A stretch of 64,000 bases of DNA, from positions 1,152,001 through 1,216,000 of the forward strand of contig CBDCYI010000011.1 of the NCBI GenBank assembly GCA_965224085.1. The letters are read 5' to 3'. The notes beneath the pieces are model-generated. The model did not search any database. It saw nothing but the letters and a program-made list of their open reading frames with translations, and was not told the DNA's origin. Source of the stretch: Candidatus Marinacidobacterales bacterium. GTDB taxonomy: Bacteria; Acidobacteriota; Vicinamibacteria; Marinacidobacterales; SMYC01. Below, piece after piece: positions 1 through 64,000 of this stretch. The position numbers and the translations under genes are program-made. How positions within the stretch are numbered: the first letter of the stretch is position 1; each line of letters opens with the position of its first letter.

Positions 1-772
1 GCTCGTTCTCGAGCTGCCCGAGCAAGAGCTCCTCGAGCTCTGTCGTCGGCGCCTGGACGCCTTCCCACGCGAACCGATGTTGCTTGAAGCGATAGACGCG
101 TCCTTCGAATGTGATGGCGACCTTTTCCGAGACGTCGAGCTCGAGGCCCGCGCCTCCGTTGATCCCCCACCGACTTTCGTCAGGTGTGACGGGCGTCGCC
201 ACGGCCGTCACACCCACCGTCGCCACCCGAAGCAGCTGGAATCCCAACGCCGTCACGCCGAGCCCGAGCTCTTGAGAGGCATCGAGACGAAGATTCGGCA
301 AATAGCTGAGGCCTCCCGAGACCATGAATCGTGCCGCGCCCCGAATGCGTAATTTGAAATTAGCCGAGAACGGGTAGAGCCGTCCGACGTTCACTTCACC
401 CCGACCGAGGTCGACGGTCGTGCTCACCGGCGGAAGCGGCGCGGGAAGCTCCGCTTCTGCGATGAAACTTGGCGCGATCGTATCGATCTGGAAGTCGACA
501 CTGTCCACCCGGCCTTCGATGCCAAACAAATCCGTGAAGTAGTAGGCGACGCTCCCGCCAAAGGCAAAAGAGCCGCGCGCTTTCAAGGAGAACTCGCCCG
601 GTTGACGGATGTCGACGCCCGGAAAGGTGGGGAGTCCAAGATCGGGTTCATAAGTGAAAGTCTTCTCGAAAGTGGGGGCTGTCCAGCCGCCGAGAAACGC
701 GATCTCCCAGCCGGCTTCGGCAGGCGAGCCGGCGACGAGGAGCACACCAATCGCTGCCATGTGTCGCTTCAA
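1..772 (-). CDS. Outer-membrane beta-barrel domain protein (runs off the window start)
   Basis: Not in the ORF track because it has no stop inside the window. The minus frame reads MKRHMAAIGVLLVAGSPAEAGWEIAFLGGWTAPTF...WGINGGAGLELDV..., i.e. a signal peptide followed by alternating beta-strands. The TTG start overlaps the Nudix stop (TTGA). Confidence 0.65.
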   Translation of the reverse strand, partial: MKRHMAAIGVLLVAGSPAEAGWEIAFLGGWTAPTFEKTFTYEPDLGLPTFPGVDIRQPGEFSLKARGSFAFGGSVAYYFTDLFGIEGRVDSVDFQIDTIAPSFIAEAELPAPLPPVSTTVDLGRGEVNVGRLYPFSANFKLRIRGAARFMVSGGLSYLPNLRLDASQELGLGVTALGFQLLRVATVGVTAVATPVTPDESRWGINGGAGLELDVSEKVAITFEGRVYRFKQHRFAWEGVQAPTTELEELLLGQLENE

Positions 773-1272
773 TTTAGTACCGCCAGCTTGTAGTCGAGCA
801 TGATGTCGTTGTCGAAAAGGTAGCGTCCCGAGAATCGCGTGCCGTTCAGAACTAACGGGACCCACAGGTAATCGTCTTCCCACATCTCTTCGTAGGGAAT
901 CGCGTCGACCGGCACCCAGATTGGGATGGCTTCCTCGGTCTCGGTGGGCTCGCCTTCAAAATCACCGGACCAAAAGACGTGCACGTGTATGGAATAGCCA
1001 TCGACGAACTGGAATAAGTTCTCACCGCGATAGTCGGGGGCTATAGGGGTGATGTGGAGCTCCTCCTGAGCCTCGCGGACTGCGCATTCGACTGGAGACT
1101 CACCGGGCTCGATGCGTCCGCCAGGGGCGTTGATCTTGCCAGCTCCCAGCCCACGTTTCTTGCGAATGAGGAGCATCTTAGCGTCTTTGACGACGAAAAC
1201 CAAAGTCGCTCGATCCTTCGCCGTCCACGACGCCCAGTCGATATCGTGAAGTTTTTTCAACTGTCCTTTCAT
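769..1272 (-). CDS. Nudix hydrolase, 8-oxo-dGTP diphosphatase (MutT/NUDT1-like)
   Basis: Nudix box GGRIEPGESPVECAVREAQEEL; IPYEEMWEDD motif typical of the NUDT1-like subfamily. Confidence 0.9.
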   Translation of the reverse strand: MKGQLKKLHDIDWASWTAKDRATLVFVVKDAKMLLIRKKRGLGAGKINAPGGRIEPGESPVECAVREAQEELHITPIAPDYRGENLFQFVDGYSIHVHVFWSGDFEGEPTETEEAIPIWVPVDAIPYEEMWEDDYLWVPLVLNGTRFSGRYLFDNDIMLDYKLAVLN

Positions 1273-1289
1273 TGTGGCACAATCGTGTC

Positions 1290-1748
1290 ATGGGTAGAAA
1301 CGGATGGGCTATCGTGGCCTTCACGGCGGCACTTCTCATCGGCTTCTTCTCGTGGGAGTGGTATCTGTCGCCGGAAGCGCGGGTGAAGGGGGCCTTGAAC
1401 GCTGTCTCCGCCGCCGCGGAAGCTGCCGACACGACAGACTTCGTTTCCTTTCTGACTTTGGACTATTCAGACTATCGGCACCTCGATCGAGCAGCGATCG
1501 AAAAGAGCTTCGCGACCGCTTTCGAGCAGGTAGACCGGCTCAAGGTGACGATCCAGTCGGCCAAGGTCGAGGTCGACGCCAACGGGGCCAAGGCCACCGT
1601 ACGATTCGATCTCATCGTCGTCGCGATCAAGGGAGAGGAACGCTACGTCGTCGTGGGCACCCCGTTCCAGCCTGACAAAGTCGTCGCCACGATGCGGCGC
1701 GAGGCGGACGGCTGGAAGATCGCCCGCATCGAGCAGGGCGGCTATTAG
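1290..1748 (+). CDS. Membrane-anchored NTF2/SnoaL-like fold protein
   Basis: N-terminal TM helix, LTLDYSD motif and C-terminal READGWKIARIE. ATG at 1290 is preferred over the track start at 1272. Confidence 0.6.
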   Translation: MGRNGWAIVAFTAALLIGFFSWEWYLSPEARVKGALNAVSAAAEAADTTDFVSFLTLDYSDYRHLDRAAIEKSFATAFEQVDRLKVTIQSAKVEVDANGAKATVRFDLIVVAIKGEERYVVVGTPFQPDKVVATMRREADGWKIARIEQGGY

Positions 1749-1762
1749 AGCGGCTAGGCACC

Positions 1763-2176
1763 ATGGCTAAAGACGTCGTGCTTTTCGACGGTGTGTGCGC
1801 ACTGTGCGACAGCTCGGTGCGCTTTCTTCTCGCACGGGACCCGGCAGGCAAGCTCGCCTATGCGCCGCTTCAAGGCGAGACGGCGCGCGCCGCTCTCGCA
1901 CGTCATCCAGGAGCGGACGAATCTTTGTCGACCATACTCTACGTCCGAGGAATGGGTACCAAGAGCGAGCAGCTCTACGATCGCTCGGACGCGGCTTTCG
2001 AGATCTTGCGCGATCTCGGAGGCGTGTGGCGTTTCGTCGCGTGGCTTCGCTTCATACCGCGGCCGATCCGAAACACGGTCTACGATTTCATCGCGCGGCG
2101 CCGATACCGCTGGTTCGGCAAGTTCGATGCATGCCGGCTTCCCAAGCCGGGCACGAACGAGCGCTTTCTGCCGTGA
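1763..2176 (+). CDS. DCC family thiol-disulfide oxidoreductase (DUF393/YuxK-like)
   Basis: VLFDGVCALC (DxxCxxC) and YDFIARRRYRWFG motifs. Confidence 0.9.
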   Translation: MAKDVVLFDGVCALCDSSVRFLLARDPAGKLAYAPLQGETARAALARHPGADESLSTILYVRGMGTKSEQLYDRSDAAFEILRDLGGVWRFVAWLRFIPRPIRNTVYDFIARRRYRWFGKFDACRLPKPGTNERFLP

Positions 2177-2203
2177 GAGATGACGTACGAGGTTTGGCGG
2201 GAG

Positions 2204-2612
2204 CTAGGTACCTGCTCGGGGTGCGACGCCGTCCTTCGTTGCAAGTCGCACGGCGGCGACACGACGGGGCTGCAACTCTTGCACTCCGTCCGGAAAGAAT
2301 ATAAACGACGGCAACGGTTCACGCACACGATCGGCGGAACGCCGGTACTGGTCCATCTTCTCTTTGCCGTAGTCCATCTCCGCCATGTAGAGGTTATGGG
2401 CACGACATAGAAGTCTGATGTTTTTCGCGCTTCGATAGCCGCCGAGCGCGTAGGGATCGTGGTGATGGAACTGAAGCCCACTACGCTCGGGACATCGTCT
2501 AACGTCGGCCGACTGGTACGTACATTGCCCAATGTCGCGATTCCACACGAAACGTTTCACCGAAGCGGAGATTCCACGCACTCCCGGCGAAGTGTCGGCC
2601 TCTTCGAAGCCT
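2204..2612 (-). pseudogene. 5'-truncated HNH nuclease of the same family as 34882-36000
   Basis: ADTSPGVRGISASVKRFVWNRD..CTY...RCPERSGLQFHH..PYALGG.RSAKNIRLLCRAHNLYMAE aligns with the C-terminal third of the 34882-36000 protein; the N-terminus is absent. Confidence 0.85.
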
Positions 2613-2619
2613 TTTCTCT

Positions 2620-2718
2620 GATTCTTTGATAGTCAAACTCCACGACGATGCGAACACCGAGCTGAATGTTGTCCTCAACTGGTTCCATGAGCTCGAACGA
2701 CTGGTACCGACAAAATAA
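2620..2718 (+). pseudogene. C-terminal remnant of a PD40/TolB-repeat Ser/Thr kinase-like gene
   Basis: Reads LIVKLHDDANTELNVVLNWFHELERLVPTK*. The VVLNWFxELxRLVP tail is characteristic of acidobacterial kinase-PD40 proteins. Confidence 0.6.
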
Positions 2719-2909
2719 GTGTGAACGAAGAGTAGTATTTGTTACCGGGTAGCAGTGCTGATAGGGAGCTCGCGAAAAGGGATGAAAAACGATCAACCAT
2801 CGCCAGAAGCCGCAGTCAAGCACGAGGAGCGGCGCGATTAGGCGAACAGACGACGAAGATCGAGAGGTTTTTCGAGCCTGGTTCGACGAATTGAGAGGGG
2901 CCGGGCACC

Positions 2910-3281
2910 TCAATTGTGAAGGCGCTCTTGAAGCGGGGCGAAGTCGCGGAGCAAAAGCGAAAAGGCGCCGAAGATGGCTTCCCCCGTGTACCAAGCAGGG
3001 TTACCGAGGCAACGTTTCGCTTCGAGCTCCCAGTGCTCGATCGCGAGGAAACCGCGCGCGAGCCTCCGGTCGAGAGACCGAGCCGCCTCGAGCGTTTCTT
3101 GTGGAAGCTCGTCGAGTGTGTCGCGAAGCGATCGGACATGGTCGAGCGCGGCCACAGGATCTCCCGCGAGCTCGCTGTCATGGGCGTGGCGCCCGATGAA
3201 CGTCGCCGTGACAGGATGGTCGCGATGGAAGACGTCGAAGAAACGATCGAGCCAGGCTTCGAAGTGCGGCGCGTCGGTCAT
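2910..3281 (-). pseudogene. N-terminal fragment of a DUF885-like protein
   Basis: MTDAPHFEAWLDRFFDVFHRDHPVTATFIGRHAHD... ends abruptly after ~123 aa; ATGA coupling to the upstream gene. Confidence 0.6.
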
Positions 3282-3634
3282 CGCGGCAGCGGGAGCGATA
3301 CCCAGCGTTTCTCGTGATGGGCGGTCTCGACAGCATTGATCGTCTCTTGCACCCACGCGCCGTCGACGAAGCTTCCTTGATTGCGTTCGCCTTCGTCCTG
3401 GATCTCGTCGATGAAATCTTTGATGAGGTTGGCGTAGAAGAGGCTGCGCCACGATTCCCGGGCATGTCCCGCGGCAGGGTAGAATCGTGCGGGGATCGTT
3501 TGCTCTTTGAACTCCACGCCGTCCGGCGTCGCGATGCGGATGGTCTCGGCGACGCCAAACTCTTCGACGAGCCGGCAAATGATGGTGCCCTTCTCGCCGT
3601 AGATCCGTGCTTCGACGCCGGGATAATTCCCGAG
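3278..3634 (-). pseudogene. C-terminal fragment of a Gfo/Idh/MocA oxidoreductase
   Basis: [15 protein letters not shown]...GSFVDGAWVQETINAVETAHHEKRWVSLP*; the Rossmann N-terminus is missing. Confidence 0.7.
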
Positions 3635-3670
3635 ACGCCAGGTGTACGCCAGGTTTACGCCAGGTTTACG
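3635..3670. repeat. 11-bp tandem repeat x3 (ACGCCAGGTKT) at a truncation junction
   Basis: acgccaggtgt acgccaggttt acgccaggttt acg. Confidence 0.9.
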
Positions 3671-3720
3671 AATGCCCGTCTACCTCCTATCATGGAATTA
3701 GCCCTCGGAGCCCCCACGTT

Positions 3721-4779
3721 ATGAACGAGATGAACGAGATGAACGACACAACATCCATCGAATCCTTCGTCCGCGGCCTTCCGAAAGCAGAGCTCCACAT
3801 CCACATCGAAGGCTCGCTCGAGCCCGAGCTCATGTTCGAGCTTGCCAAACGCAACGACATAGCACTTCCGTTCGCCACCGTGGAACAAGTGCGAAACGCC
3901 TACGCGTTCGACGACCTGCAGTCGTTTCTCGACGTCTACTATCAAGGCGCGGCCGTCCTGCTGCACGAGCAGGACTTCTACGAATTGGCCTTCGCTTATC
4001 TCAAAAAGGCAGCGTCTCAGAATGTCTTCCACGCGGAGATTTTTTTTGATCCCCAGACCCATACGGATCGAGGCGTCGCATTCGAGACCGTCCTTCGAGG
4101 GCTCCGGCGGGCGCTCGACGAAGCCGAGAGAACATGGGGTATGTCTTCCGAGTTGATTCTCTGTTTCCTGCGCCATTTGAGTGCGGAGGCGGCTATGGCG
4201 ACCCTAAAAGAGGCACTTCCGTTCCGCGGCCAGATAGCGGCTGTCGGGCTCGACTCTTCGGAGCTCGACTATCCACCTTCGAGATTTCGCCGCGTCTTCG
4301 ATGAAGCCTGCAAAGAAGGATTCCGTACTGTGGCGCATGCGGGAGAGGAAGGACCGCCCGCCTACATATGGGAGGCTCTAATCGACCTTCACGTCTCCCG
4401 GATCGATCACGGCGTTCGCTGTCTCGAGGACTCGGCGCTCGTCGATCATTTGCGCGAGCGTCAGGTTCCGCTCACGGTTTGTCCGCTCTCGAACGTCAAG
4501 CTCCGCGTCTTTGACCGCCTCGAGGACCACAACTTGAAGAAGCTCCTCGACGCGGGATTGTGCGCCACCGTCAACTCCGACGATCCGGCTTACTTCGGCG
4601 GCTACATCGAAGAGAATTTCTTGGGCGTGCAACAAGCGTTGAACCTCGAGCGCACCGATCTGCACCGCCTCGCCCGCAACGCATTCGAAGCGAGCTTTCT
4701 CGCGGAGGACGTCAAGGCGAAGCTCATCGACGAATTGGACGACTACGTCGCGTCGGCGAGCGTTTCCGCGCTGAGTTGA
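3721..4779 (+). CDS. add: Adenine/adenosine deaminase
   Basis: [30 protein letters not shown] and [11 protein letters not shown] motifs. The start lies within ATGAACGAG x3 (3721/3730/3739). Confidence 0.93.
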
Positions 4780-4803
4780 GTCACGGGTAGTTGGCCTGCG
4801 GGT

Positions 4804-5797
4804 TCAAAGCGTGAAGTCCTCGTAGTCAGCACGGCAGGCGCTGGTATACGAGATCCTGAGCGTGGCAGGACCTGGATGGTCGCGGTGGTGTTCCAGTAGT
4901 CGCTGTGCATGCAGAGCGTGCCGTCGTCGGGCTGGCCATCGTCGCCGTGGTCAGCCAGGATCCTCGTGAGGTCGTCCAATCCCAGTGTCGCTCCGTCCGA
5001 CAACAACTCTACGAGCCGGGCCTCGCGCCGCTCCGGCGACTCGAGCACCCTACAACCCCTGAGAGGCGAGGGTGCGCGATCGTCGTAGCACGCTTCGGTT
5101 TCGACCTCGACTTCGCGCATCGACGCTTGGCTGAAGGCATTCGTGTGGTGAAGCACATCGACGCCCTGTGCCGGCCGGCGAAGCGCGGCGCGGGTATTCG
5201 AGAGCTCGAGCGAGATCAGACCCCCATCCGAGTCCGCGATCATGAGGATCCCACCGCCCCAACGCGCCGCATTTGAAATCCGCTCCGCCGCCTGCTCCGC
5301 TGTCGAGCAGGTTCGAAGCGCCTCCGAGATCGCCATCGAGATCGTCGCCGCAGGAGCGCCCTCGTCTGTCGCGAAGGCGTAATCGTAGGTGATCCCCAGG
5401 CCTTTCTCGTTGATACCGTCGACCGCCCCAACCAATGGCGCGCACGTGAACTCGAGCGACCGGAAGCCGCCCTCTGGATGGCAATCGCGCACGATGTAAA
5501 AGGGCTGGACCAGCGGTAAATAGTCGAAATTCCGGGCGATCGCGGGCTGACCATCCTTCGATCGTGGTCCCCGAATCGCTAGAGCCGAGCAGCACGCCAT
5601 GGGCGGTGCGCGGGTACACTCCCGCGTCGACGACATGACCGCCTCCAGTGCGTTGAGCAAATACAGAGCGCTCAAGCCGATTCCCGCTCCCCGCGCCATC
5701 CCTTCGAGGCGCTGCGCGCTGCTGGAAAACTGCTGCCGCAGAGGCGCCTCCAGCGCGCGCGCCTTCCTTTCCGAGATCCATCGAAAGGTCGCGGATA
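4804..5797 (-). pseudogene. C45 family (acyl-CoA:6-APA acyltransferase-like) Ntn peptidase, 5'-truncated and frameshifted near the 3' end
   Basis: CSALA...ARNFDY...DGINEKGL...HHTNAF. The true C-terminus (LRISYTSACRADYEDFTL*) is in another frame; no start codon. Confidence 0.75.
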
Positions 5798-6145
5798 TTC
5801 GTGCCGCCGAAATCCGCCTCGAACACGATCTGGCTTCCGTCCGGGCTGAAGTGCGGGTTCATCTCCCGGCCCGGCATCCGGGTCAGCTGCGTCGGGTTCA
5901 TCTCCCGGCCCGGCATCCGGGTCAGCTGGCGCGCCGCCCGAGGTCGGCACCGTCCAGATGTCAGAGGTGCCCGCCTTGGCGGATTTGAAAGCGATGAGCT
6001 CGCCGTCGGGAGAGATGTCGAACTCCTCGACCCAGACCGTTCGAGCCAGCGCATCGATAGGAAGGGGAGGAAGGGGAGGAAGGGGAGAGCTCTCCGCGAG
6101 AGCTCCGGCCAAAAGGCAACTCATCAGTATCGTTCGAACGTGCAT
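5790..6145 (-). pseudogene. N-terminal fragment of a PD40-repeat (S9 peptidase/TolB-like) protein
   Basis: Signal peptide, FDISPDGELIAFKS...DIWTVPTSGGAP, frameshift, then RQLTRMPGREMNP x2, HFSPDGSQIVFEAD; truncated after that. Confidence 0.7.
5854..5928. repeat. Tandem duplication, 39-bp period (36 bp identical)
   Basis: cgggttcatctcccggcccggcatccgggtcagctg at 5854 and 5893. Confidence 0.9.
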
Positions 6146-6196
6146 CGTCGCGAGCTCCTTTGTACACTGACTCTAGCATCCCGACGCTCGGCCACT

Positions 6197-6547
6197 TCAC
6201 TTATCGAGAAAAAATATTCCGTAATCGAGCTCGTTCTCCGAGCGGTCTTCACTCCACTTTTTCAACGCGTGCCCGATACGCTCGGGCCCGTTGTTGGGAA
6301 GTGTTTCGGGAACAATGATGAGGCCGGAGTGAACTCTCCCCGCTTGGTAGAAGGATACCGTCAACCGAATGAAATCGTCGCGGCTGCAGGTGACGAGAAT
6401 CCGACCCTCCACAACAGCGAATTCGAGCTGGTCCTGGTCGCTCAGGCCGCGGCGGTCGAGCTCATGAACGCTGACCACATCAAGGCCGAGCCCGCGACCG
6501 GCGTGCGCAACCACTGGACTGACATCCTCGTCGAGCAGGAAACGCAC
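6197..6547 (-). CDS. DUF5615 PIN-like toxin (VapC45-like)
   Basis: MRFLLDEDVS...LSDQDQLEFA..EGRILVTCSRDDF...HSGLI. Confidence 0.85.
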   Translation of the reverse strand: MRFLLDEDVSPVVAHAGRGLGLDVVSVHELDRRGLSDQDQLEFAVVEGRILVTCSRDDFIRLTVSFYQAGRVHSGLIIVPETLPNNGPERIGHALKKWSEDRSENELDYGIFFLDK

Positions 6548-6553
6548 GAGCCG

Positions 6554-6984
6554 CTATCGTCGCGATCTCTCGCGCACGGCGAACGGAAGCTCCTTTCTCA
6601 CTTTCTCGGGAGTCCACTCACGTTCGCAAGCGAGGCGCGCGTCGATCTCGGACGGGTAGAGTTTGTAGTACGCCACTGCCGTTCGAAGCTGCGCCTCCGA
6701 AAGCCATTCGAAGTTCGCGCCTAGCTCGCTATAGTCCTCGCCATCATCAAATTCCTGCCACACCGCGATGACCTCCCACACATCCAACCCCGTGCCAGCG
6801 AGGGCGGCTCGGCGGCCGGAAGGCCCGTCCACGAAAACGATCCCGGGAACTCTCCGAACCCGTATCGCCTCGGCAAGGAACTCGTTTGCCATTGCGGACC
6901 AGGACTTTCCGCGGGTCTCGGCTTCACGAGTGATCTCTGCGTCTAGGTCTGCTGCAGGCGCATGCCTTTCGCTTTTGTAGTCAT
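6554..6984 (-). CDS. DUF433 antitoxin (VapB45-like) with a frameshifted N-terminal RHH region
   Basis: PGIVFVDGPSGRRAALAGTGLDVWEVI...LSEAQLRTAVAYYKLYPSEID. The upstream MTTKAKGMRL joins ADLDAEITREAETRGKSWSA only via a 1-nt frameshift near 6955. Confidence 0.75.
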
Positions 6985-7109
6985 ACTTTGTGCACTTTCA
7001 TAGGTTAATGTGCGCCAAATATTACAAAAATGTTCTTTCGGTGCAAGCGACTCAACTACGTGCATTCATTGGAACAACCCGACCTCGGCGCCAGCGCGCG
7101 AGGTGCGGG

Positions 7110-8273
7110 TCAACCGAACGACAAGAACAGCACGTGCCCGAACACCCCCGCACTCAGGCCGCCGGCGAAGTGCGTCGTGATGGCGACGTTGGTCAAGTCG
7201 CGCTCCTTGATCCCGTCCATCATCCCGACATGCGTGCTCAAGAAGCCCGCGTTGCAGATACCGATGGCAGTGAACACACAAATCTCTTTGGCGCCGATGA
7301 TGCCGCTCGAAAGAAATTTCGGCACCATCGCGATCGCGGCGCCGACCGATCCGAGTGACGTGACAGGAAAGGCGATCGCTTCTGGATGCGAAAAGCCGAA
7401 CAAAGGCTCGATGATGAACGAGAGCTTGTCAGAAATCCATGGAAAAAAAGCGATGCCCTCATAGGCCGCTCCCGTATAGCCTTCTTCGGCGGATCCATAG
7501 GCCAACATCATCACCGACGTACAAATAATGATGACCCCTGGCATGATGTCGAGGCCCGTTTGAACGCCGTGGGTGCCGCCGTCGAGAAGTGACTGAAGGA
7601 CGCGTTGCGCGACGTTGCCTTCCCGCACTTCACGGAACCGGAGGATGTCGTAGCCTTCCCCTTCTTCTGTAAGCACGGGCGCCTCGCGGCCATATTTGCG
7701 TTTACCGAAGTAGCCCATGAGGCGAACGCTGACGATCCCGCCCATGATGGCGCCGAGATTTCCGAGGAGCACCGCGCGAGCGAGAGGCGCGTCGCCGGAG
7801 GACTGGGCCAACATGAACGTCGTCACGATGAGCCCCATGCCGAAAACGGTGCCGAGGTTGACGAGCGTCGTGAGCTGCCACTGCTTGAAATACTTCAAGA
7901 AGCCTTTATCGGAGCCGAGGGGCATGATAGCGGGGTTGTCCGACAAGTACGTCGCCACAACCCCGACAGATGTGGCGCCCGGAAGGCCGAAGAGAGGTTT
8001 CATCAAAGGGGAGAGTAGCCGGTTGGCAATACCGACGATGCCGAACTCGGCGAGCAAAGACGTAAAGGCGCCCGCGAGAATGATGACGCCCATCAGAAAG
8101 AGCACCGTGTTCAACAGCAAGTCGTGGGCGGTGCCCATCATGGTCTTGAACATGTTGGCGAGTCCCATCTGCCATGTGAACGCCGCGAAGAGGCCTGCGA
8201 GGATCACGAGCGCCACGATGGTCTCGGTCGTGACGGCGGGGACGATGTTTCTGTTTGGCGCGTTCGCGTCCAT
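7110..8273 (-). CDS. CD0519/CD1768-like membrane protein (nucleoside-recognition gate type)
   Basis: MGLANMFKTMMGTAHDLLLNTVLFLMG, TYLSDNPAI and AIAFPVTSLGSVGAA motifs; RBS GGTGAGG before ATG 8273. Confidence 0.7.
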   Translation of the reverse strand: MDANAPNRNIVPAVTTETIVALVILAGLFAAFTWQMGLANMFKTMMGTAHDLLLNTVLFLMGVIILAGAFTSLLAEFGIVGIANRLLSPLMKPLFGLPGATSVGVVATYLSDNPAIMPLGSDKGFLKYFKQWQLTTLVNLGTVFGMGLIVTTFMLAQSSGDAPLARAVLLGNLGAIMGGIVSVRLMGYFGKRKYGREAPVLTEEGEGYDILRFREVREGNVAQRVLQSLLDGGTHGVQTGLDIMPGVIIICTSVMMLAYGSAEEGYTGAAYEGIAFFPWISDKLSFIIEPLFGFSHPEAIAFPVTSLGSVGAAIAMVPKFLSSGIIGAKEICVFTAIGICNAGFLSTHVGMMDGIKERDLTNVAITTHFAGGLSAGVFGHVLFLSFG

Positions 8274-8314
8274 GCCCACCTCACCGCGTTTGACGCCAAA
8301 GACCATGGACTTCT

Positions 8315-8497
8315 TCAAGGCCTCAGCGCGCGCTGCACCGCGGCGGAGTCGGGGAAGACGGCCGCGGCGCGCTCGAGCGTCCGACGCGCGTCCTCGAACC
8401 GTTGTTGCTCGACGAGACGACTCGCTTCCCGGAGCGCGTTCTGGTAGCTCCGCTGTTGCCAGACGGCGGCGACGAGAACGACGGACAACCGAAACAT
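8315..8497 (-). pseudogene. Short TPR-protein N-terminal remnant
   Basis: Hydrophobic start plus one TPR-like unit (RLVEQQRFEDARRTLERAAAVFPDSA), then a stop. Confidence 0.4.
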
Positions 8498-8509
8498 CCT
8501 GGCTTCTCG

Positions 8510-10132
8510 TCAGGGCAAGTCGGGCGTCGGCCTTCCAGGCGCGGTGATCTCGAAGTTCTCGCGATCCTTCGCCTCCCCAACGATGCGGCGGACGTCGCTG
8601 AGAAGTGCTTTGGCGTCGAAGACGATGCCGTCTTTGACGGTGTACTTCACCCCACCGACGCGCACGACGTTGTTCTGTGCGTTGAGCTTGACCGCCCCGA
8701 TGCCGTAGAGCACTTTCAGATTTTCGAGCGGGTTCTCGTCGACGATGACGAGGTCCGCCATCTTGCCGACTTCCACCGTTCCGATGGTGTCGGAGAGGCC
8801 GAGAGTTTCCGCGCCTTTCAGGGTCGCCGCTCGGATGACCTCGAGCGGATGGAAACCGGCCTCCCGGAGAAGCTCGAGCTCTCGGACGAAGCCATAGCCG
8901 TAGAGGTTGTACGAGTAGCCCGAATCCGAGCCCACGCCGACTCGCCCGCCGCGATTCTTGTACTCGTTCACGAAGCTCATCCAGAGCTGATAATTCCTCT
9001 TCCACGCAACCTCGATCTCGGTCGTCCAGTAATACCAGTAGGAGGCGTGTTTCTCCCGGTTGGGCTCGTAAAAACGCCAGAGCGAAGGCAGTGTGTACTC
9101 TTCATGCCATTCCGCCCGGCTCATACGCATGAAGTCGCGCGTCGTCTCATACGCGACGAAAGTGGGGGAGAGGGTGAAGTCGAGCTCGAGGAGCTCATCC
9201 ATGACCTTGTTCCAGTGGTCGCTTCCTTGTTTCGCCGCTTGCTCCCACAGCCGTCCCGCTTGCTCGAAGCGGTGCTGCTCGTTGTTGTAGTTGTAGTCGA
9301 GCGGATAGTGCTGGACGGTGCGATCCTCGAAGAGCGCTTCCGGGAGACCGTACCAGTGCTGCATCGACGTGAGGCCGAGACGAGCCGAGTCGAGCGCGTC
9401 GAGCCACGACACGTTGAGCTGAGCGTGGTGGCACGTCGTTCTCATGTCGTGCTTAACCGCCTGGTCGATCGCCGCTCCCATGATGTCGGGTCGGGCACCG
9501 AAAAACTTCACCCCATTGGCGCCCATGCTCGCGACCTCGTCGACCCAGCTGCGGGCTTCGGCCGGTGTGGAAATGGGCTCCTCGAGCCCGAGACCGAACG
9601 CGGGATAGGCTTCGATGCGCGGCGCCGTGATCGTGTTGGCGAGGCTCTTTTCCTTGTGGTCCATGACCCAACGCAGGCCGTTCCCCGTGCTCGGGTCACA
9701 GATCGTCGTGATGCCGTGGCCCATCCAAAGCTTGAGGACATATTCTGCCGGTGTGCCCTGCTCGTTGCCGCCTATGTGGCCGTGCAAGTCGACGAAACCC
9801 GGGAGCACGTAGTGGCCCTCGAGCTCCATCACTTCGTCGCCAGGACGTGCGACCGGGCGGTTGTCTTCTTTGATGGCAACACCGGGAAAGCCGACGCTCT
9901 TGATCTGGGCGATGCGGTTGCCTTCGATCACGATGTCGATCGGACCGACCGCGGGCGCGCCGGTGCCGTCGATCAAAGTGACGGTACGCAAGATGAGACG
10001 GTCGAACGGACCCTCTCCTCGGGCTCGGGGAGGTGCTATCGGAATGGAGTTCTCGGGATCGTCGATTTGGCCCGAAGCGCTCCATGAAGGACCGAACAAA
10101 AGGAACAAGACGACCAAGCGCGTTCTACGCAT
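8510..10132 (-). CDS. Secreted amidohydrolase family protein
   Basis: Signal peptide, LIDGTGAP, PGFVDLHGH, GVGSDSG, GTVEVGKMADLVIVDENPL. Confidence 0.9.
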   Translation of the reverse strand: MRRTRLVVLFLLFGPSWSASGQIDDPENSIPIAPPRARGEGPFDRLILRTVTLIDGTGAPAVGPIDIVIEGNRIAQIKSVGFPGVAIKEDNRPVARPGDEVMELEGHYVLPGFVDLHGHIGGNEQGTPAEYVLKLWMGHGITTICDPSTGNGLRWVMDHKEKSLANTITAPRIEAYPAFGLGLEEPISTPAEARSWVDEVASMGANGVKFFGARPDIMGAAIDQAVKHDMRTTCHHAQLNVSWLDALDSARLGLTSMQHWYGLPEALFEDRTVQHYPLDYNYNNEQHRFEQAGRLWEQAAKQGSDHWNKVMDELLELDFTLSPTFVAYETTRDFMRMSRAEWHEEYTLPSLWRFYEPNREKHASYWYYWTTEIEVAWKRNYQLWMSFVNEYKNRGGRVGVGSDSGYSYNLYGYGFVRELELLREAGFHPLEVIRAATLKGAETLGLSDTIGTVEVGKMADLVIVDENPLENLKVLYGIGAVKLNAQNNVVRVGGVKYTVKDGIVFDAKALLSDVRRIVGEAKDRENFEITAPGRPTPDLP

Positions 10133-10185
10133 TACTGTTGTCTCCTCGCTTTGTCGAGCACCGGTTGGCGTCGTGACGATACATA

Positions 10186-10619
10186 CGGTTCGGGAATCCC
10201 GAAGTAGATATCGAGAAACCCGTCATTGTCCAAGTCCCCGAAGTTCGAGCCCATCGTCAGGCAGAAGCCGGTCCAGACCGGCAGGCTCAGTGACGTCCGA
10301 AAAGATACCGTTTCCTCGGTTCCGATACAAACGGGGAGACCCGCCTTGGTTCTCGATCTCCATTTAGTCGCCTTCGGCATCAACGACCTTCCACGACGGT
10401 CGTGACACCACCCGCGGGCACGTCGGTCAGAGTCTCCCGCTGGCCGCTCGGCCAAAAGATCTCGACCGACGCCACGCGATCGCGCGTACCGAGCCCGAAG
10501 TGGAGCCTCGGGTCGTTCGACGAGAGGTAGCTCCCGGACGGATGGACTTCCTTCACCTGGCGCCCAGCACTAACGACGACGCGCACACCCACGCCGTCGC
10601 GATTCGTCGACATACCCAC
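10186..10619 (-). pseudogene. Fragments of CRTAC1/ASPIC-UnbV (FG-GAP) proteins
   Basis: 10380-10619 encodes an ASPIC/UnbV C-terminus (NRDGVG...GSYLSSNDPRLHFGLG...WPSG). 10186-10345 encodes a frameshifted RLYRNRGNGIFSDVT..TMGSNFGDLDNDGFLDIYFG piece. Confidence 0.75.
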
Positions 10620-10622
10620 GAG

Positions 10623-11190
10623 TTATATCACCGGCGACCCCGGGAAGAGATTCCCTGTCAAATCATGGGCGGTGACCTCGCGCAGGAGCGCTTCGTCGTG
10701 CGCCACGGCTTCTCGGGTCTCTAGCCTAAGGCCGATGACCCGGCGCAGGCATTCTGCCGCCTCCTCACGCTCCCCGCGCCGGGCGAGCTCGAGAGCCAGG
10801 AGAAACAGCGCGCGCGGATGCTCCGGATAGGCTTCCAAAGCGCGACGGAGCTCGACCACGGCCAGGTCGTGATGGCCGGCGCCAGAGGCGTTCGCCGCCA
10901 GCTCCACGTGCGCCGCGGCCTGTTTCGTCCGGCGGAAGAGCTCGAGCTCACGGCCGGCTTCGTCGCCGTGGCCATCTTTCCGAAGAAGGCGCGCGAGCAG
11001 GTAATGAGGCCCCGGATGCGTGACGTCGAGCTCGGTGACCCGTCCATCGCTTCCGCCGACAAAGAGCTGGTTTTGTTGCGGATAAGGTTCCCCAATCTCG
11101 GGATGCTCGTCGAGCTCTGGATAGATATGCCCGTTGGCGACGAAGAGATCCAACCACCCGTCGTTGTCGATGTCGAGGAAGAAGGTCGAG
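10623..11190 (-). pseudogene. Chimeric remnant: CRTAC1 FG-GAP piece fused to a TPR piece
   Basis: FLDIDNDGWLDLFVANGHIYPE...NQLF joined directly to HYLLARLLRKDGHGDEAGREL TPR units. Confidence 0.65.
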
Positions 11191-11390
11191 TCCTTGAAAA
11201 GGGGAGGTCAGCGAGCGGCTCGGGTTTTTGTGAGGGCAAGTGCATTGAGTCGAGGGTTGTTTTGATGGTGTTATATGCCGCGGCGCCCAACGGAGCCCTA
11301 CCAAGTAGAGCGATCGGTTGCGTTCTTGCGGAGCACAGGTAAGTTCCACTGACCGCCGCCTCCCGCTCTTTCCGGCTCGAGCGGGCGATT

Positions 11391-11600
11391 TCACTTCACG
11401 ACGAACGGCTCATTCACCGCATTGACCGGGTCGACGCCTTTCTTCGATTCCTTGGTCATCCGGGCGACTTCTTCCATCAACTTGTCGTTGTTGATGACGA
11501 TTCCATCTTTGATGGTATGCACGATTCCCTTCGTGCGATACATCTGGCCGTTCTCGTCCAGGGTCAGCGCACCGAAGGAATACAGGAATCGCAGGTTATA
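11391..11600 (-). pseudogene. C-terminal remnant of a third amidohydrolase paralog
   Basis: YNLRFLYSFGALTLDENG...HTIKDGIVIN..LMEEV parallels the C-termini of the two intact paralogs. Confidence 0.7.
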
Positions 11601-13197
11601 AACGGGGGTCCTCCGTCGCACCTGCGGCCTTCGCTTTGGCCACGATCGCCTTCACGTCGTCGAGAAGCTCGGACGCGTCATAGACGATACCGTCCTTGAT
11701 CGTGTAGTTCACCCCGCCTACCCGGCCGGGGCGATTGTTCTCGTCGAGCTTCAACGCACCGGTGCCGTAGAGCACCTTCAAGTTCATCAATGGATTCTCG
11801 TCGACGACGACGAAATCGGCGAGCTTGCCGACTTCCACCGTACCGATCTCGTCCGCGCGGCCGAGGGCTTCCGCTCCTTTGAGCGTCGCCGCCTGAATGA
11901 CCGAAAGCGGATGAAAGCCCGCTTCCCGTAGAAGCTCGAGCTCTCGAATGAAGCCGAAACCGTAGAGCTTGTAAATGAAGCCGGAATCCGACCCGGCAGC
12001 GACGCGCCCACCGCGGTTTTTGTACTCGTTCACGAACATCATCCACAGGCGAAAGTTCTCCTTCCACTCGACCTCGTCCTCGGTGGTCCAGTAGAACCAG
12101 TAGGAGCCGTGAGCCTCCCGGTTGGGCGTGAAGAAATTCCAGAGCGACGGCAGGGTGTAGTCGTCGTGCCACTCTGCTCGGCGGGCGCGCATGAGATCCC
12201 GGCTAGCCTCGTAAATCGTGAAGGTAGGCACGAGGGTGAAGTCGAGCTCGATGAGCTCGTTCATGACCGCGTTCCAGTGGTCACTGAACGGCTCGGCAGC
12301 TTGCTTCCACAACCGACCTGCCTGGCCAAAGCGATGCTGCTCGTTGTTGTAGTTGTAGTCGAGGGGGTAGTTCTGAACGGCGCGGTCGGTGAAAAGCGCC
12401 TCGGGCAGACCGTACCAGTGCTCCATCGAGGTCAATCCCCAGCGCGCGGAGTCGAGAACGTTGTTCCATGCGACGTTGAGCTGGGAGTGGTGGGATGCGG
12501 TTTTGAGCCCCTGTTGCTTGGCTTCGTCGAGTGCTCCTTGCATGACTTCGGGACTCGCCCCCAGAAATTTGATACCGTCCGCGCCCGCGCTCGCGATCTC
12601 TCGTACCCACGCCCTTGCCTCCTCTTGTGTTTCGATCGATGCCTCTTGCCCTTGCCCGAAGAACGAGTAGATGGATAGCCGCGGCGCCGTGATCTCGTTT
12701 CGCGCGCTCTTCGCGCGATGCTCCTTCATCCAGTCAATGCCATTCATCGATCCGGGGTCGCGCACCGTCGTGATGCCGTGACCCAACCAGAGCTTAAACA
12801 CGTATTCCGAAGGTGTCCCTTGCTGGGTCCCACCCACGTGGCCGTGCATGTCGATGAGACCGGGTAGCAAGTACATCCCGTCGAGGTCGATTTCTCGGCC
12901 GCCGTTTGCCGGCGGACGATTCTCGGGGTCGATAGCCACTCCCGGATAGCCGACACTCTTGATCTGAACGATACGGTTGGCTTCCACGACGACATCCACG
13001 GGTCCTACCGGCGGTGCGCCCGTCCCATCGATGAGCGTCGCTCCTCGTAGAATCAACCGGTCGAACGGGCCCTCACCTTCCGCGCGCGGAGGCGCAGGAG
13101 CGACCTCCTCGATGGCGGTGACGTTTTGCTCCTGAGCACGAGCGGCCCCTCCGAGCCCGATGACGATTACTGAAATGATGACCAGAATACGGTGCAT
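11596..13197 (-). CDS. Secreted amidohydrolase family protein (paralog of 8510-10132)
   Basis: Start MHRILVIISV at 13197; PGLIDMHGH, AAGSDSG and VGKLADFVVVDENPL motifs. Confidence 0.9.
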   Translation of the reverse strand: MHRILVIISVIVIGLGGAARAQEQNVTAIEEVAPAPPRAEGEGPFDRLILRGATLIDGTGAPPVGPVDVVVEANRIVQIKSVGYPGVAIDPENRPPANGGREIDLDGMYLLPGLIDMHGHVGGTQQGTPSEYVFKLWLGHGITTVRDPGSMNGIDWMKEHRAKSARNEITAPRLSIYSFFGQGQEASIETQEEARAWVREIASAGADGIKFLGASPEVMQGALDEAKQQGLKTASHHSQLNVAWNNVLDSARWGLTSMEHWYGLPEALFTDRAVQNYPLDYNYNNEQHRFGQAGRLWKQAAEPFSDHWNAVMNELIELDFTLVPTFTIYEASRDLMRARRAEWHDDYTLPSLWNFFTPNREAHGSYWFYWTTEDEVEWKENFRLWMMFVNEYKNRGGRVAAGSDSGFIYKLYGFGFIRELELLREAGFHPLSVIQAATLKGAEALGRADEIGTVEVGKLADFVVVDENPLMNLKVLYGTGALKLDENNRPGRVGGVNYTIKDGIVYDASELLDDVKAIVAKAKAAGATEDPRL

Positions 13198-13274
13198 GGC
13201 TTTCCCTTTCCGTCGTTGGCTTTCCCGAAGTATACCGGGTCGCGGGACTGGTCTAAGGCGCGGCCCCTTCTCGT

Positions 13275-14836
13275 TTACTCGAAGCCCGTCACGCCCAGCT
13301 GCGTGAGGAGAAAAGTGAGTTCGGACGCGCGGTCTTCGATGACTTGCGAGAGCGGCAGCCCGCGGCTCGCGGCGTGGCCCGCTTTTTCGTGATAGCGCAA
13401 GATGACGGGCAGTCCTGAAGAGGTCGCGTTCTGAAGCCGCGCGGTCATCTTGCGCGCCTGGAGCGGTGGTACGCGCGTGTCGCGATCGCCCGACGTGAGC
13501 ATGACCGCGGGATAGCGGGTCCCGTCCGACACCGCTTGGTATGGGGAGTATTTGCGGAGGAATGCGAACTGCTCCGGGATAGAAGCATCTCCATATTCGA
13601 GAAGCGCGGGCAAGTTGTTGGTCTTCGTGAAAGTGTTGAACCGGACCATGTCGAGATCGGGGAAGCCGCATAGGACCGCTCGAAAAAGTTCCGGGCGCTG
13701 GGTGAGGGCGCTCGCGACGAGGAGCCCGCCATTGCTGGCTCCTCGGATCGCGAGCAAGTCGGAGCGCGTGTAGCCGCTCGCGATGAGCCATTCGGAAGCC
13801 GCGAGAAAATCATCGAAGACGTTCTGTTTGCGCTCGAGCATGCCATCGCGATGCCAGCGTTCGCCAAATTCGCTTCCACCGCGCAAGTTGGCGAGCGCGA
13901 AAATGCCGCCATGCTCGATCCAGGCAGCCGCCATCACGTCGAAACGGGGCGTCTGCGCGGCGTTGAAACCTCCATAGCCATGCAGCAATGTGGGCGCTGG
14001 CGAGTGTTCTGACCGGTCTGCCGCGTGCACGAGATATATCGGTATTTCGATGCCGTCCTTCGACGGGTAGCGGACCTGTTCTACGACCAGACCTGTCGCA
14101 TCGAAGTGCACCTCGGACGCGCGCCATACCTCCCGCGCGTCGGTCTCGAGGTCGACGAGATAGGTCGTCTCGGGCTGAAGGAAGGACTCGACCGTCAGGA
14201 GTGCCTTTCCCGGCCCGGCCTCGCGAAGCGTGGCGCGGTGATGATCGGGAATCGCTACCTCTCCCGCCGCCGCGCCGTCGAGCGCGAAGGCTCGGATGCC
14301 CGCGCCGACGTTGTGGAGATAAGTGAGGTAGAGCTTCTCGCCGATGATCGTGAAGTATCGACTCGGGCCGTTCGGTCTGGGCTCATGTCATGCGGGTCGA
14401 GAACGAGCTCGTAATCTTCGTCGGGCTCGATGCGTACGAGCGCGTCCTCCTCCGGGGCCGCTCGCCGGTAGATGACGGGAAGCTCTTGCCCGGCGCGCCG
14501 CAAGGTGAAGTACTCGAAGCTGCCACCTTTTTGCGTTGGGCCGATCCTGTCCACGTCCATGAGCTCGCGAAGCCGAGCCCGTAGCTGGTCGCGCAGCTCA
14601 GGTTCTCCGATGATCTGTTCGGCGTAAACGTTTTGGTGATCGATCCAGTTCCGGGTTGCGTCGTCGTCTTGCGCCTCTAGCCACCGATAAGGATCCGGGA
14701 TGGCTTCGCCGTGGATCGTGTCCACGATGTCGCCGTGCGCCGTCGCTGGCGGCGCCGGATATGGGGACGTGCAAGCGACGGTCAGAAGCGCTGCGCTCGC
14801 CATCAAGTTGACTCTTGCTCTACTCATCAACATCAT
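13275..14836 (-). pseudogene. Prolyl oligopeptidase (S9A) with an internal out-of-frame deletion in the beta-propeller
   Basis: N-terminus DPYRWLE and catalytic domain GASNGG / DTRVPP / AGH are present. The frame changes at ~14357 (RVD|YFTII) and much of the propeller is missing. Confidence 0.85.
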
Positions 14837-16605
14837 TGGGCTCCTTCGAGTTTCGCCTGGATGAAGCTTTCGACTTGCTCTTCCAATACAGGCATCGACA
14901 CCGGACCGTTCAAGAGCACGACGTCGTGAAACTCGCGCACGTCGAACTTCTCGCCGAGCCTCTCGGTCGCGCGCGCGCGGAGCTCGCGAATCTTGAGCTC
15001 GCCCATCTTATAGGCGAGCGCTTGGCCTGGCCAAGCGATATAGCGGTCCGTTTCGGTCGTGACTTCGTGGATGGAAAGCGCCGTCCTCGCGGCGAGATAG
15101 TCGATCGACTGCTGCCGTCGCCAGCCCATCGCGTGGATGCCGGTGTCGACGACCAGGCGGCAGGCGCGCCACATCTCGTAAGTGAGACGTCCGAAGTTGC
15201 TATAGGGATCTTCGTAGAAGCCTGCCTCGAGACCAAGTCGTTCCGAGTAGAGACCCCAGCCTTCGCCAAAAGCGCCGATGCCGGAGAAACGGCGAAACGC
15301 GGGCAGATCCGTCAACTCCATGCGCAACGCGTTTTGTAAATGGTGCCCGGGCACGGCCTCGTGAAGGGTCAGCGATTCCAGTGTGTAGAGCGGGCGGTTC
15401 TCGAGCTTGTAAGTGTTGACCCAATAATATCCTGGCTCATGACTCCCGACCGCGGGGCCGACATAGCGGCCGCCGGTGTATTTTGGCGCGATGTGATCCG
15501 GGACCGGTTGGACACCGTAGGGGAGGCGGGGGAGTGTTTGGAATAGAGATGGAAGCTTGGCGTCCATTTTTTTCGCGATGAAAGAGGCCTCTTTCAGCAG
15601 CTCCTCGGGGGTCTTCGCGTAGAAGCGCGGATCGGTGCGGAGGAAATCGAGAAATGCGCGAAAACCGCCCTCGAAACCAACCTCTTCGATGATGGCGACC
15701 ATCTCGGCTCGGATGCGCGCGACCTCGGCGAGCCCCGTTTCGTGGACTTCTTGGGGCGTGCGATCGAGCGTCGTGAAGTGCCGGACGAGATAGGCGTAAT
15801 ACGCGTCGCCGTTCGGAAGCTCGGACGCGCCGATCGACTCGCGTGTGCTGGGCCGATACTCCGTCCTCATGAACTCCAAAAAGGCACGATAGCCCGCGAC
15901 CACGCCGTCCATGATGGCCTCTTGCGCGCTCTCGCGAAGGCGCTCGTGCTCGGCCTCCGGGATCGACGCGGCAAAGCGGGTGAGCGGCGCATAGAAGAGG
16001 CTGTTTTCGGGTCGGTCGACGACGTGGCTTTCGATCGTGACGTCATAGCCTTCGAGAACGACCCGCGGCAAGCTCATCCCGGTCTCGAGTCCTTCGCGCA
16101 TGAGCCCGATATGTTGGTCCACATATCGCGGGAAGGCTCGAAGCCGGGCGATGTAGTTTTCGTAGTCCGTCGTCGCCTCGAAAGGCATGCGGCTCGGGAG
16201 CCGCGAGAAGGCGATATGGAATCCGGAATCCGCGTTGATCGGGATCTGAAACGACTGGAACACGAACTCCGACAGAGCGTCCGCGAGCTCACGCGCGAAC
16301 ATGTCGTAGCTGATGCGGTCCGCTGGTGTTAGCTGGGAGCGGTCGATGGTCCGAAGGCGCTCCAAGAACCCGCCGCGGGCCTCGGCGCGTCGCGTCTCGT
16401 CCTCGGTCGAAACCGATGGTAGAAGATGGTCGTTCTCGTGATGTCCGACGCTCGTCGCGCGCAAAGGGTTTTCCCGAAGCTCGAACGCCCAAGCATCTTC
16501 AAAAAGAGCGTGCAAGCGTTCACCTGGGTCGATGCGGCTCGACGGGCTTTTGTCGCAGGCGATGAGCATGAAGAGGGGAATAAGTGCTATCCACGAGGAA
16601 CGCAT
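14833..16605 (-). CDS. DUF885 family lipoprotein
   Basis: Lipobox LIAC; HEAVPGHHLQ, EGWGLYSE, WRACRLVVDTGIH and PGQALAYKMG motifs. Confidence 0.92.
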   Translation of the reverse strand: MRSSWIALIPLFMLIACDKSPSSRIDPGERLHALFEDAWAFELRENPLRATSVGHHENDHLLPSVSTEDETRRAEARGGFLERLRTIDRSQLTPADRISYDMFARELADALSEFVFQSFQIPINADSGFHIAFSRLPSRMPFEATTDYENYIARLRAFPRYVDQHIGLMREGLETGMSLPRVVLEGYDVTIESHVVDRPENSLFYAPLTRFAASIPEAEHERLRESAQEAIMDGVVAGYRAFLEFMRTEYRPSTRESIGASELPNGDAYYAYLVRHFTTLDRTPQEVHETGLAEVARIRAEMVAIIEEVGFEGGFRAFLDFLRTDPRFYAKTPEELLKEASFIAKKMDAKLPSLFQTLPRLPYGVQPVPDHIAPKYTGGRYVGPAVGSHEPGYYWVNTYKLENRPLYTLESLTLHEAVPGHHLQNALRMELTDLPAFRRFSGIGAFGEGWGLYSERLGLEAGFYEDPYSNFGRLTYEMWRACRLVVDTGIHAMGWRRQQSIDYLAARTALSIHEVTTETDRYIAWPGQALAYKMGELKIRELRARATERLGEKFDVREFHDVVLLNGPVSMPVLEEQVESFIQAKLEGAQ

Positions 16606-16671
16606 GATCGTCTCCTTGTCTCTTGGCGGCCCTGGATAGCAAGAAGCCATACCAGTTGTCAACGAGCGCAG

Positions 16672-16929
16672 CTCTCTTTCTGTGGTGCGGAGGCTCCGCA
16701 CCTGGAGGCGCTTTACCGGAAATATCGGGAGCAGGATGTTCAGGTGTTCGTGGTAGACGTAAAGGAATCCCAGACCACGACCGCGGAGTGGGCCGACAAG
16801 ATGGGCCATACGTTTCCCGTCCTTCTCGACGCGGACGGCACGGTGTCGGCGTCGTGCGCGCCAGAGGGGTTACTCCCTGATCTCGCACGAGATCAGGTGC
16901 CCATTGCCAGCAACCTCATCATTGATTGA
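16672..16929 (+). pseudogene. TlpA/redoxin-like fragment
   Basis: FCGAEAPHLEALYRKY...FPVLLDADG...PIASNLIID*; the first Cys of CxxC and the C-terminus are missing. Confidence 0.65.
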
Positions 16930-16990
16930 AACGCATCGATTCCACCTTCCGTCGACTTCAGTTCCGTTGGGTGCGAGCTCTGAAACGAGC

Positions 16991-18778
16991 TCAGCAAGAA
17001 ACGCAGCGGTTGTTGTTCACCGCGCCGAGACTCACGAGAAGATCGCGCGCCTCCGGGAACGGCTGCACGCGCTGAACGGGTCCATTGGCCATATCAGCGG
17101 TGGAGCGATCTTCGCGGTTGACGGCGGTGACGTCGGCGCCTTTCGAGACGAGATACTCGATCAGCTCGACGTGACCCATCGAGGCGGCGTTGTGAAGCGG
17201 CGTGCTGCCTTCTTGATCCCGCGCGTTCACGTCCGCCCCGCACTCTTCCACGAGATAGCGGACGGCCGGCATGAAGCCTGCCGGGTGGTTGCGATGGTCG
17301 TTCGCGGCGAAGCCTTCGCCATAGCCCGCGCCCGTCGCACCGTGTAGCGGCGTCATCGCGGGCCCGCCGACGGGAACCGGCGCTTGCCCGGACACGTCTT
17401 TGATCTCCCGCGCGCTCTGGTTCGCGACCGGCGGACGATAACCGGCATTGCTCGTCGGGATATTCGTGTCCGCGCCATAGGCTCGTAGGAGCTTCATTGC
17501 AGCGACGTCGCTTCCATAGGCAGCGCGCCAAAAAGGTGTGGCGCCTATCTCGTTGATCGACGAGCGGTCGAAGTTATAGCCCATGAACCACACTTTTTTC
17601 TTCACACGGACGTTCGGGTCCGCGCCCGCTAAAAGGAGCGCTTCCATCAGCTCGAGATGGGTGAGCTTTTGTTGTTTGTGCGCGGTCGGTTGCGGGTAGG
17701 CCGCCCGCGGCGCCCAAGCTAGATTGATCGTCGCGTAGAGCGGCGTCACGTCTGCTGGCTCGCTCGCAAGATTGGGATCCGCGCCTTCGTCCACGAGGAG
17801 CTTGGCGAGATCGAAGTGGCCGTTCATCGTCGCGATGAGGAGCGGGCTCGTCTCGCTGCCTTCGGCGACACGATCGATGTCTGCGCCGGCCTCGAGAAGC
17901 GCTCGGACGGAGTCGGTCTGGCCTTGCCGCGCCGCGAAAAGAAGTGCGCTCATCCCGCCTTGCACGCCGACGCGGTTACCGAACGGCTCCCGCTGGCGCC
18001 GAGGCGGTTCGTTCTCCTCGCCGCCACCAGGGATCATCCAGCCAAAGAGCTTCGCGAAGAAGCTCTTTTCGGGCTTTTGGTCATCCTCTACTTGCGCTAC
18101 GTCGTCGCCCGCAGCTTTGGCGCGTGCCTTGCGCAAATCCTCGATCCGCTTCTCGAAACCGTCTCGGATGGCTTTGTTGAGCGTCGGCACGTCGATGACG
18201 TCGGTCACGAGGCTCAGCTCGGCGCCGCGCTCGATGAGAAGCTCGATCACTCTGTGTCGACCGTTGGCCGCGGCGAACATGAGAGCCGTTTGGCCGCCGC
18301 TCGACTCGCGGGCGTTGACATCGGGCTCGCGATCGAGAAGGAGGCGGACCGACTCGACGCTTCCCGAGGCGGAGGCGAACATGAGCGCGGTCGCGCCGGT
18401 CGTCGTGGCGTCGTTCGCGTCGGCCCCCGCAGCGAGAAGCGTCTCGACCATTGACGCGTTTCCGTGCTTGCTCGCGAAAAGCAGAGGCGTATGAGCCCCG
18501 AGCCGAGTGGTCGCGCGGACGTTCGCTCCCGCGTATAGAAGCATCTCTGCCATTGCGACGTCGTTTGCGCGCGCGGCCCAGTGGAGCGCCGTCGTGCCCC
18601 CGCCTTGAGCCGCGTTCACGTCGAGCCCTTGCTGCAACAATGCGCGTACCACTTCACGGTCGCCTTGCTCTGCCGCGTCCGCGACGGGGAAGGGGCTCAT
18701 CGTGACGTCGACCGGCCCTGCTGCCGCCAAAGCAAAAACGCCGAGCGCGAGAATCATCCGGTATCGCATCTTTCTCAT
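16991..18778 (-). CDS. Secreted ankyrin-repeat protein
   Basis: Multiple G.TALHWAA / TPLLFAS / TALMFAA repeats; typical third gene of the DUF1592-DUF1552 cluster. Confidence 0.92.
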   Translation of the reverse strand: MRKMRYRMILALGVFALAAAGPVDVTMSPFPVADAAEQGDREVVRALLQQGLDVNAAQGGGTTALHWAARANDVAMAEMLLYAGANVRATTRLGAHTPLLFASKHGNASMVETLLAAGADANDATTTGATALMFASASGSVESVRLLLDREPDVNARESSGGQTALMFAAANGRHRVIELLIERGAELSLVTDVIDVPTLNKAIRDGFEKRIEDLRKARAKAAGDDVAQVEDDQKPEKSFFAKLFGWMIPGGGEENEPPRRQREPFGNRVGVQGGMSALLFAARQGQTDSVRALLEAGADIDRVAEGSETSPLLIATMNGHFDLAKLLVDEGADPNLASEPADVTPLYATINLAWAPRAAYPQPTAHKQQKLTHLELMEALLLAGADPNVRVKKKVWFMGYNFDRSSINEIGATPFWRAAYGSDVAAMKLLRAYGADTNIPTSNAGYRPPVANQSAREIKDVSGQAPVPVGGPAMTPLHGATGAGYGEGFAANDHRNHPAGFMPAVRYLVEECGADVNARDQEGSTPLHNAASMGHVELIEYLVSKGADVTAVNREDRSTADMANGPVQRVQPFPEARDLLVSLGAVNNNRCVSC

Positions 18779-18807
18779 GGTCTACCCGGTCTCATGGTCT
18801 ACCCGGT
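18773..18807. repeat. 17-bp tandem duplication spanning the DUF1552 stop and the ankyrin start
   Basis: tctcatggtctacccgg x2; also present in the duplicated copy at 24962-24996. Confidence 0.9.
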
Positions 18808-20205
18808 GACCTCCGTTTGGCTCACTGGAACGCTCGTCAAGTCGAGCGGCTCGGTGCTGTCTCCGAAGGACTCGCGATCGTCGAAGCCGAGCTTGTGCAG
18901 AACGCTCAGCATGGCGTTGGCTGTCGGCGTTTGGTCGGCCGCTTTGATGTGAAGGTTTCCTGGGAGCTGGCCATTCGCGTGGCCAGCGAGAAAGAGGGGA
19001 ACGCGTTTGTGGTTGTGAATGTTCGGGTCTCCCATCGGGGAGCCGTAGAGAATCAGGCTCTTCTCTAGAAGGTCGCTCCCGTTCTCCTCGGCGTCCTGAA
19101 GCTTCTTCAGCAGATAGGGCACGAGGCTCACGTGGTAGAGGTTGATCTTCGATAGCTTGATGACGCCTGGCTCCCGGCCCCTGTGATGAGAAGCATTGTG
19201 AAAGCCTTCGTAGACGCCGCTTTCGGGAAACGAACGCCCCGAGACATCGCGGCTCATCTTGAACGAGACGACGCGCGTCATGTCGGCCATAAAGGCAAGC
19301 GTCATCAGATCGAACATGATCTCGACGTGCTCGCTATAGGAGTCGGGCACGCCGATCGGGGCATCCGGAAGCTCGCGGAGCTCGCCGCTTTGGTTGCGCT
19401 CTTCGACTTTCTCGATGCGCCGCTCGATCTCCCGGATGTTCTCGAGATAGGCATCGAGCCGGTTTCGATCGCTCGGGCCGAGCGTTCCTTTGAGCCGTGC
19501 GACCTCGCTCGGGATCCAGTCGAGGATGCTGCGATGGGCCTCGCGCCGCGCGGCACGCTTTTCCGGACTTCCGCCGGAGCCGAAGAGCTGGTCGAAGGCC
19601 AGGCGCGGATCGCGGATCATGGGGAGCGGCTCTGTCGCCGATGCCCAGCTGATTGTATCCATGTAGACGCAGGCATAGCCGTAGAGGCAGCCGCCCGACT
19701 GGTCCACGTTCTCGATACACAGCTGCATCGAGGGGATGGGATTGTCTTGGCCGAACCGCTGAGCGTAGAGCTGATCGAGCGACGTTCCCGCGGTAATGTC
19801 CGAGCCTTCGGTTTGCTTCGGGTGCGATTGCGTGAGGTAGACGGAGCTCGAGCGGAAATGGTCGCCTCCGGTCTCCGGCGGTGTGAACGCCTCGGCGTTG
19901 CGGGTGTCGGTGTTGCTCACGATCGTGACGTAATCGCGAAAGGGTTCGAGCGGGCTCAAGCTGCTCGGCGTCAAATCGAAATCGTGGCCCACGGCGGCGG
20001 GCGACCAAAGGTTTTTCTCGGCGCCGATCTTGTTGCTGCCGGCGGCGCCATGCACCATCTCCATGCACACCAAACGTGTTGGGTCGGTGGTCGCCCCCCA
20101 GGCTTTGCGGGTGGGGATCATCGCCTCCAACATCGGAAGCGCCACCGTTGCGCCCATACCGCGCAGCACGCTGCGGCGGGATATGTGTTTGTTCGTTACG
20201 TACAC
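18799..20205 (-). CDS. DUF1552 (HXXSHH) domain protein
   Basis: ISRRSVLRGMGATVALPMLEAM N-terminus; FHNASHH motif; YGSPMGDPNIHNH. GTG start near 20205 is approximate. Confidence 0.9.
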   Translation of the reverse strand: MYVTNKHISRRSVLRGMGATVALPMLEAMIPTRKAWGATTDPTRLVCMEMVHGAAGSNKIGAEKNLWSPAAVGHDFDLTPSSLSPLEPFRDYVTIVSNTDTRNAEAFTPPETGGDHFRSSSVYLTQSHPKQTEGSDITAGTSLDQLYAQRFGQDNPIPSMQLCIENVDQSGGCLYGYACVYMDTISWASATEPLPMIRDPRLAFDQLFGSGGSPEKRAARREAHRSILDWIPSEVARLKGTLGPSDRNRLDAYLENIREIERRIEKVEERNQSGELRELPDAPIGVPDSYSEHVEIMFDLMTLAFMADMTRVVSFKMSRDVSGRSFPESGVYEGFHNASHHRGREPGVIKLSKINLYHVSLVPYLLKKLQDAEENGSDLLEKSLILYGSPMGDPNIHNHKRVPLFLAGHANGQLPGNLHIKAADQTPTANAMLSVLHKLGFDDRESFGDSTEPLDLTSVPVSQTEVTG

Positions 20206-20215
20206 GGGACTCTCC

Positions 20216-22669
20216 TTACGGATGTTGAACGACACCCACGGTCTCGGTCTCGGTGTCCCCAGTCTCGGCGGTGCTCATCCGAAACGGCGCGCTGTTGACG
20301 ACGCCTAGGATGAAGGAGGACATCCGGTTGTCGTTCTTGGCGGCGTCCGCCGCAATCTTGCGAATTGCGGGCATGTCGAAATACTCGACCCTTCGTCCGA
20401 GCGCGTAGGTCATGAGGCTTTCAGTGAAGGTCATGATAACAGAGTCTCGATAATTGAGCATCGCGTCGCGGAGGCCGAGCGGGCCGTCGAGCGGGGTTCC
20501 GTCGTAGAGCTCGCCCGATGCGTCGATGGGGACCCCGTCATCTTTCGTACGCCACGCGCCGGTCACGTCGAAATTCTCGAGCGCGAGGCCGATGGGGTCG
20601 ATCACCGCGTGGCACGAGTTGCAGGCAGGGTTCGCGCGATGTTCTTCCATGCGCTCGCGTACCGAGAGACGCCTGTCACCCGCGACGTCCTCCGTCTCCT
20701 CGAGCGCCGGCACGTTGGGCGGTGGCGGGGGCGGGGGGCTTCCGAGCAAAACCTCCATGACCCATTTCCCGCGTTGGACCGGCGAGGTGCGATTCGCGAT
20801 GGCCGTGAGCGCGAGGATACTGCCATGGCCGAAGAGCCCGCGGCGGTTTCGGTTGATGCCGTCGAGCGGGACCCGGCGGAACCTGTCGCCGGTGACGTTC
20901 GGGATCCGGTAATGCCGCGCGAGCCTTTCGTTGACGAAAGTGTAGTCGGCTGTCAGAAGCTCCACGACGCTCCGGTCCTTGCGCACGAGGTTTTCGAAGA
21001 ACAGCTCGGTCTCGCGCTTCATCGCGTCGGCAAGGGTCGCGTCATAAAGGGGATAGGTCAAAGCGTCCGGGTGCAGTTTGTGAAGATCCTGGAGCCGCAG
21101 CCATTGCGACGCAAAACGCGTGGCGAGCGTTTCCGAGCGTTCATCGTCCACCATGCGACTTACTTGCTGTTCGAAGATAGCGGCGTCTGATAACTTTCCG
21201 TCCGCGGCGAGCGCCAAGAGCTCTTCGTCGGGAGGGCTCGACCACAAGAAAAACGACAAACGCGACGCGAGATCGACGTCTGCGATGCTATAGCTCTCGC
21301 CGGGCGCCGCGTGAGACGGCGACGGCTCCAAACGAAAGATGAAGCTCGGGCTCGCAAGGATCGCTTGAAGAGCCATCCGGATGCCGCTCTCGAAGTCGCC
21401 TCCCTCGCGCCCAATCATATAGAACGACATGAAGGCTTCGAGATCCGCATTGATGAGGGGGCGTCGATAAGCGCGCTTTGCGAGGTTGGTCACGATCTCT
21501 TCGGCGCAGGGAAGCTCTTCTTTCGATGTCGTCGGGCGGCAGATGAAAATGCGGCGCCGGGCGGGGGTGTCGGAGACGCCCGTGACGTTATACGGCCCAC
21601 TGATGTTGAAATCGCGAAGATGCGGCACGGTCGTGACGCCGTAATCCGTGCCGATTTCGCTATCGGCGAGGGTGTGCTCGATCGGGATGAGCAAGTCTTG
21701 GACGGGAGCTTCTGAATGGACGAGAAAGGCGGCGGTGACCCTTTGCGGGCCCGCCTTGACGTAAATGGGCTCGCTCTGAATCGTCAAACCGTTCGGTTCG
21801 GTCTCGGAGAGCATGGGATCCACGTCCAAGAGCGCGACCCGCGCGCCGTTGACTGAAACCTCGATTTGCTCGTTTCCGGCCGGACGGCCAAAGAGCTCGC
21901 CCTCGGGCGAGCCGTGAAGCAGCGCCTTGAAGATGTAATCGCCATCGGCGCGGAAGATGTTGACGACGGAGATACCGCCGCGCGTTCCGAACGGTGCGCC
22001 TTGGGCGCGACGCGTCTGGGACGCTGTCCGCGGGACTTTGAACGTGACTTCGCTAGGGTCGGCCGCGGGATCGCCGACGGCGAGACGGCTGACTTGGTCG
22101 GCGGCGCGCAGATAGCTATCCATTAGCGTCGGCGACATGCTTTGAACGTCGGCGATGTTGTCGAAGCTATGGCTTACCGTGTCGGGCGGCAAGAGCGCGG
22201 CGACGTCGACGTCGAGCGCGAGCAGGTAGGCGACTGAGGTCCTATATTCGGCGCGGTTGAGACGCTGGAAGTCTCGCCGTCCGGGGTTGGGACTCGAGAA
22301 GTAAGCCGCGTCGATCCTCGACTCGAGCGCGGCGTTGAAGGCTGCGACCTCGGCGCGGTCGGGCCGAGAGGCATAGGAAGGCGGCATCATGCCGGTGCGC
22401 AGCTTGCGGAGAATTTTTTCCGCGACCTCGGTATCGCGCCCGAGCTTCGACGCGTCGAAGGACTCCAAGGTGAGGCCGCCCGTCAACGCCGCGTCGCTGT
22501 GGCACATGAGGCAATAGTCTTCGACCATCGCGCGCTGCTCGGCGAGCGACATCATGCCTTCTGGGAGCGCAAACTCCTCTTGTGCCGCCACGACTTGCGT
22601 GCAAGCAAGTGCGGCCCCCACTATTCCTGCGGAGAAAGTACGCATAGTGACCCTTCCGTTCGAGCTCAT
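20216..22669 (-). CDS. DUF1592/DUF1587/DUF1595/DUF1588/DUF1585 cytochrome c-like protein
   Basis: CLMCH and CNSCH heme motifs; RLNRAEY, LASRLSFFLWSSPPD and TSPVQRGKWV motifs. Confidence 0.92.
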   Translation of the reverse strand: MSSNGRVTMRTFSAGIVGAALACTQVVAAQEEFALPEGMMSLAEQRAMVEDYCLMCHSDAALTGGLTLESFDASKLGRDTEVAEKILRKLRTGMMPPSYASRPDRAEVAAFNAALESRIDAAYFSSPNPGRRDFQRLNRAEYRTSVAYLLALDVDVAALLPPDTVSHSFDNIADVQSMSPTLMDSYLRAADQVSRLAVGDPAADPSEVTFKVPRTASQTRRAQGAPFGTRGGISVVNIFRADGDYIFKALLHGSPEGELFGRPAGNEQIEVSVNGARVALLDVDPMLSETEPNGLTIQSEPIYVKAGPQRVTAAFLVHSEAPVQDLLIPIEHTLADSEIGTDYGVTTVPHLRDFNISGPYNVTGVSDTPARRRIFICRPTTSKEELPCAEEIVTNLAKRAYRRPLINADLEAFMSFYMIGREGGDFESGIRMALQAILASPSFIFRLEPSPSHAAPGESYSIADVDLASRLSFFLWSSPPDEELLALAADGKLSDAAIFEQQVSRMVDDERSETLATRFASQWLRLQDLHKLHPDALTYPLYDATLADAMKRETELFFENLVRKDRSVVELLTADYTFVNERLARHYRIPNVTGDRFRRVPLDGINRNRRGLFGHGSILALTAIANRTSPVQRGKWVMEVLLGSPPPPPPPNVPALEETEDVAGDRRLSVRERMEEHRANPACNSCHAVIDPIGLALENFDVTGAWRTKDDGVPIDASGELYDGTPLDGPLGLRDAMLNYRDSVIMTFTESLMTYALGRRVEYFDMPAIRKIAADAAKNDNRMSSFILGVVNSAPFRMSTAETGDTETETVGVVQHP

Positions 22670-22713
22670 TCGGCACGCCGCCCCGAGACGACCTCATCGC
22701 CCTATGATGTCCG

Positions 22714-22785
22714 ATTTGGACTCCAAATTTCAACAAGAACGGAACTAAGAAGTGCAGTGGGTGCTGTCATGTTAACTTGACAGCA
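22714..22785. promoter_or_regulatory. Two inverted repeats upstream of the DUF1592 operon (putative operators)
   Basis: ATTTGGA-C-TCCAAAT (22714-22728) and TGCTGTCA-N8-TGACAGCA (22762-22785). Confidence 0.4.
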
Positions 22786-22879
22786 ATGGCATCGCCCGGG
22801 CGGGCGAAGGTAATCGGAGACTGACCAGCCTTTCTGTTCCGCGAGGGAACGACACCCTTATTGCGGCAATTTCGCCACG

Positions 22880-23090
22880 AACTCTTTGCGGCCCAGAGGT
22901 TTTCGGTGAACCGCGTGATCGACCGGTCCTCCGCTCCGCCGAGCCCACCCGCCCAAAGCTGCTCGTCTTTCACCATCTGCCAGACGCTTCTTGTCCGGCG
23001 AGAGGGCGAACCCCCGTACACCGTCGATTCCTTTCAATCGAGCTCTCCTGTCGTCGAGACCGTCCAGAGCTTTCCCGCGTGAAGAAAGAG
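22880..23090 (-). pseudogene. Degraded PD40/WD40-like repeat fragment
   Basis: VRGFALSPDKKRLA and ITRFTE pieces in shifting frames. Confidence 0.35.
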
Positions 23091-23281
23091 AATCTGGATC
23101 GAGGAGATCCACTCGAAACGACCAACAGGACCTTGATGCAGTTGCCACCGGGGAGCGCTATTCTAGCGAACTCAAAACCCCGGCTCAACCTAGGAAAGCA
23201 TGTTTGACCTTCGGGCCTGTTTTGCGGCATAGTCCCGCCCGTGCCCTGTTGCCAGGCTCGGTTCCGACTCGGGAGGTCGAC

Positions 23282-23570
23282 GTGAAAAAACTCTGGATCG
23301 TTTGGATGTTGACGTTGCCCGCTGCCTCCGGACAAGACCTACCGTCGGACGAGGTGAAGGGTGCAGAGGATACCGTTGCGACGTTCTCGATCGTGGCTCG
23401 TGACCCGGCGACGGGAGAGCTCGGCCTCGCGGTGCAATCCCGTGCCTTTCGCGCCGGGCGGACCGTACCGTACGGCAAGCCCGGGGTGGGAATGATCGCC
23501 TCCCAGGCCGGGGCAGCGAGAACCCCATACGGTCGGAAAGGCATGGAGATGCTGGAAGCCGGCGTTTCAG
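23282..23570 (+). pseudogene. DUF1028 (Ntn-hydrolase-like) protein, N-terminal part cut off by the duplication
   Basis: Signal peptide, then ATFSIVARDPATGELGLAVQS...PGVGMIASQA; sequence switches to repeat copy 2 at 23571. Confidence 0.8.
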
Positions 23571-24967
23571 GCTTGCCCGGACACGTCTTTGATCTCCCGC
23601 GCGCTCTGGTTCGCGACCGGCGGACGATAACCGGCATTGCTCGTCGGGATATTCGTGTCCGCGCCATAGGCTCGTAGGAGCTTCATTGCAGCGACGTCGC
23701 TTCCATAGGCAGCGCGCCAAAAAGGTGTGGCGCCTATCTCGTTGATCGACGAGCGGTCGAAGTTATAGCCCATGAACCACACTTTTTTCTTCACACGGAC
23801 GTTCGGGTCCGCGCCCGCTAAAAGGAGCGCTTCCATCAGCTCGAGATGGGTGAGCTTTTGTTGTTTGTGCGCGGTCGGTTGCGGGTAGGCCGCCCGCGGC
23901 GCCCAAGCTAGATTGATCGTCGCGTAGAGCGGCGTCACGTCTGCTGGCTCGCTCGCAAGATTGGGATCCGCGCCTTCGTCCACGAGGAGCTTGGCGAGAT
24001 CGAAGTGGCCGTTCATCGTCGCGATGAGGAGCGGGCTCGTCTCGCTGCCTTCGGCGACACGATCGATGTCTGCGCCGGCCTCGAGAAGCGCTCGGACGGA
24101 GTCGGTCTGGCCTTGCCGCGCCGCGAAAAGAAGTGCGCTCATCCCGCCTTGCACGCCGACGCGGTTACCGAACGGCTCCCGCTGGCGCCGAGGCGGTTCG
24201 TTCTCCTCGCCGCCACCAGGGATCATCCAGCCAAAGAGCTTCGCGAAGAAGCTCTTTTCGGGCTTTTGGTCATCCTCTACTTGCGCTACGTCGTCGCCCG
24301 CAGCTTTGGCGCGTGCCTTGCGCAAATCCTCGATCCGCTTCTCGAAACCGTCTCGGATGGCTTTGTTGAGCGTCGGCACGTCGATGACGTCGGTCACGAG
24401 GCTCAGCTCGGCGCCGCGCTCGATGAGAAGCTCGATCACTCTGTGTCGACCGTTGGCCGCGGCGAACATGAGAGCCGTTTGGCCGCCGCTCGACTCGCGG
24501 GCGTTGACATCGGGCTCGCGATCGAGAAGGAGGCGGACCGACTCGACGCTTCCCGAGGCGGAGGCGAACATGAGCGCGGTCGCGCCGGTCGTCGTGGCGT
24601 CGTTCGCGTCGGCCCCCGCAGCGAGAAGCGTCTCGACCATTGACGCGTTTCCGTGCTTGCTCGCGAAAAGCAGAGGCGTATGAGCCCCGAGCCGAGTGGT
24701 CGCGCGGACGTTCGCTCCCGCGTATAGAAGCATCTCTGCCATTGCGACGTCGTTTGCGCGCGCGGCCCAGTGGAGCGCCGTCGTGCCCCCGCCTTGAGCC
24801 GCGTTCACGTCGAGCCCTTGCTGCAACAATGCGCGTACCACTTCACGGTCGCCTTGCTCTGCCGCGTCCGCGACGGGGAAGGGGCTCATCGTGACGTCGA
24901 CCGGCCCTGCTGCCGCCAAAGCAAAAACGCCGAGCGCGAGAATCATCCGGTATCGCATCTTTCTCAT
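23567..24967 (-). pseudogene. 3'-truncated duplicate of the ankyrin-repeat gene
   Basis: Identical to the first 466 aa of the 595-aa protein at 16991-18778. Confidence 0.88.
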
Positions 24968-24987
24968 GGTCTACCCGGTCTCATGGT

Positions 24988-26394
24988 CTACCCGGTGACC
25001 TCCGTTTGGCTCACTGGAACGCTCGTCAAGTCGAGCGGCTCGGTGCTGTCTCCGAAGGACTCGCGATCGTCGAAGCCGAGCTTGTGCAGAACGCTCAGCA
25101 TGGCGTTGGCTGTCGGCGTTTGGTCGGCCGCTTTGATGTGAAGGTTTCCTGGGAGCTGGCCATTCGCGTGGCCAGCGAGAAAGAGGGGAACGCGTTTGTG
25201 GTTGTGAATGTTCGGGTCTCCCATCGGGGAGCCGTAGAGAATCAGGCTCTTCTCTAGAAGGTCGCTCCCGTTCTCCTCGGCGTCCTGAAGCTTCTTCAGC
25301 AGATAGGGCACGAGGCTCACGTGGTAGAGGTTGATCTTCGATAGCTTGATGACGCCTGGCTCCCGGCCCCTGTGATGAGAAGCATTGTGAAAGCCTTCGT
25401 AGACGCCGCTTTCGGGAAACGAACGCCCCGAGACATCGCGGCTCATCTTGAACGAGACGACGCGCGTCATGTCGGCCATAAAGGCAAGCGTCATCAGATC
25501 GAACATGATCTCGACGTGCTCGCTATAGGAGTCGGGCACGCCGATCGGGGCATCCGGAAGCTCGCGGAGCTCGCCGCTTTGGTTGCGCTCTTCGACTTTC
25601 TCGATGCGCCGCTCGATCTCCCGGATGTTCTCGAGATAGGCATCGAGCCGGTTTCGATCGCTCGGGCCGAGCGTTCCTTTGAGCCGTGCGACCTCGCTCG
25701 GGATCCAGTCGAGGATGCTGCGATGGGCCTCGCGCCGCGCGGCACGCTTTTCCGAACTTCCGCCGGAGCCGAAGAGCTGGTCGAAGGCCAGGCGCGGATC
25801 GCGGATCATGGGGAGCGGCTCTGTCGCCGATGCCCAGCTGATTGTATCCATGTAGACGCAGGCATAGCCGTAGAGGCAGCCGCCCGACTGGTCCACGTTC
25901 TCGATACACAGCTGCATCGAGGGGATGGGATTGTCTTGGCCGAACCGCTGAGCGTAGAGCTGATCGAGCGACGTTCCCGCGGTAATGTCCGAGCCTTCGG
26001 TTTGCTTCGGGTGCGATTGCGTGAGGTAGACGGAGCTCGAGCGGAAATGGTCGCCTCCGGTCTCCGGCGGTGTGAACGCCTCGGCGTTGCGGGTGTCGGT
26101 GTTGCTCACGATCGTGACGTAATCGCGAAAGGGTTCGAGCGGGCTCAAGCTGCTCGGCGTCAAATCGAAATCGTGGCCCACGGCGGCGGGCGACCAAAGG
26201 TTTTTCTCGGCGCCGATCTTGTTGCTGCCGGCGGCGCCATGCACCATCTCCATGCACACCAAACGTGTTGGGTCGGTGGTCGCCCCCCAGGCTTTGCGGG
26301 TGGGGATCATCGCCTCCAACATCGGAAGCGCCACCGTTGCGCCCATACCGCGCAGCACGCTGCGGCGGGATATGTGTTTGTTCGTTACGTACAC
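24988..26394 (-). CDS. DUF1552 protein, complete duplicate (one P-to-S change)
   Basis: GGSSEK here vs GGSPEK in copy 1; otherwise the translations are identical. Confidence 0.88.
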   Translation of the reverse strand: MYVTNKHISRRSVLRGMGATVALPMLEAMIPTRKAWGATTDPTRLVCMEMVHGAAGSNKIGAEKNLWSPAAVGHDFDLTPSSLSPLEPFRDYVTIVSNTDTRNAEAFTPPETGGDHFRSSSVYLTQSHPKQTEGSDITAGTSLDQLYAQRFGQDNPIPSMQLCIENVDQSGGCLYGYACVYMDTISWASATEPLPMIRDPRLAFDQLFGSGGSSEKRAARREAHRSILDWIPSEVARLKGTLGPSDRNRLDAYLENIREIERRIEKVEERNQSGELRELPDAPIGVPDSYSEHVEIMFDLMTLAFMADMTRVVSFKMSRDVSGRSFPESGVYEGFHNASHHRGREPGVIKLSKINLYHVSLVPYLLKKLQDAEENGSDLLEKSLILYGSPMGDPNIHNHKRVPLFLAGHANGQLPGNLHIKAADQTPTANAMLSVLHKLGFDDRESFGDSTEPLDLTSVPVSQTEVTG

Positions 26395-26404
26395 GGGACT
26401 CTCC

Positions 26405-26831
26405 TTACGGATGTTGAACGACACCCACGGTCTCGGTCTCGGTGTCCCCAGTCTCGGCGGTGCTCATCCGAAACGGCGCGCTGTTGACGACGCCTAGGAT
26501 GAAGGAGGACATCCGGTTGTCGTTCTTGGCGGCGTCCGCCGCAATCTTGCGAATTGCGGGCATGTCGAAATACTCGACCCTTCGTCCGAGCGCGTAGGTC
26601 ATGAGGCTTTCAGTGAAGGTCATGATAACAGAGTCTCGATAATTGAGCATCGCGTCGCGGAGGCCGAGCGGGCCGTCGAGCGGGGTTCCGTCGTAGAGCT
26701 CGCCCGATGCGTCGATGGGGACCCCGTCATCTTTCGTACGCCACGCGCCGGTCACGTCGAAATTCTCGAGCGCGAGGCCGATGGGGTCGATCACCGCGTG
26801 GCACGAGTTGCAGGCAGGGTTCGCGCGATGT
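26405..26831 (-). pseudogene. 5'-truncated duplicate of the DUF1592 gene (C-terminal part only)
   Basis: HRANPACNSCH...VVQHP* identical to the end of 20216-22669. Confidence 0.88.
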
Positions 26832-26899
26832 ATCCCCCAACAAGGCACCTCGTCTACGTGCAGCATGGCACTCGAAGCTTCCGTCAAGAGTCCTATGAA

Positions 26900-27799
26900 C
26901 TAGATCGAAGCGATTCTTCTCAGCGTCGCGGCCAGGCGGCGGGACATGATTTTGCACAATACGTTCGTGAAATAGAGCCCGGTTGCGACGTTGTGTTGGA
27001 AAGCGCGCTCGAGGCTGTTCGGCGAGAGCACGTGAAGACGCAAGCTTGTCTGCGCCACTGCGCTCGCGGAGCGAGGGCTCCCGTCCACGAAGGCCATCTC
27101 GCCGAAAAAGTCCCCTGCTTCCAATCGATCTAGGGTCATCTTCGTGCCGGCGTCGGTCTCCTTCAAAATATCTACCTTGCCGGCCGCGATGACGAAGAGC
27201 TCCTTCCCGTGCTCGCCCTCTTCGAAGAGCACCGTCCCCGCATCGTAGTCGCGGGTCACGGAGAAGGACCGAAGCCGCCGCAAATCGAGCTCGCCGAGCT
27301 CTCGCGGCCTCGCTCCGGGGGATGCTGCGGCCGGGTGAGACATTCGCAGAAGCTCGTTGGCGAGGCGGATTTTCCCTGATAGGCCCATGCTAAGGACGGC
27401 CATGAGCTTGGGCGCCCCGGTTCGGCTGTAACGAAAAGCATTCTTGATGTCCGGAATCGTCCAAGAGAGACATCTCGTGTCTCTTTCGGCTTTGGCCCGG
27501 ATGCCAGCCGGGTCAGGTTCGAACAGGTTCATTTCTCCCAAAAGACCGCCTCGTTCGAGCGTACCGAGGCTCCGGATCGAACCGCCGGATTCGACGCTCA
27601 GCCCCACAGCACCGTCATGAATGAGAAGCAGCGAGTCGACGACCGAGACCTCGCTTCCGGCCGCCAACTTCAAAAGCGTGGCGGACTCATCGAACACGAG
27701 CGCTTCGGACTCGGTCAGGGCGCTCAATAAGGGGAAAGTTTTTGTGGTCGGTTTCACGACGCGCCCGTCTTTCTCGCTGGCCCAAGACCCTTGTGCCAT
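26900..27799 (-). CDS. Tandem cyclic-nucleotide-binding domain protein
   Basis: Two cNMP domains (GGLLGEMNLF; GDFFGEMAFVDGSPRSASAVA); start uncertain. Confidence 0.8.
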   Translation of the reverse strand: MAQGSWASEKDGRVVKPTTKTFPLLSALTESEALVFDESATLLKLAAGSEVSVVDSLLLIHDGAVGLSVESGGSIRSLGTLERGGLLGEMNLFEPDPAGIRAKAERDTRCLSWTIPDIKNAFRYSRTGAPKLMAVLSMGLSGKIRLANELLRMSHPAAASPGARPRELGELDLRRLRSFSVTRDYDAGTVLFEEGEHGKELFVIAAGKVDILKETDAGTKMTLDRLEAGDFFGEMAFVDGSPRSASAVAQTSLRLHVLSPNSLERAFQHNVATGLYFTNVLCKIMSRRLAATLRRIASI

Positions 27800-27863
27800 G
27801 CCCGAACCCGCCGACGCAATCGTAGATCGGCCTCGGGACATCGTGCCCCGCCGCAGAGGATCT

Positions 27864-28231
27864 CTATTCAGGGAGGGCAAGCGCCGCCAGCGAACCGGGG
27901 AACTGGCCGCCCTTCGCAATCTGCACGACGATGTATTGCCGCCCCTCGTGCATATAAGTCATCATGCCGTACAGTCCGGGAGCCGGAAGTTCGACGCTTC
28001 CGAGCTCCTCGCCCGTCCGTTTGTTGGGCGTTGAGGACGGCTGGCATCGACCTGGTCCAGGGGCGAGTAGCGGGTGCCCCAGGCGTCACCGCTCTGGTAG
28101 CGCCACTCTCGTTCCGGACTGCCTCGATCCTGGGCGATGGCCACGGCTGATAGGGCGAGGAGGCCGCCCAGCGCCAGGGTGAAAGAAAGCTCAAGGGTTC
28201 CGCGCCGAAGGCGTTTCGGGACTGTTCTCAT
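27864..28231 (-). pseudogene. PQQ-dependent (glucose/quinate-type) dehydrogenase with almost the whole interior deleted
   Basis: The N-terminus (signal peptide + EWRYQSGDAWGTRYSPLDQVDAS) is joined at ~28030-28040 to the family C-terminus (KRTGEELGSVELPAPGLYGMMTYMHEGRQYIVVQI...ALALPE*). Confidence 0.8.
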
Positions 28232-28409
28232 CTTAAGGTTAGGAAATTTCAAAGCCTGCCTGGGGCGTTCCACTGCAATTTCTCCAGCTCGACCGTCGTG
28301 GCGTCACGTCATTCAGTGTCGGTAACATTAACAAAGGGTACGTAGCAAGACAAGGCGGTAAGCTCGAAGTGATCGTCGACGTCTTTTGGTAACTCGTCGC
28401 CCGCGCTCT

Positions 28410-28555
28410 CTTCAACAAGAATCGAACTTGGGAACGTTGATCGCGGGAAGCCGTCGGGGACGGCTCGTTGCCGATCTCGCGAAGCTTGACGAAACGAAGC
28501 TCGTCATCCCAAACGACGAGTTCTTCATCCGAACGCGCTATCCCGACGAGCTGAA
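28410..28555 (+). pseudogene. Fragment of a sulfite-oxidase-like molybdopterin oxidoreductase
   Basis: GRLVADLAKLDETKLVIPNDEFFIRTRYPD. Confidence 0.5.
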
Positions 28556-28580
28556 TGCCCTTACTCGGAGTCTTGTGCTC

Positions 28581-29969
28581 TCAGACGGAGTTTCCTGCAG
28601 ACCCGGCCGTAAGGATGCTCGGCGCTTCCTTGTTGCCGGGGTCGAGCTCGAGGACCATGTCGACGGCGGCCACCGCGGCGGCGCTCTTGCCACGGCTTTG
28701 GTACAAGCGTGCGAGCTCTAGCGGGATGTTTGGATCCTTCGGTGAGAGCTCCATGGCAAGCAGGAAGTGCTCTTCCGCCTTGTCTCTGAGCCTCGGGTGA
28801 TGTTGCATGGCTTGTCCGAGCATGAGCCTGAATACAGCTTCCTCTGGCGCGAGTGCTATGAGCTCCTGAAAAATGGTGACCGCGCCGTTCCAGTCTTTCT
28901 CTTTTAGTCGCTTCCTGGCTTCGGTTTCGTGTTGGCGGATCAGGCGGCGTCGCGTGACATCGTCGCCCGCTCGGTTGCGCTTTTCGACGATCTCTTTGAA
29001 CACGGTGGCGAGCCGCAACGTGATCGCATCGATTTTACCTAGGAGATCGTCCGCGGTGACTTGCATGCGCAGCTCGGCCCATTCCTCGCGCAGGGAATCG
29101 TAGGCTTCGCGAAGTTTCGGGATGGAGACATTCTTGCCTACACCGAGCAGATCTTCTCCGCCTACCTGTTCGAGCCGCACGAACTGTGCGTCGATGAGCT
29201 CACGCGCGCTCGCTTCATCGATGACCTCTTTCTTCTGTGGCAGAGGAACGAGCTCGAGGAGTCCGACGGTCAAAAGCCCATAGCAGCTTCTGAGCGCCGC
29301 GCTCCGGTCGATGTCGCCATATCGGACGATTTCTCCGATCGAGGCTCCATCTCTGGCTCTCGCTAATATGTCGCGCTCGACTCGGGCGAGCCGAGCCAGG
29401 TCGAATTTATTTGCGGGCTCGCGAGTCATGCGCACGATCGCGTCGGCGTGCGGGAGGGCATCTAGAATGCTCCGGCCATCCTGAACCCGCCGCAGGCCCT
29501 TGAGTAGCAACGGTGGGACCGAAAGCGAGAAAGGAAGCTGTCCGCCGGCAGAAGTGTTTTCGTCAAAAGTATAGAGACCGTCGGAAAGGCGAAACAGTGA
29601 CAGCACGATGCGCTGGACTTGCACGCCCAGCTCGTGGTGGAGCTTCTTTCTGTCAAGCCGGCCCATTCTTACAAGCGCTTCACCGAAGCGGCAGCCGTCA
29701 TCCCGCATTTTTTGGCTGGCAACTCGGTAGTCCTTCGCCGAGATGCTGTGGTGGGCGAGCATGCTCTCGCCGAGACGGTCATCTCGAACGTTGCTTGTGG
29801 CGAAGCGTACCGCGCCTCTGTCCACGCGGATCGTTTTGATGCGATCCCCGCTGACGATCTGGAACGCCCCCGACCGGCTCTCGTCGGCGACCAGTTTCAA
29901 TAAGTGGCTGAACGTGACTGGAGTGAAGGTTCCCGTCCAGCCGGATTTTGCGGCTGTGGCACTCATCAT
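28581..29969 (-). CDS. DUF4388 + degenerate J-domain-like + TPR protein
   Basis: N-terminal GAVRFATSNVRDDRLGESML...RFGEALVRMG...GLYTFDE; C-terminal TPRs. Confidence 0.8.
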   Translation of the reverse strand: MMSATAAKSGWTGTFTPVTFSHLLKLVADESRSGAFQIVSGDRIKTIRVDRGAVRFATSNVRDDRLGESMLAHHSISAKDYRVASQKMRDDGCRFGEALVRMGRLDRKKLHHELGVQVQRIVLSLFRLSDGLYTFDENTSAGGQLPFSLSVPPLLLKGLRRVQDGRSILDALPHADAIVRMTREPANKFDLARLARVERDILARARDGASIGEIVRYGDIDRSAALRSCYGLLTVGLLELVPLPQKKEVIDEASARELIDAQFVRLEQVGGEDLLGVGKNVSIPKLREAYDSLREEWAELRMQVTADDLLGKIDAITLRLATVFKEIVEKRNRAGDDVTRRRLIRQHETEARKRLKEKDWNGAVTIFQELIALAPEEAVFRLMLGQAMQHHPRLRDKAEEHFLLAMELSPKDPNIPLELARLYQSRGKSAAAVAAVDMVLELDPGNKEAPSILTAGSAGNSV

Positions 29970-30074
29970 GGGTATCAAGCAGGCTACCGCGAAGCGAGGG
30001 CGTTGGCTGTGATGTGAGTTGATGGGTTTGGCCAACGACGCGCGTAGGCGTTTGCCTACGGTCCCACTAGTGTG

Positions 30075-30392
30075 TCAGGGAGCCGTGGTGGCGTTCACGG
30101 CCGGAGCGGCGATCCACTCCGAGCGCGCCGCTAGAGAATCGATGAGGTAGAAGCTCCCGTAGCGCGCAAGGACATCGACCTGAGCGCCGTCTTCGAGTCG
30201 TCGGACGATCGCGGCATCTGTCTCTGGGCGATCGAGGACCGCGGTCGGCCGAGACAGCGCCATCGAGTCGACCGGCACGTCGATGGGCTCCGTTTGGCTC
30301 TCGCGTACATAGCCGCTGATGCCGTTCGGAAGCGCCACGCGGTAACTGCGCTCCGCGCCGCCCCATACTAATAAGGGTGTGTGCGTGTCCAT
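30075..30392 (-). pseudogene. C-terminal remnant with SH3-like domains (possibly an M23 peptidase tail)
   Basis: TPLLVWGG..SYRVALPNGISGYV...VDVLARYGSFYLI; no N-terminus. Confidence 0.45.
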
Positions 30393-30429
30393 TTGCCAAA
30401 AGCCTTCGTCGCCCCGGGTGTTGACGGTG

Positions 30430-31182
30430 AGTGGGAGCTCGGGGTCGAGCTCGAGGAAGTGTCCGCGCGCACCTTCGTGTTTCGCAAAGGCAATCAGCTG
30501 ACCGTGGACGATTTGCCTGGGTTGCGCGGTGAGGCAGTAGGCATGACCGCCGACCGTGACAAAGCGACCCATCAAGGCGAGCTAGACTTTCTCACTTGGG
30601 ATCATCCGATGGTCACGGGCGTCATGGACCTTCTCGTGAGCTCCGAGCGCGGCAACAGCGCCGTTGCTTGTTTCGTGGCGCCGGGTCCTCGGACCCTTTT
30701 TGCTCGAAGCCGTGTTCGTTCTCGACGTCGTGGCGCCGCCCGAGCTCTACGCGGATCGATTCTTGCCACCCATGCCTCTGCGGGTTGTCGTCGATCAACA
30801 TTTGCAGGACCGAACGGGCGCTTTGCCACCGGGCAAGCTGAGGAACAAGATCGTGGACGCCCGTCAGGTGTTGCGCTTGACCGATCGAAGCTGGCAGGAT
30901 GAGCTGCTGCCAAAGATGATCGGGGCCGCGCGTGAGCTTGCCGAGAAGGAGCGGTCGCGAAGAATCGAAGCGAGTCTTTTCGAAATGCAGGATGTGATGG
31001 GAAAAGAGCTGCGAAGACTGAAAGCGCTCGCTGAGGTGAACCATCACGTCCGGCCGGACGAAATCGATCGCGTCGAAGCAGAGACCCGGGATTTGAAAAC
31101 GGCCATCGAGTCCGCTCAGCTGCGCCTCGACGCGCTTCGATTGGTCTGGAAGACACCAACGCCTCCCAAAGCCCCGCAATGA
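30430..31182 (+). pseudogene. rapA: RapA/HepA C-terminal fragment, frameshifted
   Basis: DFLTWDHPMV and AQLRLDALRLV motifs of RapA_C; frameshift at the T-run ~30697-30702; the helicase domains are absent. Confidence 0.8.
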
Positions 31183-31201
31183 CCCCCGCGATGACCTCGT
31201 A

Positions 31202-31384
31202 ATGTTTCGTGCCCGCGCTTTCGTCACCATCCTTCTTCTGATTTTTGCCATCTATACCTTCTCTCCGGCGGAGCGCAAGAGGCGTTGGCTCGACAAGCTC
31301 CGGGAGTTCGGAAAATCCGTCGTAATCTCGCTCGTGATCTACTGGGTATACATGCTCGCCATCTACTTCTTGCGGCAGGGGTGA
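31202..31384 (+). CDS. Small two-helix membrane protein, hypothetical
   Basis: 60-aa ORF with two hydrophobic segments. Confidence 0.55.
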   Translation: MFRARAFVTILLLIFAIYTFSPAERKRRWLDKLREFGKSVVISLVIYWVYMLAIYFLRQG

Positions 31385-31431
31385 GAGTTGTCATAATGGA
31401 ATGAAACCACACAAAACTCGAAAGCGAAGCC

Positions 31432-32515
31432 GTGAGCAAGAAAGAAAGTGCCACGAAGGGACTCGGATGTCTCGTTTCGTTCGCCCTTCCTTTTGCGGGG
31501 GTGGGTGTCTTCATGGCCTATCTCATCGGCGCGGCCTTGCTGGATTGGTCCGCGATGCGCTCCTGGGAGGAAGTTCCGGCTGAGCTCATCTCGGTCAATT
31601 TGTGGGAAAGCCGGAGCTCTGATTCGAACAGCGTCGAGGCTCAGGCGACCTACGGGTACGAATATGGGGGGCGGCCGTTCACGGGTAGCAGGGTGTCGCT
31701 CCACAAAGGTTCCGATAGTGTCGGACGCTTTCAAGAGGACACCTATCGCGAGCTCTCGTCTCACCGCGGATCCACCTTTCGTTGTTTCGTGAATCCAGCC
31801 AATCCAGCGGAAGCCGTGCTCTATCGCGATCTGCGTTGGGAGCTCATCGGCTTTTACTCTATTTTTCTCGTCGTCTTTGGCGGCGCCGGTTTCGGCTTTA
31901 TAGGCTTCGGTCTGTTTGGCAGCAAGAAAGTCAAGCGGGAGGCCGAGCTTCAGGAGCGACACCCGGACGAGCCGTGGAAGCACAAAGAGGCGTGGGCCAC
32001 CGGCAAGATCGTTTCCACGACGAAGCCGGTGCTTGTGATGAGCGCCCTATTCGCCGTTTTATGGAACGCGATCTCGTCGCCTCTTTGGTTCATGATTCCG
32101 GAGATCGTGGAGAACGAGAACAAGCTCGCGCTTCTCGCGTTCATGTTCCCCGTGGTGGGCGGCGGGCTCATCTTTTGGGCGCTACGGAATTTCGCCCGCT
32201 ACAAGAAGTTCGGCGAATCCGTCTTCGAGATGCGCACCCTTCCTGGCGTTATCGGAGGCCCACTCGCGGGGACGATCCAAACGACCGTTAATGTGCGTCC
32301 CGAGGACGGCTTCGAGCTTACTTTGAGCTCGGTGCGGATCCGCCAAACTGGCAGCGGCAAGAATCGAAGCACGCAACAGACGGTGCTTTGGCAGAAATCG
32401 CACGTGATCGCGCGCGAGCTCCTCGCCCACGATTTGAGACGCTCCGCGATCCCTGTCTCGTTCGAAATACCCTTCGACGCGAAAGCTTCGGATGAGTCGA
32501 ATGGAATCGATCCTC
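31432..32515 (+). pseudogene. DUF3592 domain membrane protein, 3'-truncated
   Basis: WEEVPAEL..VNL...ATYGYEYGGRPFTG.RV...CFVNPANPAEAVL. No native stop; reads into the convergent M48 gene. Confidence 0.7.
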
Positions 32516-32524
32516 CGCGTCTGA

Positions 32525-33346
32525 TTACTCGAGCGCAGTCGTTGAGCCGTCGACGGGCCAGTCTTTTTCGATCGCGAGCCGCTCCATCGCCTCGACCCGC
32601 TCGGCGCTGACGGGGTGGGTGGCCAGGTAGGTGGAAAGCGATCGCTCGATCCTGCCTTCGGGGGCGGGAAGCTTCTCGAAAAAATCGGTCGCGCCGCTCA
32701 CGTGACCGAACTCCGCGACGACGAGAGACAGACCAAAAGCGTCGGCTTGCGACTCTTGCTCCCGGCTGAAGGCCCGTCCCGTGATTTGGCCCGAGAGCGC
32801 GACGAGATCTCCGGCGGCACCGCTTCGGCGCATAGCCACCATTATCAGCGCGAGGGTCAAACTTCGCCCGAGGCTCCGCAAGTGATCTCGGCCCGCGTAG
32901 TGCCCGAGCTCGTGGCCGAGGATGAAGGCCAGCTCGTTCTCGCTCTCGACCTCCTTCATGAGCCCGGTGGTGACGAGAACTTGGCCGCCAGGAAAGGCGA
33001 GCGCATTCGGGAGCTCGTCGTCGAGAAGCCCGACGTGCAAGCCGTCGGGGCGCTCGGGCCAATGGGCGGAGATGCGGGCCATCAGATCCTCGAGACGCCG
33101 TTGATAAAGATAGGCGCTTTCGTCTTCACTCTCCGGCTGATAGGCGAGCTCCTCGAAGTCAGGAAACATCCGAGACTCCCAAGAGCGAGGGACATAGGGT
33201 ACGAGGCGGTCGATGAGAAGAGCCGTCGCCCCTAAAATAACGCCCATGATCGCGATGAGGCCGATCAACATCACGAGCCCGTCTTTAATGGGATTGCGCG
33301 GCTGGGCGTTAACGTCGTCCCGCGGCAAGCGCGGCTCGTGTCTCAC
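32525..33346 (-). CDS. M48 family metallopeptidase
   Basis: PNALAFPGG, HELGH, FSREQESQAD and LATHP motifs. Confidence 0.9.
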   Translation of the reverse strand: MRHEPRLPRDDVNAQPRNPIKDGLVMLIGLIAIMGVILGATALLIDRLVPYVPRSWESRMFPDFEELAYQPESEDESAYLYQRRLEDLMARISAHWPERPDGLHVGLLDDELPNALAFPGGQVLVTTGLMKEVESENELAFILGHELGHYAGRDHLRSLGRSLTLALIMVAMRRSGAAGDLVALSGQITGRAFSREQESQADAFGLSLVVAEFGHVSGATDFFEKLPAPEGRIERSLSTYLATHPVSAERVEAMERLAIEKDWPVDGSTTALE

Positions 33347-33837
33347 GGAGCGGCCGGTGCGCGACCTGTGAGCTTTAGCCCCGTTCCAAAGGCGAGAATC
33401 TCCACGGCGGCGGTGCCTTTATTGTTGCCGGACGAGCTCGCGATGCGCGACGTCTCGAGCCGCACATTGCTGACCGCATGACAGCCGCGCGCGCGCGCAT
33501 TCTCTTTCATTCGCATGATGGCTTCGCGGCGTGCACGGTCGAGGAGCGGTTCGTAAGACTTGATACGGCCTCCAAAAAACATGCGAAGCCCTGCGAGGAA
33601 GCGTTTGAAATAGTCGACTGAGATGACCACGCTTCCCGATACGAGCGTGGTCGCGACGATCTCTTCGTCGCGCGGCTCGTAGGGAAACGTGACCGTGATG
33701 AAGCGACGAGAGGCGTGCTCGCGCATGCGCAGCTTACGGTAGTGCTTCTTTTCGATGGCGCTACCAATGAAATAAGCACCGACGAGCACCGCAAGCGGCA
33801 CGAGAAGCTGGACGAGCATTGAGGGTGACGCGTCCAT
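33343..33837 (-). CDS. YbjQ-like (heavy-metal-binding domain) protein with N-terminal TM helix
   Basis: GSVVISVDYFKRFLAGLR.FFGGRIKSYEPLLDRARREA. Confidence 0.85.
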   Translation of the reverse strand: MDASPSMLVQLLVPLAVLVGAYFIGSAIEKKHYRKLRMREHASRRFITVTFPYEPRDEEIVATTLVSGSVVISVDYFKRFLAGLRMFFGGRIKSYEPLLDRARREAIMRMKENARARGCHAVSNVRLETSRIASSSGNNKGTAAVEILAFGTGLKLTGRAPAAP

Positions 33838-33840
33838 CCG

Positions 33841-34155
33841 TCAGTCCACCTTGACGGCCGTGCCGTAAGCGAAAAGCTCGGCAGCGCCCTGGGCCACGGA
33901 GCTCGTGGTGAAACGCACGTTGACGACGGCATTCGCGCCGACGGATTTAGCTTGTTCCGTCATGCGCTCGATCGCCTCTTGGCGTGCTTCGATGAGAAGC
34001 TCGGTATAGCCCTTGAGCTCGCCGCCCACGATGTTCTTGAAGCCCGCCATGATGTCGCGGCCGATGTGCTTGGCGCGCACGGTGCTGCCCGTGACGACAC
34101 CGTAGAACTCTTGAATCGTTTTTCCTGGAATATTCTCGGTATTGCTCAGAATCAA
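33841..34155 (-). CDS. ybjQ: YbjQ/UPF0145 family protein
   Basis: GSTVRAKHIGRDIMAGFKNIVGGELKGYTELL...AYGTAV. Confidence 0.92.
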   Translation of the reverse strand: MILSNTENIPGKTIQEFYGVVTGSTVRAKHIGRDIMAGFKNIVGGELKGYTELLIEARQEAIERMTEQAKSVGANAVVNVRFTTSSVAQGAAELFAYGTAVKVD

Positions 34156-34190
34156 GTGAACCTCCCCTGTTTTAGAATGTCTGTAAACCG

Positions 34191-34619
34191 TTAATCGTCG
34201 TGGTCGACGGGACGTCGCGTCTGTTTCACGCCCGCGCGCCGGCGCTTGGCCTCGAGGCGGCGCGCTCGCGCTCGCGCTCGCGCCGAGACCTTTTTTCGTT
34301 CACGCTTCTTGGGTATCTCGGTGGCGCGGCGGACGAGCTCGACGAGGCGCTCGATGGCGTCTTCACGGTTCCTCGACTGTGATCGAAAGCGGCTCGCTTC
34401 GATCGTCACGACACCCTCGGACGTCATCTTGTTTCCGGCGATTTTGCGAAGCCGCGTGCGCACGTCGTCCGGAAGGGAGGGCGAGCTCTCGGCGTCGAAA
34501 CGAAGCTGTACCGCGGTCGACACTTTGTTGACGTGCTGACCGCCGGGGCCGCCCGCTCGGACGAATTTCAGGTCGATCTCCCACTCGTCCAGCTCGATTT
34601 CATCGGTTACAGGAATCAT
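34191..34619 (-). CDS. arfB: Alternative ribosome rescue factor B (peptidyl-tRNA hydrolase)
   Basis: RAGGPGGQHVNKVSTAVQLRFD GGQ motif, RSQSRNREDA and a basic C-terminal tail. Confidence 0.95.
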   Translation of the reverse strand: MIPVTDEIELDEWEIDLKFVRAGGPGGQHVNKVSTAVQLRFDAESSPSLPDDVRTRLRKIAGNKMTSEGVVTIEASRFRSQSRNREDAIERLVELVRRATEIPKKRERKKVSARARARARRLEAKRRRAGVKQTRRPVDHDD

Positions 34620-34881
34620 CTACTTAATAAGGATAACGCCGCGCGAAAGCTTTTGCCCGCTTCCGGTATAATCCGGCCCTTCGTGAGTGTATAGGGTAAG
34701 AGCGGTGACCCATAGGTCTTCGCTGTCGCCGATATCGAGAAGAGTGAATGGGTCGAAATCTAAACTCGCCGCCGCGCTCTCACTGTCCTGTACGCAAAGC
34801 GAGCCGCGTAATAGCCTCATCTTCGCATCGAGCGCCGACGCTACAACGCTCGACCCGACAATGAAGCGCCGGTAGGGGGGG

Positions 34882-36000
34882 CTACACCGCAACAAGAGGG
34901 GGTGGTTCAACTCTTCCCGGGCAGAGTTCATACGACGGCGCCGGTTCACCGACTCGGTCGGCTGAACGACGGTACGCGGCCATTTGCTCTTTGCCGAAGT
35001 CCAGCTCCGCCATGTACAAGTTGTGGCAGTGGCACATGAGCCGAATATTCTTCGCGCTACGATCGCCACCGAGTCCGTAAGCGTCGTTGTGATGGTACTC
35101 GAGCCGGTGGCGCTCGGGACATCGTTTGCCGTCAGGAGTGACGAACGTGCATCGCCCGCCATCTCGTGCCCACACGTAACGCTTCACCGCGGCAGCGATG
35201 CCACGCACACCCGGCGACGTGTCGGCGTCTTCGACTTTCGTTCTCGGATGATTCGTCTTCCCGAAACGCTTGGCTTCGAGCCGCTCGAGCTTCTCGCTCA
35301 CGGCCGCGTCGATGACCGAAGCGAGGTCACTGCCGGGAATGAGCGCCTCGAGCCGCTGGAGCTTGTCGCGAAGCGCGGCGCTAGCCGTGAACCGTACTTC
35401 GAAACGCGCCGGCGAAAGTGGCGCGACCGCCGGCCGCTTTTCAGGGATCGCCGGAGCGGCCGGAGGCGGCTCCGGCTCCTCGCGCGTGACAGCTCTGTCC
35501 GGGAAGAGTTCGTCCGACGATTCGGACGATTTGGACCGGGCCTGCCGTTGCGGCCTCTTTCGAATCGTCGGTGGAACATCCGGTTTCGGAGCCAACTCCG
35601 CCACGAGCTCTTCGAGGGCACGTTTGCTCTTGTGAGTGGCTCTTGCCAAGACCTCTTCGCAATTGGCCTCGGTGAGATGCTTTGAGATCACGGTGATACC
35701 ACACAAATGAATGCGACCATCCTCGAGCATCGCGAGGAGCATGGGAAATCTGCGTGACAGCCGAGCGGCGCTGATTCGCCGATAAGCTTCCGCTTCAGAT
35801 AAATGTAAAACGTCCATGCAGTAGCTGAACATCGACGGCGAAGCTTCTTTGGCGTAGAGACGCCGCGCATCGACTTCAGCGATATGCGCGACGAGCACAG
35901 CCTCGCCACGCCGCGACTGTTTCGAGACATCCGCCAGTCGAACAAGAAGCTCGTCATCCGATAATGCCGAGAGCGATTTCAAATCGTCCTTTGTGCTCAT
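34882..36000 (-). CDS. HNH endonuclease with helical (DUF222-like) N-terminus and central RHH-like segment
   Basis: LVAHIAEVDARRLY...SMFSYC...LSEAEAYRRI N-terminus; VRFTASAALRDKLQRL middle; RDGGRCTF..RC...LEYHH...NIRLMCHCHN HNH/Zn domain. Confidence 0.85.
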   Translation of the reverse strand: MSTKDDLKSLSALSDDELLVRLADVSKQSRRGEAVLVAHIAEVDARRLYAKEASPSMFSYCMDVLHLSEAEAYRRISAARLSRRFPMLLAMLEDGRIHLCGITVISKHLTEANCEEVLARATHKSKRALEELVAELAPKPDVPPTIRKRPQRQARSKSSESSDELFPDRAVTREEPEPPPAAPAIPEKRPAVAPLSPARFEVRFTASAALRDKLQRLEALIPGSDLASVIDAAVSEKLERLEAKRFGKTNHPRTKVEDADTSPGVRGIAAAVKRYVWARDGGRCTFVTPDGKRCPERHRLEYHHNDAYGLGGDRSAKNIRLMCHCHNLYMAELDFGKEQMAAYRRSADRVGEPAPSYELCPGRVEPPPLVAV

Positions 36001-36214
36001 AGGTTCTTATAGCACGGACTTTTTCGACGCTCACAGTTCCAGCGTGATCCACACCAACGCGCCGAAACACTTTCGAAGTCTCCTCGAACGAGAGAGCATG
36101 GCTGTCGCTTCGTTGCCGTACACAGAGACCCCCAACGGATCGAGCGCGAGGTCTTTTTGCAAATCGCGTGCAAAAATCCGTCAAGGAGAAAATGGGTCCG
36201 GACCGAACTTTTAT

Positions 36215-36238
36215 TCAACTCTTCCCGGGAAGAGTTGA
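36215..36238. repeat. Perfect 24-bp palindrome upstream of the HNH gene; variants at 34909-34928 and 35491-35510
   Basis: TCAACTCTTCCCGGGAAGAGTTGA; variants AACTCTTCCCGGGCAGAGTT and AGCTCTGTCCGGGAAGAGTT. Confidence 0.9.
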
Positions 36239-36373
36239 CGTTCACTCGGCAGAATCAAAACGATACTGGCGCCCGGAAACGCGGGACTTCAACGTGCTTT
36301 TACGACCTCGATCCGCTCTTCCCGATCGAAGACTGAGAGGCCATAATGTCTCGTTCGGAGAAAGGAGATTCTC

Positions 36374-36856
36374 ATGGTTCCAGCCATCCAGCCCACGGTG
36401 CAGCTGTTCAAAGTCAGCCAGCACCTCTTCCGTCGAGCTCTAAAGGATCTCGAGCCCGAGGCGCTCAAACGCCACCCCGCCGAATCGAACCCCATGATAT
36501 GGCTAGCAGGACATGTGACCCATGCGCGTATCGGCCTATCCAAAATCACTGGCGGCGAGCGGGAGCTTCTATGGCGGGAGCTCTTCGGCCGCCACTCACA
36601 TTTTCGCGACGACGGAGACTATCCAGGTCTCTCGGAGATCCAGAAGGTCTTTGCCGAAGTCACCGATGAGCTGACCGAGCGCTTCGGGAGCCTCACGGAA
36701 GAAGAGTTCGCCAAACCTTCGGGCTACGACGCCCCTATCGAGGATAAAAGCGTCGCAGGCACGATCACGTTTTTCGCCTACCACGAGTCGTACCATGTCG
36801 GTCAGATGGCCTATGTCCGAAAGTGGTTGGGTCGGGGCGGGATTATCGACGGTTGA
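36374..36856 (+). CDS. DinB family protein
   Basis: NPMIWLAGHV...FFAYHESYHVGQM metal-binding His pattern; RBS AAAGGAG. Confidence 0.88.
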   Translation: MVPAIQPTVQLFKVSQHLFRRALKDLEPEALKRHPAESNPMIWLAGHVTHARIGLSKITGGERELLWRELFGRHSHFRDDGDYPGLSEIQKVFAEVTDELTERFGSLTEEEFAKPSGYDAPIEDKSVAGTITFFAYHESYHVGQMAYVRKWLGRGGIIDG

Positions 36857-36858
36857 AG

Positions 36859-36900
36859 TGTCAATAAATTGTTGACAGTAATGATTTTTACCGCTACCAT
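36859..36900 (+). promoter_or_regulatory. Sigma70-type promoter with an overlapping inverted repeat
   Basis: TTGACA (36872-36877), 17-bp spacer, TACCAT (36895-36900); TGTCAA-N7-TTGACA overlaps the -35 box. Confidence 0.75.
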
Positions 36901-36921
36901 GAAGACCAGTTGGTGAAAGAT

Positions 36922-37011
36922 ATGTTGATGCAGCGTCCAAAGGATTGGCTAGGCCAAGGTCGGGGTTTCCGCCCGGATAGTAATGGCCTCGAGGGGGTTG
37001 CTGACTACTGA
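36922..37011 (+). CDS. Putative 29-aa leader peptide
   Basis: MLMQRPKDWLGQGRGFRPDSNGLEGVADY* lies between the promoter and the terminator. Confidence 0.5.
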   Translation: MLMQRPKDWLGQGRGFRPDSNGLEGVADY

Positions 37012-37035
37012 CGTAAAACAGCCAGTCACAAGGGC

Positions 37036-37068
37036 GCCCACCTCGGAAGCAACCGAGGTGGGCTTTTT
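37036..37068 (+). terminator. Intrinsic terminator (attenuator) upstream of the tRNA cluster
   Basis: GCCCACCTCGG-AAGCAA-CCGAGGTGGGC-TTTTT: 11-bp perfect stem plus U tract. Confidence 0.85.
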
Positions 37069-37147
37069 GCATTTAGGGGACTTTTTCTTGAGAAACGCAG
37101 TCGTTCAAACGGTGGAGGTGTGCCCAAGCGGCGCGACTCTTCTCAGA

Positions 37148-37225
37148 GGCTTCGCGGAGCAGCCAGGAGTGCTCGTCCGGTTGTCAGCCGGAAGGTCGCG
37201 GGTTCGAATCCCGCCGGAGCCGCCA
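37148..37225 (+). tRNA. tRNA-Asp(GTC), slightly atypical (C at position 8)
   Basis: Cloverleaf: GGCTTCG/CGGAGCC acceptor, TCCGG-TTGTCAG-CCGGA anticodon arm, GCGGG-TTCGAAT-CCCGC T arm, G73, CCA. Confidence 0.85.
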
Positions 37226-37232
37226 TTTTCGT

Positions 37233-37309
37233 CGGAGTGTAGCGCAGACTGGCAGCGCGCCCGGCTTGGGACCGGGAGGCCGATGGTTCGAATCCATCCG
37301 CTCCGACCA
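37233..37309 (+). tRNA. tRNA-Pro(TGG)
   Basis: CGGAGTG/CGCTCCG acceptor, CCCGG-CTTGGGA-CCGGG anticodon arm, GATGG-TTCGAAT-CCATC T arm, ACCA end. Confidence 0.9.
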
Positions 37310-37322
37310 GTTTGTGTTCGAT

Positions 37323-37397
37323 TGAGGCGTGGTCGATGGGTAAGGCACCCGGTTGTTACCCGGGCTCATGTAGGTGCGAATCCTACCGCGGCTTCCA
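37323..37397 (+). tRNA. Degenerate tRNA with GTT (Asn) anticodon; probable pseudo-tRNA
   Basis: Anticodon arm CCCGG-TTGTTAC-CCGGG and T stem GTAGG/CCTAC are intact, but the T loop is TGCGAAT and the acceptor stem has three mismatches; ends TCCA. Confidence 0.55.
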
Positions 37398-37421
37398 TCG
37401 TAGGAATGCAAGTTGGCTCGA

Positions 37422-37503
37422 GCGGCCGTGGTGTCTACGGTCAGCATGCCTGGATGCCATCCAGTCGGTGTCTTTTTCAGTTCGAATCCGTTCGCTCGCT
37501 CCA
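37422..37503 (+). tRNA. Degenerate tRNA-Gly(GCC); probable pseudo-tRNA
   Basis: GCGGCCG/CGCTCGC acceptor with TCCA end, CTGG-ATGCCAT-CCAG anticodon arm; TTCGAAT loop present but T stem disrupted. Confidence 0.55.
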
Positions 37504-37520
37504 AGAGGCCTGCTAGCTAG

Positions 37521-39202
37521 TACCCGTCCTGACAGGTGTAAGAGGTTGAGAAAAAAGGGGTAATCGCAAATTTAGGGCTAGCCTTCTGAGGGAGTGTCGT
37601 TTAGTATCGAGTCGACAAAAACGCAGATTCTAAACGACTTAACTCCAAAGGAGACCAGCCCTAAATGCGAAAAACGATCAACCCACAACCAAGCCTTCGC
37701 GAGCCCTGGCTGGAGCTGGAGCACGCACGCGAACTCGAAACGATATCATCGCTGCTCGATGCCCATCCTAAGCTCAATGAGCTGGTACTGCAAGACCTGA
37801 GGTCGGTCACCCCATCGGCAGGGAGCGATGTTGGTCGTGGGGGAATGAGCGCGGAGCAGGTTCTCCGGGCGTTGTTGGTCAAGCAGCTGAATCAGTTCAC
37901 CTATCGGGAGCTGGCGTTTCACTTGGCAGACTCTCGAAGCTATCGGACGTTTTGCCAGCTCGGCATCATAGAGCCGAGCCCGTCGAAGTCGACCCTAGCA
38001 GCAAACATCAAAGCCGTGAAGTTCGAAACGCTGGAGAAAATCAACCGAGAGCTGGTGAGTGTTGCCGAGAAGACCGCGATCGAAAAAGGAAGAAAAGTAC
38101 GAGTGGACTGCACGGTAGTGGAGTCGAATATTCATTCTCCTACGGACTCCGAGCTTCTTTATGACTGCGTCCGAGTTCTCACTCGCCTCATGTGCCGAAC
38201 TCGCGAACTGCTGGGTACAGTAGTGGTCTTCGGCAATCGAACGCGTCGAGCGAAGAGACGTCGACTGGGAGTTCTAAACGCGAAGGATAAGGAACAAAGG
38301 CGTCGCGTCTATCGAGATCTACTGAAGGTGTCGGAAGAAACCTATCGCTCCGCTCAACGCGTTGCAGACCAGTTGGACGAGTCCGGCTTGACCGAGCCGG
38401 TGAAGCGAGCGAGTGCGGAGAAGATCGCCGCGGATTTTAAGCACTTTCTCGTCCTCACCGAAAAAGTCATCAACCAAACTCGGCGTAGAGTGATTGATGA
38501 AGAGCGTGTGCCTGCGGAGGAAAAGGTCGTTTCGATCTTCGAAGAACACACCGACATTATTCGCAAAGACCGGCGCGAGACTCTCTACGGTCACAAGGTG
38601 TGTTTGACTGGTGGCTCGTCCTCGATGATTTTGGATTGCGTGATCTTGGATGGGAATCCGTCCGATTCAACTCTCGCGGAAACCATGATCGACCGTCAAG
38701 TCGAACTCTACGAACGGGCCCCGCGCCAGGTTGCCTACGATGGCGCGTTTTCTTCAAAGGCAAACTTGGAAGCCATCAAAGGCAAGGGAGTTGAAGATGT
38801 TGCCTTTACCAAGGCTCACTTCGCGGTGACCGATATGGTCAAGAGTTCCTGGGTCTATCAACGCCTACGGCGATTTCGCTGCGGAATCGAAGGCGTCATT
38901 TCGTTCTTGAAACGAGTCTTTGGTCTCGACCGATGCACATGGCGCTCATTGCCTTCTTTCAAATCCTACGTATGGAGTTCCATCATCACCTGCAACCTGT
39001 TGGTAATGGCAAGGCACCTATTACGATAATAATGATTGCTCTTACTGCGTTTATAGCCATGGATTGCTGACGATTCGCCTCTCGTTTCGTCCAAGATTTT
39101 CATTCGCTTCCGAGCCTACGAGGTGCCGACTGAAAACGTATAATACCCACATCTTCGATAGGCCTCTCGTACACCACAAGTTATGGTGTTTCTGGACAGG
39201 AA
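37521..39202 (+). mobile_element. ISNCY/IS5-like insertion sequence, complete
   Basis: Imperfect terminal IRs (TACCCGTCCTGACA / TTCCTGTCCAGAAA on the opposite strand); CTAGCTAG on both flanks; the right end is confirmed by the second copy at 46275. Confidence 0.85.
37665..39029 (+). CDS. ISNCY-family DDE transposase
   Basis: GRGGMSAEQVLRAL, RVDCTVVESNIHSPTDS, YGHKV, YDGAF and RFRCGIEGVISFLKR motifs. Confidence 0.92.
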   Translation: MRKTINPQPSLREPWLELEHARELETISSLLDAHPKLNELVLQDLRSVTPSAGSDVGRGGMSAEQVLRALLVKQLNQFTYRELAFHLADSRSYRTFCQLGIIEPSPSKSTLAANIKAVKFETLEKINRELVSVAEKTAIEKGRKVRVDCTVVESNIHSPTDSELLYDCVRVLTRLMCRTRELLGTVVVFGNRTRRAKRRRLGVLNAKDKEQRRRVYRDLLKVSEETYRSAQRVADQLDESGLTEPVKRASAEKIAADFKHFLVLTEKVINQTRRRVIDEERVPAEEKVVSIFEEHTDIIRKDRRETLYGHKVCLTGGSSSMILDCVILDGNPSDSTLAETMIDRQVELYERAPRQVAYDGAFSSKANLEAIKGKGVEDVAFTKAHFAVTDMVKSSWVYQRLRRFRCGIEGVISFLKRVFGLDRCTWRSLPSFKSYVWSSIITCNLLVMARHLLR

Positions 39203-39210
39203 CTAGCTAG

Positions 39211-40477
39211 AGGCTGTTGCAAAAGCCCGTTTAGCGTCAAGGCGTTCATTTGTTTGAGCACAGGAGTGAGGCCGTTGGTTGTACTGCTTGTTAGGAACGC
39301 GCCTGTCGGGCACGGTCGAGCGTATTTTGCTTGTTGATGTCCGCGAGTTCTCGCAGACAATCCTGCAAGCTCTGCCATGCGGCGACGCCTTCGCGGATAC
39401 GCTTGTGTGCGGCTTGGGGCACATAGTAGCCGGTAGTCTTGCCGTGCTTGCCACGAAAATTGATATAGAGGTGAGGGCCATGCTTTGGCCCGGGCCCGTG
39501 GCACCGACAAGTGGGCGTACCGCAGGTACGATAGGTTTCGGAGGGTGTGCCGAAGATCGCCCTTCGCGCATATTGTTGAATCTGTTGTAGGAGCTGGTCC
39601 CGACGTTTACGTGGATCGGAATGAAGGGTTCGGCATTTTCGCTGTCCTTTCTTCGCCGCTTGACTCGAGCGATCGATATGAGGTTTTGGCTGATAACGCA
39701 CCACCCGACGTAACGCTTGAATCCTCGGTCGCCCTTGTAGGTGGCGCGAAGCATAGCGAAGCGGTGCTTGAGGGTGCTGATGCGGGACTCGACGCCCCCG
39801 CGCCACTTGAGGGCTCGACGGAACCAGCGCTTTTTTTGAACCTTGGCTCGTTTTTTCGAGGGTCGTCCTCGAGCCGGCAACACCACTTTCTTTACACCGA
39901 GATCTATGGCCTTGCGTTCATTGTCTGCCGAAAAGAATCCGCGGTCAGCGGTCGCCATCTCCGGCGCACGAGCGAACTGTTTTTTGTGTTGCTCCAGCGC
40001 GGGCATCCACTGAGTTTGGTCCGCCGGATTGCCTGCGGCAACTTCGTAGTGGCTAACAATGCCGTTCTCCACCTCATCAATTCGCACGAGTCGTCCAAAC
40101 TCGGTCGGCTTCCATGTTTTGCCTTTTCGGATCACGGCCGTATGCTCCTCGAACAGGCTGACGATCTTGTCCGGATGGTGACGATGGCCCCCTAAAACAC
40201 GGGCCTTTGTCTGAGCTAACACCTTTTTGCACAGTGGCAGATAATGTTCGAGTTGGCTCTGATTGCTTATGATGCTCACCAGCGAACCCACGACCGGAAG
40301 CTTTCCGCTCTTGAGCGACTGAATAACCTCGTCGGCTTGCCGGACCACGCTGCGCGCCGTGCCCATGAGCTTGCGATAACTTTGCTTGAACTTGACTTGG
40401 CTCGATTCGGTGAACGACTTGCTGGCGCGGTCGATCTCAAGCTGCCTGTTTTTCGTTGATCGGCTGTGGTCCACCAC
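39211..40477 (-). mobile_element. Second, 5'-truncated ISNCY/IS5-like element (transposase remnant plus DUF6788-like accessory gene)
   Basis: Transposase motifs DKIVSLFEEHT.VIRKGK..KPTEFG, ADRGF and WRGGVESRISTLKH; end sequence GGGCTTTTGCAACAGCCT abuts CTAG; N-terminus missing. Confidence 0.8.
39291..39636 (-). pseudogene. DUF6788-like Zn-binding accessory protein, 5' end frameshifted
   Basis: GTPSETYRTCGTPTCRCHGPGPKHGPHLY...YVP motif; the ATG at 39636 is out of frame with this body. Confidence 0.6.
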
Positions 40478-40546
40478 CTAGTCTCCCCTCACGTGGTTTT
40501 TGATTCTCTACCATCGACAAACATACTACCACTCCGTCAGGCGTAT

Positions 40547-42313
40547 TCAGCCCGCGGGAATCTGGAGAATCCGGATCGTGGGGCCCATGATCCGGCCCGG
40601 CTCCGGGGCGAACTCCCTCACGAGCGGGCAGATGTTGAAGAGCTTCTCGTAGCTCCGCGCCCGTTGGCTGTCGGTCCCGAACCGGTCGTACACCGTCGAG
40701 GACACGATCAAATATTGCACTCCGGCATCGCGGTAGTCTCGGACTGCCGTGCGCGCGAGGATCGATTCTTGGGTGATGCGAAATCGCTCGGGATCCAGAA
40801 CCGGCGTATGCCGCTCGACACCAAAGTGCGTGTCTTTAGGGAAGCGTCCTTCGATCCACACGGCCGCGAGTGAGCCCGTATCCACGAGCGTGGCGACCCG
40901 ATTGTGACGGAGTGTCATGTCGATCGGAAAGAGTAGGACGAGCGCGGTCATCAGGGCGACGAGCGTCGCGGACTGAATCGCCGGAAGGCGCCCCGGTCGG
41001 TCGACCCGGGCCTCGAGTCGCCGGCCGATGTCGGCGATCGTGAGACCGGCCAGGATGGCAAGGAAGGGATAGACCGGCATGAGGTTCCCCTCGAAGTAGA
41101 TCTTCTGCGAGCTGTAGAAGCTGTAATAAAGGATGGGGAACGCCAGGAACACGGTGAGCCTCCGATCGATGCGGTAGAGCGCGATGGCGAGACCGAGGAG
41201 GCCGAAGAGAAGCGGAAACAGGCCCGCGCCATAGCGCACGGTGTAGCTCGCGTGTGTGTACCAGTTGTCGACGCCCGACACGCCGGCGCGGCCGCTGAAG
41301 CCGTAGTTGTATATCCCGTAGCCCACGTCGTCGACGAAACGGGCGAGGTCGGCGAAGAAGTAAGGGCAGCCGACGGTGAAGCCGGCGACGGAGCCGGCAG
41401 CGCCGAGGTAGAGATCGGGCCCGGAAAGAAACGCCAGGCCCCGGCGGAAGAGGACGGCGGCTACGAACGGGATGAGAAGAAGCGCCGCGTTGTACTTCAC
41501 CGCCACGGTGAAGCCGACGGCGGCGCCCGCCGCGAAGGCGAGCGAGCGGCCCCCGCGATCGAGGTAGATCACGGTGACGAGAACGCTCACGGTGGAGAAG
41601 AGAACGAGCAGGGAATCGGGCTTGTTGTATTGAGAAACCTCGACGACGCCCGGGGCCACCGCCAGAATGGCGGCCGCCAACAGGCCGATACGGGTGCTGA
41701 AGACCCACCGGCCCAGCAGAAAGACGACGAGGACCACGAGGGTTCCGGGAATCACGCCCGCGCTGAAACGTCCCCAGAACAACATGTCTTCGACCTGCAG
41801 CTCGTGGATGCTCTCCCAGCGACCCCTTCCTGCAAGCAGGAAGTAGACGACGAGAAACGTCGCCACGTTCACATAGGGCTGGACGCTCGGGTGGTGCCAA
41901 TAGCGCGGGTTCATGTCGCCGCGCTTGATCATCTGCAAGTACGAATGGACGTACTCGTACTCGTCGGGAATGTAACTTTGGGGAAGCCCGCTCTTGACTC
42001 CGTCGTAACGAAGCGCGAAGGCGACGGCGAGAATGGCGGCAAGTAGGAGTGGGGTTTGGAAGCGGCGGAGGAGCGCCACGAGCGCTTGCCGATCACGCGG
42101 CAGGCCGTAGTGGGTCGCCAGAAACCAGGCTGCCGTGACGGTGAAGAGCGCGACGGCCAGCATCTTCCGCGAGACCGCCGGCTCCGCGAACTGGAGGTAG
42201 TAGGCGTTCGTGAGCAGCGTGGCCGACGAGACGACGAGGAGCGCGAAGCCAACGAGGCCACGGCTCCGCTTACTGGGGTGCCAGAATCCGCCGCCCCCGA
42301 GGCTCTCTGTCAT
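40547..42313 (-). CDS. GT39/ArnT-like (PMT family) integral membrane glycosyltransferase
   Basis: Multiple TM helices; YIPDE, NPRYWHHPS, SQYNKPD and VAVKYN motifs; ATGA overlap with the sdhB stop. Confidence 0.85.
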   Translation of the reverse strand: MTESLGGGGFWHPSKRSRGLVGFALLVVSSATLLTNAYYLQFAEPAVSRKMLAVALFTVTAAWFLATHYGLPRDRQALVALLRRFQTPLLLAAILAVAFALRYDGVKSGLPQSYIPDEYEYVHSYLQMIKRGDMNPRYWHHPSVQPYVNVATFLVVYFLLAGRGRWESIHELQVEDMLFWGRFSAGVIPGTLVVLVVFLLGRWVFSTRIGLLAAAILAVAPGVVEVSQYNKPDSLLVLFSTVSVLVTVIYLDRGGRSLAFAAGAAVGFTVAVKYNAALLLIPFVAAVLFRRGLAFLSGPDLYLGAAGSVAGFTVGCPYFFADLARFVDDVGYGIYNYGFSGRAGVSGVDNWYTHASYTVRYGAGLFPLLFGLLGLAIALYRIDRRLTVFLAFPILYYSFYSSQKIYFEGNLMPVYPFLAILAGLTIADIGRRLEARVDRPGRLPAIQSATLVALMTALVLLFPIDMTLRHNRVATLVDTGSLAAVWIEGRFPKDTHFGVERHTPVLDPERFRITQESILARTAVRDYRDAGVQYLIVSSTVYDRFGTDSQRARSYEKLFNICPLVREFAPEPGRIMGPTIRILQIPAG

Positions 42314-43083
42314 CGCGTCGACCGGCGGTTTGTGTGCGTCACGCCTTTCAATTTGGCTCTTAAATAATCGCGATTCATCTTCGCGATCCAGTCGACGCTG
42401 ATCGCTTTCGTGCAGACCGCTTCGCACTCGCGATAGTTGGAACAGCTCCCAAAGAGCTCGGACTCCATCTGCTCGACCATACTGACCGCACGCGTGTCAC
42501 GCTCCGGCTGTCCTTGGGGGAGAAGACTGAGATGGCCGACTTTCGCGGCGGTGAAGAGCTGCCCGGCGCCATTGGGACATTGTGCGACGCAGGCGCCACA
42601 GCCGATGCAAGTGGCGGCGTCGAAAGCGTCGTCGGCGACGTCTTTCGGGATCGGCATCAAATTGGCTTCGGGGGCGCTCCCAGTGTTGACGGAGATGAAG
42701 CCTCCCGCTTGGATGATGCGGTCGAAGGCGGACCGGTCGACCATCAAGTCCTGCACGATCGAAAAGCGGTCGCGCGCCACGGCTCGATGACGATTGTGTC
42801 GCCGTCTACGAACTCGCGCATGTGGAGCTGACACGTCGTCGTGCGCGCTCTCGGCCCGTGCGCTTGACCGTCCACCATCATGCTGCACGCGCCGCAAATG
42901 CCTTCGCGGCAGTCATGGTCGAAACCGACCGGACGCTGGCCTTGTTCTTCGAGGCGCTCGTTTAACATGTCCAGCATTTCCAGGAAGGAATAGTCTGGGC
43001 TGATGTCGTCGACTTCGTAGGTCTGAAGCGCGCCCGGAGCGTTTCTTCGTCTCCTGGCGCCAGACTTTCAGGGTCAACCTCAC
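42310..43083 (-). pseudogene. sdhB: Succinate dehydrogenase/fumarate reductase Fe-S subunit with two frameshifts
   Basis: [10 protein letters not shown] / [13 protein letters not shown] / CIGCGACVAQCP / CSNYRECEAVC are split by frameshifts near 43043 and 42762. Confidence 0.88.
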
Positions 43084-44993
43084 TATTTATAGCTCCTTTG
43101 GGTGAGCTGCACGGCTTCGAACTCGAGGGGCTCGTTGTGAAGCGTGGGGGACGAGAAGTCTCCCGTGTGCTCCCAAGCGGAGACGTGGATGAAGTTCTCG
43201 TCGTCGCGCAAAGCTTCGCCTTCGCTCGTTTGGGATTCTTCCCGGAAGTGGCCGCCGCAGGACTCTTTGCGATCGAGCGCGTCGATGCACATGAGCTCCG
43301 CGAGCTCGAAGAAATCGGCCACGCGGCCCGCGCGCTCGAGCGACAAGTTCAACCCTTCGCCGTTTCTCGTGAGATTCAAATTGGCGTGAAACTCTTCGCG
43401 CAGCGCTGGAATCTTCTGGAGCGCGCTCTCGAGCGCTGCCTCACTCCGTGACATCCCGCACTCTTCGCGCACGATTTGGCCGAGCTCGCGATGGAACGAG
43501 TCCACCGTACGCTTGCCGTTCGCTTTCATGAATTTTGCGAGGCGTTCGGACACTTCTTTCTCGGTTTGCTGAAACGCCGCCCCACTCGAGCTCGCGGTCT
43601 CACCGAGATGCGGAGCGAGGTAGCTTGCGAGCGTATAAGGCACGATGAAGTAGCCGTCGGCTAGTCCTTGCATGAGCGCGCTCGCGCCGAGACGGTTCAC
43701 ACCGTGATCGGAGAAATTGGCTTCACCAATGACGAAGAGACCATCGACGTTGCTCATCAAGTTGTAGTCGACCCAGAACCCGCCCATCGTGTAGTGAGGG
43801 GCGGGGTAGATGCGCATCGGAACTTCGTAGGGATTTTCACCCGTGATGCGCTCGTACATCTCGAAACGGTTTCCGTATTTCGCTTCGATGGCGTCGCGGC
43901 CTAGGCGTCTAATTGCGTCGGCGAAGTCGAGGTAGACGCCGTTTTTCAACGGGCCCACGCCCCGGCCGTCGTCGACGACGCCTTTGGCGTTGCGCGAGGC
44001 GACGTCGCGAGGGACGAGGTTCCCAAAGCTCGGATAGCGACGCTCGAGATAGTAGTCCCGCTCGCCGTCCGGAATGTCGCGCGCCCGGCGGCTGTCCGCC
44101 GCGTTTTTCGCGACCCAGATGCGGCCATCGTTTCTGAGCGATTCGCTCATCAGTGTGAGCTTCGACTGGTACTCGCCTGATTGCGGGATGCACGTCGGGT
44201 GGATTTGGGTGAAGCAAGGGTTGGCAAAGAGCGCGCCGCGGCGGTGCGCCCGCCACGCCGCCGTGACGTTGCACGCTTTCGCGTTCGTCGAAAGAAAGTA
44301 GACGTTGCTGTAGCCGCCGGTGGCGAGCACGACAGCGTGTCCAGCGTGCGAGGCGATCTCACCGCTCACGAGGTCGCGGGTCACGATGCCCTGCGCCCGG
44401 CCGTCTTCGACGACGACGTCGAGCATCTCGGTGCGCGAGAACATCTGGACCGTTCCGGCGTCGATTTGGCGCGCCAGAGCTTGATAAGCGCCGAGCAAGA
44501 GCTGTTGTCCCGTTTGTCCGCGCGCGTAGAACGTCCGCGCCACCTGGGCGCCGCCAAACGAGCGGTTGTCCAAAAGCCCGCCATATTCACGCGCGAAGGG
44601 GACCCCTTGCGCGACCGCCTGGTCGATGATCTCGACACTGACTTCGGCGAGACGGTAGACGTTGGACTCACGGGAGCGGAAGTCGCCGCCTTTGATCGTG
44701 TCGTAGAAGAGGCGGAACGTGCTGTCGCCGTCGTTGCGATAGTTTTTCGCGGCGTTGATGCCGCCTTGGGCCGCGATCGAATGCGCGCGTCTCGGGCTGT
44801 CCTGGAAGCAGAAGCACTTCACGTTGTAGCCCGCTTCCCCTAGGGTGGCCGCGGCGGCAGCGCCCGCGAGGCCCGAGCCGACGACCACGATTTCGAACTT
44901 CCTCCGGTTGTTGGGCGCGACCAGCTTCAAATGGTCGCGGTAGCTGCTCCATTGCGACTCGAGCGGTCCCGACGGTGCCTTAGCGTCCAACAT
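43083..44993 (-). CDS. sdhA: Succinate dehydrogenase/fumarate reductase flavoprotein subunit
   Basis: [33 protein letters not shown] and HYTMGG motifs; open frame, but with substitutions at conserved sites. Confidence 0.93.
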
Positions 44994-45005
44994 AACATCA
45001 ACAAG

Positions 45006-45659
45006 TCACGAAACGATGCCCGTCAGCACGGCGAGGGGTACGCTTACGAACCCGAGGCTCACCACGACCGCGAAAGCGACGGCGAAGTAGCGCCGCCAGG
45101 CGTTGTAGCTCGGATGGTTGAGGCCGAGCGATTGAAACATGCTCCACAGGCCGTGATAGAGATGCATCCCGAGCAGCAGGTTTGCCGCGACATAGATGAG
45201 CGCTATCGGCGCGACCTGAAAACCGTTGACCAAGTTGGCGTAGGGACTGCCGATCACGAAGTTGTGATGGACGTTCCCCCAAGTCAAGTGCATGAGGTGA
45301 TAGACGATGTACAAAGCAATGAGATAACCGCTCCAGCGCATCGTTCTGGCCGCGTAGTCGAGCTGCATGTTCTGGCGGGTCTCGTAGTCTTTGTCACGCG
45401 CGCGCCGGTTGATGAGCGTGAGAGACGTCGCCGACCACACGTGGAGAACGAGCGCTAGGGTCAGGGCGCCGCGGACGAGCCAAAGAATTCCTGACTCGTG
45501 GAAAAGAGGCATTCCCATTTCGCGCAAGAATTCCGCATAGGCGTTGAATTTTTCGGCGCCTTGGAAGACTTTCAGGTTTCCGGTCATGTGGCCGAGGATC
45601 CATCCGAAGAGGATGAAGCCGGTCACCGCCATGATGGATTTCTTCGCGATCGAAGACAT
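45006..45659 (-). CDS. sdhC: Succinate dehydrogenase cytochrome b subunit (Bacillus/Bacteroides-type)
   Basis: SSIAKKSIMAVTG...HMTGNL...HLYHGLWSMFQSLG heme-ligand His pattern. Confidence 0.9.
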   Translation of the reverse strand: MSSIAKKSIMAVTGFILFGWILGHMTGNLKVFQGAEKFNAYAEFLREMGMPLFHESGILWLVRGALTLALVLHVWSATSLTLINRRARDKDYETRQNMQLDYAARTMRWSGYLIALYIVYHLMHLTWGNVHHNFVIGSPYANLVNGFQVAPIALIYVAANLLLGMHLYHGLWSMFQSLGLNHPSYNAWRRYFAVAFAVVVSLGFVSVPLAVLTGIVS

Positions 45660-45752
45660 TCTCTACTAAAGCTTACTTATCTTTGATCTGATCGCGCAAT
45701 CCCAGGTTGCTGATCAATCGATGAACATAGTTAGTGTCTCTTCCGGGGATGG

Positions 45753-46274
45753 TCGAAACCCCTCGCCTTTAGGCGAAGAGAAGATCGTGGTATTGTGGCC
45801 GCGTGCGTCACTACAGGCACGGAGCGCACACGAAAACGGACCTAAAAGCGCACATCGTTTGGATACCGAAATATCGTAAAAAGGTTTTGATCGGTCCAGT
45901 AGCGGTTCGTGTGCGCGATCTGATTCGTCAGATCGCGATGGAACATGAGCTGCACATAATCTCGGGTAAGGTTGCACGCGACCACGTCCACGTGTTCGTA
46001 TCCTACCGACCACACCAGGACCTGAGTACGATCGTGCAGTGGCTAAAAGGAATAAGCTCCCGAGTACTCCTTCAGGAGTTTGCTCACCTGAGGAAGAAGT
46101 TTTGGGGCCGGCACTTCTGGGCCCGAGGATATCTGGCGGTGAGTTCAGGAAGCATAACGGACGAGATGGTAAAGGAGTACATAGACTCCCAGGATGGCGA
46201 GCCTCTTCACGACGACAGTCAATTTCCAATTGACAGCCCTTGAAGCAACCGCCTTCTAGGCGGTGGTTGTTCAC
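45753..46274 (+). mobile_element. IS200/IS605-family element (tnpA only)
   Basis: Subterminal hairpins CTCGCC-TTTA-GGCGAAG (left) and ACCGCC-TTCTA-GGCGGT (right); right end TTCAC. Left boundary approximate. Confidence 0.8.
45803..46243 (+). CDS. tnpA: IS200-type Y1 HUH transposase
   Basis: HIVWIPKYRK, DHVHV (HUH), LKGISSR, FWARGY and VKEYI (catalytic Tyr). Confidence 0.95.
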   Translation: MRHYRHGAHTKTDLKAHIVWIPKYRKKVLIGPVAVRVRDLIRQIAMEHELHIISGKVARDHVHVFVSYRPHQDLSTIVQWLKGISSRVLLQEFAHLRKKFWGRHFWARGYLAVSSGSITDEMVKEYIDSQDGEPLHDDSQFPIDSP

Positions 46275-47233
46275 TTCCTGTCCAGAAACACCATAACTTG
46301 TGGTGTACGAGAGGCCTATCGAAGATGTGGGTATTATACGTTTTCAGTCGGCACCTCGTAGGCTCGGAAGCGAATGAAAATCTTGGACGAAACGAGAGGC
46401 GAATCGTCAGCAATCCATGGCTATAAACGCAGTAAGAGTAATCATTATTATCGTAATAGGTGCCTTGCCATTACCAACAGGTTGCAGGTGATGATGGAAC
46501 TCCATACGTAGGATTTGAAAGAAGGCAATGAGCGCCATGTGCATCGGTCGAGACCAAAGACTCGTTTCAAGAACGAAATGACGCCTTCGATTCCGCAGCG
46601 AAATCGCCGTAGGCGTTGATAGACCCAGGAACTCTTGACCATATCGGTCACCGCGAAGTGAGCCTTGGTAAAGGCAACATCTTCAACTCCCTTGCCTTTG
46701 ATGGCTTCCAAGTTTGCCTTTGAAGAAAACGCGCCATCGTAGGCAACCTGGCGCGGGGCCCGTTCGTAGAGTTCGACTTGACGGTCGATCATGGTTTCCG
46801 CGAGAGTTGAATCGGACGGATTCCCATCCAAGATCACGCAATCCAAAATCATCGAGGACGAGCCACCAGTCAAACACACCTTGTGACCGTAGAGAGTCTC
46901 GCGCCGGTCTTTGCGAATAATGTCGGTGTGTTCTTCGAAGATCGAAACGACCTTTTCCTCCGCAGGCACACGCTCTTCATCAATCACTCTACGCCGAGTT
47001 TGGTTGATGACTTTTTCGGTGAGGACGAGAAAGTGCTTAAAATCCGCGGCGATCTTCTCCGCACTCGCTCGCTTCACCGGCTCGGTCAAGCCGGACTCGT
47101 CCAACTGGTCTGCAACGCGTTGAGCGGAGCGATAGGTTTCTTCCGACACCTTCAGTAGATCTCGATAGACGCGACGCCTTTGTTCCTTATCCTTCGCGTT
47201 TAGAACTCCCAGTCGACGTCTCTTCGCTCGACG
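46275..47233 (-). mobile_element. Truncated inverted second copy of the 37521-39202 IS
   Basis: 959 bp matching the reverse complement of 38244-39202; one substitution seen just after the stop codon. Confidence 0.92.
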
Positions 47234-47410
47234 GCGTTTCGAGGAAGCCAGGGGCGGCGTCATCGTCGAGCTCGAATCCGTCAGCCTGAGCCGCGGCGTG
47301 CCAGCTGCACTGAGATGGCTCGTCGGCCGCTATCTCGACTCCGTGCCCCGTGAGTCCATCGCGGCAACGCTCGAGCCGATCCAGCGTGAAGCGCCTCGCA
47401 CGTTTGTGAC
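47234..47410 (+). pseudogene. C-terminal remnant of a conserved acidobacterial hypothetical protein
   Basis: RFEEARGGVIVELESVSLSRGVPAALRWLVG.YLDSVPRES; cut at the IS remnant. Confidence 0.45.
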
Positions 47411-47593
47411 CTATCGACCAAAGGCCAAGCTGACCGAGATCGACAACCCAAAGGGGCCCACCAGGGCTCCTTTGGGTTGTCTAAGGCTTCCGCGAAGCGG
47501 CGCGGCTGGCCCAGAAATTTTCCCCGCCGCTGAGCCTGGAAGTCTAGACGCAACTCACGCCGCGCTTCGTACCCCGGCTCAACTATCGGTCCT

Positions 47594-48016
47594 TCAAGTC
47601 GCATCTCGACTTTGAACAGCGATTCTATTCACGGCGCGCTTTACGACCTCTCTTCTGTAACGGGAAGTATCCTGAGGCTGTGCACCCGCATCCACGTCGT
47701 ATCTTGCCGTTATGGTAAAATTTCCTTCTGCCGGCTGTGATTGCATAAAGATCTTGACACGCGTGGGGTACGGGTTTTCTTTATCTCCAGCCCATTCCCA
47801 GGTTATCGTCCCAACGAGGTCTGGCGCGTCCGATTGGTTGACGCTTGCTCCGGCTGCAGCGAGCGCTTCTTCCAGATCCGCTGTGATTTCTTCAGCATAT
47901 TCACCTTCGAGCTGAATTTCACCGATGGCAACTCCTTCAAGTCGTGTTGATGACCCGCAGCTCATGCCCATCCCTGCAATAAGGAGAACAACAAGAAACA
48001 GAAGCACTCGTTTCAT
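47594..48016 (-). CDS. Putative lipoprotein, hypothetical
   Basis: MKRVLLFLVVLLIAGMGMSC signal peptide with Cys; RBS AAGGAAGG. Confidence 0.65.
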   Translation of the reverse strand: MKRVLLFLVVLLIAGMGMSCGSSTRLEGVAIGEIQLEGEYAEEITADLEEALAAAGASVNQSDAPDLVGTITWEWAGDKENPYPTRVKIFMQSQPAEGNFTITARYDVDAGAQPQDTSRYRREVVKRAVNRIAVQSRDAT

Positions 48017-48346
48017 GATTCCTTCCTTTCTCTTAATCCACCGTCTCTATGGCTGCCTAACACCAAGGCCGGGTCGAAGTGAAGCAGGAATACCAACGCC
48101 GCCCTTGATTGGTGGCGCCAGGATCGGTGGCGGCGTCATCATACACCTCCCGACGCGCCGATGTGACCCCTCCGTTCGACCATCGCCGAAGATGTCGTCC
48201 TCGCCGCTGTGGATCTGTCCTTCGGCGTCGTGTCATCGTTTGTCGATTCCTCCAGTGTGCGACGCACATGACAACGGAGTCTCGGCGCTCCTATAACTTT
48301 GGTAGCGGCCGATGAGATACTTCAACAGAAGCGAGGAGCGTAGCCC

Positions 48347-48805
48347 ATGACCGAAGCGAAGGCGTTTCAGCGACCGAGTCGAATAGAGGCCCTCTTCAAT
48401 CGTTTGATGGGCAGGCTTGTCGCAATCGGGCTGGGCCCCGGATACATGCGTGTTCTCGATGTCCGAGGGCGAAAGTCGGGGCGCGTGCTCTCGACCCCCG
48501 TCAACCTACTCGAGCTGGACGGCGCGCAGTATCTTGTGGCGCCCCGAGGAAACACAAATTGGGTTCGAAATGCCCGGGCTGCAGGTCGGGTGAAGTTGCG
48601 TCGCGGCAGCAGTAGCTTCAACTATCGGGTCGAGGAGATTCCCCCGGAGGAAAGGCCGGATGTTCTGAAGGCGTATCTGAGCGCATACGCTCGGGAAGTA
48701 CGCCGCTATTTCTCAGTGCAGGATGGAGCGGACCGTGAGGCCTTCTTGGCCGCCTCCGCCAAGAACCCCTTGTTTAGGCTGCATGTCACCGACGAAACTG
48801 TCTAG
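48347..48805 (+). CDS. Deazaflavin-dependent nitroreductase-family (Ddn-like) protein
   Basis: VRGRKSGR..STPV and YLVAPRGNTNWVRNARAAG motifs. Confidence 0.85.
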   Translation: MTEAKAFQRPSRIEALFNRLMGRLVAIGLGPGYMRVLDVRGRKSGRVLSTPVNLLELDGAQYLVAPRGNTNWVRNARAAGRVKLRRGSSSFNYRVEEIPPEERPDVLKAYLSAYAREVRRYFSVQDGADREAFLAASAKNPLFRLHVTDETV

Positions 48806-48859
48806 CGGCCAGAAGGATGTGGGAGCTCGGCCGCTGCTTCCGCGCCCTGGCTCTTGGGT

Positions 48860-49267
48860 TCATTCTCGCTTCGCGGGTAGGACGTCTCGGCCGGACTCCT
48901 TCCAGGCCTCGATCCCGCCCTCGAGGATTCAGGCATTGAATCCGAGCTCTCGGAGACGCGCCGCGGCGCGCCGGCTGATGAGGTGTCCATGCGCGCAGTA
49001 GACGATGATCTCACGATCTTTCGGAAGCTCGTGACCCCATTCGCCGACGAGCTTTGGATCTTGCCATTTCGCCGAGGCGATCAATTGGGGCGCCTCATCA
49101 AAATCTGAGGCCAGGCGAACGTCGAGCAGGAGGGGCTGCTGCTCTTCTTCGAGCATTTTGTGAAGCTCATCGAGCGTGACCGCGTAATCAGCCGCGTTCT
49201 CGCGGCAACCTTGGGCGGACCCGAGAAGCCCCAGGACAGGCACGAAAATCGCTACACGGACATTCAT
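48860..49267 (-). pseudogene. Exported rhodanese-like protein with an in-frame nonsense codon
   Basis: LLLDVR...IVYCAHG...GFNA-TGA-ILEGGIEAWK: the conserved LEGG..AW continues in frame after the TGA at 48929-48931. Confidence 0.8.
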
Positions 49268-49346
49268 AGACTTACCTCTCGCGCCAATTTAGACGGGAAC
49301 GAGGGTAGGATCAAGACCTCGTCGAGTCGGACACGTGCTCTGTCCT

Positions 49347-49449
49347 TCTCGACTGCAAACGCATCGTCCTCACGCACATGAGCGCCGACATGCTCGCGCA
49401 CCTTCCCGATCTCGCACTCGAGGCGGCGCACGGCGAAATCGTTCTTTGA
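49347..49449 (+). pseudogene. C-terminal remnant of an MBL-fold metallo-hydrolase
   Basis: LDCKRIVLTHMSADML..L...EAAHGEIVL*. Confidence 0.55.
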
Positions 49450-49519
49450 CAGGGTCGAGTTTCGACGTGACCTGACCAACGCTTCTATTCTGTAAGGTCT
49501 GTCAGGGCGGGCAAACCCG

Positions 49520-49970
49520 CTACTTCACGAAGTCATCGAACTGCTCGGCGAGCCAGTCGAAAGCGCCTGGGATCAGATCCCACGGGCCTATTAGCTCGTG
49601 AGAGCAATGGAGCGCGTCTTGAACCTCTTCCCCATCTGTTGGAAGCTCCAAATTGAGAAGGGCGGCTGCGGCGATGGGATTCTCTTCTAACGCGCGCCCG
49701 AGCGCCTTCCGCGATCGCTTTCCATCTCCGTGACGCCCAAAAGCGGCGAGTGCGTCGGCGTATTGCCACAGCGACTCCTCACTAGACTCGTAGACTTCGA
49801 TGTGATGTTCGGCGTCCTGGAACCGGCGCGCTTCCAGTAGCGCTGTGAGGAGGCAATAGCGAACGGACTGGCGGTCGCCTTCATCGTGCTCGAGAACTTG
49901 CTCGAAACAGGCCATCGCTTTGTCTGCCTCGTCTACATTCTCGAGCGCATGCCCGAGGCCGTGAAGTGCT
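49520..49970 (-). pseudogene. TPR-like protein C-terminus, truncated by IS5
   Basis: ALHGLGHAL...FEQVLEHDEGDRQSVRY...RALEENP; the 5' part is replaced by the IS end. Confidence 0.65.
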
Positions 49971-51055
49971 GCCTTGGTGCACAACTCCGATAGAGGCCGA
50001 GAGCTCGCTTGGCCCCGACTCCCATCATCCGATCATCTCGCTATCAGGCATCCCGAGCGCCGTCATGGTGTTGAGAATCTTGCACCCGATCCTTGCCTCG
50101 ACTCTCTGTGCCGCCAACCCTCTCGCTCGCATCGCTGAGCCCACGATAGCCTTGTAGCGATGGAACGTTGTCTCGACTTTGCTCCGTTTGCTGTAGCCCG
50201 ATTCTGTGTGCCACTTTCGTTTGCCGAGCCGAGCTTGTGCTGCAATGTTGCGATTGCGCTGTCGGCTGCTCGCCGGCCCCGATGCGAGCTGGGCGCCCTT
50301 GCGCGGCGGTATCAGCACCCTCGGCGAGCGATGAGCGCTGTGATTCTCGATTGCCTCATAGACGCCGCTGGCGTCGTATGCGGTGTCAGCTCTGGCCGAT
50401 GAGATGGGACTGTCGCTCTGTCCGACAAGCGATGCAACCCGCGATGAATCGCGGGCTCTTTTGCTCGTCAGCTCGCAGGCGACGACTTCGCCAGTCTGCT
50501 CGTCGACACACAGATGGAGCTTGCGATAGTCTCTGCTATTTGGTGCTCTGCGCAGCTGGCCGGCGTGGACAGCGAGACCGCTGCTGTCGATCAAGATGTG
50601 CAACGGCGTCTTCTGCTTGTCTTGGTAGAAGGGGACCTTACCCAGCTTCGCCTTGCGCCTCGAGATCGTGGTGTGATCGGGCACATCATTGTCTAGCTTC
50701 ATCAGAGCGAACAACGATCGCAGCAATCCCTCGCTCTGCCTAGATGACAGATGAAACACCATGCCCAGGGTGACAGCCGTCTCGATGGCGTGGTTCGACT
50801 ACTTGCGTTGACGGCCCGGTTTCCTCCTCCTCGGCCGGGGCGCGTCCCAGTTCACAAGCTTGCCGGCGGTGAGCGAGATCCAGACGGTCAGGCTCCCACG
50901 GTTGCGTAGACCCGCCTCATATTCACGCCAATTCCTCACGCGATAGGCCTTCTTCACATACTTCCGCTGAGTGCGTTTGAAAATGCTCATGGGGAACCTC
51001 GAATCCGTGAGTAAAGGACAATTGTGGACCGAGATCGCGAGTTGTGCACCAAGGC
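49971..51055 (-). mobile_element. IS5 family (IS903-like) element
   Basis: 17-bp perfect terminal IRs GCCTTGGTGCACAACTC / GAGTTGTGCACCAAGGC; no flanking direct repeat. Confidence 0.9.
50025..50990 (-). pseudogene. IS5/IS903-type transposase with an in-frame TAG
   Basis: YRVRNWREYEAGLRNRGSLTVW...GRQRK*SNHAIE...PDHTTISRR, IDSSGL, RKLHL, ADTAYD, RSKVET; stop at 50799-50801. Confidence 0.88.
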
Positions 51056-51215
51056 ACAGCGAAGGCGATATTTTAGAGCCCAATCAGGTCGTCAGGGCAC
51101 GGGAACGATTGGGCGACCGAGGGCGAGATATCCGCATGTTGCCCGGCGGCCATCTGACGATCCCAGAACAACCGCAGCCACTCTCTCGAATCATCGAAGA
51201 GGTTGCCCCCTCTAA
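51056..51215 (+). pseudogene. Alpha/beta-hydrolase C-terminal remnant
   Basis: HSEGD...MLPGGHLTIPEQPQPLSRII (catalytic His region). Confidence 0.5.
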
Positions 51216-51317
51216 CAGCGAGGAGTCAAACAAGACCACGGGCTGCAAGGTTCTCGCTTTTTCACTCGAGCCTGGGCTGACAAGACGCGTCGTATGGACC
51301 CGCCAGTGCAAGATCCG

Positions 51318-52556
51318 CTACGAGGACATCCCGCGTGCCGCCACCGGCCAGACCGCCTCGACACGCTCGTTTCGCACGGCGTACATGCGGTCGTAGAGGT
51401 TCACGACGGGGTCGCAGTGGGAGACGATCAGCTCGAGCTTGTCGCCGACTCGGTACGTGCGGCTGGCTTTTTCGTAACCGATCGACCCGAACTCGTCCGA
51501 GCCCGATCGATAGGTGATACCGCTCTCGCCTTTCACGATTGGCCACGGTCGGTTGATCGTGCACGCCTTCGCGCCCGCGTCCGCGGTGGCGCGGCCTTCG
51601 TACTGATCGTTCAGCACCGTGGTCAAAATCGTCAAGGACGGTGCGAAATCGGAGTACACCTCGGGGTCGCTCTCACCACCGATGGCAAGATACTGGGCAT
51701 CCATGAAGACATAGCTTCCCACCTGCACGTCGGTCAAGCCTTCGGTGTCGTGGTCGATGTTGTAAGTGCCCGTCCCACCGCCGCTGAAGATCTCGGTGTT
51801 CAGCCCGGACCGCTTCAATGACGCCAGCGTTTCAGCGGCAGGCACAAGCCGCTCGAGCGTCTGTGCTTTCCTCTTTTCGAAACCCTTGACGTGTTGAGAC
51901 CCGCCGTCGTAACAGAGCATGCCGCGGAGCTTCAAACCGGGGAGCCGGTCGACGTGACGCGCGAGCTCGAGAGCCGGCTCGCCGGGCGTGATACCGGTGC
52001 GATGCCTTCCAGGGTCGACATCGATGACAACGTCCGCTGCCAGACCGAAAGCCACCGCCGCCTCGGAGAGCGCACGCGCGTTGGCAGGGCTGTCCGTAGC
52101 CTGGATGAATTGGTTGCACCATTTGCGCAAAGCCATCGCCCGCTGGATCTTGTACGGCGTCACGTTGGTGGTCGTCATGAGAATCCGGTCGATGCCGTGC
52201 TCGAACATCACCTCGGCTTCGCTCACTTTGGCAACGCAGATCCCCACGGAGCCACTAGCAAGCTGGAGCCGAGCGATGGCCGGGCACTTGTGGGTTTTGA
52301 CGTGCGGCCGGCTCGCGATGCGGTTGCGGCGGACCATCTGCTGCATCGCGCTTAGGTTGGCCTCGAGCGCATCGAGGTCGACAATAAGCGCGGGAGTGTC
52401 GAGATCCCACTTCGAGATTCCCACCTCGCGGGCGGACTCCACGGTTACGGGGCGCGGCTCCGCTCCTGAAGCAGTCGCTGAAGAGCCAGCTGTCCAGATG
52501 CCCGCGGCACCGCCAGCTTGAAGAAATCGACGGCGTGAGACGACATGGTCGGTCAT
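51318..52556 (-). CDS. DSD1-family PLP enzyme (D-threonine aldolase/D-serine dehydratase-like) with Tat signal
   Basis: SRRRFLQ twin-Arg; LDTPALIVD, RPHVKTHK (PLP Lys), HRTG, SGGGTGT and SHCDPVVN motifs. Confidence 0.9.
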   Translation of the reverse strand: MTDHVVSRRRFLQAGGAAGIWTAGSSATASGAEPRPVTVESAREVGISKWDLDTPALIVDLDALEANLSAMQQMVRRNRIASRPHVKTHKCPAIARLQLASGSVGICVAKVSEAEVMFEHGIDRILMTTTNVTPYKIQRAMALRKWCNQFIQATDSPANARALSEAAVAFGLAADVVIDVDPGRHRTGITPGEPALELARHVDRLPGLKLRGMLCYDGGSQHVKGFEKRKAQTLERLVPAAETLASLKRSGLNTEIFSGGGTGTYNIDHDTEGLTDVQVGSYVFMDAQYLAIGGESDPEVYSDFAPSLTILTTVLNDQYEGRATADAGAKACTINRPWPIVKGESGITYRSGSDEFGSIGYEKASRTYRVGDKLELIVSHCDPVVNLYDRMYAVRNERVEAVWPVAARGMSS

Positions 52557-52936
52557 AGTGACACCTGTATATGCCAATCGCTGCACGATCGCAACGGCCG
52601 AGCTCGCCTCTAGCGCGTACGGTGCCAAAACTCAGCCGCGCCGGCTGTGGAGTGTTGGCAGGGCTTTAAGGCAATTCGGTGCGAAGCCCACGCGGGGCGC
52701 GCGGGTCTGCACGTTTTCACAACACGCCGACAGTCGGATCTAGTCCTGGCCCTTTCCAATGACTCCGTAAGATCCAGTGAGGGTCAGCTTAGAAACCGTA
52801 GCGCTTTCACACGCCGGGCAACCGTACGGCTGTCGGCTCCGTTGAACGTGACTACCACACTAGCCTCCTGCGGCAAAGCTAGTCACGCCTGCACGGCTAG
52901 ACGCCGCAGTCCGCTTCGCTTATCAGCCTGACTTGC

Positions 52937-55345
52937 CTACACACCTGCAGCCTTGAGCTCGGCGAGCACACGCTCGTCCCGGAACGGAACCCGGCGAAGA
53001 CGCACTCCAGTCGCGTCGTAGATGGCGTTGGCGACGGCCGCGATCAGCGGTTTGCATACAGCTTCGCCGGCTCCGTAGGGCGGCAGATCGGGCCGGTCCG
53101 GATGGGGATCTCCGTTGACCAGGACGACGTCGATCGCGGCCGGCGTGTCGGCATGGGTGAGGCTGGGATGAGAACGCCAATCCACACTCGTGACCCTTTC
53201 GGTGTTGAAGCGCACCTCCTCGTGGAGCGCGCGGCTCAGCGAGTGGAGCATCCCGCCCTCGATCGTGCCGCGCAACCCTTCGGGATTGATGACCAGGCCG
53301 CAGTCGTGTGCGCAGACGAGCCGCTTGACCCAGACGTGACCGGTCTCGCGATTCACCTCGACCTCGGCAATCTCCGCGACCACGGTCTGGCTGCGGTAGG
53401 AGTACGCCATTCCACGCCCCGTCAAGATGGCTTCAGCGTCGCGTGGTTTCGGCGAGACGCGGGTATCCCACCCGTAGGCATCCGCGGCCGCGCGAATGGC
53501 CGCGATCGAGCGCGCTCGTCTGAACCCGCTGTCGTCGTCGGTGCTGGCGGTGAGCAGCCTCAGTCGAAAGGCAACCGGATCAGCTTGCGCCGCCACCGCA
53601 AGCTCGTCGATGAACGATTCGGACGCGAAGGTCACCTGTGGTCCGTTCGGATCCCGAAGGTTCCCGGTTCGAAGCGGCGTTTCCCAGACCGCGGGAAGGC
53701 GTACGACCTTCCCCGTCACACGCCGGTTCGGGATCGCATACAGGTCCGTGGGTGTCGTCGCCCGGCCGGCGTTCGGCGTCTCTTTCCTCGCCCCAATGAG
53801 TTGTGCGATCAAAACCGTCTCGACCTCGTTGTACCCAACGTGATTGTAGTCGGCGCTCTGAGCCTTGTAATCGAACGCAACGACATTTCCCTCTGCGTCC
53901 AACCCTCCACGTAACGTGAACGTATAAGGGGGACCCTTCGTATCCCAGGCGGTCTCTTCGTCCCGCATCCACTGCACGCGAACCGGCCGGCCGATCTCTT
54001 TCGCCAGAAACGCCGCCTCGAAGCCGGCGTCGTCTGCGGCCGTGCGTCCGTAGGACTGAGGCCCTTCCATCCATACCACGCGCACCTGATCCTTTGACAT
54101 CCCAAGAAACTCGGCGACCCCGCGCCGCATGCCGTAGGATTTCATGTCGTTCGAATAGATCGTCATCTGACCGTCCGACGGGTCGGCCAGGGCATGGGCT
54201 GGACCGAAGGCCGTGTGCCCTTGGAAAGGGAAGTCGTATTCGGCTTCGACAACCGTCGCTGCGCTCTCGAGAGCCGCCTCCGGATTGCCCACCACATCCG
54301 GATCCCAGCTCGACATGGGCGTTGCACCGCGCATATACCCGTAAAGCTCGTCGGATGTCGGGAACGGCGCAGCCGCCGGCTTCTCCCAGTCGATTTTGAG
54401 TTTTCTGGAGGCGTCGATCGCCTGCTCCTCCCGCTCGCAGACCACCGCCACATAATTGCCTTTGCTGACCACTCGGATGAATCCCGGCAGATCCTTGACG
54501 GAAGACTCGTCGATGCGGATGAGTTTCGCGCCGACAACCGGTGGCCTGACGTTGCGAGCATGCACCATTCCCGGAAGCTTGACATCCACCGCCCATGTCA
54601 GCGACCCGTCCACCTTGGGTGGAATGTCGTAGCGCTCTCGAGATTGGCCGACGTTCCGGAGCTCTTGCACCGGCTTGACCACGGCTCGGCCGGTGGTCTC
54701 GTTGACGTTTTCCCCCGTCAGCGTGACATGGAACTGCTTCCCATCGATAAGCTCCGCGTAGGTGACTCTCTTCGAGGGATCCGACTTCAGCGTGATCACG
54801 GCGTTGTTAACATTTAGCTGCTCGACAGGTACCCCTAACCTTTTTTCGGCCAGCTCCAGCAAGACGCGTCTGGCCTCGGCGGCCACCCTTCGCATCGGCC
54901 AACCATCTCTCTGTATCGCATCGGAGCCACCGGATCCCCCCTGGTCCGGCGTGACGTCGGTGCTGCCCATGATGACGTTGGTGTCATCGTAGGCGATATC
55001 TAGCTCGTCGGACATCATCTGCCGAAACGCGGTTCCCGTCCCCTGGCCGCAATCGGTCTTACCGACAAAAAAGGTCGCCGTATTGTTCTCATGAATGACG
55101 ATCCACGAATCGAGTTGCCTGAAGTCGGGGTCGGGATACGGGCCCGCTGCCTGGGTTGCAGCCGCTTCGCCCTGCGCAGCCACAACGAGCGCGCTGGCAG
55201 GGGAGATGGCCGCCGCGCTGAAGCTCACCACGAAGATACCCGAGGTCTTGAGGAAATCCCTCCGGGAAGTCGCAGCGCTCCGCTGCTCCAGCGCGTCCTT
55301 GATCTGTTTCGGGATCTGTTTCGGGATACTCGTGAAGGTTGTCAT
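52937..55345 (-). CDS. Xanthine-dehydrogenase-family molybdopterin-binding subunit (isoquinoline/nicotinate oxidoreductase-like)
   Basis: SRRDFLK, GKTDCGQG, FASESFIDELA, AHDCGLVINP and GAGEA motifs; start MTTFTSIPKQ at 55345. Confidence 0.9.
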   Translation of the reverse strand: MTTFTSIPKQIPKQIKDALEQRSAATSRRDFLKTSGIFVVSFSAAAISPASALVVAAQGEAAATQAAGPYPDPDFRQLDSWIVIHENNTATFFVGKTDCGQGTGTAFRQMMSDELDIAYDDTNVIMGSTDVTPDQGGSGGSDAIQRDGWPMRRVAAEARRVLLELAEKRLGVPVEQLNVNNAVITLKSDPSKRVTYAELIDGKQFHVTLTGENVNETTGRAVVKPVQELRNVGQSRERYDIPPKVDGSLTWAVDVKLPGMVHARNVRPPVVGAKLIRIDESSVKDLPGFIRVVSKGNYVAVVCEREEQAIDASRKLKIDWEKPAAAPFPTSDELYGYMRGATPMSSWDPDVVGNPEAALESAATVVEAEYDFPFQGHTAFGPAHALADPSDGQMTIYSNDMKSYGMRRGVAEFLGMSKDQVRVVWMEGPQSYGRTAADDAGFEAAFLAKEIGRPVRVQWMRDEETAWDTKGPPYTFTLRGGLDAEGNVVAFDYKAQSADYNHVGYNEVETVLIAQLIGARKETPNAGRATTPTDLYAIPNRRVTGKVVRLPAVWETPLRTGNLRDPNGPQVTFASESFIDELAVAAQADPVAFRLRLLTASTDDDSGFRRARSIAAIRAAADAYGWDTRVSPKPRDAEAILTGRGMAYSYRSQTVVAEIAEVEVNRETGHVWVKRLVCAHDCGLVINPEGLRGTIEGGMLHSLSRALHEEVRFNTERVTSVDWRSHPSLTHADTPAAIDVVLVNGDPHPDRPDLPPYGAGEAVCKPLIAAVANAIYDATGVRLRRVPFRDERVLAELKAAGV

Positions 55346-55839
55346 CAGCCCACCTTCCTTTCGGACGCGGCGACACCTGCAGAGGATTCTCCCGCGGCAC
55401 GTTTGACCGCCGCCTGGATCCGGTAATAGGTCATACACCGGCACATGGCGCTCGCCATACCCTTACGGATTTCGGCGTCCGTCGGATTCGGATTTCGGTC
55501 CAGAAGCGCCTTGGCCGTCATGATCTGCCCGTTCTGGCAGAAGCCGCACTGTGGAACCTGCTCGTCGATCCAGGCCTGCTGCACCGGGTGCAGAGTGCCG
55601 TCTTTGGCGAGTCCTTCGAGCGTGGTTATCTCGCCTTTGACTCGGGACGTCGGCGTCACACACGACCGTGTCGCCACACCGTTGATGATCACCGTGCACG
55701 CCCCGCACTGGCCGAGTCCGCAACCAAACCGCGGGCCTCGCAAGCCGAGATCGTTTCGCAAGACGTAGAGCAGTCGGGTCGAAGGGTCGATATCCACGGT
55801 GTGGTTCGTGCCGTTCACGTTCAATGTCACGTTGCTCAT
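55345..55839 (-). CDS. (2Fe-2S)-binding small subunit
   Basis: FGCGLGQCGAC, QCGFCQNG and CRC motifs. Confidence 0.95.
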   Translation of the reverse strand: MSNVTLNVNGTNHTVDIDPSTRLLYVLRNDLGLRGPRFGCGLGQCGACTVIINGVATRSCVTPTSRVKGEITTLEGLAKDGTLHPVQQAWIDEQVPQCGFCQNGQIMTAKALLDRNPNPTDAEIRKGMASAMCRCMTYYRIQAAVKRAAGESSAGVAASERKVG

Positions 55840-56019
55840 CGTCCATGCTCCTTAGACATCGGATGGATGGGTCAAAGGCGCGTACGATTTTCCTGCCGGT
55901 CTGAAGTTCATCGGATCGTATCGCCTCTAATGAGGTGGCTGGCTAGCAACGATCACGCTAGCGCGCAATGACTGTACTGGATCGCGGCCGATTCGACAAA
56001 TGAAACAGATGGGTCTGCG

Positions 56020-56270
56020 CCGCAGCTGAGGGCGACGTCCTGCTCAGTAGGATCAGCGGTAGCGCCGGTCCCATCGGCACGCGCCGCATCGCGCTCGCGC
56101 ACGAAACCGGCGGCTGGACCGAAGCGCACTGGGCGTCGGTCCGGCTGAGACCTACTTCGGCGCCTTCATCGTTCACGAAGGCCACCCTACGAGCTCGACC
56201 GGCCGCGTCCCTGGCGTGCCTTGACGTCGAGAATGGCGAGCGCAAGTGGAAGGTCGATGGCATCCATTAG
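56020..56270 (+). pseudogene. Degraded PQQ-like beta-propeller (BamB-like) fragment
   Basis: YFGAFIVHEGH and LACLDVENGERKWK pieces in different frames. Confidence 0.45.
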
Positions 56271-56276
56271 TACCTA

Positions 56277-56305
56277 TTGACGATACTATCGTTTGTCGCT
56301 ACCAT
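56277..56305 (+). promoter_or_regulatory. Sigma70 promoter with palindromic operator (probably leaderless)
   Basis: TTGACG-17bp-TACCAT, 6 nt before GTG 56312; ACGATA-C-TATCGT (56280-56292) overlaps the -35 box and spacer. Confidence 0.7.
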
Positions 56306-56311
56306 TAAAAG

Positions 56312-56785
56312 GTGAAACACCCAGGCGAGTACCTCAAAGAGAGCTTCCTCGACCCCCTCCGCATCACGCCCTACCGGTTGGCGAAAAGCATCGGCGTCCA
56401 CCAGACGCGAATCTCCCAGATCTTGCACGGCAAGCGTGGCATTACCCCAGACACGGCCGTGCGGCTCGGAGCATTCTTCGGCGTGCCACCCCGATGGTTC
56501 ATGGACCTGCAAGTGCGCTACGACCTTGTTCGAGCCGCGTCCTGCGCGGAAGGAATAGAGCAGTTCCCAGGTCGATACTGGGTCCGTCCGAGCGGCGCCC
56601 GGTGGCTGGATCCTGCTCCCCTGGCTCAACCGACTACCCATCGTATCGACCCCGAGTTCCGAGAGCGAGTTCGCGCTCAGGCGGCGCTGTCGCCGACGCG
56701 CCGGCGTCGCCAACTCGTTGCCGTCGAGTACGACAACGGAATGAAGGCCGTCGTCGGACAGGAGATCGATGAACCGCCTTCATGA
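56312..56785 (+). CDS. higA: HigA-family XRE antitoxin-like protein with a long C-terminal extension
   Basis: HPGEYLKESFL.PL.ITPYRLAK...ISQILHGKRGITPDTAVRL..FFG....WFMDLQ..YDL, plus ~85 extra aa. Confidence 0.8.
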   Translation: MKHPGEYLKESFLDPLRITPYRLAKSIGVHQTRISQILHGKRGITPDTAVRLGAFFGVPPRWFMDLQVRYDLVRAASCAEGIEQFPGRYWVRPSGARWLDPAPLAQPTTHRIDPEFRERVRAQAALSPTRRRRQLVAVEYDNGMKAVVGQEIDEPPS

Positions 56786-57275
56786 ACTTGACGCAGTCGT
56801 TGCGGCCAACGTGATCGAGGACGCCATCGAGATTGGGGAACTGCTGTCCCGTCTAAGGGTTCCTCACGCGCTGATCGGTGGACTGGCGGTTGGGCTCAAC
56901 GGTTTCCCACGCGCCACGAAAGACGTGGACTACCTCGTCGGATTGGAGGCCTTCGAGAAGACCGCACCGGTCCTCGTCTACCGGTCGGAGCTGAAGGACC
57001 GTATCGAGATGGCCGTCGTCGACCTGCTCGCCGTACCCGACGCATTCCCGTGCCTCGCCGATCAACTGGCGGTCGTGGAGGTTGGCGAGGTACACGTCAT
57101 CGCTCCCGAGGCTCTCATCCTGATGAAGTTATCCGCCAATCGCCCACAGGATCGCGCCGACGTCGCGCGCCTTCTCGACGCCGTCATCGACGAACGGGGC
57201 GTTGCCTCCTATCTCGCCGAAAACGCGCCTGACTTGCTCAACCGCTTCGCCGAGCTCGTCGACGAAGTGCGATGA
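56769..57275 (+). CDS. Nucleotidyltransferase (AbiEii/DUF6036-like)
   Basis: ALIGGLAV...G.PRATKDVD and LILMKL.ANRPQDRADV motifs. Confidence 0.8.
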   Translation: MNRLHELDAVVAANVIEDAIEIGELLSRLRVPHALIGGLAVGLNGFPRATKDVDYLVGLEAFEKTAPVLVYRSELKDRIEMAVVDLLAVPDAFPCLADQLAVVEVGEVHVIAPEALILMKLSANRPQDRADVARLLDAVIDERGVASYLAENAPDLLNRFAELVDEVR

Positions 57276-57660
57276 GTCGCAGGCATCTGTGAACCGGCGA
57301 CTCCCGCACTCCACCAAACCTGTGCCTCGTCTATCGTAGCTCACGAAGCTCGGGTTCATTGCGTCCAATCGTCGCAGCAGCCCACCTAGATCATCCGCGT
57401 CATGTCCAAAAAATACGAACGGCGCCGAACGCTCGACGCCCAGAGGCGCTCACGAGATCGCAGGGACGAACCGACAGCGCGCCGGTTCGGCCAGAGGCGA
57501 GCGCCGAGCGGATCCCTGGTACCGTCCTCGGGCGCACACCGACTCCTACGCGCCTCGCGGAGCCGCCCAACCGCTCGCGACAGCGGACGCTCCATGACGA
57601 CTCCCGGCGTCGAGAGACATCGGCAAAACCTATCGGTTCGACCGATTGGTTACAACCACC

Positions 57661-57680
57661 GACTCTGCACGTGCGGAGTT
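57661..57680. repeat. 20-bp palindrome upstream of the third HNH gene; variant inside the gene at 58541-58558
   Basis: GACTCT-GCACGTGC-GGAGTT; internal variant ACCTC-GCGCGCGC-AGGGT. Confidence 0.6.
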
Positions 57681-57773
57681 GGAGATAAAACGTCCGATCA
57701 TCTGACGCATCCAGCGTACAGGGAGGAAACGAAACCCAAAACTCGTCTTATACCTATATAAGGAGTCGCGCCC

Positions 57774-58850
57774 ATGATTCTGCGGTTCAAGAACTATTTC
57801 TCGCACCTCGAACGACGCACACATGCGGAGCTCGATTCTTCGGCCGAGAAGCTGGTGCGGGGAGAGAAACGAAACGTCGCTCTGCTCATCGCTTATCTTT
57901 CAGAGATGTCGCGGCGAAAGACCGCGCTCGAGCTCGGCTACAAGAGCCTCTTCGACTATTGCGTCAACAGACTGAAGCTGAGCGAGGGCTCTGTCGCGCG
58001 TCGCATTCAAGTGGCTAACGTGGCCAGGCGGTTTCCGCAGATGCTCGTTGCGTTGGCTGAGAACACGATCACCTTGACGGCCGCGGGACTTCTCGCTCCG
58101 CACCTTCGCACCAACAATGCCGATAAGTTGATCTCCGATGGCGCCGGCCTTTCCTCCCGTGCCGTCGAGGAGTGTCTCGTCGCGTTACAGCCGCGGGCCG
58201 TCTTTCGATCGTCGATCCGCAAGCAGCCAAGGGCGACCAAGAACACTCCGAAAGCGGCGCCTGCGCCACCATCAGGTGTGCCGCCCACTCCGAGGCCGCC
58301 GACCCCTCCCGTCGTGCAACCCGCGCGCCCCGAGACGTTCAACTTCCGCTTCTCCGCCGACAAGGAATTCAAAGAAAAGCTCGAGCGGTTGGCGGAGGTG
58401 ATGGGCGTCGAGAATCCCGCACAGCATATGGCCGAGCTTTTAGGGGCGGCCGTCGATCTCGCGCTCGAGAAGAAGGATCCGAAGAAGAAACTCGAAAGAC
58501 GCCGGAAGCGAGAAAGCCAACGCCAAACGCCCGAGTCGCGACCTCGCGCGCGCAGGGTGTCACCAAAAGTAACAGAAGTGCCCTCACGCTATGTGACGTC
58601 GGCGGTGCGCGAGCGTGTGTTCGCTCGCGCGGGGTACCAATGCGAGTATCGAAGTTGGGACGGGACGCGGTGCAGCTCGCGCACGGGGCTAGAGCTCGAG
58701 CATACACGGCCGTTCGGCGTTGTTCCAAGCCACGACGAGAAGCTGCTGAAAGCCTTGTGCCGTGCGCATAACCGTTTGGCCGCCGATCGTTTCTACGGCA
58801 CCGAGTTCATGGAAGCGAAGGTTGCGGAGGCCCGATCGCGCTCGGGCTAG
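57774..58850 (+). CDS. HNH endonuclease, same family as 34882-36000 (divergent)
   Basis: LIAYLSEM.RRK...GYKSLFDYC..LKLSEG...RRI; FRFSADKEFKEKLERL; RAGYQCEY..RC...LELEH...ALCRAHN. Confidence 0.85.
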   Translation: MILRFKNYFSHLERRTHAELDSSAEKLVRGEKRNVALLIAYLSEMSRRKTALELGYKSLFDYCVNRLKLSEGSVARRIQVANVARRFPQMLVALAENTITLTAAGLLAPHLRTNNADKLISDGAGLSSRAVEECLVALQPRAVFRSSIRKQPRATKNTPKAAPAPPSGVPPTPRPPTPPVVQPARPETFNFRFSADKEFKEKLERLAEVMGVENPAQHMAELLGAAVDLALEKKDPKKKLERRRKRESQRQTPESRPRARRVSPKVTEVPSRYVTSAVRERVFARAGYQCEYRSWDGTRCSSRTGLELEHTRPFGVVPSHDEKLLKALCRAHNRLAADRFYGTEFMEAKVAEARSRSG

Positions 58851-58976
58851 TCGTCAGTCGGGACGCGACGCTAAAACGTTGGCTCACGGTTCGGGGACTC
58901 TCTCGATGCGAGAACTGCGTTTCGAAAGACGAAATCGAGAAGATCTTGCGCGAACACATCACCCGGGCATCGGATA

Positions 58977-59050
58977 TCAGCGAGTGCAGCATCCCGCCCT
59001 CCATCGTGCCGGCAACCCATCGGGGTTGATGACAACGCCGCAGTCGTGCG
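58977..59050 (-). pseudogene. ~75-bp shard of a molybdopterin oxidoreductase paralog
   Basis: Similar to 53236-53310 (HDCG.VINP.GL..T.EGGMLHSL), with substitutions and a 1-nt gap. Confidence 0.7.
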
Positions 59051-59156
59051 TGCCTCCGGATCACATTCCCGGTTGACTCATCCACGTTGTTTTGATATCT
59101 ATTGAACCGAAATTAATCAAATCGTCACACGCGCTCCACTCATGGGAGAAGACGGT

Positions 59157-59780
59157 ATGGCTCGATCCAAATCCAAGACTCCATCGGAGGGTCCGGACGC
59201 CGACTACATAGTCGAGCTGTTCAAGGCTTTGGCCGACCCGATCCGGCTTCGAATCATGGGTCTCCTTGTCGAGGAGGAGCGGTGTGGGCAGGAGCTGGCG
59301 GAGACGCTCAACCTGGCCCCCGGGACGGTCACCCACCACCTGCAGATGCTCCGGCGGCTCGGTCTGCTGAACGAGCAGCGGCGGCCGCCCTATACCTACG
59401 TCAAGCTCGACTACTCGAAGCTGCGCCAGGCGATCGTCCCCTTTCTGAAGAAAGAGAGGGTGCAACAACTCGCGGCCGGCCCGGATGTCGACCGAGAGAA
59501 GCGGTGGGTCCTGAACGCGTTCTTCGACGGAGCGACGCTCAAGTCGATCCCGGCCCAGAGACGGAAGAAGGAGATCGTCTTCGAGGAGATTCTTCGTCGT
59601 CTGCCCGCCAAGAGCTCCTTCAAGGAAGCGACACTCAGCCGGCTCCTCGAGAAGATCCACCCTGACTTCTGCACCATCCGTCGGGAGTTCATCATGGGTC
59701 GCTACATGGAGCGCCAGGATGGGGTCTATAGCTGGACGGAAAAGGGCCGGTCGGTTCGAGCGGGAGCGCGGCAGAGTTGA
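59157..59780 (+). CDS. ArsR/SmtB regulator fused to DUF2087
   Basis: FKALADPIRLRI...TVTHHL HTH; LKSIPAQRRKK...HPDFCTIRREFI...MER..G.Y. Confidence 0.88.
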   Translation: MARSKSKTPSEGPDADYIVELFKALADPIRLRIMGLLVEEERCGQELAETLNLAPGTVTHHLQMLRRLGLLNEQRRPPYTYVKLDYSKLRQAIVPFLKKERVQQLAAGPDVDREKRWVLNAFFDGATLKSIPAQRRKKEIVFEEILRRLPAKSSFKEATLSRLLEKIHPDFCTIRREFIMGRYMERQDGVYSWTEKGRSVRAGARQS

Positions 59781-60139
59781 TCCCGACCGTGATCGGTAAC
59801 TTCTCGCTCGCCCAGACGGCCCCCGCGTAGTGTCTTGAGCGCTGCTCCCGCATGACGTCGTCAGCCAGACGAGGAAGGTCTTGAGCACGCGATCACCTGA
59901 ATCGCCCGGAGTCCACTTGCGCCGCCGCTGCTCTTCGTCACGGGCTTGGGCTGGGTTGGTTTCTCGGTCGTAGATAATTTCCGCGTGCTGCCCATACGAG
60001 AGCTTGGGGGCGACCCATCCTCGGTCTTGTTCGGACAGGCCCGAGCGCGGTCAGCGCCCCGCGCCTCGTCACATCGCGACGCGCGCGAGGGTCTCCGTTG
60101 AGCTGGATGCTGCGGCCCTCGAGGTAACGGGAGCAGCGT

Positions 60140-61395
60140 CGGGCGACCTCACGTTGTGCGGGAACACCGACGCGGGGAAGGCGCGGGTCGACCATCGCGG
60201 TGCCTCGATCGCCTGCTGGACGTTCATGTCGAAGTCGACCACGTTCATGAGTGTCTGCACCGTGCGTTGGATCTGGTCGTCGCCGCCGGGGCTGCCGATG
60301 ATCATGAACGGCTCGCCGTCTTTCATCACGAGCGTGCTCTGCAGCGTCGAGCGCGGCCGCTTGCGAGGCTCGAGCGACTTCGCCTCGCCAGGCACCAGCG
60401 AGTAGTAGTCGCCCCGGCAGTTGAAGATGAATCCGAGATCGCCCATCACAACGCCCGTGCCGAACCCGCTGTGCAGGCTGGGCTCGAAGCTTACCATGTT
60501 CCGGTCCTTGTCGACCACGGCGATGTAGCTCGTGTCCTCCTCGGAGTAGTCCGCCTCGCCCACGTTCACACGCACCTCCGGCCCCGGCTCCAGCCGAAGG
60601 GCCTCCTCGGTCACCTTCGTGAACTTCTCGGGGTCCCCCGGACGAATTTCGGTCGAGGCCTTGTTCGGATCGATCAGCTTGCGGCGCTCGGCGGCATAGG
60701 CCTTTGACAGGAGGCCGTCGAACGGGATTCGCACGAAGTCGGTATCGCCGAGCTGCTCGCGATCCGCGAAGGCGAGCTTGAGCGCTTCCGCGCTCAGATG
60801 GATGTAATCGGCGCTGTTGTGCCCGAACTTCCCGAGCTCGTAGCCCTCGAGGATGTTCAGCATGAACAACTCGGCCGGCCCCTGGGTCGACGACTGGTTC
60901 TTGTACACCTCAAATCCACGGTAGTTGGTCGACACAGGCGTTTCGACCTGCGCGGTGTAGGCGGCGAAGTCCTCGTAGCGGTACAGACCCCCGTTCTCCT
61001 CCGAGAAGTCCGCCATGGCGCGAGCGATGTCACCCTTGTAGAAGCGGTCGCGTGCCGACCGGAGCGCTTCACTCCGTCCCTTGCCGATCGCCGCCTGTTC
61101 CGCCTCGATGAGCTTGCTCAGCATGCGCGCTGCGTCCGGATTGCGGAAGATCTCGCCGGGCTCAGGGGCCACGGCCGTCGGGGTAGTACACCTTCATCGT
61201 CGTCGGGTATTTATGGATCTTCTGCGAGCGCCCAATCGAGCGCGCGAGGCCCTCGCCCATGGGGAAGCCGTTCTCGGCGACGTCGATGGCCGGCTCGAGC
61301 ACCTGGGCGAACGACATCGTACCCCACCGGTCGAGCATCACGTACCACGCATCGATCACGGCCGGCATAGACGCCGAGAGCAGACCGTCGCTCGA
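60140..61395 (-). pseudogene. ggt: Gamma-glutamyltransferase, truncated at both ends and frameshifted
   Basis: FAQVLEPAIDVAENGFP / frameshift ~61170 / RDRFYKGDIA...DTSYIAVVDKDRN...KRPRSTL...GSPGGD...QQAIEAPRW. Confidence 0.85.
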
Positions 61396-61752
61396 GCTCA
61401 TCGATCGCAACCGTCCCGCCGCGGCGGAAATCGCTCAGGAGCCCGGCGCCTGGAAGCTGGCGTTAAAGGATCGTCAAGTCCTGCTCCTCGGGAAAGCCTA
61501 CGAGGGCCGCGCGATGTCGGCCTTCGAGTACTACGGTCACAATCGCGAAAAGCTGCTTGAGCGAGTCCGACAGGGTTCTCCAAACCTATCGCGCGCTTTC
61601 ACTCGACGTAGAGCCGCAAGGACCCCTGGCATGTGGTCGAGAATCCAGAGATGTCCCTCTCCGCGCAGGGGAGTCGAGGCACGGCCCGATGTCTCATCTT
61701 CTCGACGACAAATCGCGCTCGGACGGGTACAATTCATCTGGAAGGAGAGACG

Positions 61753-62106
61753 ATGCGCCTCAAGTCCCTGGTCGCGGTCGTCGTTGCCTCCCTCGCCGCA
61801 GGGATCAGTCTCGGTCAGTTCTCGTTGTTCGAGCGCTTGGACCTCGGCGGGGAGCCGGATCTCTCGAGCGCGCCGGAGTTCGTGTTCGCGCGCGTGCAGT
61901 TCGAGGGAACGTCCGGGCGCCGCCGCGGGGGATGGGCACACGACTACCCGCGGGCCGAGCAGAACCTTCTCAGAATCCTCGACGAGCTGACAGCCGTGCA
62001 CACCGAGCCCGCCGCCCACACGATCGTCTCGCTCGCGAGTCCCGAGATCATGAAGTACCCCGTGCTGTATTTCAGCGAGCCTGGCACGTGGGGCCTCACG
62101 GAGGGG
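61753..62106 (+). pseudogene. DUF4159 domain protein N-terminal part, interrupted by an antisense group II intron
   Basis: Signal peptide, FVFARVQF...WAHDYPRAEQNL...YPVLYFSEPGTW; the intron 3' end abuts at ~62107. Confidence 0.8.
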
Positions 62107-63606
62107 ATGGTCGAGTAGCTCAGCCATTCGGCTTTCGCCCTCACAGATCCGAGCGTGCGGCTTTCCCGCACTCGGCTCCTCCTGAAGGTATACCCGAAAT
62201 CAGACAAGGCAAGGTAGTCGGGACGGAGTGAGGTGAGGGACTGGTAGGGGAAAGCGCTCCAACAACAAGTGAAAACGAGGCCAGGTCATTCGGCGCTGAC
62301 TCCGCCGACGAAGGCTTCGAAACCACAACCGTGTCACCTCCTCAGAAAAGGATTGGAGAGAGCGGATGTTGCTGGGAAGTCCGTAGTACGCGTAGTGACC
62401 GCGCAGCACCTGGCAAAGCCAGCGATGCTGGACGGCGACTGGAGCATGCATACGTTGCTTCGCGCGAAGCCGTAGCGACTTGAGTTTGGCTCGTAGCCGC
62501 TGGCTCTGCGTTTTGCGCTTCACGACGAAACGGCCATCGCGGGTTCTCCCACAATAATGAGTGAAACCCAGGAAAGCGAACGTCGCACACCGCCGAAGGC
62601 CCCGTTGCTCGCGTGACAAGGAAGGTAATCTCCCGAACTCGAGCAAACGGGTCTTGTTCTCGTGGAGCGCAAGCCCGAATCGGGCTAGTCGCTCCTTGAG
62701 CGCTCTCATCATCCTGCTGGCATCGGTCCGATGCTGGAAGCCCATGACGAAGTCGTCAGCGTATCGCACGATGGAAATACGGCCTTGTGCTTCGAGCCGG
62801 CGCCATCGATGAACCCACAGATCTAGAACGTAGTGCAGAAAGACGTTAGCCAAGAGCGGGCTCACACCTGCCCCTTGCGGTGTCCCTTCAGTTGTCTCGC
62901 TCCACTCTCCTTTCTCCAGTACGCCGGCTCGCAACCACTGACGGATGAGTCGAAGGATGCGTTTGTCGGCGACCCGGTGCGAAAGCATCCGCATCAACCA
63001 CTCGTGGTCCACCGAGTCGAAGAACTTGCGGATGTCCGCGTCGAGAACCCAGTTCACGCGTTGCGTCATGAGCGCGGTGTGGAGCGCGTGCAACGCTTGG
63101 TGCGGGCTCCGTCCGGGCCGAAACCCGTACGAGAACCCGATGAAATCGACTTCGTAGACGGCGCTCAAAACCTCGGCTACCGCTCCTTGGACAATCTTGT
63201 CTTCCAGTGCGGGGATGCCAAGAGGGCGCTTTCCGCCATCCGACTTAGGAATGTACACGCGCCGCACCGGTAGTGGTCGGTAGCGACCGGCGTGTACCCG
63301 CGAGCAAAGATCCTTGATGTTGCTCACGAAGTTCTTCTCGTAATCGGCGACAGTCTCTCCGTCGACACCAGCGCTTGCGCTGCGCTTCAACCGACGAAAC
63401 GCTCGATAGAGCGCTTCGTGATCCACGTGATGCAGCAACGCAGTGAACCGAGCCTTTCTATCTCGCTTCGCTGCTTCGTTCACCCGCGTGAGATTTGGCG
63501 GTAAGGCGACCCGGCGCTGTGTCCGGACCTTAGCCCTCTCCCGTGGGTTCCCTCCAGGCCGATCCCTTCCCTCCACCATCTCGTTGCCTTCGATAGCTTC
63601 CTCAGT
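62107..63606 (-). mobile_element. Group II intron 1 (3' part; its 5' RNA domains lie beyond the nested intron)
   Basis: Domain V GAGCCGAGTGCGGGAAAGCCGCACGCTCGGATCT and domain VI ending CTACTCGAC(CAT), downstream of the RT ORF. Confidence 0.88.
62200..63582 (-). CDS. ltrA: Group II intron reverse transcriptase/maturase (no endonuclease domain)
   Basis: RPLGIPALEDK, SYGFRPGRS, LDADIRKFFD, GTPQG, RYADD, FAFLGF and maturase LRGHYAYY; start approximate. Confidence 0.93.
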   Translation of the reverse strand, partial: EMVEGRDRPGGNPRERAKVRTQRRVALPPNLTRVNEAAKRDRKARFTALLHHVDHEALYRAFRRLKRSASAGVDGETVADYEKNFVSNIKDLCSRVHAGRYRPLPVRRVYIPKSDGGKRPLGIPALEDKIVQGAVAEVLSAVYEVDFIGFSYGFRPGRSPHQALHALHTALMTQRVNWVLDADIRKFFDSVDHEWLMRMLSHRVADKRILRLIRQWLRAGVLEKGEWSETTEGTPQGAGVSPLLANVFLHYVLDLWVHRWRRLEAQGRISIVRYADDFVMGFQHRTDASRMMRALKERLARFGLALHENKTRLLEFGRLPSLSREQRGLRRCATFAFLGFTHYCGRTRDGRFVVKRKTQSQRLRAKLKSLRLRAKQRMHAPVAVQHRWLCQVLRGHYAYYGLPSNIRSLQSFSEEVTRLWFRSLRRRSQRRMTWPRFHLLLERFPLPVPHLTPSRLPCLV

Positions 63607-64000
63607 GTCGGGTCGGAGGGGGCGCACCGCAGCGCTGACCCCCGTCCGCCGCTCAAACCGGACATACAGTTTTCCCGTATCCGGCTTTCACAAAGGTTGG
63701 ATTATTCATCGCGGCTTGATGGAAGGAATCAGGAAGACAAAGCGTACGAGGCCCATCTCATCGTAGAGCTGACGCTCCGGGAGCTGCTTCCACCCCCGAC
63801 AGCGCCAGCGTTTGAACCGATGCGACCAGATACGTCGCAGGATCCAACGATCGAGACGCGCGAAGAGCTTGCGGACGTGAGCTTTATGATAGTAAAGACC
63901 CCAACCGCGAATAACCGGGTTGATCTCGTCGATTAGCTGCTGCGTACTCACAGGAGCTTTGCGACAGGTCCGTCGCCGAATCTGATCCTTGAAGTGCTGG
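63607..64000 (-). mobile_element. Group II intron 2 (3' end), nested inside intron 1
   Basis: Different domain V AAGCCGGATACGGGAAAACTGTATGTCCGGTTT and domain VI ending CCGACCCGAC at 63607. Confidence 0.85.
63706..64000 (-). CDS. ltrA: Group II intron maturase C-terminus (partial, second intron)
   Basis: FKDQIRRRT...LIDEINPVIRGWGLYY...FARLDRWILRR domain X motif. Confidence 0.85.
   Translation of the reverse strand, partial: QHFKDQIRRRTCRKAPVSTQQLIDEINPVIRGWGLYYHKAHVRKLFARLDRWILRRIWSHRFKRWRCRGWKQLPERQLYDEMGLVRFVFLIPSIKPR

Follow-up and report, generated by a model that had tools for sequence, protein, structure and literature searches.

The REP13E12 repeats of mycobacteria are units of about 1.3 to 1.4 kb. 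In M. tuberculosis, REP13E12 ranks with the loci most subject to gene conversion, one study counting 87 events (PMC13061034), and according to another its loci are over-represented more than 400-fold at inversion breakpoints (PMC13157036). The locus described here, found in the window (the whole 64-kb stretch of DNA that was analysed), is one copy of a DUF222-HNH cassette of about 1.36 kb that is of the REP13E12 kind. The two share the domain pair, DUF222 (in the window protein) and HNH (in 14 of 37 relatives), and, as in mycobacteria, the unit is multi-copy, includes broken copies and has no transposase. They differ in that the window cassette comes from Acidobacteriota and in that no SOS box was found with the acidobacterial cassette: the palindromes described below are absent before lexA and recA. 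In the part of the 13E12 literature surveyed, there was no mention of palindromic cognate sites or of a ParB-like or ribbon-helix-helix (RHH) architecture, and a literature search found no published description of the palindrome pattern.

With the ParB-parS and KorB systems, the cassette has in common a dimeric protein (predicted here) and short perfect palindromes, and its modelled helical domain moderately resembles their DNA-binding domain in fold; a parS site can even lie within the parB gene. Unlike ParB and KorB, the window protein lacks the ParB N-terminal CTPase domain as judged by Pfam and has an HNH and a predicted RHH module attached, and the sites of the cassette are confined to the element, differ among paralogues and have no evident role in partition. 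The REP/RAYT and IS200/IS605 systems are similar in that the gene has palindromes of its own type on its flanks, that the arms covary and that an internal-deletion derivative looks non-autonomous. However, the enzyme of the cassette is of the HNH and not the HUH/Y1 type (Pfam: DUF222 and HNH only), and its palindromes are not scattered between genes like REP, whose copies number tens to hundreds; two of the three sites are intragenic. Indeed, the 20-bp core, with up to 4 mismatches allowed, had 12 matches in 6.87 Mb, half of them in family units, which rules out a REP-like abundance; ACT..AGT palindromes numbered 15 genome-wide, about half in family units or remnants. The RAYT/REP analogy drawn in the first-pass annotation of this DNA is therefore not upheld, neither for the abundance of the sites nor for the enzyme. 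Free-standing HNH homing endonucleases likewise are encoded by selfish genes, have a specific DNA site (predicted here) and presumably spread by break repair. Insertion destroys a homing site, however; the sites of the cassette are intact and both flank and bisect the gene. Moreover, the cassette has no intron, intein or conserved host target gene, and its insertion contexts vary.

The features of the locus and of the two other family members in the window are collected in Table 1.

Table 1. Features of the DUF222-HNH locus and of its relatives in the window
Feature	Position	Strand	Remarks
Truncated family member	2279..2626	-	Residues 250-365, 62% identical; degenerate 3' site 2283-2300
3' junction	34858..34881	+	Final codons and stop of the peptide-permease gene adjoin the HNH stop codon
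DUF222-HNH gene, 372 aa	34882..36000	-	ORF; Pfam DUF222 E 7.1e-7
3' palindrome	34910..34927		+ strand ACTCTTCCCGGGCAGAGT; 8/9 positions paired; codes ELCPGRV, residues 355-361
HNH nuclease domain	34966..35193	-	Residues 270-345
Strand-helix-helix module, RHH-like	35263..35406	-	Residues 199-246, predicted structure
Internal palindrome	35492..35509		Codes ELFPDRA, residues 164-170; disordered linker
Helical DNA-binding domain (DUF222), ParB/KorB-like fold	35581..35973	-	Residues 10-140, pLDDT ~90
Upstream block, ~190 bp	36001..36194	-	Conserved in relatives down to 57% protein identity
Mini-palindrome GGTCCGGACC, 10 bp	36195..36204		Between upstream palindrome and TTGACG box
Upstream palindrome	36215..36238		CCCGGG at centre; 5' edge of repeated unit
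Third family member, other subfamily, 358 aa	57662..58850, including upstream site	+	33% identical

The repeated unit spans about 1264..2624 in the coordinates of the locus comparison. At its 5' side, nucleotide homology with a paralogue (G000 C11:766950-768157) stops at 36237, in the upstream palindrome, and homology with element L017 begins at the same palindrome. Its 3' end is within a few bases of the HNH stop, and homology with another paralogue (G000 C4:1014448) stops at 34877. The upstream block holds the hexamer TTGACG (36179-36184) and, 5 nt upstream of the ATG, the extended -10-like box TGCTATAAG (36006-36014). A scan for promoter consensus found no promoter-like site, and a scan for terminators gave 2 terminator-like sites only, not above shuffles. 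The decamer GGTCCGGACC was present at the equivalent place in L020 and L021, both of which are without the large upstream palindrome. For the RNA that the first reading suggested looking for in 36001-36240, Rfam gave no match at E up to 1, and RNAalifold on 13 upstream regions found 0 conserved pairs, on which grounds an RNA gene there was rejected. In the third family member, the ORF (57774-58850, plus strand) is preceded by the near-palindrome ACTCTGCACGTGCGGAGT at 57662-57679, 112 bp 5' of its ATG, which differs from the palindrome of the window gene.

The cassette was found in 18 of 19 genomes of the acidobacterial family, with up to 19 matches per genome, many of them broken; the window's own genome has 15 matches. 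No homology was detected between the flanks of loci of different genomes. The family is multi-copy and its contexts vary between genomes; it is not a single locus syntenic in relatives. In line with the first reading, neither a transposase nor terminal inverted repeats nor a target duplication came to light. At the two loci compared with congeners, the comparison with empty sites that had been suggested gave neither a clean empty site nor a clean junction. The congeners differ in presence or absence of the cassette at both loci, and at both the cassette stands in place of other DNA. At the window locus, four congeners have an intact solute-binding-protein gene where the window homology ends (34857-34861). 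What is left of an HNH 3' end lies at the same place in G003, which dates the insertion to before the split of G000 and G003. In place of 3.8 kb, G002 and G003 contain unrelated DNA (411-441 bp) at the paralogue locus. An internal-deletion derivative (G000 C5:160450-160900) retains the 3' site together with the upstream palindrome and block. A plasmid collection contained no match. Contigs of four sequencing runs span the locus and bridge both outer palindromes; there were no joints at palindromes in these contigs, which cannot reveal rare variants. Module swapping at the internal site was considered and rejected, since the N- and C-terminal identities correlate (r 0.74) with no convincing outliers.

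Pfam placed DUF222 (PF02720) at residues 22-127 of the window protein with 29.3 bits against a cut-off of 24.4, and this family matches 10 of the 37 aligned relatives. The confident fold starts at about residue 10 with the helical domain, whose fold matches include the DNA-binding domain of ParB with parS (6s6h_B, Z 8.7), Spo0J (1vz0_A, Z 8.4, rmsd 3.6 over 108) and the DNA-binding domain of KorB with its operator (1r71_A, Z 7.5); the match to Raf1 equals that to ParB (Z 8.6), and helical domains generally reach such Z values. Foldseek gave no match for the ParB-like fold at E up to 0.001, nor did a sequence profile search of the PDB give one. The ParB/Srx N-terminal CTPase domain is absent, Pfam on the whole protein yielding DUF222 alone at E up to 0.1. 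We regard the likeness of the modelled N-terminal domain to the DNA-binding domains of ParB and KorB, two of which were solved on palindromic sites, as moderate.

In the central segment, helices 208-220 and 226-246 are modelled after a low-confidence stretch (199-206) that we took as a strand. Homodimer prediction on residues 192-250 reached a score of 0.46 (best of 3 controls, 0.00), with residues 201-206 in contact across the copies, at least 94% of the contacts agreeing between runs and a partner pLDDT of at least 72. This mark was reached by 20 of 30 proteins solved as one-chain pairs and by 1 of 23 solved as single chains, and the pass may reflect resemblance to solved RHH dimers. Pfam assigned no RHH family to the RHH-like piece. 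From the models, the central segment is predicted to dimerise via an antiparallel ribbon in an RHH-like manner. In the C-terminal part, C284, C294, H304, H326 and N327 are invariant in 37 sequences. PF01844 (HNH) matches the 14 relatives mentioned above with a best E of 2.9e-5. The window protein gave no match to it at E up to 0.1 and is assigned to HNH because of its fold matches (Z 5.9-6.5), namely, the GVE2 HNH (6.5), McrA (6.4) and the Gme HNH nickase (5.9). The DUF222-like helical N terminus recognised in the first-pass annotation is thus borne out, its RHH-like centre is likewise predicted from the models, and its HNH domain is supported by the relatives and by fold, but not by a Pfam match of the window protein. 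Taken together, the protein is predicted to have four parts, i.e., a ParB/KorB-like DNA-binding domain, a disordered linker, an RHH dimer module and an HNH nuclease, and it may plausibly bind DNA as a dimer; its HNH motif is intact.

The upstream site, TCAACTCTTCCCGGGAAGAGTTGA, is a perfect 24-bp palindrome 215 bp 5' of the ATG at 36000, just as first described. Of the three copies that had been claimed, this one is perfect and the 3' copy nearly so, but the internal copy is degenerate, with only 6 of 9 positions paired. A site with at least 8 of 9 pairs occupies the internal position in 34 related copies, and 13 related copies have a site at the position of the 3' palindrome, within the disordered C-terminal tail. 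Residues 155-205 and 348-372, whose codons contain the two coding palindromes, were modelled with a pLDDT below 50, which agrees with the earlier placement of these palindromes in unstructured linkers, and the degenerate copy at the 3' position of the truncated homologue was also recovered. In the 64-kb window, ACTCT-N8-AGAGT was seen 2 times, versus 0.04 expected, and the frame ACT-N4-CCGG-N4-AGT, with at most 1 mismatch, had 4 matches, every one in family members.

The sites were then compared across 84 related elements (about 150 kb scanned). Palindromic 18-mers centred on CCGG and paired in at least 8 of 9 positions number 66 in these elements. The genome as a whole (6.87 Mb) contains 109, and from this density about 2-3 would be expected in 150 kb by our arithmetic; the enrichment is about 25-fold, and the palindromes are indeed commoner near homologues than expected, as the first reading required. 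They cluster relative to the ATG at +420..+539 (35 sites), +1020..+1079 (14 sites) and -300..-181 (9 sites). The internal site is present in 34 of about 69 elements that span the linker, upstream sites occur in 12 elements and 3' sites in 13, and copies of the cassette can persist without sites. The position is kept down to 47% protein identity. The frame ACT-NNNN-CCGG-NNNN-AGT is fixed, and the inner bases vary among copies: 32 of 77 sites are perfectly mirrored, in 12 inner-base types, and 13 types occur across 54 elements. A change of site type is accompanied by radical change of the encoded peptide (ELGPDRV, ELRPDGV, ELGPDPV, ELVPERV, ELCPDTV, ELCPGRV, ELFPGRV and ELSPGRV, by type), and synonymous positions are fixed, with Pro always encoded by CCG and the sixth codon ending in A in all listed sites. 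The upstream non-coding copies keep the frame as well. In elements where two sites each pair in at least 8 of 9 positions, both are of one type (5/5: the window gene, by one arm, and L071, L085, L111 and L139), where the chance of agreement calculated by us from the type frequencies is about 0.115 per element. A palindrome in the ERLEAL codons (+600..+720), a coding coincidence, is without comparable variation.

This comparison shows that the sites are real and positionally conserved. Since mirrored changes recur at three places even though they alter the peptide, selection acts on the nucleic acid (DNA or RNA) at the sites, which sustains the earlier claim of selection at the DNA level in this wider form. 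A single genome, G018, contains at least 5 perfect types, and a second co-resident subfamily, to which the third family member of the window belongs, has a class of its own: of 21 loci, 11 have ATCTCGTCCGGACGAGAT or a variant of it at +720..+800. This argues against a single host reader of all sites.

Who, then, reads the sites? On balance, we think it somewhat probable that the palindromes are recognition sites of the cassette's own protein dimer, which would read the invariant outer ACT/AGT and the central CCGG directly. The fuller proposal, to which we give an even chance, is that of a multi-copy selfish DUF222-HNH cassette that encodes a dimeric DNA-binding nuclease and has one to three CCGG-centred palindromes of 18-24 bp, which lie upstream of the promoter-like block, in the linker DNA and in the DNA of the C-terminal tail. 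It is possible, albeit doubtful, that binding positions the HNH domain to nick or break the cassette's own copies; such breaks would drive gene conversion, rearrangement and copy spread, and the upstream site may also act in autoregulation.

If the protein reads the sites, its residues might follow the site type. With site-encoded columns excluded, the highest mutual information with the site was found for residues 74 and 70 of helix 69-84, and residue 203 of the ribbon is E or A with GTGT sites (5/5) and R or N with CTxC sites (5/6). From the alignment, residues 70, 74 and 203 are suggestive candidates for reading the site. On trees built from 44-45 proteins, the type of the site switched at least 23-25 times, and the window clade (at least 78% identity, identical residues 69-76) includes four site types. 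Phylogeny-aware tests on independent pairs had too few pairs (p at least 0.5) and revealed no clear protein-to-site code. Were the inner bases not read by the protein, duplex binding would leave their mirroring unexplained, which would favour hairpin pairing or a mutational process.

In another reading, the sites would form hairpins or cruciforms where the DNA is single-stranded or supercoiled and would be read by shape, by the CCGG loop and by the ACT/AGT foot of the stem, the actor being the HNH protein or a host enzyme. The stem then need only pair and hence would covary freely. Hairpins are recognized elsewhere, i.e., REP by RAYT, the ends of IS200/IS605 by TnpA and attC by integron integrases. 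The many changes of inner bases on the tree, which remain mirrored without consistent change in the predicted reading residues, speak for this reading, as does the share of perfect sites (32/77), and both outer sites, upstream and 3', have a subterminal place in the unit. Furthermore, three copies from two genera have DDE insertion sequences at the internal site or directly adjoining it, and some insertion sequences prefer hairpin-forming DNA. However, the palindromes are continuous through the centre with no spacer, and the agreement of inner bases within an element (5/5) would not be needed by independent hairpins. Mismatches had no G-T wobble bias on either strand (GT+TG 16 versus CA+AC 22), the N-terminal fold is like that of duplex-binding ParB and KorB domains, and the unit contains no HUH or other single-strand transposase according to Pfam. 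We consider DNA hairpins an unlikely explanation.

Covarying stems are also the hallmark of structured RNA. Transcription covers two of the three positions, and the coding sites lie exactly between folded domains, where hairpins in the mRNA could serve in processing, stability or translational pausing between domains. But the upstream copy is 5' of the conserved promoter-like boxes, no wobble bias was seen on the sense strand, and neither an Rfam match nor a conserved fold was found in the upstream block; moreover, a spacer-free palindrome with an invariant CCGG would be unusual for an RNA hairpin. A function in mRNA is quite improbable.

The mirrored changes may have no function at all, if template switching perfects quasi-palindromes and the frame reflects a conserved peptide, E-L-x-P-x-x-V. 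We judge this to be very unlikely: the frame is kept in the non-coding upstream copies, the synonymous positions are fixed, position is retained down to 47% protein identity with the enrichment given above, sites within an element agree, and in the second subfamily both the class and the linker that holds it are different. What it would account for is the fast turnover of inner bases without a protein code and the right arm, which often encodes Arg (AGA or CGA) and so may be under some coding constraint. It would also fit 21 of the 36 imperfect sites, which combine two arms of known type. For these "hybrid arms", an exchange at the CCGG centre was considered as well and was dropped, since the Arg bias of the right arm can explain them.

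A host regulator could use the palindromes as operators, for example, as an SOS (LexA-type) box. In M. tuberculosis, LexA binds most 13E12-family genes. One study places six LexA peaks at genes of this family and finds some LexA sites intragenic (PMC3381160), and DNA damage induces 13E12 genes according to another (PMC13157036). In the cassette, the upstream site lies 30-46 bp before the conserved TTGACA-like box. Nevertheless, there was no such site upstream of three LexA-like genes or recA in this genome, on which ground we rejected the SOS box. Palindromes genome-wide are concentrated in family units or remnants, the type number in one genome (at least 5) and the other class of the second subfamily do not suit one regulator, two of the three positions are within coding DNA, and the spacing to the TTGACA box is variable, all of which makes a host operator highly improbable. 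Equally hard to credit is that the palindromes are landing pads for other mobile elements such as insertion sequences or integrases. REP13E12 is known to serve in this way as the phiRv1 attachment site. Two reports describe it as carrying a phage attachment site (PMC3381160, PMC13061034), and L094, L097 and L100 have a DDE insertion sequence (DDE_Tnp_1_6, DUF772) that either occupies their internal site or adjoins it. However, retention at three places with matching inner bases would stay unexplained, the IS110 in this genome's paralogue did not go into a palindrome, and there are just 3 such insertions among 84 elements.

We return to recognition of the palindromes by the cassette's own protein. 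A further step, which we hold to be rather improbable, is that DUF222-HNH cassettes are a distinct class of autonomous mobile or self-propagating elements, in which a DNA-binding HNH nuclease of ParB-like/RHH build would read element-specific, CCGG-centred palindromes, probably as extruded hairpins, at the ends and in the middle of its gene, cut them and thereby multiply through break repair. DUF222-HNH proteins form a very large superfamily: the window protein alone finds 17,532 cluster representatives at E of at most 0.001 and 2,879 at E of at most 1e-30. Its best-known members, the 13E12 repeats of M. tuberculosis, are without a defined function, yet count among the most recombined loci of that genome (PMC13061034, PMC13157036). 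An element-specific cis site together with a predicted dimeric DNA binder turns this "repeat of unknown function" into a direct biochemical question, i.e., whether the nuclease binds or cuts its own palindromes and drives recombination between copies, and the mirrored variation would provide a natural panel of site variants for tests of specificity. If such a class exists, it would be an HNH-driven counterpart of REP/RAYT and IS200/IS605 and would account for 13E12-type loci as hot spots of gene conversion and inversion.

Both the coordinates and the peptide readings that the first-pass annotation had given for the palindromes of the HNH gene were correct on re-examination (see the table), and the motif ACTCT-N8-AGAGT occurred twice in the window (0.04 expected). 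To place these sites among relatives, 84 related elements were pooled and CCGG-centred 18-mers with at least 8 of 9 pairs between their arms were scored. Indeed, 66 such sites were found, concentrated in three zones (positions counted from the ATG), whereas the density in the whole genome (109 such 18-mers) predicts only about 2 to 3 in the DNA scanned. Per tabulated elements, 34 had an internal site, 13 a 3' site and 12 an upstream site; in distant relatives (47 to 60% identity), the internal site was mostly the sole one kept. The sites share the frame ACT-NNNN-CCGG-NNNN-AGT, in which the inner four bases vary among elements as mirror images; perfect sites (32 of 77) fell into 12 types, and 13 site types were present over 54 elements. 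Where a site lies in coding DNA, its mirrored changes alter the encoded peptide (ELGPDRV, ELRPDGV, ELGPDPV, ELVPERV, ELCPDTV, ELCPGRV, ELFPGRV and ELSPGRV are read from sites) and synonymous positions are fixed, and the non-coding upstream copies have the same frame as the coding ones. A coding-coincidence palindrome (ERLEAL, +600..+720) was without such mirrored variation. Taken together, mirrored changes, fixed synonymous positions and a common frame in non-coding DNA strongly support the view that selection, or a directed process, acts on the nucleic acid of the sites, and the earlier proposal of DNA-level selection was thereby borne out.

Features of the window, site zones in related elements and predicted segments of the window protein
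Feature	Position	Strand	Details
Upstream palindrome, TCAACTCTTCCCGGGAAGAGTTGA (gene's strand)	36215-36238		perfect, 24 bp; 215 bp 5' of the ATG of ORF 34882-36000
Internal copy	35492-35509		degenerate, 6/9 pairs; encodes ELFPDRA
3' copy	34910-34927		8/9 pairs; encodes ELCPGRV
Truncated homologue	2279-2626	minus	residues 250-365; degenerate copy of the palindrome at 2283-2300
Third, distant family member	57774-58850		33% identity; different near-palindrome 112 bp upstream
Upstream zone	-300..-181		9 sites
Internal zone	+420..+539		35 sites
3' zone	+1020..+1079		14 sites
Helical domain	residues 10-140		pLDDT about 90
Disordered linker	residues 155-205		pLDDT below 50
Two helices	residues 208-220 and 226-246		pLDDT mid-50s to upper 70s; low-confidence 199-206 before them, taken as strand
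HNH domain	residues 270-345		pLDDT about 90
Disordered tail	residues 348-372		pLDDT below 50

The window protein was assigned to DUF222 by Pfam (E = 7.1e-7, above the cut-off), and HNH was found by Pfam in 14 of 37 aligned relatives. In an AlphaFold model built from the 37-sequence alignment (mean pLDDT 75), both coding palindromes fall within predicted disordered segments. The best fold matches of the helical domain were ParB on parS (Z 8.7), Spo0J (Z 8.4, rmsd 3.6 over 108) and KorB on its operator (Z 7.5), but Raf1 matched equally well and such Z values are common among helical domains; a ParB/KorB-like fold is thus predicted at the level of a moderate match. For two copies of residues 192-250, the prediction was a pair joined by an antiparallel ribbon (201-206) and by helices in the ribbon-helix-helix (RHH) manner, with a score of 0.46 (0.00 for the best of three controls), a contact agreement between runs of at least 94% and a pLDDT of at least 72. 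Of proteins solved as one-chain pairs, 20 of 30 attain the mark for this score, against 1 of 23 of those solved as single chains; likeness to solved RHH dimers may account for the pass. The HNH motif (C284, C294, H304, H326, N327) was invariant in the 37 sequences. A predicted two-fold symmetric DNA binder with an intact nuclease motif fits a palindromic site.

Mutual information with the site, site-encoded columns excluded, was highest at residues 74 and 70 in helix 69-84, and at ribbon residue 203, GTGT sites went with E or A (5/5) and CTxC sites with R or N (5/6). Independent-pair tests of protein-site covariation, with too few pairs, gave p values of at least 0.5. Site type changed at least 23 to 25 times on trees of 44 to 45 proteins, and the clade of the window protein, with identities of at least 78% and no difference in residues 69-76, comprised four types. 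If the protein reads the inner bases, specificity turnover would be very fast. If it reads the fixed frame only, the mirrored inner bases argue for hairpin or cruciform pairing; structure-specific recognition of hairpins is the main rival, a rather improbable one in our judgement. Two good sites in one element were of the same type in 5 of 5 elements (chance agreement about 0.115 each), which is unexpected for independent hairpins and speaks for a reader, or for exchange among the sites. A single host factor for all sites is unlikely since at least five perfect types occur in one genome of the same bacterial family (G018) and the second subfamily, which includes the window's third member, carries palindromes of a separate class (ATCTCGTCCGGACGAGAT with its variants, in another linker at +720..+800, 11 of 21 loci). 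Because most 13E12 genes of M. tuberculosis have LexA bound to them (PMC3381160, available portion), an SOS-box role of the palindromes was also considered, and was rejected: no such site lies upstream of recA or of three LexA-like genes. These genes are at C9:246689, C11:1633844 and C11:1294199 (contigs of the window's genome, G000), the last preceded by its own strong palindrome (11-bp arms) unlike cassette sites. Of the explanations considered, a self-recognising nuclease cassette, whose own palindromes would be the sites its protein recognises, accounts best for the data, at even odds in our judgement.

Genome-wide, cassette-type sites were almost confined to family units or their remnants, a second observation against the SOS-box reading. 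A solitary near-perfect intergenic site at C11:633053-633072 of G000, AACTGTGCCCGGACACAGTT, in frame ..STELCPDTVE.., is by its sequence evidently a tiny remnant of the cassette linker. The likeness to REP/RAYT systems drawn in the first-pass annotation held only in outline, in that the palindromes belong to a gene, but cassette palindromes are not abundant genome-wide and the enzyme is not of the RAYT type. The same DDE insertion sequence, with a 537-aa transposase (DDE_Tnp_1_6, DUF772, DDE_Tnp_1) and terminal inverted repeats, is inserted in three cassette copies from two genera (loci L094 2243-4230, L097 ~1640-1900 and L100; G012 and G010), each time at the internal palindrome or next to it, and a target preference for cassette palindromes is possible. 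In G012, a C-terminal-only copy (L098 1540-1560) begins at the internal site, with CTGG as its centre and unrelated sequence directly upstream.

Nucleotide homology with a paralogue on C11 of G000 starts within the gene and extends to 36237, exactly the upstream palindrome, and that with a second paralogue stops 5 bp beyond the stop codon. Cross-genome alignments of 13 loci from several genomes were likewise confined to about 1.32-1.36 kb, from the palindrome/promoter block to a few bases past the stop. In a derivative at C5:160450-160900 of G000, the ORF is reduced to its last ~26 codons, which include the 3' site, and both the upstream site and the upstream block are retained. At the window locus, the solute-binding-protein gene is intact in four congeners where homology to the window ends; the window has a chimeric 62-codon ORF (34687-34875) of its first ~57-60 codons and the last five peptide-permease codons, which reads as the product of a deletion joined through short microhomology. 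The cassette is absent here in the congeners G002 and G004, but G003 has the permease end and then an HNH 3' remnant (82% identical), and the cassette at this locus is therefore older than the G000/G003 split. The paralogue lies in a 3.8-kb stretch of G000, which holds the cassette and an IS110-family element interrupting it; G002 and G003 carry 411-441 bp of unrelated DNA there instead. This element (DEDD_Tnp_IS110, Transposase_20; L050 ~3580-5950, G000 C11:764.6-766.9 kb) splits the HNH part and has the same ~30-bp sequence at both ends. Public contigs of four sequencing runs confirmed the window locus and spanned both outer palindromes, and no joints at these palindromes were present in them. 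A tRNA cluster (Asp-GTC, Pro-TGG, Asn-GTT; 37148-37397) lies ~0.9 kb from the upstream palindrome; tRNA gene clusters are a classic neighbourhood of inserted DNA. Just past it, a ~180-bp repeat (37507-37692; matches of 87-88% identity, at least 40 in G002 and at least 30 in G003) looks like a small interspersed element. Elsewhere in the window, a 100% identical direct repeat (17382-17681 and 23571-23870, spacing 6189 bp) with the duplicated ORFs 18799-20235 and 24988-26424 suggests that several kb were duplicated in tandem, or else an artefact of assembly.

Genes of this kind are the 13E12 repeat or REP13E12 of M. tuberculosis (PMC10589994, PMC13157036 and PMC3381160, available portions), whose loci are, in the accessible text of the sources, among the most gene-converted (87 events; PMC13061034) and over 400-fold over-represented at inversion breakpoints (PMC13157036). 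Literature searches found, in the text accessible to them, no paper linking DUF222/13E12 genes to cognate palindromes or a ParB-like fold. Searched against 1.84 billion representatives, the window protein matched 17,532 clusters at E of 0.001 or below, and 18 of the 19 genomes from its bacterial family had matches at E of 1e-60 or below. Matches reached 19 in G018, 16 in G012 and 12 in G010, many being fragments or having stops; the window's own genome (6.87 Mb) has 15 matches, two of them alone near full length, and 10 of 19 genomes have several copies of the second subfamily. With respect to the mobility suggested in the first-pass annotation, there was, as it had said, no transposase belonging to the cassette and no target duplication, and comparison with congeners gave no clean empty site at the window locus or the paralogue's locus; the patchy, multi-copy occurrence stood. 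Judged from this distribution, the cassette family behaves as selfish, patchy DNA.

What the first reader, a model, noticed from the sequence alone, without database searches (positions are those of the whole stretch)
36859..37085. Leader-peptide attenuator controlling a cryptic tRNA operon
Seen: a near-consensus promoter (TTGACA-17-TACCAT) with an inverted repeat over the -35 box, a 29-codon ORF (36922-37011), then an 11-bp terminator with U tract (37036-37068) before the tRNAs. The end of the ORF (CGAGGGGGT...TGACTACTG) is complementary to CAGCCAGTCA...GCCCACCTCG, which includes the 5' arm of the terminator, so a mutually exclusive antiterminator can form. Inference: complete leader translation masks the antiterminator and transcription stops, while stalled or damaged ribosomes allow read-through into spare tRNA genes. 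The leader has no run of one amino acid, so it would sense general translation stress. Established: stress-induced tRNA operons exist (the cyanobacterial trn operon repressed by TrcR). I do not know of a described leader-peptide attenuator for one.
Basis: partly seen in the sequence, partly recalled or inferred. Interest (0 to 1): 0.78.

Follow-up and report, generated by a model that had tools for sequence, protein, structure and literature searches.

The report
Terminator switch before spare tRNA genes
A small mobile block found in three soil-type bacterial genomes puts a strong promoter, a short possibly translated leader and a stop-or-go RNA switch in front of a set of spare tRNA genes, so these tRNAs are probably made only when the switch lets transcription run on.

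Summary
Observation confirmed: promoter TTGACA-17-TACCAT, 29-codon ORF, 11-bp terminator and a competing 57-nt antiterminator hairpin are all present. The block promoter-leader-terminator-tRNAs recurs as one unit, at unrelated chromosomal sites, in 3 of 19 genomes of the family (two genera) and nowhere else searched. In each copy it holds the only sigma-70-like promoter and the only terminator found. In one copy the first tRNA starts 11 nt after the terminator stem, so the spare, divergent, partly decayed tRNAs can be transcribed only by read-through. All three copies can fold the antiterminator (-21 to -28 kcal/mol, against -19 to -24 for the terminator). The AUG sits at the same position in all three behind an SD-like GGUGA/GGUAA. 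The frame is kept in the second copy (+12 nt), and in the third once a 25-nt IS-derived piece is removed. The stop always falls inside the antiterminator. The peptide is not conserved, each single statistic is weak, there are only three copies and no RNA data. Best reading (0.4): a ribosome-coupled attenuator gating spare tRNAs. Rivals: a translation-independent switch, or a stand-alone sRNA. My four literature searches found no paper on such control of tRNA genes. Earlier unchecked notes of this scan describe the same layout before phage tRNA arrays.

The parts
36859..36877 (+). Inverted repeat TGTCAA-N7-TTGACA over the -35 box. It is also the left edge of the conserved block.
   Evidence: Read. 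Homology with G003 starts at 36859 and with G012 at 36866. The repeat is kept in G003 and 5 of 6 in G012.
36872..36900 (+). Sigma-70-type promoter TTGACA-17-TACCAT. The spacer is conserved and holds a 4-bp palindrome (GTAA-N6-TTAC) and 6-nt direct repeats over the -10.
   Evidence: Searches give the same promoter, 10 of 12 matches, in all three loci. The alignment shows a nearly invariant spacer.
36905..37068 (+). Leader transcript of about 164 nt. The 5' end is inferred from the -10 box and was not mapped.
   Evidence: Inference. No Rfam family matches it at E up to 10.
36912..36916 (+). SD-like GGUGA, 5 nt before the AUG (GGUGA in G003, GGUAA in G012).
   Evidence: Duplex energy with the anti-SD core is -6.2 / -5.8 / -4.9 kcal/mol. 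10.8% of 3000 random genome positions reach -6.
36922..37011 (+). Leader ORF, 29 codons plus TGA. The stop lies inside the 5' half of the antiterminator hairpin.
   Evidence: The AUG is at nt 18 of the aligned RNA in all three loci. G003 has 35 codons in the same frame. G012 has 12 codons as it stands and 32 without the IS-derived 25 nt.
36930..36938 (+). Segment 1 (GCAGCGUCC), which pairs with segment 2. It is a candidate anti-antiterminator and lies in ORF codons 3-6.
   Evidence: It pairs in the minimum-energy fold of 36922-37003, and the same helix appears in G003. In G012 a different upstream stretch pairs there.
36988..37008 (+). Segment 2: CUCGAGGGGGUUGCUGACUAC, the most conserved block of the leader. 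It forms the 5' strand of the antiterminator.
   Evidence: 17 of 21 positions are invariant in the three loci.
36989..37045 (+). Antiterminator hairpin. Segment 2 pairs with the terminator's 5' arm, and the distal helices differ in sequence between loci but still pair.
   Evidence: -21.0 kcal/mol in the window, -22.8 in G003, -27.7 in G012. Shuffles at least as stable: 3, 3 and 17 of 200.
37036..37068 (+). Intrinsic terminator: 11-bp stem, 6-nt loop, U5.
   Evidence: Stem energy -23.5 kcal/mol. The stem is nearly invariant in the three loci.
37069..37147 (+). Spacer conserved with G003 and absent in G012. No promoter-like site. It holds a small hairpin GUGCC/GGCGC.
37148..37225 (+). Spare tRNA-Asp(GTC), divergent from the housekeeping copy.
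   Evidence: Rfam 49.6 bits.
37233..37309 (+). Spare tRNA-Pro(TGG).
   Evidence: Rfam 64.9 bits.
37325..37397 (+). Chimeric pseudo-tRNA: the 5' part of the array's tRNA-Asn fused to the 3' part of its tRNA-Gln. The acceptor stem is mispaired.
   Evidence: Rfam 35.0 bits with 3 non-standard acceptor pairs. Two overlapping blastn pieces against G003. Sequences read.
37422..37517 (+). Degenerate tRNA-like stretch, then the first bases of a further tRNA (Arg-GCG in G003) cut by the IS.
   Evidence: Rfam tRNA 16.3 bits, E 5.9. Compared by eye with G003.
37518..39029 (+). Multi-copy IS (DDE transposase 37665-39029) that truncates the array. It is not part of the module.
   Evidence: Contig depth jumps about 100-fold at 37518 in 4 runs. 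Pfam DUF772 and DDE_Tnp_1.

Best explanation
The stretch is the control region of a small, horizontally moving tRNA cassette. A strong sigma-70 promoter, possibly also under a repressor that binds the conserved spacer, starts a leader of about 164 nt. The leader ends in an efficient-looking intrinsic terminator placed directly before spare tRNA genes that have no promoter of their own. The terminator's 5' arm can instead pair with the conserved G-rich segment 2 to form a long antiterminator hairpin. Segment 2 can in turn be held by segment 1, which lies early in a short ORF that starts at a conserved AUG and stops inside the antiterminator. Inferred logic, trp-like. With no ribosome on the leader, segment 1 pairs with segment 2, the terminator forms and transcription stops. 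A ribosome that runs to the stop codon covers segment 2, so the terminator again forms and transcription stops. A ribosome that lags or stalls over segment 1 leaves segment 2 free, so the antiterminator forms and RNA polymerase reads into the tRNAs. Shown: the conserved architecture, the foldability of both structures, and the absence of another promoter. Inferred: translation of the ORF, the kinetic choice between structures, and the signal (slow decoding, whether general or of the codons read by the array's own tRNAs).
For: (1) Promoter, leader, terminator and tRNAs are conserved as one block in 3 genomes of 2 genera, with unrelated flanks. (2) In each locus the conserved promoter and terminator are the only ones the scan finds. 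In G012 the first tRNA starts 11 nt after the terminator stem. (3) The antiterminator hairpin folds in all three: -21.0 / -22.8 / -27.7 kcal/mol, against -23.5 / -18.7 / -22.6 for the terminator. Its distal helices are built from different sequence in each locus. (4) Before the 3' arm exists, the minimum-energy fold pairs the 5' arm with segment 2 in the window and in G012. (5) The AUG is at the same position (nt 18) in all three, 5 nt after GGUGA/GGUAA. (6) The frame is kept. The AUG-to-CUCG distance is 66, 78 and 97 nt, and 72 nt once the 25 nt identical to an IS terminus are removed. The stops lie 24, 18 and 22 nt before the terminator stem. (7) Segment 1 lies inside the ORF and pairs with segment 2 in the window and in G003. 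(8) By eye, window and G003 differ by about 10 amino-acid-changing substitutions and 1 silent one. That fits a leader whose peptide does not matter. (9) The leader codons show a trend to match the array: 10 of 28 (P 0.054), 10 of 34 (P 0.16), 8 of 31 without the 25 nt (P 0.057). Cross-table Fisher test, one-sided, 0.07.
Against: There are only three copies, and two of them are close (79% identity). No RNA-seq of the organism is available: the runs are kept as contigs, with none of it on record as RNA. So no start, end or read-through has been seen. The gain from pairing the 5' arm with the leader is matched by 77 of 300 and 192 of 300 shuffles in the window and G003, and is unusual only in G012 (2 of 300). 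An open frame as long as observed follows the AUG in 481, 197 and 260 of 2000 shuffles. The SD-like match is modest. As it stands, G012's ORF has 12 codons and ends about 105 nt before the terminator. The in-frame reading needs the 25-nt piece to be a pure insertion, which cannot be proved. In G012 minus that piece the other two frames are almost as open. Segment 1 to segment 2 pairing is not clearly conserved in G012. There is no covariation between segment 2 and the terminator arm: both are invariant apart from one change in G012 that weakens the pair. The whole-domain fold of the window is no more stable than shuffles (z -0.66). The tRNAs themselves are decaying in different ways in each genome, so the whole cassette may be drifting.
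Confidence: 0.4

Rival explanations
1. It is a terminator/antiterminator switch, or simply a leaky terminator, that works without translation. A protein, a small ligand or an RNA (for example a tRNA) stabilises either the segment 1-segment 2 helix or the antiterminator. Alternatively the terminator just sets a low constitutive level of the spare tRNAs, and the ORF is incidental.
For: Segment 2 (17 of 21 positions invariant) and the terminator stem are conserved far beyond what pairing alone needs. That suggests sequence-specific recognition. The ORF statistics are weak, and G012's present ORF is cut to 12 codons while its promoter, segment 2 and terminator are intact. The internal hairpins vary in length, as in structured RNAs.
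Against: No Rfam family, T-box included, matches at E up to 10. No conserved neighbouring protein gene exists, because the flanks differ in all three loci. The region enclosed by segments 1 and 2 has no conserved core, and in the window it is no more stable than shuffles. The conserved AUG with its SD-like motif at a fixed position is left unexplained.
Confidence: 0.3
2. It is a stand-alone small RNA gene with its own promoter and terminator that travels with the tRNA cassette. The tRNAs behind it are made only by leak-through or not at all, and the antiterminator fold is a by-product of a G-rich, structured RNA.
For: There is a complete promoter-to-terminator unit of about 164-195 nt with a stable fold: z -2.9, -3.5 and -2.6 for the whole RNA. 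The antiterminator complementarity is within the chance range in 2 of 3 copies. The tRNAs look poorly maintained.
Against: It is never found apart from the tRNA array (3 of 3 copies). It is single-copy in its genome and absent from the other 16 family genomes. In G012 the terminator abuts the tRNA, which would leave the array with no transcription at all. The antiterminator hairpin is kept in three copies with different distal sequence. No known sRNA family matches.
Confidence: 0.2
3. It is a decaying relic. The cassette was acquired from elsewhere and is eroding in all three genomes, and the leader no longer has a function in this organism.
For: The window has a chimeric tRNA and an IS cut. 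G003's tRNA-Asp has C33 and a mispaired 7:66 (read). G012's leader carries an IS-derived 25-mer. In G001 only a truncated array without a leader remains.
Against: Promoter, segment 2 and terminator are almost invariant between two genera, while the sequence between them has diverged to about 60% identity. That argues for continued selection on the control region.
Confidence: 0.1

Closest known systems
Leader-peptide transcription attenuators of amino-acid operons (E. coli trpL, hisL, pheL type; recalled textbook knowledge, plus the listing)
   Same: Short ORF in the leader. Four pairing segments (1:2, 2:3 antiterminator, 3:4 terminator). The stop codon is placed so that a terminating ribosome covers segment 2. 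The peptide itself is unimportant.
   Different: The genes controlled are tRNA genes, not biosynthetic enzymes. There is no run of one codon. It lies in a mobile cassette of an Acidobacteriota-like genome. Translation and regulation are untested.
whiB7 uORF attenuator of mycobacteria (PMC10274678; only the abstract and outline were read)
   Same: Stalling in an upstream ORF is believed to cause antitermination. The uORF sequence varies between species. It responds to many insults to translation, including loss of tRNAs and tRNA synthetases.
   Different: It controls a transcription factor, not tRNAs. Its uORF is enriched for alanine. Here there is at most a weak enrichment for codons read by the array's tRNAs.
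Cryptic trn operon (L-array) of Anabaena sp. PCC 7120 and its repressor TrcR (PMC8421152 and PMC10272220; passages found by term search were read)
   Same: Spare tRNA genes beside a full housekeeping set, silent by default, with a sigma-70-type promoter carrying repeats over the -10 box. The biological idea is the same: extra tRNAs under translational stress.
   Different: There the control is a DNA-binding repressor at the promoter. The words terminator, attenuat* and leader occur 0 times in both papers. That array has 26 genes on a megaplasmid; here there are 3-5 genes. Here a terminator/antiterminator leader stands between promoter and tRNAs. I did not search for a TrcR homologue.
T-box riboswitch (Rfam RF00230)
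   Same: A leader with mutually exclusive terminator and antiterminator that is linked to tRNA biology.
   Different: No match to the Rfam model at E up to 10. By eye the antiterminator has no conserved UGGN bulge. T-boxes control aminoacyl-tRNA synthetase and amino-acid genes, not tRNA genes (recalled).

Membership tests
Leader-peptide (ribosome-mediated) transcription attenuator | Intrinsic terminator between the promoter and the regulated genes, with no other promoter in between | tested here: met
   Searches find one promoter and one terminator per locus. In G012 the tRNA starts 11 nt after the stem.
Leader-peptide (ribosome-mediated) transcription attenuator | Antiterminator that shares a strand with the terminator and is energetically competitive | tested here: met
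   -21.0 / -22.8 / -27.7 against -23.5 / -18.7 / -22.6 kcal/mol. This is in silico only. The whole-leader shuffle test is not significant in 2 of 3 copies.
Leader-peptide (ribosome-mediated) transcription attenuator | Short ORF with start signals, whose position relative to the pairing segments is conserved | tested here: inconclusive
   AUG at nt 18 in 3 of 3 copies. SD-like duplex -4.9 to -6.2 kcal/mol. The frame is kept in G003, and in G012 only after removing the 25 IS-derived nt. Open-frame length is reached by 10-24% of shuffles.
Leader-peptide (ribosome-mediated) transcription attenuator | Anti-antiterminator (segment 1) lying within the ORF | tested here: inconclusive
   Present in the folds of the window and G003. 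In G012 another stretch (CGAGAC with GUCUCG) pairs next to segment 2.
Leader-peptide (ribosome-mediated) transcription attenuator | Regulatory codons that match the controlled function | tested here: inconclusive
   10 of 28, 10 of 34, 2 of 11 (8 of 31 without the 25 nt). P values 0.054, 0.16, 0.47 and 0.057.
Leader-peptide (ribosome-mediated) transcription attenuator | The ORF is translated, and termination responds to ribosome position | not testable with these tools
   No RNA run of the organism is on record, and the runs that hold the locus are kept as contigs.
T-box riboswitch | Match to the T-box covariance model | tested here: not met
   No T-box hit in 36000-38000 at E up to 10.
TrcR-type repressed tRNA L-array (cyanobacteria) | Long array (up to 43 genes) with repressor-binding repeats over the -10 box and the start site | tested here: inconclusive
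   The array has only 3-5 tRNAs. 6-nt direct repeats and a 4-bp palindrome lie in the spacer and over the -10 box (read). The TrcR consensus is not conserved here. I did not search for the regulator.
Any described RNA family (Rfam 15) | Covariance-model match to the leader | tested here: not met
   Nothing falls in 36900-37070 at E up to 10.

The most novel reading that the evidence does not exclude
The leader is a codon-matched tRNA-shortage sensor. Its ORF is written with the codons read by the very tRNAs that follow it: Gln, Arg-CGY, Pro and Asp lie over segment 1 in the window, while Trp, Glu, Gln and Asn are used in G012, whose array holds those tRNAs. When the host's own tRNAs of these kinds are depleted or cut (for example by anticodon nucleases), ribosomes stall, the antiterminator forms and the cassette replaces exactly the missing species. 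On this reading the cassette is a self-regulating, mobile tRNA repair kit in a bacterial chromosome, related in design to the phage leaders noted earlier in this scan.
Probability: 0.12. Interest if true: 0.85.

Novelty: new variant of a known kind. Interest (0 to 1): 0.55.

Why it matters
The control of bacterial tRNA genes is mostly described at the promoter (growth-rate control, and TrcR in cyanobacteria). A terminator/antiterminator leader, perhaps read by the ribosome, in front of spare tRNA genes would be a feedback loop from decoding speed to tRNA supply. My four literature searches found no paper describing one. This cassette is short (about 700 nt), self-contained and conserved in three genomes. 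The idea can therefore be tested directly with a reporter fusion. It would also extend to cellular genomes a layout that this scan has so far noted, unchecked, only in phages.

Tried and rejected
Searches for more copies, all without a new true copy.
- Own genome: one copy only.
- blastn with the window's leader in 61 relatives and in the 19 family genomes: only G003 and G012.
- blastn with G012's leader in 55 genomes of the order: the only new hits were to a 25-nt IS piece.
- Gapped motif, up to 1 mismatch, in 401 genomes of the class: 28 matches, 3 real.
- Covariance model of segment 2 plus terminator in 55 order genomes: 3 strong matches and 4 weak ones (E 0.009-0.09). The weak ones have no tRNA in their loci, and I read two of them.
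- Genome contigs: core motif, 80 loci (the cap), none real. Promoter motif, 0. Gapped motif, 30 loci, none real. Terminator motif, 0. Array tRNA-Gln motif, 1 locus with a truncated array and no leader.
- Metagenome contigs: 22 loci, none real.
- Viral contigs: 0 and 0.

These collections may leave out genomes near the window's.

Expression. No RNA run of the organism was found. Laying 4 runs gave only contigs identical to the window over 36700-37540, so they offered no variation and no transcript ends.

16S 3' end. My pattern found nothing in the assembly, so the anti-SD core used is recalled, not read from this genome.

Single tRNA-Asn genes of the sister family that matched the array are ordinary stand-alone genes, not arrays.

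The TrcR site: G012 matches 7 of 8 of the published motif by eye, but the window and G003 do not, so I dropped the idea.

The 80-nt spacer after the terminator is not a tRNA at E up to 10.

Supplements of the two Anabaena papers were not seen. They may hold promoter maps that bear on the comparison.

Full report
WHAT IS THERE. The window shows, on the + strand:
- a near-consensus promoter, TTGACA 36872-36877, 17 nt, TACCAT 36895-36900;
- an inverted repeat TGTCAA-N7-TTGACA over the -35 box;
- an ATG at 36922 that opens a 29-codon frame ending at TGA 37009-37011;
- an 11-bp, G+C-rich hairpin at 37036-37063 followed by TTTTT.

Three tRNA genes follow at 37148-37397. Rfam finds nothing in the leader at E up to 10. 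It scores the three tRNAs at 49.6, 64.9 and 35.0 bits.

THE tRNAs ARE SPARE AND PARTLY BROKEN. The genome has 57 tRNA genes and one tmRNA. Housekeeping Asp-GTC, Pro-TGG and Asn-GTT genes lie elsewhere, and the three genes here are strongly divergent second copies. Comparison with the homologous locus of G003 shows that the third gene is a fusion of the 5' part of an array tRNA-Asn with the 3' part of an array tRNA-Gln. This explains its mispaired acceptor stem. A degenerate tRNA-like stretch follows, and then the first bases of a further tRNA. That tRNA is cut at 37518 by a multi-copy IS (depth jump; DDE transposase).

THE BLOCK IS A CONSERVED, SELF-CONTAINED MODULE.
- blastn in 61 relatives found the whole block in G003 (same genus, 79% identity over 36859-37389) and, in pieces, in G012 (another genus of the family).
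- In the family it is present in 3 of 19 genomes.
- G001 keeps only a truncated array without a leader.
- Homology starts at 36859, just after the stop of the upstream DinB-family gene.
- The flanking genes are different in all three genomes.
- G003's upstream flank maps to another contig of the window's genome.

The arrays differ: Asp-Pro-Asn-Gln-Arg(GCG) in G003 and Asn-Gln-Trp-Glu in G012. All further searches gave no other true copy:
- a gapped motif in 401 genomes of the class (28 matches, 3 real);
- a covariance model in the 55 genomes of the order (3 strong, 4 weak and unrelated);
- five scans of genome contigs;
- one scan of metagenome contigs;
- two scans of viral contigs.

THE tRNAs DEPEND ON READ-THROUGH. 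In each of the three loci, the consensus scan finds only the conserved promoter and the conserved terminator before the tRNAs. In G012 the terminator stem ends at L022 2296 and the first tRNA starts at 2308. There is no room for a promoter there. The array is either silent or transcribed through the terminator.

TERMINATOR AND ANTITERMINATOR. The terminator hairpins have -23.5, -18.7 and -22.6 kcal/mol. In each locus, the stretch from the conserved G-rich block (CUCG-N-GGGGG-N-UGC) to the end of the terminator's 5' arm folds into one long hairpin. Its energies are -21.0, -22.8 and -27.7 kcal/mol, with z -2.26, -2.87 and -1.66 (3, 3 and 17 of 200 shuffles as stable). The base of this hairpin uses the terminator's 5' arm. 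The distal helices are built from different sequence in the three loci. Folding the transcript before the 3' arm exists pairs the 5' arm with the G-rich block in the window and in G012, but not in G003. In G003 the G-rich block stays paired with an upstream segment.

As a control, I asked how much energy a shuffled leader gains from the same 5' arm. The observed gain was reached by 77 of 300 shuffles (window), 192 of 300 (G003) and 2 of 300 (G012). So the complementarity is not unusual by itself in two of the three copies. Its weight comes from being kept at the homologous place in all three, and from the near invariance of both partners.

IS THE ORF REAL? Arguments for:
- The AUG lies at the same distance from the -10 box in all three loci (nt 18 of the aligned RNA).
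- It sits 5 nt after GGUGA (window, G003) or GGUAA (G012).
- G003 keeps the frame despite 12 extra nt, giving 35 codons.
- The stop falls 24, 18 and 22 nt before the terminator stem, inside the antiterminator's 5' half or loop.
- In the window and in G003, an upstream segment within codons 3-6 pairs with the G-rich block. This gives the classical four-segment layout.

In G012 the AUG frame now stops after 12 codons. But 25 nt of its leader (L022 2151-2175) are identical to a stretch 12 nt from the end of an IS. That IS is present 14 times in G010, once in G002 and once elsewhere in G012. Without these 25 nt, the AUG is in frame with a 32-codon ORF that ends in the antiterminator like the others, and the leader then aligns well with the other two.

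Arguments against:
- The SD-like duplex (-6.2, -5.8, -4.9 kcal/mol) is reached by 11-20% of random genome positions.
- An open frame of the observed length follows the AUG in 24%, 10% and 13% of shuffles.
- In G012 without the 25 nt, the other frames are nearly as open.
- That the 25 nt are a pure insertion cannot be proved.
- By eye, window and G003 differ by about ten amino-acid-changing substitutions and one silent one. The peptide as such is not under selection. This fits a leader peptide, but it fits a non-coding RNA just as well.

WHAT WOULD IT SENSE? The counts are:
- window, 10 of 28 (P 0.054);
- G003, 10 of 34 (P 0.16);
- G012 as it stands, 2 of 11 (P 0.47);
- G012 without the 25 nt, 8 of 31 (P 0.057).

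A table contrasting the array-specific codons of the window and of G012 gives a one-sided Fisher P of 0.07. In the window, four of the five codons 4-8 (Gln, Arg-CGU, Pro, Lys, Asp), which lie over segment 1, are read by array tRNAs. This is a trend seen after the fact, not a result.

OTHER LAYERS. The promoter spacer is almost invariant. It holds a 4-bp palindrome that changes on both sides in G012 (GTAA-N6-TTAC becomes GTAG-N6-CTAC), and 6-nt direct repeats over the -10 box. A repressor at the promoter, as for the Anabaena trn operon (PMC8421152 and PMC10272220, passages read), is therefore possible in addition to the leader switch.

COMPARISON AND NOVELTY. In layout this is a trp-type attenuator. 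In its possible signal it is closest to the whiB7 uORF attenuator (abstract read). In its cargo it is closest to the cryptic trn operon of Anabaena, which is controlled at the promoter. The two Anabaena papers do not contain the words terminator, attenuat* or leader. Four full-text searches brought up no attenuator of tRNA genes. Earlier notes of this scan (AI notes, unchecked) report leader ORFs with a terminator/antiterminator before tRNA arrays of at least eight phage contigs. I found no sequence likeness to them. The present case would be the first in a cellular chromosome.

VERDICT. I rate it a new variant of a known kind. The conserved terminator-gated tRNA cassette is well supported. 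The ribosome as the sensor is plausible (0.4) but unproven. The locus in this particular genome is partly decayed.

Noticed in passing
window 34191-34619 (-): A 142-residue protein with an RF-1 domain and a GGQ motif. Its size and motif are those of the ribosome-rescue factor ArfB (the name is recalled). It lies 2.3 kb upstream on the other strand. It is not part of the conserved module.
   Followed up: partly
window 37325-37397: The 'tRNA-Asn' is a chimera. The 5' part is the array's tRNA-Asn and the 3' part is the array's tRNA-Gln, apparently from a deletion between the two T arms. The acceptor stem is mispaired.
   Followed up: yes
L022 2151-2175 (G012): 25 nt inside the leader are identical to a stretch 12 nt from the end of an IS found 14 times in G010, once in G002 and once elsewhere in G012. 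This looks like a scar of an insertion, and it cuts the leader ORF to 12 codons.
   Followed up: yes
L023 4758-4832 and L004 395-469: The arrays of G003 and G001 hold a tRNA-Arg with anticodon GCG. As far as I recall, bacteria normally do not use this anticodon, because ACG/ICG reads these codons.
   Followed up: no
window 36878-36900; L023 4085-4107; L022 2079-2101: The promoter spacer holds a palindrome GTAA-N6-TTAC that becomes GTAG-N6-CTAC in G012, with both arms changed. It also holds 6-nt direct repeats over the -10 box (TACCGC TACCAT / TTACCG TTACCA / CTACCG CTACTA). This may be an operator.
   Followed up: partly
L158-L163 (genomes of the sister family): The array's tRNA-Asn is closer (78-84% over 51 nt) to the single housekeeping tRNA-Asn of a sister family than to the window genome's own tRNA-Asn. 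This hints that the cassette's tRNAs came from another lineage.
   Followed up: partly
window 37069-37147: An 80-nt spacer between the terminator and tRNA-Asp is conserved with G003 but missing in G012. It holds a hairpin GUGCC/GGCGC (GUGCC/GGCAC in G003). Its function is unknown, and it is not a tRNA at E up to 10.
   Followed up: no
window 34882-36000 (-) and 39203-40477 (-): A DUF222 protein with an HNH-like C-terminus, and a second transposase with a DDE domain next to the IS at 37518. The neighbourhood is rich in mobile DNA.
   Followed up: no
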